A DNA stretch of 63,693 nt, the filler included, from Babesia bigemina (Eukaryota): assembly GCF_000981445.1 (NCBI RefSeq). It is 8 parts of 8 records of this genome, joined end to end, with 100 filler letters (N's around TTAATTAATTAA, not from the genome) between each part and the next. Parts side by side here need not be neighbours in the genome. Positions count along the whole stretch, not along the records: positions 8,148 to 33,904 come from NW_012237364.1; 7 more parts are not named here. The stretch is one strand, 5' to 3'. Shown one piece after another: positions 1-63,693 of the stretch. Within the stretch, counting starts at the first letter, position 1. Each line of letters starts with the position of its first letter. The notes under the pieces were generated by a model. It had not been told where the DNA came from, made no database searches, and saw only the letters and a program-made list of their open reading frames with translations. The position numbers were made by a program, and so were the translations under genes.

Positions 1-475
1 CATTTGGTTGTTGCGTTGAGCTGTGCGTTGACTGTGAGAGGTGTCCGCGTTGCCCATTGAGTCAGTGTCACGTGAGGCTGGCTGATTGGTCGCTAACGTA
101 GGCGGTCGTGAGGGCCGCGGCGGGTGACCTAAGTCGTGTGTTGCGAGTCACTGGCAGGGTGGCGTAATACGCGTTGGCGTCGTTAAGTAGCGTTTATAGG
201 CGGCAATGTAGCGATTGTTAATATCACATTAGGCACGTAGCCGACACGCTCCGCCAGTATGGCGCCGATACCGCGGCTCGTAGCACGGTGCTGCTGCACT
301 GTGGGAGTTGAGCGCACGGGGTTCGCTGCAATTTTAATGGCGTTGCGTATAGTGAATAGTTTAGAGTGACAGTTGGTGCCGATCACATGCGTCGCGTCAG
401 GGCAGCTGTGGTATCCCGGGCAGCGTGGGTGTCGGTGGCCTGGGCTGGGGGGATACAGGGGTGAGAGTACGTGTT
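1..475 (+). promoter_or_regulatory. Conserved upstream region of the small Cys-rich gene family
   Basis: Strongly similar to the reverse complement of ~54900-55370 (e.g. CCGCGTTGCCCATTGAGT, GTGTCACGTGAGGCTGG, AGAGTGACAGTTGGTGCCGAT). Both copies precede the same repeat array and a homologous Cys-rich ORF. A regulatory role is inferred. Confidence 0.5.
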
Positions 476-720
476 GATGAGGGGACTGGGCGCGGCAGTG
501 GTAGTGTTGTAGTTGGTGAGTGCTACTTGAGTGATTGATATGTTTGCAGGTTGAGGGGACTGGGCGCGGCAGTGGTACGTGTTGCAGTAGGTGAGTGCTG
601 CTTGAGTGAGTGATAAGTTTGCAGGTTGAGGGGACTGGGCGCGGCAGTGTACGTGTTGCAGTAGGTGAGTGCTGCTTGAGTGATTGACATGGTTGCAGGT
701 TGAGGGGACTGGGAGGGGAG
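476..720 (+). repeat. ~75-bp tandem repeat; each unit is a 40-41 nt micro-exon plus a 34-nt GT-AG intron (putative introns 516-549, 591-624, 665-698)
   Basis: Units read GTTGAGGGGACTGGGCGCGGCAGT...G|GTGAGT...TTGCAG|. Three GTGAGT...TGCAG segments of exactly 34 nt. Confidence 0.7.
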
Positions 721-727
721 CAGGAAG

Positions 728-1162
728 ATGAGTGTTTGTAAGTGTGGCACAAATTGTCAAAAGAACAATTGTAGATGCTGCTACATATGTTGTAAAAAAT
801 GTCAAGGATGTTTTTCTATATGTCGCGACAGCTACAGTGAGCGCAGCACTGGATGGGGGGATTGCCATCCTGAGGATTGTGTTAAATGTAATGACGGCTG
901 TATGTGTAACTGTTGTGAACGGAAACGTGCTAAAACTTCCCGTCTCTCTACTTCCCCCCATGCCGGCCTTGCCCCCGGTGCCGCCTCCTCCCATGCTCAG
1001 CAGCACACCGGACAACTGCATTCCATCAGCCCCTCTGAATCACCATTTTCCCCCGTCCCTTACATCATCGTCCCCGTCGCCCTCATCATCATCGTCATCT
1101 GCGCCATGATATACTTCCGCATCCGGCCGTTCCACAGGGTGCGGTATCTACTGCGCAGCTGA
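728..1162 (+). CDS. Small Cys-rich protein with C-terminal TM helix and short basic tail (144 aa)
   Basis: ATG-to-TGA ORF with 18 Cys in the first 63 aa, a Ser/Pro linker, TM PYIIVPVALIIIVICAMIYF and tail RIRPFHRVRYLLRS. A homologue lies at 53739-54277(-). Confidence 0.7.
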   Translation: MSVCKCGTNCQKNNCRCCYICCKKCQGCFSICRDSYSERSTGWGDCHPEDCVKCNDGCMCNCCERKRAKTSRLSTSPHAGLAPGAASSHAQQHTGQLHSISPSESPFSPVPYIIVPVALIIIVICAMIYFRIRPFHRVRYLLRS

Positions 1163-1207
1163 TGACAATAACCGACTGGCAACTGACATCTAATGTTATA
1201 GACAGTA

Positions 1208-1399
1208 ATGATTGCGTTTATAATCAATCACCTGAGCAGTGAAGTAACTACTTCCCCCCAAGCCATCGCCGCCGTCATCGTTGGCATCATCGTCGCCATC
1301 ATCCTGCTCGACCTGTGCATCTTCCGCTTTCCGGTGGGCCGCAACATCCGCGATTTCCTCGTACGCAAGATACCCTTCTGCATCGCGTTCTACAGCTAA
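1208..1399 (+). pseudogene. Orphan TM-tail module, type B (IAAVIVGIIVAIILLDLCIFRFPVGRNIRDFLVRKIPFCIAFYS)
   Basis: Nearly identical to the C-terminus of the 54277(-) Cys-rich ORF but has no ectodomain. Confidence 0.55.
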
Positions 1400-1500
1400 A
1401 CTCAGCAATATGTTGGCGCTAACATTCTTAATCGAAATCCCACAGATCACCTGACTGGCGACTGACATCTAATGTTCTAGACAGAGTAGCAATTGCGTTG

Positions 1501-1653
1501 ATGATCAATGACATGAGCAGTGAGGTGACTACTCCCTCCTCCCCCGCCCCTTACATCATCGCTCCTATGCTCATCATCATCGTCGTCATCTGCGTCATGG
1601 TCTACTTCCGCATCCGGCCGTTACACAGGGTGCGGTATCTACTGCGCAGCTAA
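1501..1653 (+). pseudogene. Orphan TM-tail module, type A (PYIIAPMLIIIVVICVMVYFRIRPLHRVRYLLRS)
   Basis: Hand translation of ATG1501 to TAA1653. It is a paralogue of the C-terminus of 728-1162. Confidence 0.55.
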
Positions 1654-1760
1654 TCACGTTAACCTTATCGGCAACTGACATCTAATGTTGTAGACAGAGT
1701 AATGAATGCGTTGATGATAAATCGCCTGACCAAGTTAATGGTTACAGCAGCGATTATAAC

Positions 1761-1937
1761 TTAGCCCTCTGGCTCCTCTCTTTGCTGTACCTCATCCACA
1801 TCATGGTCATCCGCCTCGACCTGCTCCACATCAAATCGCATTTGCACAGTCCGTCAAGTCATAGAATTGCTGCTCAATCACTACTTGCTGCGGGACGTGT
1901 TAACAAGCTTAACAGAGTGTTTTATCTGCAGCCTTAA
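1761..1937 (+). pseudogene. ves1: ves1 3'-terminal fragment (TM plus cytoplasmic tail only)
   Basis: Encodes LALWLLSLLYLIHIMVIRLDLLHIKSHLHSPSSHRIAAQSLLAAGRVNKLNRVFYLQP*. The DNA and 3' flank match ~22075-22460. No in-frame ATG seen in the ~70 bp upstream. Confidence 0.8.
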
Positions 1938-2066
1938 TCGTACTCACGTGATTACTGTCTACACTCACCTAGCATCACCTACTCACCTATACAACTAATT
2001 GCTGTCTAATGTTTTAAATCACTCATTAATCGTCGTATGTGATTGCTTAGTTAGCATGTGGGTTAT

Positions 2067-2250
2067 GTGCTGACCTAGTGGCTGACCTACCACCTGACCA
2101 ATGCCATGACCAAAGTGCTGACCGAGGTGCTGACCAAAGTGGTGACCAAGGTGGTGACCTATGTGCTGACCAATGCCATGACCAACGTGTTGACCAATGT
2201 GCTGACCAATGTGGTGACCAAGGTGCTGACCAATGTGCTGACCAAGTTGA
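2067..2250 (+). repeat. 12-bp TGACC-core tandem repeat (GTGCTGACCAAT family), ves1 3' flank
   Basis: Direct inspection. Recurs at ~22375-22600, ~29750-29812 and inverted at ~34608-34780. Confidence 0.85.
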
Positions 2251-2475
2251 TGGTCACGGCAGCGATGACAGTGGTCACGGCAGCGATGTCTTGGTCACGG
2301 CAGCGATGTCTTGGTCACGGCAGCGATGACATGGTCAAGGCAGCGGTGACATGGTTACGGCAGCGGTGACATGGTTACAGCAGCGATGTCTTGGTCACTG
2401 CAGCGATGACATGGACACAGCAGCGATGACATGGTCACTGCAGCGATGACATGGTCACGGCAGCGATGACAGTGG
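2251..2475 (+). repeat. 20-bp tandem repeat GGTCACGGCAGCGATGACAT
   Basis: Direct inspection. Same unit at 29813-30099. Confidence 0.85.
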
Positions 2476-2508
2476 TGACCAAGTTGATGACCTAAGTAGT
2501 GATTATTA

Positions 2509-2936
2509 TCCACTCTACATCGCCCCTTAACCACCTTACATCGCCCCTTTACCCACTCCTCATCGCTCCCTAACCCACTCCTCATCGCTCCTTAGTCCAC
2601 TCTACATCGCTCCTTAGTCCACTCTACATCGCTCCTCTATCCACTCTACATCGCCCCTTAACCCACTCTACATCGCCCCTTTATCCACCTTCCATCGCTC
2701 CTTTATCCACTCTACATCGCTCCTTTATCCACTCTACATCGCCCCTTTACCCACTCTACATCGCTCCCTAATCCACTCTACATCGCTCCCTAACCCACTC
2801 TACATCGCTCCTTAACCCACTCTACATCGCTCCCTAACCCACTCTACATCGCTCCTTTACCCACTCTACATCGCCCCTTTACCCACTCCACATCGCTCCT
2901 TTATCCACTCTACATCACCCCTTTACCCACGCTACA
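2509..2936 (+). repeat. 22-bp C-rich tandem array CCACTCTACATCGC(C/T)CCTTAAC, upstream of a ves1 cassette
   Basis: Direct inspection. Confidence 0.9.
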
Positions 2937-2966
2937 TCCCTTGAATCACCTCGCCATATTACCGCT

Positions 2967-4519
2967 ATGACCTCTATAAACCATCCTAATAACTTGTGCC
3001 TTGTCACCCTTCCCTTCCCTTCTTCCACCTCTTGCCACTGCCCTGACCATGTGCCTCCTAGGGAGCTTGACAAGAAATTTGATGAAAATAAAAAGTGCGA
3101 AATAACCTCAAATAACAATCCTACTAACATCCTTACTAACCTCTGCACTGGCCTCGAAACCTTCCTCGGCTTTAACCCTGAGACAAAAGGCTACGACGGC
3201 AGTGGCATTGTGTACTCTGACCTTGACAGGCTGTGTGATGCAGTGATGGGATTTTTGAGTGGTGTTCTCAGTAACATCAAAGACCATTTAGGGCAGCATA
3301 AAGATACTTTAGAAGATGCAATTGACACTCTTAACACCAATAAACACGCCGGTAAAAAAGGTTTTAGTGTTGCGATTGTAAAGGTGGTCGAAGGGGTGGG
3401 GAGGTATAATAAGGCAGTTAAAAAGTCAAATGATCAAGTTAAAAACATCGTCACAGATCTACAAGGCTACACTGAAAATGGAGGTAAGTTACGTGTTTAT
3501 CTTAATACTTTGCAGAATCTGGAGAGCTCTTCACATGAAGATGTTAACAAGGCCAAGCAGCAAGTGGAAGAGAAGCTGCAAGAATCCCAACGGGAAGCGA
3601 GAAACTTCACTGACGCATTAGATACAACAAATACTAAAAATCTTAATGTAGACGCCATTAATGATCTTAATGATAAAGTAAAACAGAAACTTGCTAACGT
3701 GCGTAGTACTGTGATGTATGAAAACGGGCGGTTGGAGGCGGTCAAGGCGCACGCAGAGGGGGAGTTGGCAGAGACGATAAAAAAAGTTGGTGAAGCGTTA
3801 AGGGCGTTGAAAGTAAGTGTAGATTGTAATATAAGTGAACAAGTGACATTGCTGGTTAATGATTTGAAAACAAGGGTAGAGAAGATTTTGCAACTCTTGA
3901 AGACCATTCATAGTATGCTGATCGCTTACGTTCAAGAGGTGGGTGAGTGGATTACCAAGGCAGAACCAGCCGTTCACGCAGCGTTGGAGAAAGTGGAACA
4001 AATAATTAGGGAAGCGAATGCAGGTGACCAGAGCAAACAACCGGCGCAGATTATAGCGGTGGCCGACCAGTTGAAAGTGCAGGCTGACTTACTGTATGCA
4101 TCTGGTACTGCGGCGAAGGAGAGAGTTATTGCGGAAGTGAAAACAGCGCTTGAGGCTGTGAGAAAAATGGATGGGGAATTGAAGGAGGATTTGTATGGAG
4201 TTAAGAAAGCAGTAGAGGGGCAGGTTACTAAAATTAAGGAGGCGATCGGACAAGTGTACTTATAATGTAACCGGCAAGCAAGGTCCAGTAGGAGAGGAGA
4301 ATAAGAGTATCGAAAAGGTGATAGAACACTTTAAAGACAAGATATACGATATTGAGGGGCATGTTGGTGAAGCGATTAACGGTGGAGGACCTCTGGCTGG
4401 TACGGATGACAGCATATATAACAACTGGGGTGCTCTAAGAAGTAAAATAATGACGGCGGTCAATGAAATTTTTTAATAAGGAAAAGAGCCAAAATAGTAC
4501 TTACCTTGGACAAAATTCA
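2967..4519 (+). pseudogene. ves1: 5'-truncated ves1-family cassette (runs off contig end)
   Basis: Contains NLCTGLETFLGF...GIVYSDLDRLCD followed by a helical/coiled-coil region. It lacks the MRHVPKKLTDCPENLRESIDWL N-terminus. Frame breaks after 4265 lie near the contig end. Confidence 0.7.
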
Positions 4520-4619
4520 NNNNNNNNNNNNNNNNNNNNNNNNNNNNNNNNNNNNNNNNNNNNTTAATTAATTAANNNNNNNNNNNNNNNNNNNNNNNNN
4601 NNNNNNNNNNNNNNNNNNN
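4520..4619. other. Artificial contig linker (44N + TTAATTAATTAA + 44N)
   Basis: Six-frame stop spacer flanked by N runs, repeated identically 7 times in the window. Confidence 0.97.
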
Positions 4620-6100
4620 CCACTTTACATCGCCCCTTATCCACTCTACATCGCACCCTTATCCACTTTACATCGCCCCTTAACCCACTCTACATCGCCC
4701 CTTTATCCACTCTACATCGCTCCCTAACCCACTCTACATCGCCCCTTATCCACTCTACATCGCCCCTTAACCCACTCCACATCGCCCCTTAACCCACTCT
4801 ACATCGCCGCTTTACCCACTCTACATCGTTCCTTAATCCACTCTACATCGCTCCTTAACCCACTCTTCATCGCCCCTTAACCCACTCTACATCGCCCCTT
4901 ATCCACTACACATCGCTCCTTAACCCACTCTACATCGCCGCTTTACCCACTCTACATCGTTCCTTAATCCACTCTACATCGCTCCTTAACCCACTCTACA
5001 TCGCTCCCTAACCCACTCTACATCGCCCCTTTACCCACTCTACATCGCTCCTTAGTCCACCCTACATCGCTCCCTTATCCACTCTACATCGCCCCTTTAC
5101 CCACTCTACATCGCCCCTTAATCCACTCTACATCGCCCCTTAACCCACCCTACATCGCTCCCTTGTCCACTCTACATCGCTCCTTAACCCACTCTACATC
5201 GCTCCTTAACCCACTCTACATCGCTCCCTAACTCACTCTACATCGCTCCCTAACCCACTCCACATCGCCCCTTAACCCACTCTACATCGCTCCTTTATCC
5301 ACTCTACATCGCCCCTTAACCCACTCCTCATCGCCCCTTTATCCACCTTACATCGCCCCTTTACCCACTCCACATCGCCCCTTAACCCACTCTACATCGC
5401 CCCTTAACCCACTCCACATCGCTCCCTAACCCACTCTACATCGCTCCCTAACCCACTCAACATCGCCCCTTAACCCACTCTACATCGCCCCTTTATCCAC
5501 TCCACATCGCTCCCTAACCCACTCTACATCGCCCCTTTATCCACTCCACATCGCTCCCTAACCCACTCTACATCGCTCCCTAACCCACTCAACATCGCCC
5601 CTTAACCCACTCTACATCGCCCCTTTATCCACTCCACATCGCTCCCTAACCCACTCTACATCGCTCCCTAACCCACTCAACATCGCCCCTTAACCCACTC
5701 TACATCGCCCCTTAATCCACTCTACATCGCTCTTTTATCCACTCTACATCGCTCCCTAACCCACTCTACATCGCTCTTTTATCCACTCTACATCGCCCCT
5801 TAACCCACTCTACATCGCTCCTTTATCCACTCTACATCGCTCCTTAACCCACTCTACATCGCCCCTTAACCCACTCTACATCGCCCCTTAACCCACTCTA
5901 CATCGCTCCCTTATCCACTCTACATCGCTCCCTAACCCACTCTACATCGCTCCCTAACCCACTCTACATCGCTCCCTAACCCACTCTACATCGCCCCTTA
6001 AACCACTCTACATCGCCCCTTAACCCACTCTACATCGCCCCTTAACCCACTCCACATCGCTCCCTTACCCACTCTACATCGCCCCTTAACCCACTCTACA
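4620..6100 (+). repeat. 22-bp C-rich tandem array (~1.5 kb)
   Basis: CCACTCTACATCGCNCCTTAAC units. The first ~1.18 kb match 22607-23789 almost variant for variant. Confidence 0.92.
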
Positions 6101-6191
6101 TCCCTCGAATCACCTCGCCATATTACCGCTATGACCTCTTTAAACCACAATAAAAACTTGTGCCTTGTCCCCCTTCACCTCCCCTTCTGAC

Positions 6192-8047
6192 TGAGTCCAT
6201 CGACTGGTTGATCCAGGTTAGGTATGGGAATGGTGATGGTGGTGATGGTCTTGACCAGTTGTCTCAAGCTTTGAAAAAGTTGATTGAGGAGGCTATTGAG
6301 AAGGCTGAAAAGTCCCTTAAAGCCGAAAAAGATAAACTTGAATGCCCCTTCAAATACTCTGATAAGGAGACTTACTGTCAGTACTACCAGAGACTGCATG
6401 ACGAGGCTGAGAAAAAATTCAAAGAATCCAAAAAAACCGTTGAAAATATCCCAGATAATCATAGTATTAACTTCTATAAAACATGTCTAGAAGATTGTAT
6501 AAAGGCTCACCAAAAACATCCTCCATCTGCTGCCTTGAAGTCTGTTGAAGAGAAGATTGTCCAGCTTGGTCACCTTGCTGGCCAGCTTGGAGGATTTGTT
6601 GGTCAAAGTGAGAGTGTTAAGAAAGCTGTCAAGAATGCTATTATCGCTAAAATTAACAGTAATGAAGAGCTTAAACATCTTTACTCTTCTCTTGTTACTA
6701 ACCTTTCTGAGTCTGTCAAGTCTGCTGGCCAGGCTGATGACACCGGAAAAATTAGTGAGCTAAAAAGTAAAATTACCACTGAAATTAAGCTTACTGAAGA
6801 GACAATGAAGAAGCTTAAACCTTCTGTAATTAACTCTCCTTCTTCCCCCTCTCCCTCTGCTGAGTCAGACAAATTGCACTCCAAGTTGCAGGCTTTGGAG
6901 AAAGTGGAGAAGCTTTGTGAAAATTATGAGAAACTTAAAACTTCTGATAATAACCCAAAAAATCTCTTAGATAATTTATGTGACGGCCTCGAAACCTTCC
7001 TCGGCTTCAACTCTGCTTCCAAAGGCTACGATGGCACTGGGATAGTGTACTCCGACTTGGATAGGCTGTGTGACGGGGTGATGGGATTTTTGAGTGGAGT
7101 GCTTGGTGCGGTGAAAAACACTCAGACATACAATGTCGGTAAAAATACATTACAAAACTTGGTAAGTAATGAAATTAACAATCATCTTTGCTCAGGGCAC
7201 GAGGGCTTTAAAAGGCTTTTCGAAAAGTTGCCCAAGGAAATCGAGAAGTATAACAGGGACGTGAAAAAACAGAATGATGATATCACAGCCAAGATAAACA
7301 ATTTAGAGATGCAGTTAAATACCATGAATGATAAGGTAAGTAAAGTTTTAGAAAATGATGCTGTTTCAGGTACAACCAAGAAATCCGTGCAGGCTGTGAC
7401 GTACAGTGAGGAGCACGTGGAATACGCTGTGATAAATATTAGGCAGTATCTTCGTGACTGTCAATATAATGCCGATAGATTCAACGAAGCATTCGACCTA
7501 GAACAAAGATTAGACATGCAAACTGCTGTTAATGATCTTAACTCTAAGTTACGTAATGATGTACTTGTAGCCACGAAGGCAGTCAAACATGAAACACAGC
7601 GACTTGAGCAGTTGGCGCAGAAGGAGTGGGATGACTATAAATACATGAAGAGAACGGTGAGAGCAACGATGGAGAGTCTGAAATTATCAGTTAACGGTGA
7701 GGTAAAATACCAGGTAGATGAACTAGTTAAGAAATTGAAAGAGAAGGTTACGGAAATGAAAAATAACCTTGACCCAATTAGAGACAATCTCGGGGAATAC
7801 ATCGGACATTTGACTGCGTGGAAGTCAGCAGGCGACACAGCCGTTTCGACAGGCGAAGTCGCAGTCTGACGAGATGCTTTCGAAGTCGATCGGGAGGGAT
7901 TATCAACAAAATTCCGGGTATAAAGAAGGCGCTCAATAAACGCGGCAAAAGCCTTTCAACAGAGGGCGCAAGAGGTGAGCAACGAATGCGTAACAGGCTT
8001 AGCTGCAATTGGGCAGCAGTTTCAAGAGCGCTGACGTCGTCGCGGTT
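6192..8047 (+). pseudogene. ves1: Start-less ves1 cassette beginning at the 43-bp junction element (truncated by contig end)
   Basis: Frame opens at ESIDWLIQVRYGNG with no in-frame ATG upstream. From GIVYSDLDRL onward it is near-identical to the 16127 gene. Confidence 0.8.
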
Positions 8048-8147
8048 NNNNNNNNNNNNNNNNNNNNNNNNNNNNNNNNNNNNNNNNNNNNTTAATTAAT
8101 TAANNNNNNNNNNNNNNNNNNNNNNNNNNNNNNNNNNNNNNNNNNNN
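8048..8147. other. Artificial contig linker
   Basis: 44N-TTAATTAATTAA-44N. Confidence 0.97.
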
Positions 8148-9639
8148 CATCTTATCTTATTCAGCTACTCATCTTATCTTATTCAGCTACTCATCTTATC
8201 TTATTCAGCTACTCATCTTCCTGTTTCTGGCCTTAGATAAGCCTTGATTCTAATTTGCCTTGTTATTGCTACTCATCTTATTCAGCTACTCATCTTATCT
8301 TATTCAGCTACTCATCTTCCTGTTTCTGGCCTTAGATAAGCCTTGATTCTAATTTGCCTTGTTATTGCTACTCATCTTATTCAGCTACTCATCTTATCTT
8401 ATTCAGCTACTCATCTTATCTTATTCAGCTACTCATCTTATCTTATTCAGCTACTCATCTTATCTTATTCAGCTACTCATCTTATCTTATTCAGCTACTC
8501 ATCTTATCTTATTCAGCTACTCATCTTATCTTATTCAGCTACTCATCTTATCTTATTCAGCTACTCATCTTCCTGTTTCTGGCCTTAGATAAGCCTTGAT
8601 TCTAATTTGCCTTGTTATTGCTACTCATCTTATTCAGCTACTCATCTTATCTTATTCAGCTACTCATCTTATCTTATTCAGCTACTCATCTTATCTTATT
8701 CAGCTACTCATCTTATCTTATTCAGCTACTCATCTTATCTTATTCAGCTACTCATCTTATCTTATTCAGCTACTCATCTTATCTTATTCAGCTACTCATC
8801 TTATCTTATTCAGCTACTCATCTTATCTTATTCAGCTACTCATCTTATCTTATTCAGCTACTCATCTTATCTTATTCAGCTACTCATCTTCCTGTATCTG
8901 GCCTTAGATCAGACTTGATTCTAATTTGCCTTGATATTGCTACTCATCTTATCTTATTCAGCTACTCATCTTATCTTATTCAGCTACTCATCTTATCTTA
9001 TTCAGCTACTCATCTTATCTTATTCAGCTACTCATCTTCCTGTTTCTGGCCTTAGATAAGCCTTGATTCTAATTTGCCTTGTTATTGCTACTCATCTTAT
9101 TCAGCTACTCATCTTATCTTATTCAGCTACTCATCTTATCTTATTCAGCTACTCATCTTATCTTATTCAGCTACTCATCTTATCTTATTCAGCTACTCAT
9201 CTTATCTTATTCAGCTACTCATCTTATTCAGCTACTCATCTTATCTTATTCAGCTACTCATCTTATCTTATTCAGCTACTCATCTTATCTTATTCAGCTA
9301 CTCATCTTCCTGTTTCTGGCCTCACTTCGCTCGGCCTTAGATAAGCCTTGATTCTAATTTGCCTTGTTATTGCTACTCATCTTATCTTATTCAGCTACTC
9401 ATCTTATCTTATTCAGCTACTCATCTTATCTTATTCAGCTACTCATCTTCCTGTTTCTGGCCTCACTTCGCTCGGCCTTAGATAAGCCTTGATTCTAATT
9501 TGCCTTGTTATTGCTACTCATCTTATCTTATTCAGCTACTCATCTTATCTTATTCAGCTACTCATCTTATCTTATTCAGCTACTCATCTTCCTGTTTCTG
9601 GCCTTAGATAAGCCTTGATTCTAATTTGCCTTGTTATTG
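8148..9639 (+). repeat. Telomere-associated satellite: 22-bp CAGCTACTCATCTTATCTTATT runs punctuated by a ~49-bp constant spacer
   Basis: Same satellite directly abuts the telomere tract at 42411-46048. Confidence 0.9.
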
Positions 9640-11329
9640 TAATCTCACTACGCACTTACAATCTCTATGTGCCACCTAACTCGGCGAACAATCCGCCTAC
9701 AAGTCCACTACCTTAATCACCAAGCCCTTTTCCACCCTCATGACTCCCCGCTGCCTGAGTGTGACGGATGGACTGGCAGCGCAACCACGCACCTTTGCCC
9801 GCCGCTACCAACGCTATGACTGCGCTACCCGTGTGCCTAATCAACGCTACTGTCACGCTACTCAGTGTCTCTATTTCGGCGCTTCACCGCCACGCCTCGC
9901 CACCTGCCGGCAGTCACCGACGTGACCAACACAAATGCCAAGCACTCAACAAATCACTGCACAGCACATTAACCAACACTTTTACCAACACAATGAGCAA
10001 CTACATAACCAACCAATCAACCAAACCACAAACCAAACACCTCACCAAAGCGCTACCAAAAAGGCCCACCAATGCACTAACCACGGTGCCAGGCAACGCT
10101 CTGACCAAGCCACACTCCACACGACATGAAGCAAGCAGTCAAATCTACTTAAGCAACGCACATGATACACATAAACACGCATCGACGTCCTCTCCGCATT
10201 AAATTAATATGCCTGATGTTAATTGCGATCTTGACCACGAAAGGGGATGGCCGGAATGTCACACCTCATTCCGCCTCCCTACTGAATTGAGTTACTGGCA
10301 CTAATAGTAATCATAATAATACATTACTCGACGCGTTCATCAGCGGCCGACATGCTCTCCCCTGCCTCATCAAGAGACACGCCGCCAAGCTGATATCACA
10401 AGTGCTCGTCAGCACAGTCGAGACACGGCTCCTCAGCTCCGTCGGTCTGCAAACATATTAGTTGATGGCATACATATAATATGAATCTACGCAACAAAAG
10501 AAACACATAAAACACGCATCAAAAGAAACGCACAGTCATGTAAGCGGCAATCAACAAAACAGCTGGATCAGACAACTAACCTACGCCCACCTAGACACGA
10601 ACAGAGTTGGAGCGCACTTGACAAACGTCCAGATAGACAGCGGAACGTCTACAAAGTCAAAACAATAGGAAAATAGTAATTAATCAAATTTTTTACCAGA
10701 CGGTAGCCGGCCATCCAACTCGCCGGAGCCAGGTTCTCCACGCCTGAACACCGCAACTTGGACTCGCCAAGGCTCGGCCGACCGTCCGGGAGAATGCTGG
10801 CGAAACATTCTGAACGGCCAACATGCAGAAAGTGGACACCGTTTTGCAGCATGTTTGTGCATGTGCATGTAAATGTAAACATGCATCTAGACAGCATGCG
10901 CACCGGGTGCACTAATCAACTACGCTACTTTAATGAGCTATTTGCGATGTTAAGACAGTTACGTAACGCGATAATCGCGATGCCAATGATAGTTGGTATA
11001 ATGATCTGTAGATGCGTATGTGTTATGCACGAGTCGCGACCGCGGTCGCTCCTTTCTCTAGACAATTTCATGCTCATTGAAAGTGCATGCATCATCGATA
11101 CGGTATTTGCCGGATGCGCTGTAATGGGGAGCAGTTGAAGGCAATTTTAAGCGGAAAACATTCAAGCAATTACCCCCGCATGCTGGCGGTACAAGGGAAC
11201 AAATAACGACGGTGAGCTATGTAAATACCCACATGCGCAACAAGCATCTTTCGCAGGAATAGCGATCATCAATCATGCGTTCATCGGCACTCTGCACTGT
11301 AATCACCTCATGACACTCCACATGCCAAG

Positions 11330-12886
11330 ATGATACGCCAGCGGACTCTGGATTACTACTTCAAGCCGTCGCCAAACAACGCTATCAAACTGCAGACCAA
11401 TAATGACACCCAGCCGACCACTACACCCATCACAGTCTCTCCTCAACCGGAGCAAAAAGTCAAGCGTCCGAGAGGCAGACCCAGGAAGGTCAGGCCAGTT
11501 GAGACCAGCGAAATTGTCAAGCGTCGGAGAGGCAGACCGCGGAAAGTCAGGCCTGTTGAGACTCCCGACGCTGTCAAGCAGGAGCAGCAGTGCAATGGTA
11601 ACGCGACGCCGGCCAGCGCATGTATTACAGTCTATCCTCAACCGGAGCAGAAAGTCAAACGTCCTAGAGGCAGGCCGCGAAAGGTCAGGCCTGTTGAGAC
11701 TAACGACGCTGTCAAGCAGGAGCAGCTGTGCTATGGTAACGCGACGCCGACAACTACACCCTTCACAGGAATTCCGCAACCGGAGCAGAAAGTCAAGCGT
11801 CCGAGGGGCAGACCCAGGAAAGTCAGGCCTGTTGAGACGACAGATGACGTCAACAAGCAGGAAGTGCGGACTCCAACATACAGCAAGGACACGCCTCGAC
11901 GCAGCAGCCGACTGCGGAATCAACGCACAAACTCACAGCAATATGTATATGACATGACAGAAATGGCCGACGAGACGCCGGCTTCCAATGCGATGCTCTC
12001 AACACAGGACGCATACCAGTCCCCTAGCAGATTGCTTGCCGATTTTCCGTACGCCAGATTCGGCTACACGCATCAGCCGGCTCACTTCCGTTCGCCTACC
12101 AGGAGGGAACTGTGGTCGCGGGTGGGCCGCATCTACAAGGAACTGCAGACTGTCCGCGATGACAATTACAAGCTGCCGCTTGATCCGCATCAGATGGCCA
12201 AGGAATCGCACATTATGCAACTCGAAACTGCACTGGACGACGCGCTAGAGGACGCCAAGTTTCTCGACTGGCAGAGGCATCACATGAATCGGATCAAGGA
12301 GCGCAGCGAGGAACCGCAGCTGGCAAAGGAGGAGCGTGACGTCCTGACGCTGGACGACGTGAGCTGCAATGATGTTATCAACGTTAATATGTTTGACTAC
12401 CTGATGACGCCGCAAGCAGAACGGTGGAACGCAGTGCCGCCAATTCGCTACCACGCCGACACACGCAACGTCAGCAGAGAGACGCCACCGCCACACCGAG
12501 TAGGACTAACTATCATACGCTATTCGCCGTCAGTATCGCAGCACTCAAATGATGAGACGCTCGACGACGCTGGCGAAAATGAGAATGTGCAAGAAAACAC
12601 CGGCCGACCAGTCGTGCGCCGGGAGCCAAGCGTAGACAGCGGCAGACTGCTCAGATGGAACACGCATCCGAGGGATGTGATCCCTAAACGCTACTGTGCA
12701 AATTACCCAGATGACATCGCGCCGTGTTTCTGCTGCACTATGCTATCTGAGCTTCCATGGAAACGCGTACGCAGCAACGCACCTGTGAGGTGTAAATGTG
12801 CAAGGCGTAAGCAGTCCGGTGCCCAGCGAAAAAGACGCAGATTGCGCTTCCTGAGACAAATGAGCAAAATACATCACATATCGTGA
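11330..12886 (+). CDS. 518-aa putative nuclear DNA-binding protein: N-terminal PIP-box, four AT-hooks, C-terminal Cys cluster, basic NLS-like stretch
   Basis: Intact ATG-to-TGA ORF. KRPRGRPRK x3 plus KRRRGRPRK; QRTLDYYF at aa 4-11; YC...PCFCC...RCKC; RKRRRLR. Identical copy at 47739-49295. Confidence 0.8.
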   Translation: MIRQRTLDYYFKPSPNNAIKLQTNNDTQPTTTPITVSPQPEQKVKRPRGRPRKVRPVETSEIVKRRRGRPRKVRPVETPDAVKQEQQCNGNATPASACITVYPQPEQKVKRPRGRPRKVRPVETNDAVKQEQLCYGNATPTTTPFTGIPQPEQKVKRPRGRPRKVRPVETTDDVNKQEVRTPTYSKDTPRRSSRLRNQRTNSQQYVYDMTEMADETPASNAMLSTQDAYQSPSRLLADFPYARFGYTHQPAHFRSPTRRELWSRVGRIYKELQTVRDDNYKLPLDPHQMAKESHIMQLETALDDALEDAKFLDWQRHHMNRIKERSEEPQLAKEERDVLTLDDVSCNDVINVNMFDYLMTPQAERWNAVPPIRYHADTRNVSRETPPPHRVGLTIIRYSPSVSQHSNDETLDDAGENENVQENTGRPVVRREPSVDSGRLLRWNTHPRDVIPKRYCANYPDDIAPCFCCTMLSELPWKRVRSNAPVRCKCARRKQSGAQRKRRRLRFLRQMSKIHHIS

Positions 12887-15800
12887 ACATACCTTTAATC
12901 GCTGCCACCGGCCACTTAAGTGAGTAGACACGTGCTAGCAGTCAGCCGTAAGCTGACCATGGTGATGACTAGACTACGTGTGCGGGGTCAATCGAACATC
13001 GGAAATGTATTCCGAATCTCCCGATACCCGCGCAGGTTATAGTGTTTCCACGCCCAGACACGCCTGACTAATTACACATGTGTGCAGCCACACATCCCAC
13101 ACCACCCTATCGGGGCCCAAGGGCCCCCGTCAGGCTACACCACAGCTGTTGGGTCAAAGTGGGTAAAAATCGGGGCTGATGCCTCACGTCATTTACGTAC
13201 ATTATACGTCATGTATGACACACCAGCAGCCGAGCGGTCGCTGCGACACCGAGCGCCGCCAGATAGACACATGACGACACCGGCAGGTGGAGTCGGATAG
13301 GAAATTTTTTACCGCACATCTAGAGTCACCAAACACGCTTACCAATCATTTTAAGACATTTTACAGCATTTTCTACTTTGGCGAATTTTTTGCCACGACG
13401 CGTACCCCGGCCGACCAGTGACTGGCGGAGTACGATACCACAGGCACCGCCTAACTACTCAAATAAGGTTGGAATGCCACGTCACGTTTTTCGCACACAT
13501 GATGTTATTCCGTCTTATTTTAAGCCACTTTTACAAACGCAATTACGTCCGCCACCGCCGAGATTCCGGCTATATCCATGCCGAGCAGCTAGCTGACGGC
13601 CGACCTTCTTAATGAGACATGACTACAGAATTGTTATGTAAGAACATTAGTAACGTTTAACGTATAATTTACGAGGTCAATGAGCACGTAAGTATGAGCG
13701 GTAGATTGCACAACGGTCAAGTAATGAATGCACTGGCAGACAGGGTGACACAGCTGGGTAGTGGTCAAATGCGAAAAATAATGAGCGTGTGTTTAGGCGG
13801 TGTAATATATCCACATATGTGTATTTTCATCTAAAAGTCACATAGCAATTTTAATACTAACATAGGTAGTTACTCAGCAAGTTACGCCTTATGTTACCCA
13901 TTGGTGTACATTTAAATAGTCAACACAATCACCTAAGCTTTTAATTAACGATTTACATACAACATTATTCCACACGTTAACCATATAATTCATAATGTTT
14001 TTGAGCAGTAACTAGACCGTTAACTCACCAGCCGCTCCCTGCTGCGCTTATGCTCCGGTGCTGGGCGAATTGGTGTCCGACGGCATGTCGCAATTTGTTA
14101 AGCAATTGTTGACTAAACAAGATCTCAATGACACATAATAGGCAATGTAAAATACGCAGCACATCTGTCTGTCACGTCTAATAGATGAGCCATTAGGTCG
14201 AGGCAGGCAGCGGAGCTGCCTAGTGCTGGGTGGGTGGTGCACGGAAAACTGTATTAATTCGTGCTCTACATGCCTTTCGTATCACATATGTGATGCTGTA
14301 ATTACGTGCTATTCGCTGCGTGAGTGCCGGTCGCTGCATGTCTTCTGGCGGACAGGTAGCTAACGTGTACGGCGTATTATCGCCGACATGATTACGCGAT
14401 GAATAGCATTCTCATGTCTTCAGATGTATGGAATGATGTTATAATAATCGCTATGTCAACCCACCTTGTTACTTACCTGTTGTCCGCAGTGGTCGTGGCC
14501 ACGGCGTTACATGTTGCGTTTTCCACTGCTCACGTTTCACCTAGCGGAATGATTTGTTTTGTCACGCATCCCTAATCACGTCACTAATCACATCTCAGAC
14601 GCATAATTACTTGACTAGCCGCCTATAATTTTCCTGGACGACGTGGCCCGTTTCCTCTTCGTCCTAGGCTACCAGGGGTGTCGGCGCTGTGCTAGACCTG
14701 GCGGAGGGTATCCGCCGTGCATTTGGAATAACGTCGTTGATGCGATAATATGTCATTTGATGATGTGATTGACAGTTTCTCAGCTGTATAACAATTTTGC
14801 CTTATCAGAGCAAATCTCACTGCTAGCGATGCAACGTTGATTAAGCTGGAATGTGCGTGAGAACCGCTTCATCAATAATGCGTTGTTGCTAGTCGAGCGC
14901 GGTACGCGCATGTGACGGTATACACGTGGTAGCGATTATGCAGCCAAAGAGACACGAGGCGCCGCGATTGGCGTCAGATGAGCTAGAAACTAAACAGCAG
15001 GCAACGTCAGTTGCCCGTGTGACTGAAATAAGACGAATGGACGAAATGGGAATACACAAATCAGCGTCGCAACGCTGAGTAACAATATCACGAGCAGATT
15101 CACGTGATAGAATGTTAACACGTAAAAATAGCGATAAGCAATTAGACTAGCGCACAATTTAACGCGGTGGCACATGTGATAATTAACAGTGTACTTCTGG
15201 TCACGAAGCAGCTGCGATAAGCTGCCGTGATAAACAAGCAGACTAGCAGCGAGTTAAGCACGTCGTAGAGCGGAAGGCGTAAGCCGGGGGAATGGGAAAG
15301 TAGAGAGGGAGGGTATCAGTCAGCTATCAATTCAGCCGTTTACTTAGCTATTTGCTTATCTTCTTGGTTACCTCTTTGGGTACCTTCTTGGTCAACACGT
15401 TACTCAGCCGCTTGTTCACGGCTTCGTTGCTCCTCTCACCCTTATCGGTGATCACATATTCGTAGGCATTACTGCCGCTCTCGTAGCTCATCTAGCGAAC
15501 ACTTTCGTTGCTCTTCACTGCTCCTGATGAAGGAACGGGCGCCTTCAGGAACGGTTGGGAAGGGCCGGGAACTGGGCGAATGGTTGTAGCTCCGATTTGG
15601 AGGCAACCCAGCTTTTGAGGCTGGGTGAGAGTTGAGTGTTTGAGTAAAGAGTGCGTATGAATTTGATTTGAATAGAAATTAGCAGCGTAGTCATATGTAA
15701 CGTAGGTGCGCATCGTCACTTATTCGAACGTTTTACCCCATCCCCGTGGGAGACCGGCCGGCGCATGGTGATGCGATATGGAATCCTCAGTGCGATGTCG

Positions 15801-16126
15801 TTGTTGACTGGAAGGCTGGGCAAGAGCCGTGAGCAGGAGCGAATGGCGCCGGAAGGGAGAGCGAAGGCCGAGATTCCGCTGAGGTAGGTGGTCGAGGTAG
15901 CGATATAAACGGTTTTCCTTGTTAGGTGAGCGAGGAAGGCTGCGAAATTGGTGAGTTTTTGCGTGATTCCATAACGTAGTGTGACTGTGAGCGAGATTCC
16001 ATCGAGATTCCATGTGCATGAGTTTGAGTTGAGTTATGTAATGTAGCTGTGGCATGCGTGTTGAGTGCGGGTGGTCGTGATTAGTTAGAAACGTGAGTGA
16101 AAGTGCGAGGTAAGTGAGCCTTGAAA
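12887..16126 (+). promoter_or_regulatory. 3.2-kb unique upstream region (putative promoter/5' UTR) of the ATG-bearing ves1 gene
   Basis: No convincing ORF. Found only upstream of the two ves1 copies that have the native start, and duplicated without indel at 49296-52535 (offset 36409). Confidence 0.5.
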
Positions 16127-19100
16127 ATGAGGCATGTCCCTAAGAAATTAACGGACTGTCCGGAAAATCTCCGTGAGTCCATCGACTGGTTGATCCAGGT
16201 TAGGTATGGGAATGGTGAAGGTAAGGGTCTTGATGAGTTGGCCAAAGCTCTGAAAAAGTTGATTGAGGAGGCTATTGAGAACGCTACTAAAAGCTTTGAA
16301 AAGCGTGAAAATGAACTTCATTGCAATTATCTTCCTAATAATAACAAGTGTTGTGAGGAGCTTAAACAGAAAATTGAGGGAGCTAAATCCGACAACTCCA
16401 AGCTTCTTAAAGCTGAATCCGACTTACAAAAGCACATTGATGCAGATCATTCTCTTACTGATGACGCCAGGAAAAAGCAGTTGAAGGATATTGATAATAG
16501 CCGTATTCAACTTGGTCACCTTGCTGGCCAGCTTGGAGGATTTGTTGGTCAAAGTGAGAGTGTTAAGAAAGCCGTTATGTATGCTATTATCGCTAAAATT
16601 AACAGTCATGAAGAGCTTAAAAATGTTTACTCTTCTCTTGTTACTACCCTTTCTGAGTCTGTCAAGTCTGGTGTCCAGGCTGGTGACACCAAGAAAATTA
16701 GTGAGCTTAATAAGTTAGTTACTGCAGAAATTCAGCGTCTTAATGATCAACTTAGTAAGCCTAATAACCTTAATAATAACTCTCCTTCTTCCCCCTCTCC
16801 CTCTGCTGACCCAGCCAAATTGCAGTCCAAGTTGGAGGCATTGGAGAAAGTGAAGGAGCTTTGTGAATTTTATGAGAATCTTAATACTAAACAAAATGAT
16901 CCTAAAAAGCTCTTAGATAATTTATGTTCCGGCCTCGAAAAATTCCTCGGCTTCAACTCTGACTCCAAAGGCTACGACGGCAGTGGGATTGTGTACTCCG
17001 ACTTGGACAGGCTGTGTGACGGGGTGATGGGATTTTTGAGTGGTGTGCTTGGTGCGGTGAAAAACACTCAGACATACAATGTCGGTAAAAATACATTACA
17101 AAACTTGGTAAGTAATGAAATTAACAATCATCTTTGCTCAGGGCACGAGGGCTTTAAAAGGCTTTTCGAAAAGTTGCCCAAGGAAATCGAGAAGTATAAC
17201 AGGGACGTGAAAAAACAGAATGATGATATCACAGCCAAGATAAACAATTTAGAGATGCAGTTAAATACCATGAATGATAAGGTAAGTAAAGTTTTAGAAA
17301 ATGATGCTGTTTCAGGTACAACCAAGAAATCCGTGCAGGCTGTGACGTACAGTGAGGAGCACGTGGAATACGCTGTGATAAATATTAGGCAGTATCTTCG
17401 TGACTGTCAATATAATGCCGATAGATTCAACGAAGCATTCGACCTAGAACAAAGATTAGACATGCAAACTGCTGTTAATGATCTTAACTCTAAGTTACGT
17501 AATGATGTACTTGTAGCCACGAAGGCAGTCAAACATGAAACACAGCGACTTGAGCAGTTGGCGCAGAAGGAGTGGGATGACTATAAATACATGAAGAGAA
17601 CGGTGAGAGCAACGATGGAGAGTCTGAAATTATCAGTTAACGGTGAGGTAAAATACCAGGTAGATGAACTAGTTAAGAAATTGAAAGAGAAGGTTACGGA
17701 AATGAAAAATAACCTTGAACCAATTAGAGACAATCTCGGGGAATACATCGGACATTTGACTGCGTGGAAGTCAGCAGGCGACACAGCCGTTACGAAGGCG
17801 AAGTCGCAGTGTGATGAGATTGTTTCGAAGTTGAACGGGAGGGATTATCAACAAAATTCCGGGGATAAAGGAGCGGTGAAAAAAGCGGCAAAAGCATTGC
17901 AAGAGAAGGCGGAAGAGCTTAGGACCAAAGCGTACGATGCTAAGCAGCAGGTTGAGCAGAAAGTACAAGAAGCCTTGAAAGCTGTGCACCAAATGAATGA
18001 TGACCTGAAGCAGGATTTGTCGAAGGTGAGGGAGGCGATTACCGGTGAGGTTGATAAAGTTAAGCAAGCAATTGGGAAGCTGTATGCAGGTATTACGACT
18101 GGAGAATCAGGAGAAGGAAATGAAAATCAAGAAATTAAAAACATAGTCGAATATTTCAGAACAAAACTTAAAGAAATTACGGGAAGTGTGGGTGGAAGAG
18201 AGAACCCTAAAACAGGTCTCATGGGAATTATCTTCCAAGTAAGAGAATATGCAAAAACGTTTCAGAATAGATTTAAAGCATCCATTCAGAGCATGGTTCA
18301 ACAGTTGGTGGAATGTGAGGGTATACAGGAGAGACTCATAAAATCAGTTAAAGCAAAACTTGGCAGAGGTAACATGATAAGAGTTGATGAAGAAGTGAAA
18401 CGCATAATCCAGCAGCGGATTATAAGTCCAATCGAAGCCATTAATGCTTCTTCATCAAACCTGGGAACGAAACCAAATGTTGAAGCAAATTTGTCTGATA
18501 TTAAAGAATATTTATGCAATTACGGCAAGCAGATTGATGAGCATTTACAAAGAGCGAACGCATTTTTACAATCCTACGCCAAACAGTTTGAACACAGCCA
18601 AAATAGACCGGAGATTACAGGCGACTATTTTATTAGTAGGGTCGTCAAAACCATTCTTACCGCGCTACAGAAAGCGGTTAAGGGTGCGGAGAATGAATTC
18701 GATCAATTCATAATAGACTCCAAGATTGCTCAGTTGAGTATAGCTACAAGTGCAGCCGAGACGCTGGAAGACAACGTAAAAAAAGCTCTTGGCATTGGCT
18801 CCGGTAATAATACAGTTGCCGTCGACGTCGATAAATCTATAAATAATGTCAACGCTGTGGCTAGGCAGCAGTTGCCGGGTAATAGTGTTTCATCGGTTGA
18901 CTTAAGTCAGGCCACATCTAGTTTTACGCGTTACACAAAGCACGTTGATCAGAGTAAACTGACTGCTCTTCAGACCACTAACCTTAATGCCATTCTTGAC
19001 GCAAACAAACTCCCACACGCCATCAAAGGGATTAACGATCAGGTGGTTGCTGAGACGTTGAAAGATGTCGTAGAAGAAAAGAACGGAGGTGATACACAAA

Positions 19101-22100
19101 TCCACAACAAAACCTTCTCCACTCTGCGCACCGCCGTCGACTCCAGCCTGGACAAATTCACCGAAGCCGTTGAAAAGCTTGTTAAAAAGGACAGCGTCAA
19201 TACTACAGTGAATGCCTACCTGTTGGATTTGGAGAAGATGCTTAAGGAAAGTGATCCTGTCAAGGTTTCGGCTGATGGAATGACTGCCCACTCCTCCGTC
19301 AAAGGCCTCGAGAAAATAATAGGAAATTTCACCACTCTTAAGAACAACCTGGAGAGCGGTCCCATTGCATTGGCCGACTATTTCATCGAATCCTACGCTG
19401 ACGCAGAAAAAGATCAAACCATACGAAACCTCATAGATTATGTCTACTCCCAAGTCAACATCGCTAAAGATCTCCTCACCACCGCCGCCCGCCGCAACTA
19501 CGTCACCTCCGTGAAATCGCTCCTCACCGCGTTCGCGGACAAGGTCGAAAAGGAGTTGGCGGGGTTGCCGGGGGAGATTGATGCGGATCTGACGATCGGG
19601 TTCAAGGGGTTGATGGGAAACTTTTACGAGAAGTTTATTGATAAAATTAAGCCAATCAAAGAAATTAATATTAAGTCTACTCCCCAATCAATGCCACTGA
19701 GCACCGCAGCTGAAAAGGTACAGAGCGGTTTCGAGGAGTTCGTGGGCGCAGTTATGAAACAGACCGATATGTTTGGGAATGTGCTTGCCAAAATTGAGAC
19801 ATCAAATCATAATGATGACCAGATTCAAGACACTTTCCCCCCTCTACTACAGACAGTTATCTCAGTGTCACGGGCTTTGGAGGACACTTTTTCATACCTT
19901 ACGGGTTCACATCATTTTGACTATGAGGTTATTAAACATCTGCAGAGACTACAAACGGCATTGAATGACTTCACTCCTACGAAATTCGGTGACACTTCCA
20001 GTCCAATCCTACAAGCATTAAAGGAGGGATTCTTCGGCATAGTTACGGAGCTTCAGAAAGTGTATATTAACACGTACTCTGGTCAGACGATTAAGTGGGA
20101 GGAGGGCAATCCTGAAACTACATTCTGCGCCAAAGCCTTCCTCAGTGCACTCGAATTTCTAAATGAGGACCTCAGCTATTTGAGAGAGCAATGTACTGAG
20201 AAGTGGTCGCCTAAACAGATCTATGCCTCAAGCAGTCTCGGCACATTCCTCCATAAATGCGGCTACGGCGTTGCTACTCTCGAATCCAAGCAGGACGGTG
20301 AGCTACGTAATAAGCCTGACTGCATGGGTTCAGATGTACGCGGGTTCCTTGTCGGCGAGGGATACACTGAAGTTTATAACTCCAAATCCAATATCAAACA
20401 CGCATTACAATACATTTACGACTACCTTCCCGATTATTACGATGTTTGCCACCTGTCCACTTCATCCTCCAAAAGACCATGTTCCGTCTACGAAATGCTA
20501 TGCTGGCTTACCGGGCTTCCGCACAATAAGGCATATAATGAGTTGTTACTACACGGTCTAAGTGATATGTTTGTAGACCCAAAGCGGCAGGAAAAAGAGG
20601 TCGACGGTGACATTGAGTTCACAGTGGATCGGACGGAACACGTGCACATCGACGCGTATCCAAACCGACTTACTTACGAGAACACCTGCAATCTCGTCGA
20701 TCATATCTGTGCTAAATCGCACGACGTATTGTGTCGAATCCTTGGCACCGGTGACGAGAACACCATGTACGCTGTCGATTACTCCACCAACTCACTCAAG
20801 TTGTACTACCCCTCTTCGGGTGAGGAATGCCTTGACATGTTCCTCAACATTTTGCGTAGATTGTTCCCACCACTCAAATACTTGCAAACGCAATGTGGCA
20901 TTGCCGCAAACGAATTCGGCTGGGCTGGTTGCCGTTATGGCAAGGATGTCCATACAACCAAATGGCCATGTAGCGGACACTCAAGCAGTGAAGCAACGTG
21001 CCATGCAAATTGTCAAACAACGTGCCAACCTACGTGCCAACCAAAATCGCCACTAATGAGCTACCTAAACGATTGCCTTCCGGGTCATTTACCTCACGCC
21101 CTGACTGGCATTGGTTGCAAAGCCAAATGTTCAACCTGCCCGAAATCCACGCCCGGGATGCCGTGTATCACGCCACTTGGATTCAGGTGTTTCTCTGGGA
21201 CCACACGTGAAGGTAGAGATATATGTAACGTGTTGACCAAGTTCTTCGGCAATGGCGATCTTAGCACCCTATTCAGCCTACAACCCAAAACGCCGTCTAC
21301 GCTGCCGGAGCATTTCGGATTCACGTTGTCGCTTGTTGCTGGCTGGGTTGGTAGCGACAACCAGAAGCGCAAGACAGGTGTGGAAAAACCTTTTGAAGAT
21401 GCCATTAGTAGCGTGTCCATTGGCCTGTACGACGAGCGCACAAAGCTCACGGATGCACTGCGTGATGCCTATGGAAACAATCAGAATACGCACGATGCTG
21501 CGAAATATCATAATCAAGCTGGTAAGAACCAAGGTACTGAAATTAAAAATTACGACTTGTCAAGTCTGTCAATGGATACTTTGTGTTCTCGTGATAACCA
21601 TTGTGGCCCGTACTTGGCGTCGCTGTGCCGGGATTACTACGGGTGTTTACCACACAAGAATTCGGAAACATATCTGTCATGGGCCGTATACCTTCCATGG
21701 ACATTTTGGGACTTCCTTAAAAATCTGTACGATGCGTTCTGTTCCATCGCTTGTGTAGATTGGGGATGCCGTGGTTGCTTAAAAGGCGATAAGTGCAGGA
21801 AAGGATCACACGGGTCTGTCAACGACGTTACGAAGAAATGTAATTGTCAGTGTCCATCCATTGTGGAATGCAAAGGTGTAGCCTCGACATTGTACAAATA
21901 TGGTTTCGTCTTTGGTGAAGCCTCAACGCTTAATAACAAGGATGCGCCCAAGAAGTGCTCTGATTTCTGTAGTCAGTTGGAGAATGTTATAAAATCGAAA
22001 TATTTCAAGAAATTGTTTGAGGAGTGCGACAACTTCCTATATTATATCCGTTTCCCCTTCATGACCCTAACACTAGCCCTCTGGCTCCTCTCTTTGCTGT

Positions 22101-22249
22101 ACCTCATCCACATCATGGTCATCCGCCTCGACCTGCTCCACATCAAATCGCATTTGCACAGTCCGTCAAGTCATAGAATTGCTGCTCAATCACTACTTGC
22201 TGCGGGACGTGTTAACAAGCTTAACAGAGTGTTTTATCTGCAGCCTTAA
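16127..22249 (+). CDS. ves1: Complete ves1-family variant erythrocyte surface antigen-like protein (~2040 aa)
   Basis: ATG at 16127. Has the N-terminal KKLTDCPENLRESIDWL motif typical of VESA1-family proteins, GIVYSDLDRLCD, a Cys-rich C-terminal region, a TM helix and the RLDLLHIKSHLHSPSSHRIAAQSLLAA tail. Confidence 0.9.
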   Translation: MRHVPKKLTDCPENLRESIDWLIQVRYGNGEGKGLDELAKALKKLIEEAIENATKSFEKRENELHCNYLPNNNKCCEELKQKIEGAKSDNSKLLKAESDLQKHIDADHSLTDDARKKQLKDIDNSRIQLGHLAGQLGGFVGQSESVKKAVMYAIIAKINSHEELKNVYSSLVTTLSESVKSGVQAGDTKKISELNKLVTAEIQRLNDQLSKPNNLNNNSPSSPSPSADPAKLQSKLEALEKVKELCEFYENLNTKQNDPKKLLDNLCSGLEKFLGFNSDSKGYDGSGIVYSDLDRLCDGVMGFLSGVLGAVKNTQTYNVGKNTLQNLVSNEINNHLCSGHEGFKRLFEKLPKEIEKYNRDVKKQNDDITAKINNLEMQLNTMNDKVSKVLENDAVSGTTKKSVQAVTYSEEHVEYAVINIRQYLRDCQYNADRFNEAFDLEQRLDMQTAVNDLNSKLRNDVLVATKAVKHETQRLEQLAQKEWDDYKYMKRTVRATMESLKLSVNGEVKYQVDELVKKLKEKVTEMKNNLEPIRDNLGEYIGHLTAWKSAGDTAVTKAKSQCDEIVSKLNGRDYQQNSGDKGAVKKAAKALQEKAEELRTKAYDAKQQVEQKVQEALKAVHQMNDDLKQDLSKVREAITGEVDKVKQAIGKLYAGITTGESGEGNENQEIKNIVEYFRTKLKEITGSVGGRENPKTGLMGIIFQVREYAKTFQNRFKASIQSMVQQLVECEGIQERLIKSVKAKLGRGNMIRVDEEVKRIIQQRIISPIEAINASSSNLGTKPNVEANLSDIKEYLCNYGKQIDEHLQRANAFLQSYAKQFEHSQNRPEITGDYFISRVVKTILTALQKAVKGAENEFDQFIIDSKIAQLSIATSAAETLEDNVKKALGIGSGNNTVAVDVDKSINNVNAVARQQLPGNSVSSVDLSQATSSFTRYTKHVDQSKLTALQTTNLNAILDANKLPHAIKGINDQVVAETLKDVVEEKNGGDTQIHNKTFSTLRTAVDSSLDKFTEAVEKLVKKDSVNTTVNAYLLDLEKMLKESDPVKVSADGMTAHSSVKGLEKIIGNFTTLKNNLESGPIALADYFIESYADAEKDQTIRNLIDYVYSQVNIAKDLLTTAARRNYVTSVKSLLTAFADKVEKELAGLPGEIDADLTIGFKGLMGNFYEKFIDKIKPIKEINIKSTPQSMPLSTAAEKVQSGFEEFVGAVMKQTDMFGNVLAKIETSNHNDDQIQDTFPPLLQTVISVSRALEDTFSYLTGSHHFDYEVIKHLQRLQTALNDFTPTKFGDTSSPILQALKEGFFGIVTELQKVYINTYSGQTIKWEEGNPETTFCAKAFLSALEFLNEDLSYLREQCTEKWSPKQIYASSSLGTFLHKCGYGVATLESKQDGELRNKPDCMGSDVRGFLVGEGYTEVYNSKSNIKHALQYIYDYLPDYYDVCHLSTSSSKRPCSVYEMLCWLTGLPHNKAYNELLLHGLSDMFVDPKRQEKEVDGDIEFTVDRTEHVHIDAYPNRLTYENTCNLVDHICAKSHDVLCRILGTGDENTMYAVDYSTNSLKLYYPSSGEECLDMFLNILRRLFPPLKYLQTQCGIAANEFGWAGCRYGKDVHTTKWPCSGHSSSEATCHANCQTTCQPTCQPKSPLMSYLNDCLPGHLPHALTGIGCKAKCSTCPKSTPGMPCITPLGFRCFSGTTREGRDICNVLTKFFGNGDLSTLFSLQPKTPSTLPEHFGFTLSLVAGWVGSDNQKRKTGVEKPFEDAISSVSIGLYDERTKLTDALRDAYGNNQNTHDAAKYHNQAGKNQGTEIKNYDLSSLSMDTLCSRDNHCGPYLASLCRDYYGCLPHKNSETYLSWAVYLPWTFWDFLKNLYDAFCSIACVDWGCRGCLKGDKCRKGSHGSVNDVTKKCNCQCPSIVECKGVASTLYKYGFVFGEASTLNNKDAPKKCSDFCSQLENVIKSKYFKKLFEECDNFLYYIRFPFMTLTLALWLLSLLYLIHIMVIRLDLLHIKSHLHSPSSHRIAAQSLLAAGRVNKLNRVFYLQP

Positions 22250-22374
22250 TCGTACTCACGTGATTACTGTCTACACTCACCTAGCATCACCTACTCACCT
22301 ATACAACTAATTGCTGTCTAATGTTTTAAATCACTCATTAATCGTCGTATGTGATTGCTTAGTTAGCATGTGGG

Positions 22375-22600
22375 TTATGTGCTGACCTAGTGGCTGACCT
22401 ACCACCTGACCAATGCCATGACCAAAGTGCTGACCGAGGTGCTGACCAAAGTGGTGACCAAGGTGCTGACCAAGGTGCTGACCAATGTGTTGACCAATGT
22501 GCTGACCAATGTGCTGACCAATGCCATGACCAAGCACCTGACCTAGTTAAGGTCACGGCAGCGATGACATGGACAAAGCACCTGACCTAAGTGGTGATTT
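22375..22600 (+). repeat. 12-bp TGACC-core repeat with a single 20-bp unit, ves1 3' flank
   Basis: Direct inspection. Confidence 0.8.
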
Positions 22601-22605
22601 ACAAT

Positions 22606-23824
22606 CCACTCTACATCGCCCCTTATCCACTCTACATCGCACCCTTATCCACTCTACATCGCCCCTTAACCCACTCTACATCGCCCCTTTATCCACTCTA
22701 CATCGCTCCCTAACCCACTCTACATCGCCCCTTATCCACTCTACATCGCCCCTTAACCCACTCCACATCGCCCCTTAACCCACTCTACATCGCCGCTTTA
22801 CCCACTCTACATCGTTCCTTAATCCACTCTACATCGCTCCTTAACCCACTCTTCATCGCCCCTTAACCCACTCTACATCGCCCCTTATCCACTACACATC
22901 GCTCCTTAACCCACTCTACATCGCCGCTTTACCCACTCTACATCGTTCCTTAATCCACTCTACATCGCTCCTTAACCCACTCTACATCGCTCCCTAACCC
23001 ACTCTACATCGCCCCTTTACCCACTCTACATCGCTCCTTAGTCCACCCTACATCGCTCCCTTATCCACTCTACATCGCCCCTTTACCCACTCTACATCGC
23101 CCCTTAATCCACTCTACATCGCCCCTTAACCCACCCTACATCGCTCCCTTGTCCACTCTACATCGCTCCTTAACCCACTCTACATCGCTCCTTAACCCAC
23201 TCTACATCGCTCCCTAACTCACTCTACATCGCTCCCTAACCCACTCCACATCGCCCCTTAACCCACTCTACATCGCTCCTTTATCCACTCTACATCGCCC
23301 CTTAACCCACTCCTCATCGCCCCTTTATCCACCTTACATCGCCCCTTTACCCACTCCACATCGCCCCTTAACCCACTCTACATCGCCCCTTAACCCACTC
23401 CACATCGCTCCCTAACCCACTCTACATCGCTCCCTAACCCACTCAACATCGCCCCTTAACCCACTCTACATCGCCCCTTTATCCACTCCACATCGCTCCC
23501 TAACCCACTCTACATCGCCCCTTTATCCACTCCACATCGCTCCCTAACCCACTCTACATCGCTCCCTAACCCACTCAACATCGCCCCTTAACCCACTCTA
23601 CATCGCCCCTTTATCCACTCCACATCGCTCCCTAACCCACTCTACATCGCTCCCTAACCCACTCAACATCGCCCCTTAACCCACTCTACATCGCCCCTTA
23701 ATCCACTCTACATCGCTCTTTTATCCACTCTACATCGCTCCCTAACCCACTCTACATCGCTCTTTTATCCACTCTACATCGCCCCTTAAACCACTCCACA
23801 TCGCCCCTTTATCCACTCTACATC
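22606..23824 (+). repeat. 22-bp C-rich tandem array (~1.2 kb)
   Basis: Direct inspection. Confidence 0.92.
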
Positions 23825-24013
23825 CCTTGAATCACCTCGCCATAATACCGCTATGACCTCTATAAACCATCCTCATAACTTGTGCCTTGTCACCCTTCCC
23901 TTCCCTCCTTCCACCTCTGCCACTGCCAAGTCCCATCATGTTCACCTTAACTCCAAATCTCTCGAATTACCTCGTCTTATTAACGCTATGACCTCTATAA
24001 ACCTATATAATAA

Positions 24014-27000
24014 CTTGTTGATGCCGACCATTCTCTTACTGACGATGCTACTAGAAGAGCCTTGAATGACATTGAGTCCAAGCTCATTAGCCTTGGTCAC
24101 CTGGCTGGGCAACTTGGGAGTTTCATTGGTGAGAGTGAGAGTGTTAAGAAAGCCGTTAAGAATGCTATTATCGCTTGTTTCGACACTAATCCAGACCTTA
24201 AAAATGACCTAAAAGATGATTACTCTTCTCTTGTTACTAACCTTTCTGAGTCTGTCAAGTCTGCTGGCAAGCCTGTTGACACCGAGAAAATTAGGGAGCT
24301 TAGTGAGCAAATTAAGAAAGATATTCAGCTTACTGAAGAGACAATTAAGAAGCTTGAATCACCTAAAATTAACTCTCCTTCTTCCCCCTCTCCCTCTGCT
24401 GACCCAGCCAAATTGCAGTCCAAGTTGGCCGCTTTGAGGAAAGTGGAGAAGCTTTGTGGATTTTTGACTAATCCTAAAAATGCGTCAAATGATCCTAAAA
24501 ACCTCTTAGATAATTTATGTGACGGCCTTCAGACTTTTCTTGGTTACTCTCCAACCTCCAAAGGCTACACTGGCCAGGGGATAGTGTATTCGGACTTGGA
24601 TAGGCTGTGTGACGGGGTGATGGCGTTTTTGAGTGGTGTTCTCAGTGCGGTGAAAGATGAAAATGAAGTGACAACTTATGACATACATCTTGATAAGAGA
24701 CTTGAAAAAGTACTAGAAGAGGTAAATAAAAAAATTGGCTCCGGGCGTGCTGGGCTTGCGGCGTCTGTCGACGCGGTGAAGGGGTGGTTGGAGGGGTATG
24801 AAGGTGAAGTTAGAGAGAAAACAGAGGCATTAAAGCGTAATGTAAAGTTGCTGAACAATAGTATAACTGATACGTACATTGCGAAATTCGATAGTTACCA
24901 TGATAGAAGTCTCGAACAAATTCACGATGTATTTATAAAATGTACGGCTGATCTATTTGGGACCATGTCCGTTCTGAAAAACAATTCGCAAGGCTATATG
25001 TCACTGGACTACGGCTTGAAAACTAAGTTAGAAGTTCCATTAGGAAAAATAGATGAAGCATTAAAGATGTTGAAAAATACCGCTAATGACAGCGATTTGT
25101 TCAGGCAAGCGAAGCGCGTCGATGATCAATTGGTGACACAGAGAGATCATGTTGTGAATTCCATAGAAACGGGGAGTAATGTATTGCTGAGCACATTTGC
25201 CGAGGAATTTAATAGGGTCGTCGGCGTAATAAACAGGTTGAATGATGATAAGAGGACATATTTTCAAGGGATACATGAGACGTTGACGGACGCTGAGAGG
25301 CTGATCCAAAATTTCGACACGACGTATAAGTACAAAATTGTTGAACAATTTGAAAATCTTAAAATTCATTTGGCGAATATAGATGCGGACAGAGGGGATA
25401 AGGGAAACTCGAAACTAAAAAATCATTTTGAAGCTTTGAAGACCGACGTTCAAAAGATTGGCAATGATGTGAGTGTGGAAAATATAAAATTGAATGAGTG
25501 GAAAGATGCTGCTTTGACAGCTGTGCATAAAGCACAGGCAACAATAGGTGAACTAGTTAACGTTCTGAATGGTGAGGAGGTAGGAAAATTGCCGAAGAAG
25601 AAAGCAGCCGTCACAACTGCGGCAGAAGAAATATATCAGCAGAATGAGCACCTTTGGGCTTCAATAATGCAGGCCGGGAGAGCGTTAGAGGAAAAAGTAT
25701 CTGCGGCCCAGGAAAGTCTCAAGACCTTAGATGAAGCAGTTAGCAAAGATTTGATGGAATTAAAGTTCGGTATAAATGAAAGAATGGGATGGTACGTGGA
25801 TAAACTGAAGGAAGCAGCAAATAAAGCAGATCAAGCTGCGAACGGGCCCTCGGCGTCATCTGTCAAACCGGATGACATACTCAACTTACTTGATGGCGAA
25901 CTTAAGAAACTGTATTCCGCCGCCAAAGAAAAATCATTAACGATGAACGGTAAAGACTTAGGGAGTGATGATCTCAATGAAGCCCTGCAGGCTTTCCACG
26001 ATAGCCTAAAACTGACTAACAAAAAAACTAATAAATCTATCACAATAATTGACGCAATCCGGGAAGACCTTCAAAATGCTGTAGCTGCCGCCTTAAAGAA
26101 AGCTCATCAAAAAGTGGATAGTGTTAAACACCTTATGACCCATTATAGAATGCATCTAAACGACAGTGGCGCAATTAAAAGTGCGATAAGAAGTATTCAA
26201 ACCGATGTGAAAAAAGCTCTAGATGAAGCTCCCCAAATTGGCCACCTGTTATATACGTCCAACAATCTTACTAGTAAGTTCGACGCATTCATTCACGCTA
26301 TTCAGCAGCTTGCTCAGAATGGAGCACCACATAGCCAAAATAAAAACAGCGTGTCTCACTACTTGGCAGACTTGGATCAGATGATTGTGACGGCTGATGA
26401 AGAAGGGTATACTTTGACTGCCGACTATTCGAGCGATTTGAATTTATCAATAAAACGGCTTGCAAAAATATACGATAAGCTGAAAGATTTGCAAAAGAAC
26501 ATCGCTGCAGTCACCAAGTCCACCGATGCCGGGGAGATCGACGAGATCATAAGTCACCTTCAGGGTCTTCCTGCTTTAGTTGATAAAGCCACTCTGCAGA
26601 CAAAACAGAACATTTACGATTTGTATAATAACCTCGTAGATAAGATCTCGTTTATGCGTCAATCCTTTGAGCTAGCTGACAACGCCATGACAAATGCCAT
26701 CAGCAGTCTTCAGCAAACTTTCAACTCAGTTCGTGAAAATGCTAAATCTGGTGTCGAAAACTTACGAAATTATCTTATTGATCTTGCCGTAAAATCATTC
26801 TCCACCCTAACCACTGAAGTACGAATGCTGTTTGCCGAGCGGCATAAAGCAGACTTGAAGGCCTTAAAAATCTCAGTTGAATCTCAGATACCTGTAGTCA
26901 TTGAAATCCTGCATTACGACAAACGCAACGGTCTCAAAGGTCTCATGAAACGAATGAATAATCATGAAACCACATTTCAGAAGATGAGTACGCTTTTCCA

Positions 27001-29623
27001 ACAGAGGAGTGTCGATGATTTCAAGCATATGGCATTACAATTTAAGATGCTTGTTGGCTCTTATTTAGAATACACCGAGGAACAAGCCATGACCCCCGGA
27101 AAGAGTCCACAGCCCACCGACCAGTCCGAGAAGGTGAGACATCTCAAGGACGCCGTGGATTCACTTCTTCACTACCTTAAACAAAATGGCCATTTGACTC
27201 GGCAATACATGTTTGACCATCATTTCGATGATTTACTCACCTCCCTCAACTCTCTTGTCACATCCCTCTCTCCCTCCTTCACCTCCCCCTCCCCCCTCCT
27301 CGGCCCCCTCAAGACCGGCCTCTCCAAATTCGCCGAGCAACTCGGCCACGCGTACGTGAACAGGTATAGTGGGAGGAAGATGGGTAAATTGCTTGAAGTT
27401 AAACCTTCATCTGAGAATCAAAAGCCTGCCAAAACACAACTTTCTGACACCTCAACCGATAATTACGATTTAACCCCTGAGGGCCGCAACTGCGCCAAGG
27501 TCTGCCTGACGATAGTGGAGATGGTGAGTGAGGACCTCAAGTATTTGAGGGAGCAATGTGAAACAAAATGGGCGCCAAAGAAAATTTATTCCGGTAGTAG
27601 TTTAGGTTCATTTTTGACAAAATGCGGTTACCGTGTTGCTATTAAGGACACCGACCAGAACGGTGAACTGCAGTGCAAGAGCAGTATGAAGGGCGAGCAA
27701 GTTCATGAGAGACTCATGACGAAGAAATACAGCAGCGATAGTGAAATTAAGCATCTTAAGGAGTGCGAATCGAATAAAGATCAAGAGACAGGGAAGCCTA
27801 AAAAATCCAGTAACTTCCACATCTTCGACCTAATCAATTGCCTTCATCACCACCTGGAGACATACTATTCCATCAATCACATGGCAACCTTTGCATCGAA
27901 AAAACAGCCATGTAGCGTGTATGAAATGCTGTGTTGGATGTCTGGTCTCCCGCATAACAACGTATATTTCGATTTGACAACGGACGGTTTCGATGCTCTT
28001 TTCGATAAGCGTGAGAAGAAAGAGGACGACAGCATTGAGTTCGAATACATCACGGTTGAGGATAAAACTCCCAATTCATTGACCGCGTACCCACTGATGA
28101 TTCGACGTGGTGACATTACCAACGCAATTGTTCATCTAACATCCTACGCTCCCACCGTGCTCACTACTATACTCGGCACTGGAGACGAATTCACCACGTA
28201 TGCTGTTGACTTCCGCACCAACCATCTCAAATTCTCGTATCCATCCCGCGCTGAGGACTGCTTACATACGTTGCTTGACATACTGCGTAGAATATTTCCG
28301 CCGCTCAAGTTCTTGCATAGCCAGTGTGACACTTTGACCTCCGAGCATGGCTGGTACAGGTGCAAGTACGGGAAGGATGTGCAGTCAGCCAAGTTGCCAT
28401 GTACAAAGCACTCAAAGACTGAGACCGAGTGCCAACCTAGGTCACCACTTATGTCGTTCCTTGGGGATTGTCTACCCGGCCACCTACCTCATCAGTTAAC
28501 CAGCGTCGGTTGTAAAGCCGAATGTAAATCATGCCCCAAGGCGACACCCGGGCAGCCATGTCTAACTCCCCTCGGCTTCAGAGGTTTCTCAGGAAGTACG
28601 AAGCTGGGTAAAGAGCTGGGTAACGTGCTGACCAAATTCTTCAGTAACGGCATCGCTACACCCTTACTCTCCTTCGTACCCAAACCGCCCAGCAGCTTGC
28701 CGGAACACTTCGGTTTTGCGTTGTATTTAGTTAAGGGTTGGGGAGAGGGTTCCACAAGAACTGGCAAGAATGGCACACAGGGATACGTTGAAGAGGCCAT
28801 GAAAAGTCAGTCAATTAAGCTTTATTCCGACACAACTCCACTAACCGATGCGCTGAGAACAGCGTATGGTGATGCGCGAGGTAGCCATCAGGACAAGGAT
28901 CATCTTCCTCTGTATGCAGATTTAGCAAGCTTGTCCATGGTTAAATCATGTGTTGATAAAGTAAACCACGTTTACTGCGCCCCCTATCTCTCCTCTGTCT
29001 GCGGAGATTCATATGGTTACTTTGCCAAGAAACACTCCGACCACTACCTCTCCTGGGCCATCTACCTCCCGTGGACATTCTGGGATCTGCTCAACAATCT
29101 CTACAACGCCTTCTGCTCCATCAACTGCCAGGACTGGGGATGCCGTGGATGTCTGAGAGGAGATAAGTGTAAGAAGGGGCAGCATGGTGTTGTTGATAAG
29201 GATAAGCCATCTGCCATCTGTCAATGTCCTTCCATCGTCGACTGCAAAGGCGTCGCACCAACGCTCTACCAGTATGGTTTCGTCTTTGGTGAAGCGTCGA
29301 CGTTGAATGACAAGGATGCGCCGAAGAAGTGCTCCGATTTCTGTAGTCAATTGAAGAATGTTCTAAAATCGAAATATTTCGAGAAACTGTTTGACGAATG
29401 CGACATGTTCTTGTGGAGAATCCGTGAACCCTTCTCCTACCTTGTCCTTTCCCTCTGGCTCCTCTCGTTCCTGTACCTCCTCCACATCATGGTCATCCGC
29501 CTCGATCTCCTCCACATCAAATCGCATCTACATAGTCCCTCGAGTCATCGCATCGCTGCTCAGTCACTACTTGCTGCTGCACGTGTTAACAAACTGGGGA
29601 AAATGTTTTATCTGCAACCATAA
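24014..29623 (+). pseudogene. ves1: 5'-truncated but otherwise open ves1 cassette (~1870 codons)
   Basis: Frame opens after TAA 24011-24013. Homology to the 16127 gene starts at DADHSLTDDA (~aa 105), and the first in-frame ATG is far inside (GVMAF). Intact to ...KMFYLQP*. Confidence 0.8.
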
Positions 29624-29749
29624 TCGTACTCACGTGTTCACTATCTACACTCACCTAGCATCACCTACTCACCTAACTTATGAATTGTAATGTTATCTGT
29701 TGTATCACTTATTAATCGTTGTATGTGATTGTGTAGTACAAAGTTAATG

Positions 29750-30099
29750 TGTTGGCTAAGGTGCTGACCAACGTGTTGACCAAGGTGCTGACCAAAGTGG
29801 TGACCAAGTTGATGGTCACGGCAGCGATGACATGGTCACGGCAGCGATGTCTTGGTCACGGCAGCGATGACATGGTCACGGCAGCGATGTCTTGGTCACG
29901 GCAGCGATGACATGGTTACGGCAGCGATGACATGGTTACGGCAGCGATGGCATGGCTACGGCAGCGATGACATGGTTACGGCAGCGATGACATGGTCACG
30001 GCAGCGAGGACATGGTCACTGCAGCGATGACATGGTTACGGCAGCGAGGACATGGTCACTGCAGCGATGACATGGTTACGGCAGCGATGACATGGTCAC
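29750..30099 (+). repeat. 12-bp TGACC repeat followed by a 20-bp GGTCACGGCAGCGATGACAT array
   Basis: Direct inspection. The 20-bp period is clear at 29813-30099. Confidence 0.88.
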
Positions 30100-30114
30100 A
30101 AGTGGTGATTATTA

Positions 30115-31960
30115 TCCACTCTACATCGCTGCTTATACACTCCACATCGCTCCCTAATCTACTCTACATCGCTCCCTAACCCACTCTACATCGCCCCTTA
30201 ACCCACTCCACATCGCCCCTTACTCCACCTTACATCGCCCCTTTATCCACTCTACATCGCCCCTTTATCCACTCTACATCGCTCCCTTATCCACTCTACA
30301 TCGCCCCTTTACCTACTCTACATCGCCCCTTAACACACTCTACATCGCCCCTTTACCCACTCTACATCGCCCCTTGGTCCACTCCACATCGCCCCTTATC
30401 CACCCTTCATCGCCCCTTTATCCACTCTACATCGCTCCTTTATTACTCTACATCGCCCCTTAACCCACTCAGCATCGCCCCTTTATCCACTCTACATCGC
30501 CCTTTAATCACTCTACATCGCCCCGTAACCCACTCTACATCGCCCCTTAACCCACTCCACATCGCCCCTTAATCCATCCTACATCGCCCCTTATCCACTC
30601 CACATCGCCCTTTAACTCACTCTACATCGCTCCCTAACTCACCCTTCATCGCCCCTTATCCACTCTACATCGCTCCTTAACCCACTCCACATCGCTCCTT
30701 TACCCACTCTACATCGCTCCTTACCCACTCTACATCGCTCCCTAACCCACTCTACATCGCCCCTTATCCACTCTACATCGCTCCTTAACCCACTCCACAT
30801 CGCTCCTTTACCCACTCTACATCGCTCCTTACCCACTCTACATCGCTCCCTAACCCACTCTACATCGCCCCTTAACCTCCTCTAATCGCTCTTCTATCCA
30901 CTCCACATCGCTCCTTTATCCACTCTACATCGCTCCCTTACCCACTCTACATCGCTCCCTAACTCACTCTACATCGCCCCTTAACCCACTCTACATCGCT
31001 CCTTTATCCACTCTACATCGCTCCTTAACCCACCCTACATCGCCCCTTAACCCACTCTACATCGCCCCTTTACCCACTCTACATCGCTCCTTTACCCACT
31101 CTACATCGCCCCTTATCCACTCTACATCGCTCCCTAATCCACTCCACATCGCTCCTCTACCCACTCCACATCGCTCCTCTACCCACTCTACATCGCCCCT
31201 TTATCCACTCCACATCGCTCCTTTATCCACTCTACATCGCCCCTTGATCCACTCTACATCGCTCCCTAACCCACTCTACATCGCTCCCTAACCCACTCTA
31301 CATCGCCCCTTAATCCACTCTACATCGCCCCTTAACCCACTCTACATCGCCCCTTATCCACTCTACATCGCTCCCTAACCCACTCTACGTCGCTCCTTTA
31401 CCTACTTTACATCGCTCCCTAACCCACTCTACATCGCCCCTTTACCCACTCTACATCGCCCCTTTATCCACTCTCCATCGCCCCTCTATCCACTCCACAT
31501 CGCTCCCTAACCCACTCCACATCGCTCCTTAACCCACTCTACATCGCCCCTTTATCCACTCTACATCGCCCCTTAACCTTCTCTACATCGCCCCTTTATC
31601 CACTCTACATCGCCCCTTAACCTTCTCTACATCGCTCCCTAACCCACTCTACATCGTTCCTTTATCCACTCCACATCGCTCCTTTACCCACCCTACATCG
31701 CCCCTTATCCACTCTACATCGCTCCCTTACCCACTCCACATCGCCCCTTATCCACTCTACATCGCTCCCTTACCCACTCCACATCGCCCCTTTACCCACT
31801 CTACATCGCCCCTTTACCCACTCTACATCGCTCCTCTACCCACTCTACATCGCCCCTTTACCCACTCCACATCGCCCCTTTATCCACTCTCCATCGCCCC
31901 TTTATCCACTCTACATCGCTCCCTAACCCACTCTACATCGCCCCTTGATCCACTCTACAT
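30115..31960 (+). repeat. 22-bp C-rich tandem array (~1.85 kb)
   Basis: Direct inspection. Confidence 0.92.
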
Positions 31961-32049
31961 CCCTCGAATCACCTCGTCATATTACCGCTATGACCTCCTT
32001 AAACCATACCAATAACTTCTGCCTTGCCACCCTTCCCTCACCTTCTGAC

Positions 32050-33904
32050 TGAGTCCATCGACTGGTTGATCCAGGTTAGGTATGGGAATGGTCAAGGTGA
32101 TGAAGGGCTTACCAAGTTGTCTCAAGCTTTGAAAAAGTTGATTGAGGAGGCTATTGAGAAGGCTGAAAAGTCCCTCCAAGCCGAAAAAGATAAACTTGAA
32201 TGCCCTGTTAAGTATAAGGGAAATGAGTCCACTTGCCAGTTCTACCAGAAGAAAATTGATGAACTTAAAAAATCTGAAAAATCTGTTAACTCTGAAAATA
32301 ATCGTAATTTAGACCTATATAAACAAATTGTATCTGACTGCAAAAATTCCCACTCCCGTAATCAGGACTCTGCTACTAAGAAAGCTTTGAATGACATTGA
32401 AGAGCGTGAGAAACAACTTGAAGATCTTACTAATAAGCTTAAGAAATTCACTGAATCACTTGCTAAAACTAATAATGAAAATATCCTTGTTAATTTATGT
32501 GACGGTCTTGAGACCTTTCTTGGTTACGATAAGACTTCCAAAGGCTACACTGGCCAGGGCATTGTGTACTCTGACCTTGATAGGCTTGGTGACGGGGTGA
32601 TGGGATTTTTGTCTAGTATAATCACTGAAGTAAAAGAAAATCCAAACTTATCATCTTACAAAACAACATTAAATGAAGCAGTAAATGAATTAAACAAAAA
32701 TCTTAATAAAGGCAAAAAAGGTTTGGAGGCTGTGATTGGCCCGGTCAAGGAGGGAATTAAGGGGTGGTTGGGGGAGGTGGAAAAGAAAAATAATGATGTA
32801 ACGAAATATATCGATGTTTTAAAAAATGACACGACTAATGCTGCAACCGGTATCGAAAAATGGAAAAATCAAGATTTTGATGAAGCCTCCAAAAAACATG
32901 GTGAGTTGCACAATTGGATCAAATCCATCAAAGAATTATCCAACCAACCGTATTATGCCATTCATGCGGTCGAATACGTCGATGAAAAACTCAGAAACAA
33001 TTTACTTCCGCATATCAATTTACTGAATAACGCTATTGACACTTTCAAGCAGAATACGGTTGAGGATTACGATGGACTTCGCACGGTGTGCGAAAAGGTG
33101 GCTGCAAAAAGCAATGAAATTATTGATCAAGCAAACTTAGTCACGAAGACGGCAGAGAAGAAAATTGAATTGATGACTAGTCAGCTGGATAATACGATCA
33201 CTGCACTTGATGAGCATGTTCAGAAAGCTGTGGAAGGTCTAGAAAACGCTACTCACGAACTAAACAAATGGTCTGAAAATCAAACGGATTCTTCTCTTCA
33301 TAAAGCTCTTAAGCAATGTGCCGAAGTTGTCAAGGAGCTCGATTATAAGGAAAACAAGAATACGTTTTATATTCAACTTGCTGCCATTGACGCTGCGAAA
33401 GACGTTGTTGCTGAGGTGCAGGGAACATTGAGCAGCGTTAACAACCGCCTGATGATTTGGATCACAAAGGCGGCATTTTTGGTCAGCCAGTCCTTGCGTT
33501 TTGTTGCTACGATTCTGGATGAATTGAATGGAGAGGACGGTTCACATAATTACGTCAAACAGATTAAGGACGCTGCGGGAAAACTATATAAGGATGCATT
33601 GAAGTTGAACGGTGCTATGCGTGCGGCGCATAAACATATCAGTGAAAAGGTCCGTGCAGCTTTGGAGGCATTTGGTGAAGTGGATAAGGCTGTCAGAAAG
33701 GATTTAGCGCAGTTTAGGGATCTTATTAAAGCTGAGGTTGGAGTATATTTCGCTCAATTAGGAGCCGTGGAATATGGTGTGGTTAAGCAGAGCGGTGATG
33801 TAAGTCAGCTGGATCAAAAAGTTGGAGCAAAGTTCAGAGAATGGCTTCGACAAGCATCATCAACCCTCACAGTCATTACTCATACGAAAATCCAAACTGA
33901 TCTG
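32050..33904 (+). pseudogene. ves1: Start-less ves1 cassette beginning at the 43-bp junction element (truncated by contig end)
   Basis: Open frame ESIDWLIQVRYGNG...GIVYSDLDRL. The upstream ATG at 31990 is out of frame and stops at the junction. Confidence 0.8.
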
Positions 33905-34004
33905 NNNNNNNNNNNNNNNNNNNNNNNNNNNNNNNNNNNNNNNNNNNNTTAATTAATTAANNNNNNNNNNNNNNNNNNNNNNNNNNNNNNNNNNNNNNNN
34001 NNNN
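33905..34004. other. Artificial contig linker
   Basis: 44N-TTAATTAATTAA-44N. Confidence 0.97.
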
Positions 34005-34025
34005 CAGGCATCGCTGGTTACACAA

Positions 34026-34555
34026 TAACACGCCGGTAAAAAAGGTTTTAGTGTTGCGATTGTAAAGGTGGTCGAAGGGGTGGGGAGGTATAATAAGGCA
34101 GTTAAAAAGTCAAATGATCAAGTTAAAAACATCGTCACAGATCTACAAGGCTACACTGAAAATGGAGGTAAGTTACGTGTTTATCTTAATACTTTGCAGA
34201 ATCTGGAGAGCTCTTCACATGAAGATGTTAACAAGGCCAAGCAGCAAGTGGAAGAGAAGCTGCAAGAATCCCAACGGGAAGCGAGAAACTTCACTGACGC
34301 ATTAGATACAACAAATACTAAAAATCTTAATGTAGACGCCATTAATGATCTTAATGATAAAGTAAAACAGAAACTTGCTAACGTGCGTAGTACTGTGATG
34401 TATGAAAACGGGCGGTTGGAGGCGGTCAAGGCGCACGCAGAGGGGGAGTTGGCAGAGACGATAAAAAAAGTTGGTGAAGCGTTAAGGGCGTTGAAAGTAA
34501 GTGTAGATTGTAATATAAGTGAACAAGTGACATTGCTGGTTAATGATTTGAAAAC
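34026..34555 (+). pseudogene. ves1: Internal ves1 fragment duplicating ~3342-3871, cut off by an inverted junction
   Basis: Same sequence at offset 30684. Ends at GATTTGAAAAC|GCCGTGACC. Confidence 0.75.
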
Positions 34556-34780
34556 GCCGTGACCAAGACATCGCTGCCGTGACCACTGTCATCGCTGCCG
34601 TGACCATCAACTTGGTCAGCACATTGGTCAGCACCTTGGTCACCACATTGGTCAGCACATTGGTCAACACGTTGGTCAGCACATTGGTCTTGGCATTGGT
34701 CAGCACCTTGGTCAACACATTGGTCAACACGTTGGTCAACACCTTGGTCAACACTTTGGGCAGCACGTTGGTCAACACTT
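34556..34780 (-). repeat. 20-bp and 12-bp ves1 3'-flank repeats (minus strand)
   Basis: Reverse complement of the arrays at ~2182-2301. Confidence 0.85.
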
Positions 34781-34903
34781 TAGTTAACTATTACACAATC
34801 ACATACAACGATTAATGAGTGATTCAACAGATTAAAGCACAATTCATAAGTTAGGTGAGTAGGTGATGCTAGGTGAGTGTAGATAGTAAACACGTGAGTA
34901 CGA

Positions 34904-37900
34904 TTATGGTTGCAGATAAAACACCCTGTTAAGCTTGTTAACACGTCCAGCAGCGAGCAGTGATTGGGCAGCTATGCGATGTGATGAGGGACTATGTAGA
35001 TGCGATTTGATGTGGAGGAGGTCGAGGCGGATGACCATGATGTGGAGGAGGTACAGGAAGGAGAAAAGCCAGAGGGCAAGGACAAGGTAGGAGAATGGTT
35101 CACGGATCTTCCACAGGAAGTTGTCACACTCTTCGAACAATCTCTCGAAATATTTCGAATGCAACACATTCTTCAACTGACTACAGAAATCGGAACACGT
35201 CTTCGGCGATGCCTTGTCATTCAGCGTCGACGCTTCACCAAAGACGAAACCATACTGGTAGAGCGTTGGTGCGACGCCCTTGCAGTCAACGATGGATCTG
35301 CATTGACAAATGGCAGATGGCTTATCTTCATCAACAACACCATGCCCCCCCTTCTTGCACTTGTCACCGCGGAGACATCCACGGCATCCCCAGTCCTGGC
35401 AGTTGATGGAGCAGAAGGCGTTGTAGAGATTGTTGAGCAGATCCCAGAATGTCCACGGGAGGTAGATGGCCCAGGAGAGGTATGTGTTGGATTGCTTCTT
35501 TGCAAGGTGATGATATGTATCGATGCATAGGGATGAGAGATAAGGAGCGCAGTTGACATCCTTAACCGAACATGGTTTAGCTACCGCAAGACTTGACAAG
35601 TCAGCGTATACAGATAGATGTGGCTTATTGAGATGAGGAATATGCTTACTACCATATGCGTCACGCAGTTTGTCGGTGAGCGTGCTGGGTGGCTCATATA
35701 GATTAATAGACCGGTCGGCGATGGATGCTTCAATGGACTGCTTAATGCTATGATTTCGTGTATCTGTCACATCACTCCACCCTTTTACAAAGGATAATGC
35801 AAAACCGAAGTGTTCCGGTAACGTAGATGGAGTTTTAGCTTGCAAGCTGAATAGGACCTTAAGGTTGCCGTTGTCAAAGAATTTGCCTAGCACGTCACTT
35901 ATGTCTCTGCCTTCACGCTTGGTCCCGGAGAAACACCTGAATCCAAGTGGCGTGATACACGGCATCCCGGGCGTGGATTTCGGGCAGGTTGAACATTTGG
36001 CTTTGCAACCAATGCCAGTCAGGGCGTGAGGTAAATGACCCGGAAGGCAATCGTTTAGGTAGCTCATTAGTGGCGATTTTGGTTGGCACGTAGGTTGGCA
36101 CGTTGTTTGACAATTTGCATGGCACGTTGCTTCACTGCTTGAGTGTCCGCTACATGGCCATTTGGTTGTATGGACATCCTTGCCATAACGGCAACCAGCC
36201 CAGCCGAATTCGTTTGCGGCAATGCCACATTGCGTTTGCAAGTATTTGAGTGGTGGGAACAATCTACGCAAAATGTTGAGGAACATGTCAAGGCATTCCT
36301 CACCCGAAGAGGGGTAGTACAACTTGAGTGAGTTGGTGGAGTAATCGACAGCGTACATGGTGTTCTCGTCACCGGTGCCAAGGATTCGACACAATACGTC
36401 GTGCGATTTAGCACAGATATGATCGACGAGATTGCAGGTGTTCTCGTAAGTAAGTCGGTTTGGATACGCGTCGATGTGCACGTGTTCCGTCCGATCCACT
36501 GTGAACTCAATGTCACCGTCGACCTCTTTTTCCTGCCGCTTTGGGTCTACAAACATATCACTTAGACCGTGTAGTAACAACTCATTATATGCCTTATTGT
36601 GCGGAAGCCCGGTAAGCCAGCATAGCATTTCGTAGACGGAACATGGTCTTTTGGAGGATGAAGTGGACAGGTGGCAAACATCGTAATAATCGGGAAGGTA
36701 GTCGTAAATGTATTGTAATGCGTGTTTGATATTGGATTTGGAGTTATAAACTTCAGTGTATCCCTCGCCGACAAGGAACCCGCGTACATCTGAACCCATG
36801 CAGTCAGGCTTATTACGTAGCTCACCGTCCTGCTTGGATTCGAGAGTAGCAACGCCGTAGCCGCATTTATGGAGGAATGTGCCGAGACTGCTTGAGGCAT
36901 AGATCTGTTTAGGCGACCACTTCTCAGTACATTGCTCTCTCAAATAGCTGAGGTCCTCATTTAGAAATTCGAGTGCACTGAGGAAGGCTTTGGCGCAGAA
37001 TGTAGTTTCAGGATTGCCCTCCTCCCACTTAATCGTCTGACCAGAGTACGTGTTAATATACACTTTCTGAAGCTCCGTAACTATGCCGAAGAATCCCTCC
37101 TTTAATGCTTGTAGGATTGGACTGGAAGTGTCACCGAATTTCGTAGGAGTGAAGTCATTCAATGCCGTTTGTAGTCTCTGCAGATGTTTAATAACCTCAT
37201 AGTCAAAATGATGTGAACCCGTAAGGTATGAAAAAGTGTCCTCCAAAGCCCGTGACACTGAGATAACTGTCTGTAGTAGAGGGGGGAAAGTGTCTTGAAT
37301 CTGGTCATCATTATGATTTGATGTCTCAATTTTGGCAAGCACATTCCCAAACATATCGGTCTGTTTCATAACTGCGCCCACGAACTCCTCGAAACCGCTC
37401 TGTACCTTTTCAGCTGCGGTGCTCAGTGGCATTGATTGGGGAGTAGACTTAATATTAATTTCTTTGATTGGCTTAATTTTATCAATAAACTTCTCGTAAA
37501 AGTTTCCCATCAACCCCTTGAACCCGATCGTCAGATCCGCATCAATCTCCCCCGGCAACCCCGCCAACTCCTTTTCGACCTTGTCCGCGAACGCGGTGAG
37601 GAGCGATTTCACGGAGGTGACGTAGTTGCGGCGGGCGGCGGTGGTGAGGAGATCTTTAGCGATGTTGACTTGGGAGTAGACATAATCTATGAGGTTTCGT
37701 ATGGTTTGATCTTTTTCTGCGTCAGCGTAGGATTCGATGAAATAGTCGGCCAATGCAATGGGACCGCTCTCCAGGTTGTTCTTAAGAGTGGTGAAATTTC
37801 CTATTATTTTCTCGAGGCCTTTGACGGAGGAGTGGGCAGTCATTCCATCAGCCGAAACCTTGACAGGATCACTTTCCTTAAGCATCTTCTCCAAATCCAA

Positions 37901-40374
37901 CAGGTAGGCATTCACTGTAGTATTGACGCTGTCCTTTTTAACAAGCTTTTCAACGGCTTCGGTGAATTTGTCCAGGCTGGAGTCGACGGCGGTGCGCAGA
38001 GTGGAGAAGGTTTTGTTGTGGATTTGTGTATCACCTCCGTTCTTTTCTTCTACGACATCTTTCAACGTCTCAGCAACCACCTGATCGTTAATCCCTTTGA
38101 TGGCGTGTGGGAGTTTGTTTGCGTCAAGAATGGCATTAAGGTTAGTGGTCTGAAGAGCAGTCAGTTTACTCTGATCAACGTGCTTTGTGTAACGCGTAAA
38201 ACTAGATGTGGCCTGACTTAAGTCAACCGATGAAACACTATTACCCGGCAACTGCTGCCTAGCCACAGCGTTGACATTATTTATAGATTTATCGACGTCG
38301 ACGGCAACTGTATTATTACCGGAGCCAATGCCAAGAGCTTTTTTTACGTTGTCTTCCAGCGTCTCGGCTGCACTTGTAGCTATACTCAACTGAGCAATCT
38401 TGGAGTCTATTATGAATTGATCGAATTCATTCTCCGCACCCTTAACCGCTTTCTGTAGCGCGGTAAGAATGGTTTTGACGACCCTACTAATAAAATAGTC
38501 GCCTGTAATCTCCGGTCTATTTTGGCTGTGTTCAAACTGTTTGGCGTAGGATTGTAAAAATGCGTTCGCTCTTTGTAAATGCTCATCAATCTGCTTGCCG
38601 TAATTGCATAAATATTCTTTAATATCAGACAAATTTGCTTCAACATTTGGTTTCGTTCCCAGGTTTGATGAAGAAGCATTAATGGCTTCGATTGGACTTA
38701 TAATCCGCTGCTGGATTATGCGTTTCACTTCTTCATCAACTCTTATCATGTTACCTCTGCCAAGTTTTGCTTTAACTGATTTTATGAGTCTCTCCTGTAT
38801 ACCCTCACATTCCACCAACTGTTGAACCATGCTCTGAATGGATGCTTTAAATCTATTCTGAAACGTTTTTGCATATTCTCTTACTTGGAAGATAATTCCC
38901 ATGAGACCTGTTTTAGGGTTCTCTCTTCCACCCACACTTCCCGTAATTTCTTTAAGTTTTGTTCTGAAATATTCGACTATGTTTTTAATTTCTTGATTTT
39001 CATTTCCTTCTCCTGATTCTCCAGTCGTAATACCTGCATACAGCTTCCCAATTGCTTGCTTAACTTTATCAACCTCACCGGTAATCGCCTCCCTCACCTT
39101 CGACAAATCCTGCTTCAGGTCATCATTCATTTGGTGCACAGCTTTCAAGGCTTCTTGTACTTTCTGCTCAACCTGCTGCTTAGCATCGTACGCTTTGGTC
39201 CTAAGCTCTTCCGCCTTCTCTTGCAATGCTTTTGCCGCTTTTTTCACCGCTCCTTTATCCCCGGAATTTTGTTGATAATCCCTCCCGTTCAACTTCGAAA
39301 CAATCTCATCACACTGCGACTTCGCCTTCGTAACGGCTGTGTCGCCTGCTGACTTCCACGCAGTCAAATGTCCGATGTATTCCCCGAGATTGTCTCTAAT
39401 TGGTTCAAGGTTATTTTTCATTTCCGTAACCTTCTCTTTCAATTTCTTAACTAGTTCATCTACCTGGTATTTTACCTCACCGTTAACTGATAATTTCAGA
39501 CTCTCCATCGTTGCTCTCACCGTTCTCTTCATGTATTTATAGTCATCCCACTCCTTCTGCGCCAACTGCTCAAGTCGCTGTGTTTCATGTTTGACTGCCT
39601 TCGTGGCTACAAGTACATCATTACGTAACTTAGAGTTAAGATCATTAACAGCAGTTTGCATGTCTAATCTTTGTTCTAGGTCGAATGCTTCGTTGAATCT
39701 ATCGGCATTATATTGACAGTCACGAAGATACTGCCTAATATTTATCACAGCGTATTCCACGTGCTCCTCACTGTACGTCACAGCCTGCACGGATTTCTTG
39801 GTTGTACCTGAAACAGCATCATTTTCTAAAACTTTACTTACCTTATCATTCATGGTATTTAACTGCATCTCTAAATTGTTTATCTTGGCTGTGATATCAT
39901 CATTCTGTTTTTTCACGTCCCTGTTATACTTCTCGATTTCCTTGGGCAACTTTTCGAAAAGCCTTTTAAAGCCCTCGTGCCCTGAGCAAAGATGATTGTT
40001 AATTTCATTACTTACCAAGTTTTGTAATGTATTTTTACCGACATTGTATGTCTGAGTGTTTTTCACCGCACCAAGCACTCCACTCAAAAATCCCATCACC
40101 CCGTCACACAGCCTGTCCAGGTCAGAGTACACAATGCCACTGCCATCGTAGCCTTTGGAAGCAGAGTTGAAGCCGAGGAAAGTCTCGAGGCCGGAACAGA
40201 GGTTATTAAGGATGTTAGTAGCATTGTTATTTGAGGTATTTTCAGGGTTTTAATTTTGTCAAATTTCCTGTCAAGCTCCCTAGGCGGCACATGGTCTGGG
40301 CAGTGGCAAGAGGTGGAAGAGGGGAAGGGAAGGGTGACAAGGCACAAGTTATTAGGATGGTTTAAAGAGGTCAT
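34904..40374 (-). pseudogene. ves1: 5'-truncated ves1 cassette; open from ~40250 to the stop at 34904, leader ATG 40374 one base out of frame
   Basis: About 4.15 kb identical to 17045-21195 with a different C-terminal ~340 aa. The leader MTSLNHPNNLCLVTLPFPSSTSCHCPDHVPPRELD matches that of the 2967 cassette. Frameshift in an A-run near 40250. Confidence 0.8.
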
Positions 40375-40401
40375 AGCGGTATTATGGCGAGGTAATTCGG
40401 A

Positions 40402-41463
40402 GGATGTAGAGTGGATAAGGAGCGATGTAGAGTGGATAAGGGAGCGATGTAGAGAGGATTAGGGAGCGTTTTAGAGTGGGTAAAGGGGCGATGTAGAGTG
40501 AGTTAGGGAGCGATGTAGAGTGGGTTAAGGAGCGATGTAGAGTGGACAAGGGAGCGATGTAGGGTGGGTTAAGGGGCGATGTAGAGTGGATTAAGGGGCG
40601 ATGTAGAGTGGGTTAAGGAGCGATGTAGAGTGGGTTAAGGGGCGATGTGAGGTGGATAAGGGAGCGATGTAGAGTGGATAAAGGGGCGATGTAGAGTGGA
40701 TAAGGGAGCGATGTAGAGTGGATAAAGGGGCGATGTAGAGTGGATAAGGGAGCGATGTAGAGTGGATAAAGGGGCGATGTAGAGTGGATAAAGGGGTGAT
40801 GTAGAGTGGATAAAGGAGCGATGTAGAGTGGGTAAAGGAGCGATGTAGAGTGGATAAGGAGCGATGTAGAGTGGGTTAAGGGACGATGTGGAGTGGGTTA
40901 GGGAGCGATGTGGAGTGGATAAGGGGCGATGTAGAGTGGATTAGGGAGCGATGTGGAGTGGATTAGGGAGCGATGTAGAGTGGGTAAAGGAGCGATGTAG
41001 AGTGGATTAAGGGGCGATGTAGAGTGGATAAAGGGGCGATGTAGAGTGGGTCAGGGAGCGATGTAGAGTGGATAAAGGGGCGATGTAGAGTGGGTTAGAG
41101 AGCGATGTGGAGTGGGTCAGGGAGCGATGTGGAGTGGGTAAAGGAGCGATGTGGAGTGGGTAAAGGGGCGATGTAGAGTGGGTTAAGGAGCGATGTAGGG
41201 TGGATAAAGGGGCGATGTAGAGTGGGTTAGGGAGCGATGAGGAGTGGGTTAGGGAGCGATGTAGAGTGGGTGAAGGAGCCATGTAGAGTGGGTAAAGGAG
41301 CGATGTAGAGTGGATAAGGGAGCGATGTAGAGTGGGTAAAGGGGCGATGTAGAGTGGACAAAGGGGCGATGTAGAGTGGGTTAGGGAGCGATGTAAGGTG
41401 GATAAAGGGGCGATGTAGAGTGGATAAAAAGGCGATGTAGAGTGGGTTAGGGAGCGATGTGGA
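40402..41463 (-). repeat. 22-bp tandem array (G-rich on plus strand) upstream of the minus-strand cassette
   Basis: GCGATGTAGAGTGG(G/A)T(T/A)A(G/A)GG units. Confidence 0.92.
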
Positions 41464-41563
41464 NNNNNNNNNNNNNNNNNNNNNNNNNNNNNNNNNNNNN
41501 NNNNNNNTTAATTAATTAANNNNNNNNNNNNNNNNNNNNNNNNNNNNNNNNNNNNNNNNNNNN
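41464..41563. other. Artificial contig linker
   Basis: 44N-TTAATTAATTAA-44N. Confidence 0.97.
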
Positions 41564-41574
41564 CTTGATTCGTT

Positions 41575-42371
41575 AACCCTAAACCCTAAACCCTAAACCC
41601 TAAACCCTAAAAACCCTATAACGGTAAAGCCTAAACCCTAAAAACCCTAAACGCTAAAACCCTAAAACCCTAGAACCCTAAACCCTAAAACCCTAAAAAC
41701 CCTGGAGCCCTAGAGCCTAAAACCCTAGAACCCTAGACCCTAAAAACCCTAAAGCCTAAAACCCTAAACCCTGGAAGCCTGAAAACCCTAGAACCCTAAA
41801 CCCTAAAACCCTAAAAACCCTAAAACCCTAAACCCTAAAAACCCTAAAAACCCTAGAACCCTAAAACCCTAAAAACCCTAAAACCCTAAACCTGGAAACC
41901 CTAAAACCCTAAAACCCTAAGCCCTAAAAACCCTAAAACCCAAAACCCTAAACCCTAAAACCCTAAAACCCTAAAACCCTAAACCCTAAACCCTAAAACC
42001 CTAAAACCCTAAAAACCCTAAAAACCCTAAAACCCTAAAAACCCCTAAAAACCCTAAACCCTAAAAAACCCTAAAACCCTAAACCCTAAACCCTAAAAAC
42101 CCTAAAACCCTAAACCCTAAACCCTAAAACCCTAAAACCCTAAACCCTAAACCCTAAACCCTAAAAACCCTAAAACCCTAAAACCCTAAAACCCTAAAAC
42201 CCTAAAACCCTAAACCCTAAAACCCTAAACCCTAAACCCTAAAAACCCTAAACCCTAAACCCTAAAACCCTAAAACCCTAAAACCCTAAAAACCCTAAAC
42301 CCTTAAACCCTAAAACCCTAAAAACCTAAAACCCTAAAAACCTAAGAACCTAAGAAACCTAAAAACCTAAG
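41575..42371 (+). repeat. Telomeric repeat tract CCCTA(3-5), left chromosome end
   Basis: About 800 bp of CCCTAAA/CCCTAAAA/CCCTAGAA variants at a contig start, C-strand on plus. Confidence 0.93.
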
Positions 42372-42410
42372 CCCAGTGACCTGGCCTCCTAACCCTAGAA
42401 TTCTAGGACC

Positions 42411-45400
42411 TCAGCTACTCATCTTCCTGTTTCTGGCCTTAGATAAGCCTTGATTCTAATTTGCCTTGTTATTGCTACTCATCTTATCTTATTCAGCTAC
42501 TCATCTTATCTTATTCAGCTACTCATCTTATCTTATTCAGCTACTCATCTTCCTGTTTCTGGCCTTAGATAAGCCTTGATTCTAATTTGCCTTCTTATTG
42601 CTACTCATCTTATCTTCAGCTACTCATCTTATCTTATTCAGCTACTCATCTTATCTTATTCAGCTACTCATCTCATCTTATTCAGCTACTCATCTTATCT
42701 TATTCAGCTACTCATCTTATCTTATTCAGCTACTCATCTTATCTTATTCAGCTACTCATCTTATCTTATTCAGCTACTCATCTTATCTTATTCAGCTACT
42801 CATCTTATCTTATTCAGCTACTCATCTTATCTTATTCAGCTACTCATCTTATCTTATTCAGCTACTCATCTTATCTTATTCAGCTACTCATCTTATCTTA
42901 TTCAGCTACTCATCTTATCTTATTCAGCTACTCATCTTCCTGTTTCTGGCCTTAGATAAGCCTTGATTCTAATTTGCCTTGTTATTGCTACTCATCTTAT
43001 CTTATTCAGCTACTCATCTTATCTTATTCAGCTACTCATCTTATCTTATTCAGCTACTCATCTTATCTTATTCAGCTACTCATCTTATCTTATTCAGCTA
43101 CTCATCTTATCTTATTCAGCTACTCATCTTATCTTATTCAGCTACTCATCTTATCTTATTCAGCTACTCATCTTATCTTATTCAGCTACTCATCTTATTC
43201 AGATACAGCTACTCATCTTATTCAGCTACTCATCTTATCTTATTCAGCTACTCATCTTATCTTATTCAGCTACTCATCTTATCTTATTCAGCTACTCATC
43301 TTATCTTATTCAGCTACTCATCTTATCTTATTCAGCTACTCATCTTATCTTATTCAGCTACTCATCTTATCTTATTCAGCTACTCATCTTCCTGTTTCTG
43401 GCCTCACTTCGCTCGGCCTTAGATAAGCCTTGATTCTAATTTGCCTTGTTATTGCTACTCATCTTATCTTATTCAGCTACTCATCTTATCTTATTCAGCT
43501 ACTCATCTTATCTTATTCAGCTACTCATCTTCCTGTTTCTGGCCTCACTTCGCTCGGCCTTAGATAAGCCTTGATTCTAATTTGCCTTGTTATTGCTACT
43601 CATCTTATCTTATTCAGCTACTCATCTTATCTTATTCAGCTACTCATCTTATCTTATTCAGCTACTCATCTTCCTGTTTCTGGCCTTAGATAAGCCTTGA
43701 TTCTAATTTGCCTTCTTATTGCTACTCATCTTATTCAGCTACTCATCTTATCTTATTCAGCTACTCATCTTATCTTATTCAGCTACTCATCTTATCTTAT
43801 TCAGCTACTCATCTTATCTTATTCAGCTACTCATCTTCCTGTTTCTGGCCTTAGATAAGCCTTGATTCTAATTTGCCTTGTTATTGCTACTCATCTTATT
43901 CAGCTACTCATCTTATCTTATTCAGCTACTCATCTTATCTTATTCAGCTACTCATCTTATCTTATTCAGCTACTCATCTTATTCAGCTACTCATCTTATC
44001 TTATTCAGCTACTCATCTTATCTTATTCAGCTACTCATCTTATCCTACTCCGCTTCTCATCTTATCCTACTCCGCTTCTCATCTTATCCAACTCCTCTTC
44101 TCATCTTATTCTGCTACGCTTCTTATCTTATTCAGCTACTCATCTCATCTTATTCAACTACTCTTCTTATCTCATCAGCTACTCATCTTATCTTATTCAG
44201 CTACTCATCTTATCTTATTCAGCTACTCATCTTATCTGATTCAGCTACTCATCTTATCTAATTCAGCTACTCATCTTATCCTATTCAGCTACTCATCTTA
44301 TCTTATTCAGCTACTCATCTTATCTTATTCAGCTACTCATCTTATCTTATTCAGCTACTCATCTTATCTTATTCAGCTACTCATCTTCCTGTTTCTGGCC
44401 TCACTTCGCTCGGCCTTAGATAAGCCTTGATTCTAATTTGCCTTGTTATTGCTACTCATCTTATCTTATTCAGCTACTCATCTTATCTTATTCAGCTACT
44501 CATCTTATCTTATTCAGCTACTCATCTTATCTTATTCAGCTACTCATCTTATCTTATTCAGCTACTCATCTCATCTTATTCAGCTACTCATCTTATCTTA
44601 TTCAGCTACTCATCTTCCTGTTTCTGGCCTTAGATAAGCCTTGATTCTAATTTGTCTTGTTATTGCTACTCATCTTATTCAGCTACTCATCTTATCTTAT
44701 TCAGCTACTCATCTTATCTTATTCAGCTACTCATCTTATCTTATTCAGCTACTCATCTTATCTTATTCAGCTACTCATCTTATCTTATTCAGCTACTCAT
44801 CTTATCTTATTCAGCTACTCATCTTATCTTATTCAGCTACTCATCTTCCTGTTTCTGGCCTTAGATAAGCCTTGATTCTAATTTGCCTTGTTATTGCTAC
44901 TCATCTTATTCAGCTACTCATCTTATCTTATTCAGCTACTCATCTTATCTTATTCAGCTACTCATCTTATCTCATTCAGCTACTCATCTTATCTTATTCA
45001 GCTACTCATCTTATCTTATTCAGCTACTCATCTTATCTTATTCAGCTACTCATCTTATCTTATTCAGCTACTCATCTTATTCAGCTACTCATCTTATCTT
45101 ATTCAGCTACTCATCTTATCTTATTCAGCTACTCATCTTATCTTATTCAGCTACTCATCTTATCTTATTCAGCTACTCATCTTATCTTATTCAGCTACTC
45201 ATCTTATCTTATTCAGCTACTCATCTTATCTTATTCAGCTACTCATCTTCTCTTTTTCAGCTACTCAGCTCATCTTATTCAGCTACTCATCTTATCTTAT
45301 TCAGCTACTCATCTTATCTTATTCAGCTACTCATCTTATCTTATTCAGCTACTCATCTTATCTTATTCAGCTACTCATCTTATCTTATTCAGCTACTCAT

Positions 45401-46048
45401 CTTATCTTATTCAGCTACTCATCTTATCTTATTCAGCTACTCATCTTCCTGTTTCTGGCCTTAGATAAGCCTTGATTCTAATTTGCCTTGTTATTGCTAC
45501 TCATCTTATTCAGCTACTCATCTTATCTTATTCAGCTACTCATCTTATCTTATTCAGCTACTCATCTTATCTTATTCAGCTACTCATCTTATCTTATTCA
45601 GCTACTCATCTTATCTTATTCAGCTACTCATCTTATTCAGCTACTCATCTTATCTTATTCAGCTACTCATCTTATCTTATTCAGCTACTCATCTTATCTT
45701 ATTCAGCTACTCATCTTCCTGTTTCTGGCCTCACTTCGCTCGGCCTTAGATAAGCCTTGATTCTAATTTGCCTTGTTATTGCTACTCATCTTATCTTATT
45801 CAGCTACTCATCTTATCTTATTCAGCTACTCATCTTATCTTATTCAGCTACTCATCTTCCTGTTTCTGGCCTCACTTCGCTCGGCCTTAGATAAGCCTTG
45901 ATTCTAATTTGCCTTGTTATTGCTACTCATCTTATCTTATTCAGCTACTCATCTTATCTTATTCAGCTACTCATCTTATCTTATTCAGCTACTCATCTTC
46001 CTGTTTCTGGCCTTAGATAAGCCTTGATTCTAATTTGCCTTGTTATTG
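42411..46048 (+). repeat. Telomere-associated satellite (22-bp runs plus ~49-bp spacer; 17-bp and +14-bp variants)
   Basis: Begins ~40 bp after the telomere tract. Confidence 0.92.
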
Positions 46049-47738
46049 TAATCTCACTACGCACTTACAATCTCTATGTGCCACCTAACTCGGCGAACAA
46101 TCCGCCTACAAGTCCACTACCTTAATCACCAAGCCCTTTTCCACCCTCATGACTCCCCGCTGCCTGAGTGTGACGGATGGACTGGCAGCGCAACCACGCA
46201 CCTTTGCCCGCCGCTACCAACGCTATGACTGCGCTACCCGTGTGCCTAATCAACGCTACTGTCACGCTACTCAGTGTCTCTATTTCGGCGCTTCACCGCC
46301 ACGCCTCGCCACCTGCCGGCAGTCACCGACGTGACCAACACAAATGCCAAGCACTCAACAAATCACTGCACAGCACATTAACCAACACTTTTACCAACAC
46401 AATGAGCAACTACATAACCAACCAATCAACCAAACCACAAACCAAACACCTCACCAAAGCGCTACCAAAAAGGCCCACCAATGCACTAACCACGGTGCCA
46501 GGCAACGCTCTGACCAAGCCACACTCCACACGACATGAAGCAAGCAGTCAAATCTACTTAAGCAACGCACATGATACACATAAACACGCATCGACGTCCT
46601 CTCCGCATTAAATTAATATGCCTGATGTTAATTGCGATCTTGACCACGAAAGGGGATGGCCGGAATGTCACACCTCATTCCGCCTCCCTACTGAATTGAG
46701 TTACTGGCACTAATAGTAATCATAATAATACATTACTCGACGCGTTCATCAGCGGCCGACATGCTCTCCCCTGCCTCATCAAGAGACACGCCGCCAAGCT
46801 GATATCACAAGTGCTCGTCAGCACAGTCGAGACACGGCTCCTCAGCTCCGTCGGTCTGCAAACATATTAGTTGATGGCATACATATAATATGAATCTACG
46901 CAACAAAAGAAACACATAAAACACGCATCAAAAGAAACGCACAGTCATGTAAGCGGCAATCAACAAAACAGCTGGATCAGACAACTAACCTACGCCCACC
47001 TAGACACGAACAGAGTTGGAGCGCACTTGACAAACGTCCAGATAGACAGCGGAACGTCTACAAAGTCAAAACAATAGGAAAATAGTAATTAATCAAATTT
47101 TTTACCAGACGGTAGCCGGCCATCCAACTCGCCGGAGCCAGGTTCTCCACGCCTGAACACCGCAACTTGGACTCGCCAAGGCTCGGCCGACCGTCCGGGA
47201 GAATGCTGGCGAAACATTCTGAACGGCCAACATGCAGAAAGTGGACACCGTTTTGCAGCATGTTTGTGCATGTGCATGTAAATGTAAACATGCATCTAGA
47301 CAGCATGCGCACCGGGTGCACTAATCAACTACGCTACTTTAATGAGCTATTTGCGATGTTAAGACAGTTACGTAACGCGATAATCGCGATGCCAATGATA
47401 GTTGGTATAATGATCTGTAGATGCGTATGTGTTATGCACGAGTCGCGACCGCGGTCGCTCCTTTCTCTAGACAATTTCATGCTCATTGAAAGTGCATGCA
47501 TCATCGATACGGTATTTGCCGGATGCGCTGTAATGGGGAGCAGTTGAAGGCAATTTTAAGCGGAAAACATTCAAGCAATTACCCCCGCATGCTGGCGGTA
47601 CAAGGGAACAAATAACGACGGTGAGCTATGTAAATACCCACATGCGCAACAAGCATCTTTCGCAGGAATAGCGATCATCAATCATGCGTTCATCGGCACT
47701 CTGCACTGTAATCACCTCATGACACTCCACATGCCAAG

Positions 47739-49295
47739 ATGATACGCCAGCGGACTCTGGATTACTACTTCAAGCCGTCGCCAAACAACGCTATCAAACT
47801 GCAGACCAATAATGACACCCAGCCGACCACTACACCCATCACAGTCTCTCCTCAACCGGAGCAAAAAGTCAAGCGTCCGAGAGGCAGACCCAGGAAGGTC
47901 AGGCCAGTTGAGACCAGCGAAATTGTCAAGCGTCGGAGAGGCAGACCGCGGAAAGTCAGGCCTGTTGAGACTCCCGACGCTGTCAAGCAGGAGCAGCAGT
48001 GCAATGGTAACGCGACGCCGGCCAGCGCATGTATTACAGTCTATCCTCAACCGGAGCAGAAAGTCAAACGTCCTAGAGGCAGGCCGCGAAAGGTCAGGCC
48101 TGTTGAGACTAACGACGCTGTCAAGCAGGAGCAGCTGTGCTATGGTAACGCGACGCCGACAACTACACCCTTCACAGGAATTCCGCAACCGGAGCAGAAA
48201 GTCAAGCGTCCGAGGGGCAGACCCAGGAAAGTCAGGCCTGTTGAGACGACAGATGACGTCAACAAGCAGGAAGTGCGGACTCCAACATACAGCAAGGACA
48301 CGCCTCGACGCAGCAGCCGACTGCGGAATCAACGCACAAACTCACAGCAATATGTATATGACATGACAGAAATGGCCGACGAGACGCCGGCTTCCAATGC
48401 GATGCTCTCAACACAGGACGCATACCAGTCCCCTAGCAGATTGCTTGCCGATTTTCCGTACGCCAGATTCGGCTACACGCATCAGCCGGCTCACTTCCGT
48501 TCGCCTACCAGGAGGGAACTGTGGTCGCGGGTGGGCCGCATCTACAAGGAACTGCAGACTGTCCGCGATGACAATTACAAGCTGCCGCTTGATCCGCATC
48601 AGATGGCCAAGGAATCGCACATTATGCAACTCGAAACTGCACTGGACGACGCGCTAGAGGACGCCAAGTTTCTCGACTGGCAGAGGCATCACATGAATCG
48701 GATCAAGGAGCGCAGCGAGGAACCGCAGCTGGCAAAGGAGGAGCGTGACGTCCTGACGCTGGACGACGTGAGCTGCAATGATGTTATCAACGTTAATATG
48801 TTTGACTACCTGATGACGCCGCAAGCAGAACGGTGGAACGCAGTGCCGCCAATTCGCTACCACGCCGACACACGCAACGTCAGCAGAGAGACGCCACCGC
48901 CACACCGAGTAGGACTAACTATCATACGCTATTCGCCGTCAGTATCGCAGCACTCAAATGATGAGACGCTCGACGACGCTGGCGAAAATGAGAATGTGCA
49001 AGAAAACACCGGCCGACCAGTCGTGCGCCGGGAGCCAAGCGTAGACAGCGGCAGACTGCTCAGATGGAACACGCATCCGAGGGATGTGATCCCTAAACGC
49101 TACTGTGCAAATTACCCAGATGACATCGCGCCGTGTTTCTGCTGCACTATGCTATCTGAGCTTCCATGGAAACGCGTACGCAGCAACGCACCTGTGAGGT
49201 GTAAATGTGCAAGGCGTAAGCAGTCCGGTGCCCAGCGAAAAAGACGCAGATTGCGCTTCCTGAGACAAATGAGCAAAATACATCACATATCGTGA
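47739..49295 (+). CDS. 518-aa PIP-box/AT-hook protein, second identical copy; first convincing gene after the telomere
   Basis: Translation identical to 11330-12886. Confidence 0.8.
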   Translation: MIRQRTLDYYFKPSPNNAIKLQTNNDTQPTTTPITVSPQPEQKVKRPRGRPRKVRPVETSEIVKRRRGRPRKVRPVETPDAVKQEQQCNGNATPASACITVYPQPEQKVKRPRGRPRKVRPVETNDAVKQEQLCYGNATPTTTPFTGIPQPEQKVKRPRGRPRKVRPVETTDDVNKQEVRTPTYSKDTPRRSSRLRNQRTNSQQYVYDMTEMADETPASNAMLSTQDAYQSPSRLLADFPYARFGYTHQPAHFRSPTRRELWSRVGRIYKELQTVRDDNYKLPLDPHQMAKESHIMQLETALDDALEDAKFLDWQRHHMNRIKERSEEPQLAKEERDVLTLDDVSCNDVINVNMFDYLMTPQAERWNAVPPIRYHADTRNVSRETPPPHRVGLTIIRYSPSVSQHSNDETLDDAGENENVQENTGRPVVRREPSVDSGRLLRWNTHPRDVIPKRYCANYPDDIAPCFCCTMLSELPWKRVRSNAPVRCKCARRKQSGAQRKRRRLRFLRQMSKIHHIS

Positions 49296-52200
49296 ACATA
49301 CCTTTAATCGCTGCCACCGGCCACTTAAGTGAGTAGACACGTGCTAGCAGTCAGCCGTAAGCTGACCATGGTGATGACTAGACTACGTGTGCGGGGTCAA
49401 TCGAACATCGGAAATGTATTCCGAATCTCCCGATACCCGCGCAGGTTATAGTGTTTCCACGCCCAGACACGCCTGACTAATTACACATGTGTGCAGCCAC
49501 ACATCCCACACCACCCTATCGGGGCCCAAGGGCCCCCGTCAGGCTACACCACAGCTGTTGGGTCAAAGTGGGTAAAAATCGGGGCTGATGCCTCACGTCA
49601 TTTACGTACATTATACGTCATGTATGACACACCAGCAGCCGAGCGGTCGCTGCGACACCGAGCGCCGCCAGATAGACACATGACGACACCGGCAGGTGGA
49701 GTCGGATAGGAAATTTTTTACCGCACATCTAGAGTCACCAAACACGCTTACCAATCATTTTAAGACATTTTACAGCATTTTCTACTTTGGCGAATTTTTT
49801 GCCACGACGCGTACCCCGGCCGACCAGTGACTGGCGGAGTACGATACCACAGGCACCGCCTAACTACTCAAATAAGGTTGGAATGCCACGTCACGTTTTT
49901 CGCACACATGATGTTATTCCGTCTTATTTTAAGCCACTTTTACAAACGCAATTACGTCCGCCACCGCCGAGATTCCGGCTATATCCATGCCGAGCAGCTA
50001 GCTGACGGCCGACCTTCTTAATGAGACATGACTACAGAATTGTTATGTAAGAACATTAGTAACGTTTAACGTATAATTTACGAGGTCAATGAGCACGTAA
50101 GTATGAGCGGTAGATTGCACAACGGTCAAGTAATGAATGCACTGGCAGACAGGGTGACACAGCTGGGTAGTGGTCAAATGCGAAAAATAATGAGCGTGTG
50201 TTTAGGCGGTGTAATATATCCACATATGTGTATTTTCATCTAAAAGTCACATAGCAATTTTAATACTAACATAGGTAGTTACTCAGCAAGTTACGCCTTA
50301 TGTTACCCATTGGTGTACATTTAAATAGTCAACACAATCACCTAAGCTTTTAATTAACGATTTACATACAACATTATTCCACACGTTAACCATATAATTC
50401 ATAATGTTTTTGAGCAGTAACTAGACCGTTAACTCACCAGCCGCTCCCTGCTGCGCTTATGCTCCGGTGCTGGGCGAATTGGTGTCCGACGGCATGTCGC
50501 AATTTGTTAAGCAATTGTTGACTAAACAAGATCTCAATGACACATAATAGGCAATGTAAAATACGCAGCACATCTGTCTGTCACGTCTAATAGATGAGCC
50601 ATTAGGTCGAGGCAGGCAGCGGAGCTGCCTAGTGCTGGGTGGGTGGTGCACGGAAAACTGTATTAATTCGTGCTCTACATGCCTTTCGTATCACATATGT
50701 GATGCTGTAATTACGTGCTATTCGCTGCGTGAGTGCCGGTCGCTGCATGTCTTCTGGCGGACAGGTAGCTAACGTGTACGGCGTATTATCGCCGACATGA
50801 TTACGCGATGAATAGCATTCTCATGTCTTCAGATGTATGGAATGATGTTATAATAATCGCTATGTCAACCCACCTTGTTACTTACCTGTTGTCCGCAGTG
50901 GTCGTGGCCACGGCGTTACATGTTGCGTTTTCCACTGCTCACGTTTCACCTAGCGGAATGATTTGTTTTGTCACGCATCCCTAATCACGTCACTAATCAC
51001 ATCTCAGACGCATAATTACTTGACTAGCCGCCTATAATTTTCCTGGACGACGTGGCCCGTTTCCTCTTCGTCCTAGGCTACCAGGGGTGTCGGCGCTGTG
51101 CTAGACCTGGCGGAGGGTATCCGCCGTGCATTTGGAATAACGTCGTTGATGCGATAATATGTCATTTGATGATGTGATTGACAGTTTCTCAGCTGTATAA
51201 CAATTTTGCCTTATCAGAGCAAATCTCACTGCTAGCGATGCAACGTTGATTAAGCTGGAATGTGCGTGAGAACCGCTTCATCAATAATGCGTTGTTGCTA
51301 GTCGAGCGCGGTACGCGCATGTGACGGTATACACGTGGTAGCGATTATGCAGCCAAAGAGACACGAGGCGCCGCGATTGGCGTCAGATGAGCTAGAAACT
51401 AAACAGCAGGCAACGTCAGTTGCCCGTGTGACTGAAATAAGACGAATGGACGAAATGGGAATACACAAATCAGCGTCGCAACGCTGAGTAACAATATCAC
51501 GAGCAGATTCACGTGATAGAATGTTAACACGTAAAAATAGCGATAAGCAATTAGACTAGCGCACAATTTAACGCGGTGGCACATGTGATAATTAACAGTG
51601 TACTTCTGGTCACGAAGCAGCTGCGATAAGCTGCCGTGATAAACAAGCAGACTAGCAGCGAGTTAAGCACGTCGTAGAGCGGAAGGCGTAAGCCGGGGGA
51701 ATGGGAAAGTAGAGAGGGAGGGTATCAGTCAGCTATCAATTCAGCCGTTTACTTAGCTATTTGCTTATCTTCTTGGTTACCTCTTTGGGTACCTTCTTGG
51801 TCAACACGTTACTCAGCCGCTTGTTCACGGCTTCGTTGCTCCTCTCACCCTTATCGGTGATCACATATTCGTAGGCATTACTGCCGCTCTCGTAGCTCAT
51901 CTAGCGAACACTTTCGTTGCTCTTCACTGCTCCTGATGAAGGAACGGGCGCCTTCAGGAACGGTTGGGAAGGGCCGGGAACTGGGCGAATGGTTGTAGCT
52001 CCGATTTGGAGGCAACCCAGCTTTTGAGGCTGGGTGAGAGTTGAGTGTTTGAGTAAAGAGTGCGTATGAATTTGATTTGAATAGAAATTAGCAGCGTAGT
52101 CATATGTAACGTAGGTGCGCATCGTCACTTATTCGAACGTTTTACCCCATCCCCGTGGGAGACCGGCCGGCGCATGGTGATGCGATATGGAATCCTCAGT

Positions 52201-52535
52201 GCGATGTCGTTGTTGACTGGAAGGCTGGGCAAGAGCCGTGAGCAGGAGCGAATGGCGCCGGAAGGGAGAGCGAAGGCCGAGATTCCGCTGAGGTAGGTGG
52301 TCGAGGTAGCGATATAAACGGTTTTCCTTGTTAGGTGAGCGAGGAAGGCTGCGAAATTGGTGAGTTTTTGCGTGATTCCATAACGTAGTGTGACTGTGAG
52401 CGAGATTCCATCGAGATTCCATGTGCATGAGTTTGAGTTGAGTTATGTAATGTAGCTGTGGCATGCGTGTTGAGTGCGGGTGGTCGTGATTAGTTAGAAA
52501 CGTGAGTGAAAGTGCGAGGTAAGTGAGCCTTGAAA
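49296..52535 (+). promoter_or_regulatory. Second copy of the 3.2-kb ves1 upstream region
   Basis: Duplicate of 12887-16126. Confidence 0.5.
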
Positions 52536-53618
52536 ATGAGGCATGTCCCTAAGAAATTAACGGACTGTCCGGAAAATCTCCGTGAGTCCATCGACTGGTT
52601 GATCCAGGTTAGGTATGGGAATGGTGACAGTGATGGTCTTGATGAGTTGGCAAAAGCTTTGAAAAAGTTGATTGAGGAGGCTATTGAGAAGGCTACTAAG
52701 TCCCTCCAAGCCGAAAAAGATAAACTTGAATGCCCTGTTAAGTATACTGGACATCCCTCTAACTGTGCCTATATTGATACGCTGATTGAGAAGGCTGGAA
52801 AATCTAAAAATCCAAATGGTCTTAATAAAGAACAACTTGTAAAAAACAAACAACACTGCCAGAATAACCATGAATACTATCGTTCCGATGCCCAGAAAAA
52901 AGCCTTGCAGGACATTAAAGAGCGTGAGACTCAACTCAAAGATCTTACTAATAAGCTTAGCATATTTACTGACAAAAATCATCAAAAATGTACTGACTTA
53001 CTTACAAACCTCTGCACCGGCCTCGAAACCTTCCTCGGCTTCAACTCTGAGACCAAAGGCTACACTGGCCATGGCATTGTGTACTCCGACCTGGATAGGC
53101 TGTGTGACGGGGTGATGGGATTTTTCCACGGGGTGTTGGAGAGTGTTGAAAAAGATCCAAGCGTTACAACTTACTATACTGGCATGAATGATACACTTAA
53201 AACAATTAAAGAAAGTATGCACAATCCTGGCGGATTGTCTGCAGCCGTTACGGCTGTGAGCGAGCCGCTGGGGGAGTGCGACAGGGAGGTGACTGAGAAA
53301 ACACAACGCACTTAAAAATGGACTTAATGAACTGAAAAATAATAATTTTAGCAGTATGCAAAATGCACTTGATAACCTTAATGCATTGTCACATAGTGAT
53401 CAGCTTAGCAGTGTTGCTGATAAATTACATACGTGTATCGACCAGGCCACATTTCTATCAGGGGCGTATGATGCCGCGGAGCAAAGAGTACGATAAGCTG
53501 GATCCGACGCTTAGAGATAGAGATGACAGATGCATTAAATAAAATTAAGTTGCAGGTAGAGCATTTTCATGGAGCGGCGGCGCAACACGGAGTTGAAGGG
53601 ACTTTCTTGAGGAGGGAG
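52536..53618 (+). CDS. ves1: 5' part of an ATG-bearing ves1 gene (different body from the 16127 gene; truncated by contig end)
   Basis: MRHVPKKLTDCPENLRESIDWLIQVRYGNG then a divergent sequence. The stop at 53315 and later frame breaks lie within ~300 bp of the contig end. Confidence 0.75.
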
Positions 53619-53718
53619 NNNNNNNNNNNNNNNNNNNNNNNNNNNNNNNNNNNNNNNNNNNNTTAATTAATTAANNNNNNNNNNNNNNNNNNNNNNNNNN
53701 NNNNNNNNNNNNNNNNNN
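53619..53718. other. Artificial contig linker
   Basis: 44N-TTAATTAATTAA-44N. Confidence 0.97.
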
Positions 53719-53738
53719 AGTTCGCATAATTGCTAAGC

Positions 53739-54277
53739 TCAGCTGTAAACGCGATGCAGAACGGTACTTTGCGTACGAGGAAATCGCGGATGTTGCGGCC
53801 CACCGGGAAGCGGAAGATGCACAGGTCGAGCAGGATGATGGCGACGATGATGGCAACGATGACGGCGGCGATGGTGGAGGGGTCAGGGTGGAAAGGTGTG
53901 GAGGATTTGACGGGAATGTCTCCATTGGAATTCTCTTGATCAGAAGTATCGCGCAGTAGACTGGTCTGAGCCTCAGCATGGGAGGAATCAGGGAGAGGCG
54001 GTGGAGCGGGGGGCTTGCACTTGTCAGCCTGCTCTGCACATTGTTTTTTACAACATCTACATTGACATTTGGTAAAGTCGGGACACTTATTTGTTTGTTT
54101 TGCACATCCGTCCGGATGGCAGTCAGTCTTATTTTTGCGCAGGAGGAGATATCCCCAACATCCATTGCAATTGTCACTCTTACATTTTTCACAGCACCAC
54201 GAGCAGCAGACACAACTAAACCGTGGACAACTAATATCACATGTACACGGAGAACCTGACGTGGACACCCAAACCAT
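53739..54277 (-). CDS. Small Cys-rich protein with C-terminal TM helix (type B tail), ~179 aa
   Basis: Motifs CVCCSWCCEKC, DCHPDGC, CQCRCC and SSHA align with 728-1162. The tail matches 1208-1399. A probable 1-bp error near the contig end hides the ...AFYS* stop at ~53739. Confidence 0.7.
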
Positions 54278-54290
54278 CTTCCGCTACCAA

Positions 54291-54900
54291 TCCCCTCAAC
54301 CTGCAAACATATCAATCACCTAAGCAGCACTCACCAACTGCAACACTACCACTGCCGCTCCCAGTCCCCTCAACCTGCAAGCATATCAATCACCTAGCAA
54401 CGCACTCACCTACTACGACACGCACCACTGCCGCTCCCAGTCCCCTCAACCTGCAAACATATCAATCACCTAAGCAGCACTCACCAACTGCAACACTACC
54501 ACTGCCGCTCCCAGTCCCCTCAACCTGCAGACATATCAATCACTCAAGCAGCACTCACCAACTGCAACACGTACCACTGCCGCTCCCAGTCCCCTCAACC
54601 TGCAAGCATATCAATCACCTAGCAACGCACTCACCTACTACGACACGCACCACTGCCGCTCCCAGTCCCCTCAACCTGCTAACATATCAATCACTTAGTC
54701 AACGCACTCACCAACTGCAACACTACCACTGCCGCTCCCAGTCCCCTCAACCTGCAAACATATCACTCACTCAAGCAGCACTCACCAACTGCAACACTAC
54801 CACTGCCGCTCCCACTCCCCTCAACCTGCAAGCATATCAGTCACTCAAGCAGCACTCACCAACTGCAACACTACCACTGCCGCTCCCACTCCCCTCATCA
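54291..54900 (-). repeat. ~75-bp micro-exon/intron tandem repeat, 8 units
   Basis: Eight CCCCTCAACCTGC...ACTCACC units (minus-strand GTGAGT...GCAG|GTTGAGGGG). Confidence 0.75.
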
Positions 54901-55370
54901 ACACTCACCCTCACCGCTGTATCCCCCCAGCCCAGGCCACCGACACCCACGCTGCCCGGGATACCACAGCTGCGCCTGACGCGACGCATGTTATCGGCAC
55001 CAACTGTCACTCTAAATTACTCACTATTCGCAACGCCATTAAAATTGCAGCGAACCCCGTGCGCTCAACTCCCACAGTGCAGCAGCACCGTGCTACGAGC
55101 CGCGGTATCGGCGCCATACTGGCGGAGCGTGTCGGCTACGTGCCTAAATGTGATATTAACAATCGCTACATCGCTGCCAATATATGCTACTTAACCGGGC
55201 CAACTCCGATTACGCCACCGTGCCAGTGACTCGCGACACACGACTTGGGGCACCAGCCGCGGCCTTCACGACCGCCTACGTCAGCGACCAATCACCCAGC
55301 CTCACGTGACACTCACTCAATGGGCAACGCGGACGCCTCTCACAGGCAACGCTTAACTCAACGCACCAGG
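54900..55370 (-). promoter_or_regulatory. Conserved upstream region of the Cys-rich gene family
   Basis: Homologous to 1-475(+). Confidence 0.5.
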
Positions 55371-55414
55371 CAATCAACGTGCCACAACATCCACCAAATT
55401 ACGATTCATCCGCC

Positions 55415-55578
55415 AGCTTACCACTTTGCCTGGATGCTAGCTTAGCACTTTGCCTGGGTGCCACCTTAACACGTTGCCTGGTTGCCAGCTTAGCACTTTG
55501 CCTGGGTGCTAGCTCAGCACTCTGCCTGGGTGCCACCTTAACACTTTGCCTGGGTGCTAGGTCAACACGTTGCTTGGT
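55415..55578 (-). repeat. 24-bp (2x12) tandem repeat TTAGCACTTTGCCTGGGTGC(C/T)A(G/C)C in a ves1 3' flank
   Basis: Direct inspection. Confidence 0.75.
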
Positions 55579-55719
55579 CGTTCAGTCATAACTTACGTTA
55601 GGTGTTATTTAGTTCACAGGTTGCCACTAGAGTAATTCGAAACATTATGATACGTTTGTTGGTTAGGTGAGTAGGTGAGTAGTTACGTGAGTTGCTGTGA
55701 GTTACAGATGTGAGTAAAA

Positions 55720-57428
55720 TTACGGTTGTAGATACGATATCTTGGCAAGCCTTCCGACTTGCGCTGCAGCCAACAGTGATTGCGCTGTTATCTTGTGCGA
55801 CGACGGTATTCGCAGGTGTGATTTGATGTGGAGCACATCCAGTCTGCCAACCATTACGCAGATGAGGTAAAAGAGGGATAGTGACCAGAGTGCGAGCACT
55901 AGGTAAGTGAATGGCTCTCTGATGGTCCAAATGAAGTTGTCACATTCCGTGAATAGCTTAACAAAATATTCCGATTTCAACACTTTGTCCAGCTGAGAGC
56001 AGAAATCAGTGCACGTATTAGGATAAGTTGCGTGATTCAGTGAAGATGCATCTTGGAAGCTGAGCCCATATTGGTACAGCGTTGGAGACACACCTTTGCA
56101 AGTTACGATGGACGTGCATTGGCAATACGATTTTCGGATATTTTCACCATTCGTTTCGCTGTGTCCGTGTTTACCTTTTTTACATGCTCTGCTTTGCAAA
56201 CATAGGCGACATCCCCAATCTGCGCAGAATATGTTGCAGAAGTCATCGTATAGATTTTTGAGATGGCTCCAAAAATTCCAAGGCAGATAGATGGCCCACG
56301 AGAGATAGGTTTTTGAATTCTTAGATGGTAGACACGAGTAGTAATCTTCACTAAGCGATAACATATATGGAGCGCAATATGCTTTCATTTTAGGATCATT
56401 ATATCCTGTTATCGAAAGACTGGATAACGCAGCGTGTGGAGGCATACGAACCTGAGTGAGTTGAACAGGCCGTGGATCACCATACGCATTACGCAATGCT
56501 TCTGTAAAATTCGTAGGTTTTTCGTATAGTTCAATGGAGACGTTTGTAATTGCTTCCTCAAAAGGTTTTTCCACACCTGTCTTACGCTTCTTGTTGTCGC
56601 TACCAACCCACCCAGCAACAAGCGACAACGTGAATCCGAAGTGTTCCGGTAACGTAGATGGCGTTTTAGTTTGCAAGCTGAATAGGACCTTAAGGTTGCC
56701 GTTGTCAAAGAATTTGCCTAGCACGTCACTTATGTCTCTACCTTCACGTGTGGTCCCAGAGAAACACCTGAATCCAAGTGGCGTGATACACGGCATCCCG
56801 GGCGTGGATTTCGGGCAGGTTGAACATTTGGCTTTGCAACCAATGCCAGTCAGGGCGTGAGGTAAATGACCCGGAAGGCAATCGTTTAGGTAGCTCATTA
56901 GTGGCGATTTTGGTTGGCACGTAGGTTGGCACGTTGTTTGACAATTTGCATGGCACGTTGCTTCACTGCTTGAGTGTCCGCTACATGGCCATTTGGTTGT
57001 ATGGACATCCTTGCCATAACGGCAACCAGCCCAGCCGAATTCGTTTGCGGCAATGCCACATTGCGTTTGCAAGTATTTGAGTGGTGGGAACAATCTACGC
57101 AAAATGTTGAGGAACATGTCAAGGCATTCCTCACCCGAAGAGGGGTAGTACAACTTGAGTGAGTTGGTGGAGTAATCGACAGCGTACATGGTGTTCTCGT
57201 CACCGGTGCCAAGGATTCGACACAATACGTCGTGCGATTTAGCACAGATATGATCGACGAGATTGCAGGTGTTCTCGTAAGTAAGTCGGTTTGGATACGC
57301 GTCGATGTGCACGTGTTCCGTCCGATCCACTGTGAACTCAATGTCACCGTCGACCTCTTTTTCCTGCCGCTTTGGGTCTACAAACATATCACTTAGACCG
57401 TGTAGTAACAACTCATTATATGCCTTAT
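55720..57428 (-). CDS. ves1: 3' part of a ves1-family gene or cassette (5' end lost at contig gap), variant tail ...RLDVLHIKSHLRIPSSHKITAQSLLAAAQVGRLAKISYLQP
   Basis: Open frame of >560 codons. The first ~220 aa are identical to the 16127 and 40132(-) genes, then it is a mosaic. Confidence 0.8.
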
Positions 57429-57451
57429 GAACGAATCAAGCTGATTCTCGA

Positions 57452-57551
57452 NNNNNNNNNNNNNNNNNNNNNNNNNNNNNNNNNNNNNNNNNNNNTTAAT
57501 TAATTAANNNNNNNNNNNNNNNNNNNNNNNNNNNNNNNNNNNNNNNNNNNN
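57452..57551. other. Artificial contig linker
   Basis: 44N-TTAATTAATTAA-44N. Confidence 0.97.
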
Positions 57552-59816
57552 TAACGATGACCTAGTGCGTGACCTAGGCCATAACCTAGTGAGTGACCTA
57601 ACGATGACCTAGTGAGTGACGTAGTGAGTGACCTAGCCGCTGACCTAGTGAGTGACCTAACGATGACCTAGTGCGTGACCTAGTGAGTGACCTAGGCCAT
57701 AACCTAGTGAGTGACCTAACGATGACCTAGTGAGTGACCTAGGCCATAACCTAGTGAGTGACCTAACGATGACCTAGTGAGTGACCTAGGCCCTGACCTA
57801 GTGAGTGACCTACGCGCTGACCTAGTGAGTGACCTAGGCCCTGACCTAGTGAGTGACCTAGGCCCTGACCTAGTGAGTGACCTAGGCCCTGACCTAGTGA
57901 GTGACCTAGGCCCTGACCTAGTGAGTGACCTACGCGCTGACCTAGTGAGTGACCTAGGCCCTGACCTAGTGAGTGACCTAGCCGCTGACCTAGTGAGTGA
58001 CCTAGGCCCTGACCTAGTGAGTGACCTAGCCGCTGACCTAGTGAGTGACCTAGGCCATAACCTAGTGAGTGACCTAACGATGACCTAGTGAGTGACGTAG
58101 TGAGTGACCTAGCCGCTGACCTAGTGAGTGACCTAACGATGACCTAGTGCGTGACCTAGTGAGTGACCTAGGCCCTGACCTAGTGAGTGACCTACGCGCT
58201 GACCTAGTGAGTGACCTAGGCCCTGACCTAGTGAGTGACCTAGGCCCTGACCTAGTGAGTGACCTACGCGCTGACCTAGTGAGTGACCTAGGCCCTGACC
58301 TAGTGAGTGACCTACGCGCTGACCTAGTGAGTGACCTAGGCCCTGACCTAGTGAGTGACCTACGCGCTGACCTAGTGAGTGACCTAGGCCCTGACCTAGT
58401 GAGTGACCTACGCGCTGACCTAGTGAGTGACCTAGGCCCTGACCTAGTGAGTGACCTAGGCCCTGACCTAGTGAGTGACCTAGGCCCTGACCTAGTGAGT
58501 GACCTAGTGAGTGACCTAGCCGCTGACCTAGTGAGTGACCTAACGATGACCTAGTGCGTGACCTAGTGAGTGACCTAACGATGACCTAGTGAGTGACCTA
58601 GCCGCTGACCTAGTGAGTGACCTAGGCCCTGACCTAGTGAGTGACCTAGTGAGTGACCTAGCCGCTGACCTAGTGAGTGACCTAGGCCCTGACCTAGTGA
58701 GTGACCTACGCGCTGACCTAGTGAGTGACCTAGGCCCTGACCTAGTGAGTGACCTAGTGCGTGACCTAGTGAGTGACCTAGGCCATAACCTAGTGAGTGA
58801 CCTAACGATGACCTAGTGAGTGACCTACGCGCTGACCTAGGCCCTGACCTAGTGAGTGACCTAGGCCCTGACCTAGTGAGTGACGTAGTGAGTGACCTAG
58901 CCGCTGACCTAGTGAGTGACCTAACGATGACCTAGTGCGTGACCTAGTGAGTGACCTAGGCCATAACCTAGTGAGTGACCTAACGATGACCTAGTGAGTG
59001 ACCTAACGATGACTTAGTGCGTGACCTAGTGAGTGACCTAACGATGACCTACGCGCTGACCTAGTGAGTGACCTAACGATGACCTACGCGCTGACCTAGT
59101 GAGTGACCTAGGCCCTGACCTAGTGAGTGACGTAGTGAGTGACCTACGCGCTGACCTAGTGCGTGACCTAGGCCCTGACCTAGTGAGTGACCTAGCCGCT
59201 GACCTAGTGAGTGACCTAGCCGCTGACCTAGTGAGTGACCTAACGATGACCTAGTGCGTGACCTAGTGAGTGACCTAACGATGACCTAGTGAGTGACCTA
59301 GCCGCTGACCTAGTGAGTGACCTAGGCCCTGACCTAGTGAGTGACCTAGTGAGTGACCTAGCCGCTGACCTAGTGAGTGACCTAACGATGACCTAGTGCG
59401 TGACCTAGTGAGTGACCTAGCCGCTGACCTAGTGAGTGACCTAACGATGACCTAGTGAGTGACCTACGCGCTGACCTAGTGAGTGACGTAGTGAGTGACC
59501 TAGCCGCTGACCTAGTGAGTGACCTAACGATGACCTAGTGCGTGACCTAGTGAGTGACCTAGGCCATAACCTAGTGAGTGACCTAACGATGACCTACGCG
59601 CTGACCTAGTGAGTGACCTAGGCCCTGACCTAGTGAGTGACCTAGGCCCTGACCTAGTGAGTGACCTAGTGAGTGACCTAGGCCCTGACCTAGTGAGTGA
59701 CCTAGCCGCTGACCTAGTGAGTGACCTAACGATGACCTAGTGCGTGACCTAGTGAGTGACCTAACGATGACCTAGTGAGTGACCTAGCCGCTGACCTAGT
59801 GAGTGACCTAGGCCCT
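57552..59816 (+). repeat. Satellite of 11-12 bp units: GACCTA plus a variable hexamer (GTGAGT, GGCCCT, CGCGCT, GCCGCT, GTGCGT, or 5-mer ACGAT)
   Basis: The whole contig is this repeat. Confidence 0.93.
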
Positions 59817-59916
59817 NNNNNNNNNNNNNNNNNNNNNNNNNNNNNNNNNNNNNNNNNNNNTTAATTAATTAANNNNNNNNNNNNNNNNNNNNNNNNNNNN
59901 NNNNNNNNNNNNNNNN
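59817..59916. other. Artificial contig linker
   Basis: 44N-TTAATTAATTAA-44N. Confidence 0.97.
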
Positions 59917-60929
59917 GCTTCTGGATGCGTTCGAGGAGCAGTCACGGCGACTACCATCACTTTGTTGTTAGCCTGTTGAAGAAGAATGTTGTACGCGACC
60001 CTGAATCCAATGATGTTGAGAACTTCGCATCGCAGTACTTCTACATGACTACGTTGTACTACAAGACTTACCTGACCGTTGACTTTACGGCGGCTAAGTT
60101 CTTCAACAAGCTTGCTTTCACAACCCGCCTGTTCGGTTTCGGTATCCAGAGGGCGTTGAAGCGTTTGGTTAGGAGCAACCTTCCCGTTGACCTTGGAACC
60201 CACCCTGAGGCCACCATCCGCGAGATAGCTAGCGGCTACGGCGAATACATGATGACCCAGGTGCCTGCGATGACCTCGTTCGCTGAGCGTTTCTCCAAGA
60301 TGGCTACTAAGACTCTGTTGGTTACCGTCAGCGACTACGTCCGGTTGCCCGCGTACAAGAGGTGGTACAGGAAGTTCAAGGAGTTCATTGTGACCTTCTT
60401 TACCGACCCTGCCAAGTTGATTTTGAAGCACGTCTCTCAGCCTGTGAAGACTGCGTACACAAAGCTGGTCCCCGAAGAACATAGGCAGGCTATCAGGAAT
60501 GCCGTCGGTCAAAGCACCAAGCGTGTTGCCAACGGTGTACGTGATTTGGCAAAGAAGATTAAGGAGCCTAGCCAACAAATAATTCGTGAGAAGCTGCCTC
60601 ACTACCTTTCTAAGGCAAAGGGAGCCGTTGAGCACGTTGTTGACAAGGTTAAATCCGTTGTGCCGATTAAGAAAAAGCGCGACCAACCATCCGAATCAGC
60701 TGTAGAGGAAGCCGTTCCGTCTGGCGATTCCGCGGAAACTGAATTTGAGGTCCCTGAAGAACAATACGTCGATGCTGTTACTACTGAGGAGGTTAACACC
60801 GAGAAGATGGATGCCGACGATGCGGGTAATGCCGAAACCCAGCAGCTTCCAGATGCAGAAAATGAAGTGCGCGCTGATGAACCCCAAAATGAAGATTCTT
60901 CAAGTTCTTCAGATGATTCAGATGCGTAA
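59917..60929 (+). CDS. rap-1a: Rhoptry-associated protein 1a, 3' part (5' end lost at gap), long acidic C-terminus
   Basis: FWMRSRSSHGDYHHFVVSLL, YFYMTTLYYKTYLTVD and the C-terminus ...EDSSSSSDDSDA are recognisable as B. bigemina RAP-1a. Confidence 0.93.
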
Positions 60930-61799
60930 CAGCAATTTAGCTGTACATTTCGATCGTGTTGCTGTCAAATAATCGCCATATAACAATTTTGAATGCCTAA
61001 TCTCCATCGTTTTTCACTTTTGGGTTGCTCAGGTGTTCATATTTGCCAAGGCACCGTCCTGAGATCACTGCGTCGTTTTTGCGTGTAATATGTCGTATAA
61101 TGTGCGTCCCATGGCTGCGCTGCTATTCGCTACATGCGCTGCCACCATGGCCGTAGATAGCGTGTCTGCAGGCAACGCTGCAATAATAAAAAATTTCGTG
61201 ACTGAGTTACGCACGCGCCATAATGTTATACAATCAGTATTTGAAGAGTACAGCGTCGATTGCAAAATTTTCGTAGGTGCGTGTGATTCCTACCCGACAG
61301 GCAGCATTCAAAGGCAACGACTTAAGAAGCTATGCCGTCCACACACTCTCATGAGAGTGATAACTGTTCAAAAGTCGTTCACTTTTAATCAAATAAGAGC
61401 CAATGGTGATTGCATTGACCTTTGCTGTAAGGATGTGTATGAACGCCGCCGCTAGACACGGCAGCGCAATTGAGAAAAGAGACATTTGAGTATTGCTACA
61501 CAATGTTGCAATTATAAGCGTTGGGTGTATCACGAATGATGCGATTCTTTTGTGTTTGGATTTGTCTAGGCCACGTGCGAGGTTTCGCACTTTTTTGCAT
61601 CAACGTACCTTACGGTCAACTAGATCGGTCGGCAACGGTTCCTAGGCCTTCTTCTTTGTATAATATAGCTCATTGCGGTGTACTTTATTGTATGAGGTAC
61701 GACTTAGCAGTATTTGTTTCCGTCCTTGCATCCAATTTCGTGCAGACTACACTTAACACACTGATAGGTCTTTAAGTTATACACCAGATTCCGGAGGTC

Positions 61800-62852
61800 A
61801 TGATGGCACCTGTTTTGAAGCGCGTCGTGTCATTGTATGCTGCGCTGGCTGTGCCCCTTGTCCTCAGTGTATCTTATCGTACCCCGCGCTTGTCTAGGGG
61901 CATGAATGTGGACATGCCGTCCGAATCACTGGGACAGGAAGACGCTGTTGCCAACGTATCGCGTGTCCGTCAAAGGTTGAATAAAGCCATGTCTCAATCT
62001 GCGGCTTATTTCAGTACAGTAGTTATGGATTCTGTCTGCAAGGGACGCAGGAGCGAAATGGAAGCTTGTCGCTCCGCGCTGCAACCCTACATGGCTCGTT
62101 GCGAGGATGGCGACTGTTTGCATATCGACATGGAGAGTATTGAGGTATCAGGAAGCACTAGTGTACCGCTACCTAATAAATTTCAACTGGATTGCGCCTT
62201 CGAGTTGTACAAAATGAGCTCTGCATTTCCATTCAGGGCTTTCCGCGGTATCGTAGCTCGATTCCAGAAAGGAGGACGCTACACTGCATACCGCGACTTT
62301 ATATTGCATCTTATGTTGGCCAATGTGGAAGAAGGGACGTCAAGCGATTTTGAGACGTTCATGAAGAAATATCTTTTCATGGCGGCTGTCCAATACAAGA
62401 CTTATTTGATGTTGGAAAACTGGAAAGTAAAACTCCAGAATATGACTGATTTATCGCATTTTATATTTGTGGACAAAATTGAACGATCTCTGGTTCAAAT
62501 AATCGTGCAGACTGCACCCAAGTCCGCTATAGGAACGCCTATAAGTGCGATTGAACCATACGTGAAGAGCTTCGCTGCTTACATAAATTCGTTCCGACTC
62601 AATCATGAGCGATTTGCGGAATTATATTCTTCAGTAGTCTTCATTGCGCTTAGGTCGTCAATCAGCAACACTCGCCACAAGGAATTAAGAGCAAGGGATC
62701 ACAAGCTGGAGCCCTGGAAAAACTTTTACCGGAAATACGTGATGCCGGTATTTGGCGCATTTAAGGGCATGTACAGCTACGTGTCAGGTAAGGTCGTGAA
62801 CTCGTTTGGCGGGTCAGCTAAGAGAAAGTTGCAAACAGAGGACGCCGCCTAG
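61800..62852 (+). CDS. rap-1b: Rhoptry-associated protein 1b (350 aa)
   Basis: Signal-peptide-like N-terminus, four conserved RAP-1 Cys, the PLPNKFQLDCAF motif and YKTYL. Lies in tandem behind rap-1a, as in the known B. bigemina rap-1 locus. Confidence 0.88.
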   Translation: MMAPVLKRVVSLYAALAVPLVLSVSYRTPRLSRGMNVDMPSESLGQEDAVANVSRVRQRLNKAMSQSAAYFSTVVMDSVCKGRRSEMEACRSALQPYMARCEDGDCLHIDMESIEVSGSTSVPLPNKFQLDCAFELYKMSSAFPFRAFRGIVARFQKGGRYTAYRDFILHLMLANVEEGTSSDFETFMKKYLFMAAVQYKTYLMLENWKVKLQNMTDLSHFIFVDKIERSLVQIIVQTAPKSAIGTPISAIEPYVKSFAAYINSFRLNHERFAELYSSVVFIALRSSISNTRHKELRARDHKLEPWKNFYRKYVMPVFGAFKGMYSYVSGKVVNSFGGSAKRKLQTEDAA

Positions 62853-63693
62853 GAGAGCGGAGCCCTGCCCTTAGAATACGGGATGATTATTCGGAAGGTA
62901 AAATCAAATATTAGCCAGAATCGGTTCCCTAACCCGGTCACTGAGAACAATGCAGGACATTCCGTTACATTTAGAGATATAATGAAGTAACGGTTATGGG
63001 ACATGCCCTTATCGCATGAAGCGTCGTTAGGTGAATAAAAGACTGCCTCGTATCCTTCTCGATCTCTTCTTCATCTATACAATAAACGTTTCCTTAGGCT
63101 GTCCCATTTTGTCACCTATTGTATAATATCAATGGGGGAATTTTGAAAGTGATGCACAGGGCGATTGTGGATCATATCCAGGCTTAGTTAGCTTGCGCGT
63201 AGATATTCGGGCGGCGTGGTTTTCGAAACGATTCGAGTTGTAAGCGACTATAGTCACTAACTTCGCGTTGGTAAATCATGAAATCCACCTTTATATGTAC
63301 AACATTTTGTTATGCTCTGCGGTGTAGAGAGCGGTGCGCTAAGGTATTCTAAGAGCACTTAACTCGAGCATCAATAGATGCGCAATTTCGGCCAATCCAC
63401 ATGACGTCTGCGCGCGATGCGCGCACGGTTGTGTCTTGGCCTGAATGTTGTGGTTGTTGGTCATAGATATTTGGGCGTATTGAACGCGTGATGTTTAGCG
63501 GCGGCGATCGAAAATCTCGCAGCAGTGCTCCCACCATTCATACAAAACTAGGGGCGGTGTCGTACATAGCGACAACTGCGGCGTAAATGCGTCATCATTA
63601 AGCGTACTGACTGGTCAGTATACATGGCCGTAGTCTACGCATGACGCGGAGGAACAGAACTACCTAATTCACGCAATTTCAACTTTAAAACGC

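What the first reader, a model, noticed from the sequence alone, without database searches (positions are those of the whole stretch)
6131..6234. Silent cassettes start exactly at a 43-bp junction element, behind a 20-codon ORF that stops on the junction
Seen: TGAGTCCATCGACTGGTTGATCCAGGTTAGGTATGGGAATGGT is identical at 6192-6234, 16174-16216, 32050-32092 and 52583-52625, including synonymous positions, while flanking coding sequence varies. At 6131 and 31990 the leader ATG gives MTSLNH...SPSD*, whose TGA is the first 3 nt of the element and out of frame with ves1. These cassettes therefore cannot make the full-length protein unless joined to the ATG-bearing upstream sequence. Known: Pneumocystis msg uses a conserved recombination junction element (CRJE) shared by the UCS expression site and silent genes. 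Inference: a functional analogue.
Basis: partly seen in the sequence, partly recalled or inferred. Interest (0 to 1): 0.85.

Follow-up and report, generated by a model that had tools for sequence, protein, structure and literature searches.

The report
Telomere-capped Babesia antigen locus with cassettes
In the cattle parasite Babesia bigemina, an identical 7-kb block next to a chromosome end supplies the start of two different surface-antigen genes, while nearby copies lack that start and share sequence with it from a 43-base junction onward, likely a donor-cassette system for changing the antigen, though its expression is untested.

Summary
The 43-mer is real (4 exact copies). The '20-codon ORF that stops on the junction' is true for only 1 of 2 cassettes and is a generic post-repeat spacer, not a feature of the junction. 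What matters is larger. The window is eight joined contigs of Babesia bigemina ves1b loci. Two contigs share 7,280 bp without one mismatch: telomere-side repeat, an orphan ORF, a motif-rich upstream region, the ATG and the element. They diverge two bases after the element. One starts with telomere repeats, so the gene points inward. Five repeat-flanked cassettes lack the N-terminus; two begin at the element. The leader-bearing genes are mosaics: 4,151 bp identical to a headless cassette, and 127 residues identical to another gene starting inside the element. Both junction types recur in two other isolates, and B. ovata gene models show the same split. Best reading (0.5): one or a few telomere-capped expression-competent loci fed by gene conversion, working like Pneumocystis UCS/CRJE but inverted. 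It is not exclusive: 28 internal ves1b genes have their own starts, and one carries most ves1b reads among those I looked up in a published blood-stage RNA-seq table. No RNA was found for the leader.

The parts
41575..42370 (+). Degenerate telomere repeat (CCCTAAA type) at the start of contig E: a chromosome end lies to the left of the leader block
   Evidence: 77 CCCTAAA units in 817 bp
42411..46048 (+). Telomere-side 22-bp repeat array (A/T-rich unit), contig E; same array at 8148-9639 in contig C; the two arrays differ in unit order upstream of 8939/45348
8939..16218 (+). Leader block, copy in contig C: 7,280 bp identical base for base to 45348-52627; first mismatch at 16219
45348..52627 (+). 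Leader block, copy in contig E (telomere-linked)
11330..12886 (+). 518-aa orphan ORF with repeated KRPRGRPRK (AT-hook-like, label recalled) motifs inside the leader block; second copy 47739-49295
   Evidence: no Pfam (14), no homolog (34), no Atlas hit (41)
15727..16126 (+). Candidate promoter region: 5 GATTCC/GGAATC motifs in the 400 bp before the ATG
   Evidence: 0 of 20,000 base shuffles reach 5; motif chosen after the fact from 5 tried; motif named in PMC4148916 legend
16127..22249 (+). Complete leader-bearing ves1b gene, 2,040 aa, one ORF, N-terminus MRHVPKK; mosaic of cassette sequence
52536..53315 (+). Second leader-bearing ves1b allele (259 aa to a stop near the contig end); residues 19-145 identical to BBBOND_0310230
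16174..16216 (+). 43-bp junction element in the leader-bearing gene (contig C)
52583..52625 (+). 43-bp junction element in the leader-bearing gene (contig E)
6192..6234 (+). 43-bp junction element at the 5' end of headless cassette B
32050..32092 (+). 43-bp junction element at the 5' end of a headless cassette, 10 kb downstream of the complete gene in contig C, same orientation
4620..6106 (+). Cassette-side 22-bp C-rich repeat array (others: 2506-2941, 22603-23827, 30112-31965, 40399-41463 minus)
   Evidence: 48% C, 5% G
6107..6191 (+). Post-array spacer with the ATG at 6131 (19-codon ORF, stop 6188-6190); homologous spacers follow all five arrays
31966..32049 (+). Post-array spacer with the ATG at 31990 (20 codons, stop on the element)
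6192..8047 (+). Headless cassette B starting at the element (cut by the contig end)
32050..33904 (+). Headless cassette starting at the element (cut by the contig end)
24014..29623 (+). Headless cassette without the element, entering about residue 105-130
34904..40249 (-). Headless cassette D without the element; 4,151 bp identical to 17045-21195 of the complete gene (likely donor or copy)
2967..4265 (+). Headless cassette A without the element; spacer ATG in frame for 432 codons

Best explanation
A 7-kb telomere-linked block carrying the ATG and first 16 codons of a B. bigemina ves1b gene is joined to different gene bodies, and it likely acts as an expression locus (one or a few copies) whose body is likely replaced by homologous gene conversion from repeat-flanked cassettes that lack the N-terminus. 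SHOWN: the identical block on two contigs with different bodies; the telomere at its outer end with the gene pointing inward; cassettes whose homology to the gene begins at the 43-bp element or further in; exact tracts shared between leader-bearing genes and cassettes, one starting inside the element. INFERRED: the block holds the promoter and is transcribed; the cassettes are silent donors; cassettes that start at the element can replace the whole variable body, and deeper-starting ones donate segments; the conserved 3' end, 3' repeats and C-rich 22-bp arrays give the downstream homology. The element is simply the 5'-most homology, so ordinary homologous recombination suffices and no site-specific recombinase is needed. 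Because the block is telomere-proximal, one crossover at the element would move or copy the whole chromosome end onto another inward-pointing cassette, and a loop-out between 16174 and 32050 would do the same in cis. This is a second tier beside chromosome-internal ves1b genes that have their own starts and appear to be expressed in place.
For: 7,280 bp with 0 mismatches, first mismatch 2 nt after the element, in a region where contigs of two other isolates differ from the window by about 10% (e.g. 60 of 672 and 73 of 667 letters). Telomere repeat at the outer end of contig E. Four leader-bearing proteins (two from the window, P0003, P0033) are identical to residue 26-30 and then 28-49% alike. 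Exact tracts: 4,151 bp with cassette D, 694 bp with F, 674 bp with B, 392 bp with A; 821 aa with headless P0031; E residues 19-145 identical to BBBOND_0310230, whose preceding residues differ. In 34 of 36 150-aa windows of the four leader-bearing proteins the best non-leader hit is among the 43 proteins without their own full N-terminus, not the 28 with one. Census of predicted proteins: small B. bigemina contigs 3 of 37 MRHVPKK, 0 of 37 any other full N-terminus; chromosome scaffolds 28 of 37 own N-terminus, 0 MRHVPKK; B. ovata 22 of 22 own on the 3.70-Mb contig, 1 of 26 on small contigs, 3 of 26 entering at SIDW. In run X1 one contig bridges the leader ATG into the element (record 6); in X2 spacer-type sequence joins the element (record 12 and loose ends). 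GATTCC cluster before the ATG, none before 5 cassette entries. In B. caballi the dominant ves1c transcript (38%) maps to a contig end (PMC10463595).
Against: No RNA evidence for the leader locus. P0003 and P0033 accessions are absent from the 3,723-row blood/tick RNA-seq table of PMC9806345, though reads of another strain counted on a mosaic, multi-copy locus would be lost. In that table the internal self-starting gene BBBOND_0304560 has 98-310 CPM, and Jackson 2014 names internal genes as the dominant VESA1B proteins. Only 2 of 5 cassettes start at the element; both share 9 further upstream bases, so the boundary may be one old event. Any two family members diverge after the element because the protein turns variable there. 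The telomere-side arrays of C and E differ beyond 0.7 kb, which fits two chromosome ends as well as one. The C-terminal tree mixes cassettes and self-starting genes (quick tree), so the two pools are not isolated. 'Headless' in the census rests on predicted protein starts, not on DNA. Direction of transfer is not shown.
Confidence: 0.5

Rival explanations
1. Relic reading: the leader-bearing genes are 2-4 ordinary subtelomeric paralogues at separate chromosome ends, made identical upstream by copying of chromosome ends. The headless cassettes are by-products of ectopic recombination, amplified from a few old truncations. The 43-mer is only the conserved N-terminal coding block. Regulated VESA1b expression comes from internal self-starting genes switched in place, as at the B. 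bovis LAT.
For: Internal own-start gene dominant in blood RNA-seq; 3 of 20 own-start genes looked up are listed, one varying 0.6-82 CPM between samples. Shared 9-nt upstream flank; other invariant runs of 31 and 22 nt; arrays of C and E differ; upstream-block contigs in X1 are often 2-4 times deeper than single cassette contigs and show two variants (the tool warns depth is no copy number).
Against: It does not explain why the full N-termini on small contigs are all the same leader (3 of 3, plus allele E), why those genes stay open while being mosaics with kb-long exact tracts, or why the same split appears in B. ovata models.
Confidence: 0.28
2. Cassettes are expressed in place from the conserved post-array ATG, directly in frame or through a short intron, giving N-terminally shortened VESA1b.
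For: The spacer ATG is conserved after all five arrays and opens 432 codons at 2967. An in-silico test found that a 49-50 nt intron would put both junction cassettes in frame. Two public models start in frame about 10 codons before the junction (P0006, P0071). Peptides were assigned to chromosome-end genes, three of which are headless in my census.
Against: The needed donors are far from a canonical splice donor (one is GC); the product would lose the LTDCPENLRE motif that 28 of 28 own-start genes keep; frames of the spacer ATG differ between cassettes; four chromosome-end or small-contig genes seen in the RNA-seq table have about 1-5 CPM; peptides came from another strain and can derive from a mosaic.
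Confidence: 0.1
3. Assembly artefact: contigs C and E are chimeric joins or a collapsed repeat split by the assembler at conserved ves sequence.
For: Unplaced repeat-rich contigs; contig D begins with an inverted 534-bp copy of contig A sequence; allele E has stops near its contig end; array B matches array C for 1.2 kb but leads to a different cassette.
Against: The leader-to-element join and the spacer-to-element join are each seen in independent public runs; gene C is one open frame of 2,040 codons; four leader-bearing proteins are on record. Even a split single locus implies several real alleles in the sample.
Confidence: 0.07
4. The element is the target of a site-specific recombinase or a special DNA structure that directs breaks there.
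For: Two 4-bp inverted repeats and one 4-bp mirror repeat in the 43-mer; only one common variant listed inside it in two other isolates (8 rows not shown).
Against: Repeats of 4 bp are expected by chance; no purine-rich mirror repeat like the P. jirovecii CRJE; most tracts begin and end elsewhere in the gene; the His/Tyr variant is tolerated.
Confidence: 0.05

Closest known systems
Pneumocystis msg-I UCS/CRJE system (PMC5676039, PMC10622565; passages read)
   Same: An upstream block supplies the protein start; a short conserved in-gene element (33 bp there, 43 bp here) ends the block and begins start-less subtelomeric genes; different bodies are found behind the same block; other family members have their own starts.
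   Different: No homology. There the genes point toward the telomere, the UCS is single-copy and every msg-I has the CRJE. Here the block lies between telomere and gene, the gene points inward, only 2 of 5 cassettes have the element, copy number is unknown, and long repeat arrays precede the cassettes.
Borrelia hermsii vmp expression site with UHS and DHS (PMC6011951; abstract and passages read)
   Same: A partly intragenic upstream homology and a downstream homology flank silent donors that convert a telomere-near locus.
   Different: The 61-62 bp UHS spans the transcription start and start codon, and the gene points toward the telomere; here the junction lies 16 codons into the gene and cassettes lack the start.
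Babesia bovis ves1 LAT with segmental gene conversion (PMC6630957 passages; PMC4066756 named sections)
   Same: Same gene superfamily; mosaic genes built from tracts of other copies.
   Different: The LAT is a head-to-head pair, many mostly interstitial loci can become active in place, and donors are whole genes. Here no divergent ves partner was seen in the 6.5 kb upstream, the locus abuts a telomere and donors lack the N-terminus.
Trypanosoma brucei VSG expression sites (PMC6152948; abstract and passages read)
   Same: Telomeric loci with conserved upstream structure and an extra ORF; repeat arrays before silent genes.
   Different: VSG is the last gene before the telomere and the same 70-bp repeats serve site and donors (recalled); here site and cassettes have different 22-bp arrays and the orientation is reversed.
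Babesia caballi dominant ves1c locus BcabD6B2_18120 (PMC10463595, section 14 and passages read)
   Same: A ves1b-related gene at a contig end gives 38% of family reads.
   Different: No headless cassettes, junction or leader block are described in what I read; its structure could not be examined here.

Membership tests
B. bigemina ves1b (VESA1b) | Homology to genes annotated BbigVes1b and conserved VESA C-terminal domain with transmembrane helix | tested here: met
   Residues 1-400 hit BBBOND_0303890 (E 2.6e-44) and others labelled BbigVes1b in the Jackson table; C-terminus shares 43-46 residue exact runs with them. No Pfam VESA1 hit at E 0.01.
Pneumocystis-type UCS/CRJE system | Upstream block carries the protein start and ends in a short element | tested here: met
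Pneumocystis-type UCS/CRJE system | Different gene bodies fused in frame to the same block at the element | tested here: met
   2 in the window with the full block; 2 more by protein N-terminus only
Pneumocystis-type UCS/CRJE system | Every silent member begins with the element | tested here: not met
   2 of 5 array-flanked cassettes; spacer depth exceeds element depth in X1 and X2
Pneumocystis-type UCS/CRJE system | Single copy of the upstream block per genome | tested here: inconclusive
   No whole genome held; contig depths fit 1 to about 5 copies or mixed strains; arrays of C and E differ
Pneumocystis-type UCS/CRJE system | Genes oriented toward the telomere, block centromere-proximal | tested here: not met
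   Telomere, block, then gene pointing inward; BBBOND_0314000 is on the minus strand 42 kb from the right end of its 3.52-Mb scaffold
Pneumocystis-type UCS/CRJE system | Block is the active promoter and expression is mutually exclusive | not testable with these tools
   No RNA holder listed; motif cluster only
B. bovis-type LAT | Divergent ves gene pair around a bidirectional promoter | tested here: not met
   Longest minus-strand ATG ORF in 9640-16200 is 111 aa; a many-intron gene is not excluded
B. bovis-type LAT | Segmental gene conversion from other copies | tested here: met
   Exact tracts of 392-4,151 bp and 127-821 aa; direction not shown
T. brucei-type VSG expression site | Same repeat array upstream of the expressed gene and of donors | tested here: not met
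   Two unrelated 22-bp units

The most novel reading that the evidence does not exclude
B. bigemina (and B. ovata) has a single mobile expression cap: telomere, 7-kb promoter block with its own DNA-binding-like ORF, and the first 16 codons, which is recombined at the 43-bp junction onto inward-pointing headless cassettes, so that the contigs seen are switched variants of one locus. It would be a fixed, recombination-loaded antigen expression site in an apicomplexan, and a mirror image of the Pneumocystis system in which the promoter travels with the telomere.
Probability: 0.25. Interest if true: 0.87.

Novelty: new variant of a known kind. Interest (0 to 1): 0.62.

Why it matters
[quoted passage not shown] Ves1b loci were the worst assembled and least orthologous between strains (0-3.3%); a leader-plus-cassette system would explain that, and why many annotated ves1b models lack an N-terminus. 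It names one primer-sized constant region from which switching can be followed directly by amplicon or long-read sequencing, and shows why standard read counting is blind to this locus. It would also be an independent origin of a CRJE-like design with reversed polarity.

Tried and rejected
Whole genome: none held, so the genome-wide count of the 43-mer could not be made. Metagenome scan for the first 31 nt of the element: 0 matches. Sequencing runs: no RNA holder listed, no evidence either way. Earlier findings of this scan: 0 in 3 look-ups. Upstream 518-aa ORF: no Pfam family, none of 2,040 candidates at E 0.001 for residues 190-518 among proteins of 284-907 aa, no Atlas hit, exact sequence not in the collection; the search of 50% representatives was queued and never returned. 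Of 11 codons changed by the listed X1/X2 variants in this ORF, 4 are synonymous, 7 change a residue and none gives a stop: not informative. C-terminal 300-aa tree of 98 of 128 proteins (those with an intact C-terminus; quick tree, careful search unfinished) does not separate cassettes from own-start genes. A sequence motif tried as a subfamily marker was in 0 of 28 own-start, 2 of 3 leader and 16 of 39 headless proteins: partial. The short ORF as a regulatory uORF: rejected, frame not kept. Triplex or palindrome in the element: nothing beyond 4-bp repeats. Canonical G4 motifs in the cassette array: 0, relaxed ones 12. Contig depth as copy number: not accepted. PMC7999288 holds no mention of ves, vesa, telomer or antigenic variation; PMC4718594 does not mention UHS or DHS; PMC9531838 passages say only that VESA expression is sporadic.

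Full report
WHAT THE WINDOW IS. Seven linkers of N44-TTAATTAATTAA-N44 cut the window into eight contigs: A 1-4519, B 4620-8047, C 8148-33904, D 34005-41463, E 41564-53618, F, G, H. Adjacency across linkers means nothing. The long ORFs are VESA1b proteins of Babesia bigemina: the best hits to residues 1-400 of the 2,040-aa ORF at 16127 are B. bigemina and B. ovata proteins (229 hits, 120 listed), among them genes labelled BbigVes1b in the proteomics table of Jackson 2014. No whole genome is held.

THE OBSERVATION. The 43-mer is at the four stated places, with no match in 100 shuffles and no degenerate fifth copy. The short-ORF claim fails at the very coordinates of the finding: from 6131 the ORF has 19 codons and stops at 6188, two bases before the element and in another frame; only 31990 gives 20 codons ending on the element. 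The same ATG follows each of the five C-rich 22-bp arrays and is in frame for 432 codons at 2967. It is part of a conserved post-array spacer. Two of the five array-flanked cassettes start at the element; the other three enter at about residues 105-130, 130-220 and 150-265 of the leader-bearing proteins, depending on the protein compared. The element is the longest of three runs shared by all four copies (43, 31, 22 nt). It encodes the end of the conserved N-terminal motif, after which all family members diverge, so invariance alone is weak evidence.

THE REAL SIGNAL. Contigs C and E are identical over 7,235 bp upstream of the element and 45 bp from its start, 7,280 bp without a mismatch; the first difference is at 16219. 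Contigs from two other isolates differ from this block by roughly 10%, so the identity is recent. Contig E begins with about 800 bp of telomere repeat, then an A/T-rich 22-bp array, then the block: the gene points away from the telomere. The block holds a 518-aa orphan ORF and five GATTCC motifs in the last 400 bp (a post hoc choice among five motifs named in PMC4148916). Downstream of the complete gene in C come array, cassette, array, cassette, all in the same orientation. Named chromosome-end genes are arranged alike: BBBOND_0314000 lies on the minus strand near the right end of its scaffold, and the proteomics table lists its neighbours as reverse and the first chromosome-2 genes as forward.

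EXCHANGE. Gene C shares an exact 4,151-bp tract with headless cassette D, and exact tracts of 694, 674 and 392 bp with F, B and A; 821 residues are identical to headless P0031. Allele E is identical for residues 19-145 to BBBOND_0310230, whose preceding residues differ from the leader, so that tract starts inside the element. Two more public proteins on small contigs, P0003 and P0033, begin with the same 26-30 residues and have other bodies; I did not establish whether they come from the same assembly as the window, and I could not read their DNA. Over the four leader-bearing proteins, 34 of 36 windows have their best non-leader hit among the 43 proteins lacking an own full N-terminus.

CENSUS. 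I classified the 128 proteins held after by their predicted start. B. bigemina small contigs: 3 of 37 MRHVPKK (one is the window's gene C), 2 enter at IDW, 32 headless, none with another full N-terminus. Chromosome scaffolds: 28 of 37 own N-terminus, 7 headless, 2 with a degenerate or internal motif, none MRHVPKK. B. ovata: 22 of 22 own on the 3.70-Mb contig, 0 of 6 on the 3.14-Mb contig, 1 of 26 on small contigs, where 3 enter at SIDW. Limits: only proteins of 1,122-3,570 aa were searched, 109 of 229 hits were not listed, and these are gene-finder models.

OTHER ISOLATES. Two DNA runs held a small share of the block. Laid at 80% likeness, X1 has a contig from 15543 to 16207 that bridges the ATG into the element. 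On cassette B, X2 has spacer-type sequence joined to the element, and the only listed variant inside the element is 6223 T>C (16 of 109 and 45 of 196 depth; 8 rows not shown). Summed depths are about 2-28 over the block, 103-291 over the element and 327-723 over the start of the spacer. The tool warns that this is no copy number; I take from it only that the block is rare next to the cassettes and that spacers outnumber elements.

AGAINST AN EXCLUSIVE SITE. Jackson 2014 names two internal genes as dominant VESA1B proteins in another strain. Its table shows 2-12 peptides per ves protein in the rows I saw, one dominant group shared by nine genes, peptides on many chromosome-end genes, and no small-contig identifiers. 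In the blood/tick RNA-seq table of PMC9806345 (unique-gene counts on the reference, low genes removed), 3 of 20 own-start genes I looked up are listed: 98-310, 0.6-82 and 3-9 CPM in blood. Four chromosome-end or small-contig genes have about 1-5 CPM, and P0003 and P0033 are absent. So internal genes seem to be expressed in place. The table cannot test a mosaic, multi-copy leader locus of another strain (my inference). The arrays of C and E differ beyond 0.7 kb from the unique block, so two chromosome ends remain as likely as two alleles of one.

MECHANISM. The most economical reading is homologous gene conversion into one or a few telomere-capped loci, the element being the 5'-most homology that donors offer (0.5). 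Rivals: homogenised paralogues with relic cassettes (0.28), expression of cassettes in place (0.10), assembly artefact (0.07), site-specific recombination (0.05). It works like the Pneumocystis UCS/CRJE system but fails two of its defining features (element on all donors; orientation), so it is not filed as a member.

NOVELTY. Nine full-text searches gave no paper whose listing points to a leader block, junction or headless cassettes in Babesia; no paper listed (30 of 37 shown) holds the phrase 'conserved recombination junction'. Subscription papers are mostly outside the library. What I saw: PMC4066756 abstract, sections 4 (part 1 of 2), 22 (part 1 of 2), 23, 24, 26, passages, supplement 2 in full and searches of supplement 3 (figures not held); PMC10463595 section 14 and passages; PMC9806345 passages and searches of its supplements; passages only of PMC10622565, PMC5676039, PMC5660447, PMC6630957, PMC6011951, PMC4148916, PMC6152948, PMC9531838, PMC4718594; a null term search in PMC7999288. 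Jackson 2014 draws the general analogy to msg and vsg but describes no such site in what I read. The B. caballi contig-end locus is the nearest hint. The AT-hook label and the VSG 70-bp repeat detail are recalled.

VERDICT. The headline detail is half wrong, the architecture behind it is real and apparently undescribed, and the function is untested. New variant of a known kind; interest 0.62.

Noticed in passing
window 11330-12886 and 47739-49295: 518-aa ORF with repeated KRPRGRPRK motifs and a Cys-rich, basic C-terminus inside the telomere-side block; no homolog found; the region is present in two other isolates. A candidate locus-associated DNA-binding protein.
   Followed up: partly
window 4620-5841 vs 22606-23827: The array before cassette B is 99.5% identical over 1.2 kb to the array after gene C, yet the two lead to different cassettes: exchange within the arrays or variant haplotypes.
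   Followed up: partly
window 34023-34555 vs 3338-3871: Contig D begins with 534 bp 99.8% identical to contig A's cassette, inverted against D's own gene and abutting its 3' repeats.
   Followed up: no
window 22379-22575, 29746-30099, 2065-2484, 34556-34784: After the stop of these ves genes come 12-bp repeats, in most cases also 20-bp repeats, before the 22-bp array: a conserved downstream homology block.
   Followed up: partly
window 16110-16115: A consensus splice-donor hexamer lies 17 nt before the leader ATG; no upstream in-frame ATG was seen that would use it.
   Followed up: no
window 59917-62852: Contig H holds rap-1 genes (Pfam RAP-1, E 4e-16 for 61776-62852); unrelated to the finding.
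   Followed up: no
window 57552-59816: Contig G is a pure 12/24-bp tandem array of another unit.
   Followed up: no
window 9-718 and 54273-55368: Contigs A and F share a 74-bp repeat with about 470 bp of unique flank, next to short ORFs with hydrophobic stretches.
   Followed up: no
P0025 (B. ovata, 48-kb contig): The only one of 26 small-contig B. ovata proteins with a full N-terminus: a candidate for the equivalent leader-bearing locus.
   Followed up: no
run X1 on window 6182: One contig joins the repeat array almost directly to the junction, with most of the spacer missing: the spacer ATG is dispensable in that copy.
   Followed up: no

What the first reader, a model, noticed from the sequence alone, without database searches (positions are those of the whole stretch)
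9063..16218. Candidate telomere-linked ves1 expression site captured in two switched states
Seen: ~9063-16218 and ~45472-52627 have a constant offset of 36409 and identical ORF tracks (satellite end, AT-hook gene, 3.2-kb upstream region, first 30 ves1 codons). They diverge at 16219/52628, 2 bp after the junction element, into different ves1 bodies. The second copy is anchored to a telomere tract, with transcription directed away from the telomere. These are the only ves1 copies with the native start. Known: the described B. bovis LAT is a divergent ves1-alpha/ves1-beta pair on a bidirectional promoter, altered by segmental gene conversion; no divergent ves partner is visible here. Inference: a single or few-copy subtelomeric expression site fed by downstream and dispersed start-less cassettes, a switching architecture I do not recognise as described for Babesia.
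Basis: partly seen in the sequence, partly recalled or inferred. Interest (0 to 1): 0.92.

Follow-up and report, generated by a model that had tools for sequence, protein, structure and literature searches.

The report
Babesia telomere caps head antigen-cassette archives
In the cattle parasite Babesia bigemina, an identical 7.3-kb block with a start codon, tied to a telomere in one copy, heads two different patchwork surface-antigen genes, and rows of start-less copies follow that likely act as a silent parts archive for antigen variation; the block likely sits on several chromosome ends rather than being one switching site.

Summary
The 7,280-bp identity is real (8939-16218 = 45348-52627, no mismatch). 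The two copies lie on separate contigs, and only one shows a telomere. The genes are Babesia bigemina ves1b. All five downstream or dispersed cassettes in the window lack the native start and sit behind a 22-bp array plus a conserved leader. Both capped genes are mosaics: one shares 4,151 identical bases with a start-less cassette, the other 127 identical residues with a chromosome-internal gene.

One locus caught in two states is unlikely. Five contigs carry this start, in two sequence variants, three of them in one proteome of a cloned strain. The satellites differ, and two other DNA runs hint at two or more copies. The caps also do not hold the only starts: 26 B. bigemina relatives on large contigs have their own. 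In B. ovata, which has the same cassettes, the dominant transcript among those checked is chromosome-internal.

Best reading: a two-tier repertoire of start-bearing genes (internal and telomere-capped) fed by a silent subtelomeric cassette archive through gene conversion. I found no description of this for Babesia. Expression of the caps is untested.

The parts
41575..42370 (+). Telomere tract (CCCTAAA-type, degenerate) at the start of contig c5
42414..46048 (.). Subtelomeric satellite of 22-bp units with 17/60/75-bp variants, copy 2 (complete from telomere to unique DNA)
8148..9640 (.). Same satellite, copy 1; cut by the contig start; unit order differs from copy 2 left of 8939
8939..16218 (+). 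Cap block, copy 1 (7,280 bp)
45348..52627 (+). Cap block, copy 2, identical
11330..12886 (+). Orphan 518-aa ORF with four AT-hook-like motifs; probable gene, function inferred only
   Evidence: no homolog; frame kept in pieces from two other runs
47739..49295 (+). Second copy of the AT-hook-like ORF
12887..16126 (+). 3.2-kb upstream region, presumed promoter and 5' UTR (untested); no divergent ves partner
16127..22249 (+). Capped ves1b gene 1, one open frame of 2040 aa, mosaic
52536..53315 (+). Capped ves1b gene 2; frame closes after 259 aa, 300 bp before the contig ends (error or real break not determined); mosaic
16174..16218 (+). Junction element (family-wide conserved coding block); also at 52583-52627, 6192-6236 and 32050-32092
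17045..21195 (+). 4,151-bp tract identical to the start-less cassette of contig c4 (40078-35928, minus)
20526..21219 (+). 694-bp tract identical to the ves fragment of contig c6 (57428-56735, minus)
22074..22465 (+). 392-bp 3' end and spacer identical to 1762-2153
22377..23824 (+). 12-bp spacer repeats, then 22-bp cassette-upstream array
23825..29623 (+). Leader (duplicated) and start-less cassette entering at about residue 104 of capped gene 1
29749..31965 (+). 12-bp and 20-bp spacer repeats, then 22-bp array
31966..33904 (+). Leader and start-less cassette entering at the junction element; cut by contig end
4620..8047 (+). Contig c2: 22-bp array, leader, start-less cassette entering at the junction element
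2506..4519 (+). Contig c1: 22-bp array, leader, cassette lacking the first 200-250 residues (leader ATG in frame here)
34904..41463 (-). Contig c4: 22-bp array, leader, start-less cassette entering at about residue 250; shares the 4,151-bp tract

Best explanation
An identical 7.3-kb block with a start codon heads two different patchwork ves1b genes and likely caps several B. bigemina chromosome ends, ahead of head-to-tail rows of start-less cassettes that likely serve as a silent archive whose pieces would be copied by gene conversion into start-bearing genes, capped and chromosome-internal alike. Shown: the identical block; telomere linkage of one copy; inward orientation; loss of the native start in 5 of 5 window cassettes; identical patches between capped genes and other copies, with edges in conserved blocks. 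Inferred: the caps are kept alike by copying of one chromosome end onto another from the last shared homology (the junction block) out to the telomere; the 22-bp arrays and leader, absent from the cap, promote cassette-to-cassette exchange and offer 3' homology; patches flow from archive to start-bearing genes (direction not shown); the capped genes are a few of roughly 30 expression-competent loci, switched on in place one at a time, not the only site.
For: Block, junction and cassettes. Five B. bigemina proteins carry this start, all on contigs under 26 kb, four MRHVP and one MRHTP; three, covering both variants, lie in one named proteome whose reference strain was cloned and has four chromosomes (PMC4066756). 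Of 65 B. bigemina hits, 26 with their own start are all on contigs over 0.8 Mb, and 28 of 33 on small contigs lack it. Nine ves-sized genes with the highest chromosome-3 locus numbers lie in a reverse-strand row 6-20 kb apart; the 2 of 9 I could check are start-less by gene model. Mosaics: 4,151 bp shared with cassette c4; residues 19-145 of gene 2 identical to internal BBBOND_0310230. Two other DNA runs hold the block at roughly 90% identity with an intact ATG, the junction about 18-28 times deeper than the leader, and a cassette leader joined at 16174 in one run. B. ovata: 29 of 30 hits on small contigs lack the start; 16 of 18 start-less genes checked have RPKM 0.37 or less; the top three genes checked have their own start, the first (486.6) beside housekeeping genes; an internal expressed gene (35.4) shares 118-, 59- and 46-residue identical patches with a start-less gene.
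Against: No RNA data for the caps. Copy number rests on protein starts and on contig depth that the tool says is no copy number; I could not read the DNA upstream of P0001, P0033 or P0125. Outside the window 'start-less' is judged from gene models, not DNA. Capped genes are not clearly richer in long shared runs: 2 of 5 exceed 100 residues against 2 of 26 own-start and 5 of 32 start-less genes. 18 of 21 internal own-start B. ovata genes are also nearly silent (2.8 or less), and 2 of 18 start-less ones reach 9-12, so silence alone does not separate the tiers. In B. caballi the dominant ves1c transcript (38%) is telomere-near (PMC10463595), which fits dedicated telomeric sites better. Direction of patch transfer is not shown.
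Confidence: 0.55

Rival explanations
1. The caps are a small set of dedicated telomeric expression sites, as in Trypanosoma brucei: in the animal the expressed ves1b is cap-linked, and joining a cap to a cassette at the junction switches antigen in one step.
For: Cap conserved with intact ATG in two other runs; five different bodies behind the same start; 2 of 5 window cassettes and 4 B. ovata gene models on small contigs begin at the junction block; B. caballi dominant gene telomere-near; peptides matched to chromosome-3-end genes in a B. bigemina proteome, one with 7 quantified peptides; the one own-start B. ovata gene on a small contig has RPKM 10.7 against 0.9 or less for the nine genes numbered after it.
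Against: Dominant B. ovata gene among those checked is internal, 45-fold above that gene; 26 B. bigemina relatives on large contigs have their own start; dominant VESA1b peptides matched internal genes, though in a different strain with 0% ves1b orthology, so position is not shown.
Confidence: 0.22
2. One expression locus assembled twice from cells that had switched.
For: Zero mismatches in 7,280 bp while other isolates differ by about 10%; short contig c5 ends in a broken frame, as a minority form might.
Against: Two leader variants in one proteome of a cloned strain; satellite order differs; leader contig depth about twice gene-specific pieces in both runs, 5.4 against 2.3-3.6 and 9.8 against 3.8-6.6 (weak); two overlapping variants at 14829-15074 in run X2.
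Confidence: 0.1
3. Ordinary subtelomeric segmental duplication with decaying pseudogenes; no role in variation.
For: The identity edge falls where all ves1b genes turn hypervariable, so it needs no special element; entry points vary; own-start and start-less genes are interspersed in a noisy tree.
Against: The two complete cassettes keep open frames of 1,869 and 1,781 codons; the same arrangement exists in B. ovata; identical patches are shared with start-bearing genes.
Confidence: 0.09
4. Assembly or polishing artefact: one collapsed repeat pasted onto two contigs.
For: Fragmented contigs, satellite at the start, perfect identity that read-based polishing could produce.
Against: Five separately annotated fusions with different edges and one variant start; junction and cassette leader seen in independent runs. 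It could inflate the 100% figure but does not remove the architecture.
Confidence: 0.03
5. Cassettes get their start by long-range or trans splicing onto the pyrimidine-rich leader.
For: Leader is 58-70% pyrimidine and some entry points follow an AG.
Against: Fused forms exist as genomic DNA; the AG at the junction is part of a native codon; the entry at 24014 has no AG; no consensus donor after the cap leader.
Confidence: 0.01

Closest known systems
Babesia bigemina ves1b family (BbigVes1b; Jackson et al. 2014, PMC4066756)
   Same: Full-length homology, 34% over 1,859 columns to BBBOND_0303890, named BbigVes1b in the paper's table; strong mosaicism and transposition reported.
   Different: The sections read do not describe start-less cassettes, 22-bp arrays or telomere caps; the chromosome-3-end genes are labelled hypothetical and 37-44% of ves1b loci could not be compared for gaps.
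[quoted passage not shown]
   Same: Segmental gene conversion from silent copies; many loci able to switch on in place (PMC6630957 passages).
   Different: No divergent partner; donors here are start-less tandem cassettes; telomeric cap; 75% of B. bovis ves1 are interstitial.
Pneumocystis msg-I UCS/CRJE system (PMC10622565 passages)
   Same: Leader with start joined through a short conserved coding element to start-less subtelomeric genes.
   Different: UCS is single copy and CRJE starts every msg-I; here the leader is multi-copy, 2 of 5 cassettes start at the element, about 26 relatives have their own start, and genes point away from the telomere (msg orientation toward the telomere is recalled, not from a call).
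Trypanosoma brucei VSG expression sites and silent archive (PMC6152948 passages)
   Same: Several near-identical telomeric blocks that recombine, a boundary repeat, an associated non-antigen gene, repeats upstream of archive genes.
   Different: There the VSG abuts the telomere downstream of promoter and 70-bp repeats; here the order is reversed and the 22-bp repeat is absent from the cap. No homology; expression not shown.
Borrelia vls silent cassettes (search listing and abstract start only)
   Same: Start-less cassettes in tandem donate segments by gene conversion.
   Different: Bacterial, one expression locus, short cassettes; here 5.5-kb cassettes and many start-bearing genes.

Membership tests
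BbigVes1b | Full-length homology to named ves1b genes with the conserved membrane-anchored C terminus | tested here: met
BbigVes1b | Expressed on the infected red-cell surface | not testable with these tools
   no protein or RNA data for these copies
B. bovis LAT | Divergent ves pair on a bidirectional promoter | tested here: not met
   no hit of 139 ves1b-like proteins in 9651-16126; no ORF over 144 aa there apart from the AT-hook-like ORF and an overlapping 184-aa frame; ves1a queries were not available
B. bovis LAT | Mosaic gene built from segments of other copies | tested here: met
B. bovis LAT | Actively transcribed locus | not testable with these tools
   no RNA holder listed
Pneumocystis UCS/CRJE-type system | Single-copy leader and promoter | tested here: not met
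   five contigs, two variants; depth hint
Pneumocystis UCS/CRJE-type system | Junction element at the start of every silent gene | tested here: not met
   2 of 5 window cassettes
Pneumocystis UCS/CRJE-type system | Silent subtelomeric genes lack the native start | tested here: met
   5 of 5 window cassettes lack it; leader ATG in frame in 1 of 5
Pneumocystis UCS/CRJE-type system | No family member expressible without the leader | tested here: not met
   26 of 65 B. bigemina hits have their own start; internal gene dominant in B. ovata
T. brucei-type telomeric expression sites | Several conserved telomeric blocks | tested here: inconclusive
   two identical blocks, one with telomere; three more starts without readable upstream DNA
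T. brucei-type telomeric expression sites | Antigen gene next to the telomere, behind repeats shared with the archive | tested here: not met
   gene points inward 10 kb from the telomere; 22-bp repeat and leader absent from both caps
T. brucei-type telomeric expression sites | Expression confined to these sites | not testable with these tools
   indirect sister-species data conflict

The most novel reading that the evidence does not exclude
B. bigemina has a small set of interchangeable telomere caps that are its true in-animal ves1b expression sites. A cap carries promoter, an AT-hook chromatin protein gene and the first 16-30 codons; copying or crossing it onto a start-less cassette further in, at the junction block, switches antigen in one step and trims the array. 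This inverted, cap-moves-to-cassette system would be a trypanosome- or Pneumocystis-like expression-site design not reported in Apicomplexa in the papers I searched.
Probability: 0.22. Interest if true: 0.87.

Novelty: new variant of a known kind. Interest (0 to 1): 0.62.

Why it matters
How B. bigemina varies its red-cell surface antigen is open; the B. bovis LAT model was said not to carry over (PMC4066756). The window shows that a large share of ves1b copies are start-less cassettes that gene finders have given invented N termini and named hypothetical, C3H1 or ebh proteins, and that a conserved telomere cap heads the rows. That changes how the repertoire is counted, gives unique primers (cap leader against cassette leader) that make the expression-site question testable by PCR and long reads, and points to convergence with trypanosome, Pneumocystis and Borrelia archives. 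B. ovata shares the cassettes, so the design predates the two species.

Tried and rejected
No whole genome was held, so other chromosome ends could not be read as DNA. No RNA holder listed; this says nothing on expression. The window has no single-copy gene, so depth had no true baseline; the one non-ves locus, rap-1, is multi-copy. Pfam gave no VESA family hit for the three ves frames and nothing for the AT-hook-like ORF. That ORF found no relative (whole, C-terminal 333 aa); the structure atlas did not answer. Of 11 listed differences in that ORF, 7 change the residue when taken singly, so codon-level selection is not shown; only the frame is kept. A tree of the last 600 residues of 90 proteins mixed tiers and species and looked alignment-limited; I do not lean on it. 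The leader ATG as a general start was rejected (in frame in 1 of 5). Four look-ups in earlier findings returned nothing. The B. ovata gene-coordinate file could not be read, so gene order there rests on locus numbers. Three B. ovata length matches had two ves-like rows and were assigned by locus number; non-ves rows of equal length were dropped.
Full report
Observation. The window is eight contigs joined by 100-base spacers. Along the diagonal at offset 36409 the only long identical run is 8939-16218 = 45348-52627, 7,280 bp with no mismatch. Copy 1 lies on a 25.8-kb contig that begins inside a satellite; copy 2 on a 12.1-kb contig that begins with a telomere tract in left-end orientation, followed by the full satellite. 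The block holds the satellite end, a 518-codon ORF with four AT-hook-like motifs, 3.2 kb of upstream DNA and 30 codons. The offset itself has no meaning. Left of 8939 the satellites differ in unit order, and copy 1 has a unit pattern missing from the complete satellite of copy 2; this favours two ends but could be satellite misassembly.

Identity of the genes. The best relatives are Babesia bigemina and B. ovata proteins (best 120 of 229 listed, 17 of 17). Capped gene 1 aligns over 1,859 columns at 34% with BBBOND_0303890, which the B. bigemina genome paper's table names BbigVes1b. The rap-1 pair on the last contig fits the genus. No ves-like sequence lies upstream on either strand, so this is not a B. 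bovis-type divergent pair.

Cassettes. Five other ves copies in the window have a visible 5' end. All five follow a 22-bp array and a conserved leader of 80-130 bp, and none has the native start. Two enter at the junction block, one at about residue 104 and two at about residue 210-250 of gene 1; an ATG in the leader is in frame in 1 of 5. The array and leader words do not occur in either cap, so they cannot be the 5' homology for loading a cap. The junction block is the family's conserved N-terminal coding motif, after which all members vary, so an identity edge there is expected under any recombination route.

Mosaics. Gene 1 shares 4,151 identical bases with the cassette on contig c4, which has its own leader and a different 3' end, 694 with c6 and 392 with c1. 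Gene 2 is identical over residues 19-145 to internal BBBOND_0310230, whose start region is degenerate, then changes donor at the next conserved block. Against this, long shared runs are not clearly enriched in capped genes: over 100 residues in 2 of 5, 2 of 26 own-start and 5 of 32 start-less genes.

How many caps. Of 65 B. bigemina hits, five begin MRH(V/T)P and all lie on contigs of 8-26 kb; 26 have their own start and all lie on contigs over 0.8 Mb; 28 on small contigs, and 6 on large, lack a normal start by gene model (the 65 include four proteins of this window). P0001 and P0033 (MRHVP) and P0125 (MRHTP) belong to one named proteome, whose reference strain was cloned and has four chromosomes (PMC4066756). 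Two variants in a clone imply at least two loci. I could not read their upstream DNA. Two public DNA runs from two studies hold the block at roughly 90% identity with the ATG intact. The leader contig has depth 5.4 and 9.8, gene-specific pieces 2.3-3.6 and 3.8-6.6, and the junction 99 and 193-276; one run shows a cassette leader joined at 16174. The tool warns that depth is no copy number, so I take only the pattern: leader rare but probably above one, junction abundant. In the ORF the four listed pieces have no gap or two gaps that cancel, while flanking pieces have up to six, which suggests a real gene; no relative was found.

Arrays at a chromosome end. The paper's proteome table lists nine ves-sized 'hypothetical' genes with the highest chromosome-3 numbers, all on the reverse strand across about 100 kb; two were among my hits and are start-less by gene model. 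If this is the right end (inferred from numbering), they point inward like the window's genes. Peptides matched these entries, but from another strain with 0% ves1b orthology, and no unplaced-contig identifiers occur in the table, so neither these matches nor the dominant matches to internal genes locate the active site.

Sister species. B. ovata has the same tiers: 29 of 30 hits on small contigs lack the start, four of them entering at the junction block behind a pyrimidine-rich leader. I matched 21 of 32 own-start genes on large contigs, the one on a small contig, and 18 of 41 start-less genes to the paper's RPKM table (PMC5660447). The top value, 486.6, is an own-start gene beside an ABC transporter and a kinase; next are 35.4 and 32.5, also own-start on the large contig. 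The small-contig own-start gene has 10.7. Sixteen of 18 start-less genes are at 0.37 or less and two at 9.3 and 11.8; 18 of 21 internal genes are at 2.8 or less. The 35.4 gene shares three identical patches with a start-less gene. This is culture data, and unchecked genes could rank higher. In B. caballi the dominant ves1c gene is telomere-near, which points the other way.

Mechanism. I commit to a two-tier repertoire. Start-bearing genes, internal and capped, are likely switched on in place; start-less rows are likely a silent archive whose pieces are copied in at conserved blocks; caps are likely made alike by copying one end onto another from the junction block outward, which gives identical blocks, a sharp edge and drifting satellites. 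The anatomy and shared patches are shown; direction, timing and expression are inferred. It works like the Pneumocystis and trypanosome systems in having a leader block and an archive, but fails their membership tests on copy number, universality of the junction and orientation.

Literature. Nine searches (eight on Babesia) found no description of caps or start-less cassette rows in Babesia; the library lacks most subscription papers, including the primary LAT paper, known here only through review passages. Seen: PMC4066756 abstract, sections 13, 21, 23, 24, 26, part 1 of 22, passages, supplement 2 whole and rows of supplement 3; PMC5660447 passages and rows of supplement 1 (its coordinate file unreadable); passages only of PMC10463595, PMC10622565, PMC6630957, PMC6152948, PMC12626333, PMC13627686 and bioRxiv 2024.01.17.575932; listings only for the rest. 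Figures and unread supplements of these papers could show subtelomere layouts that I did not see.

Verdict. Real feature, new variant of a known kind, interest 0.62. The single-site switching reading is about 10% likely; dedicated multi-copy telomeric expression sites about 22% and would merit 0.87.

Noticed in passing
window 59917-62852: Tandem rap-1 pair (Pfam RAP-1 hits), matching the known rap-1a/rap-1b repeats of B. bigemina.
   Followed up: partly
window 57558-59813: Whole contig of a 12-bp/48-bp tandem array related to the 12-bp spacer that follows cassettes.
   Followed up: no
window 53719-57451 (minus) and 1-760: A ves fragment with the second type of C terminus is followed by a different spacer (24-bp and 74-bp repeats); two 3' end types may define two conversion classes, possibly the reported ves1ba.
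   Followed up: no
window 1049-1760: Three related short hydrophobic reading-frame ends, one also at 53729-53874 (minus), directly before a 3'-only ves stub at 1762-1937.
   Followed up: no
window 3338-3871 and 34023-34555: 534-bp internal ves piece duplicated at 99.8%, set tail-to-tail against the c4 cassette's spacer.
   Followed up: no
window 15348-15491 (minus): Short 47-codon ORF diverging from the capped gene, 635 bp upstream of its ATG; no ves similarity.
   Followed up: partly
B. ovata BOVATA_048280 and 048290: Two orphan genes with RPKM 2306 and 416 numbered just before the only own-start ves1b on a small contig; could be cap-associated genes, contig position not verified.
   Followed up: no
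P0026 residues 6-117: The B. ovata small-contig own-start gene is identical to internal P0030 over 112 N-terminal residues, as capped gene 2 is to an internal gene.
   Followed up: partly
window 9660-16207 in runs X1, X2: The outer part of the cap (10321-14606) has two to three times the contig depth of the ATG-near part in X1, so the outer part may sit on more chromosome ends than the start does.
   Followed up: partly
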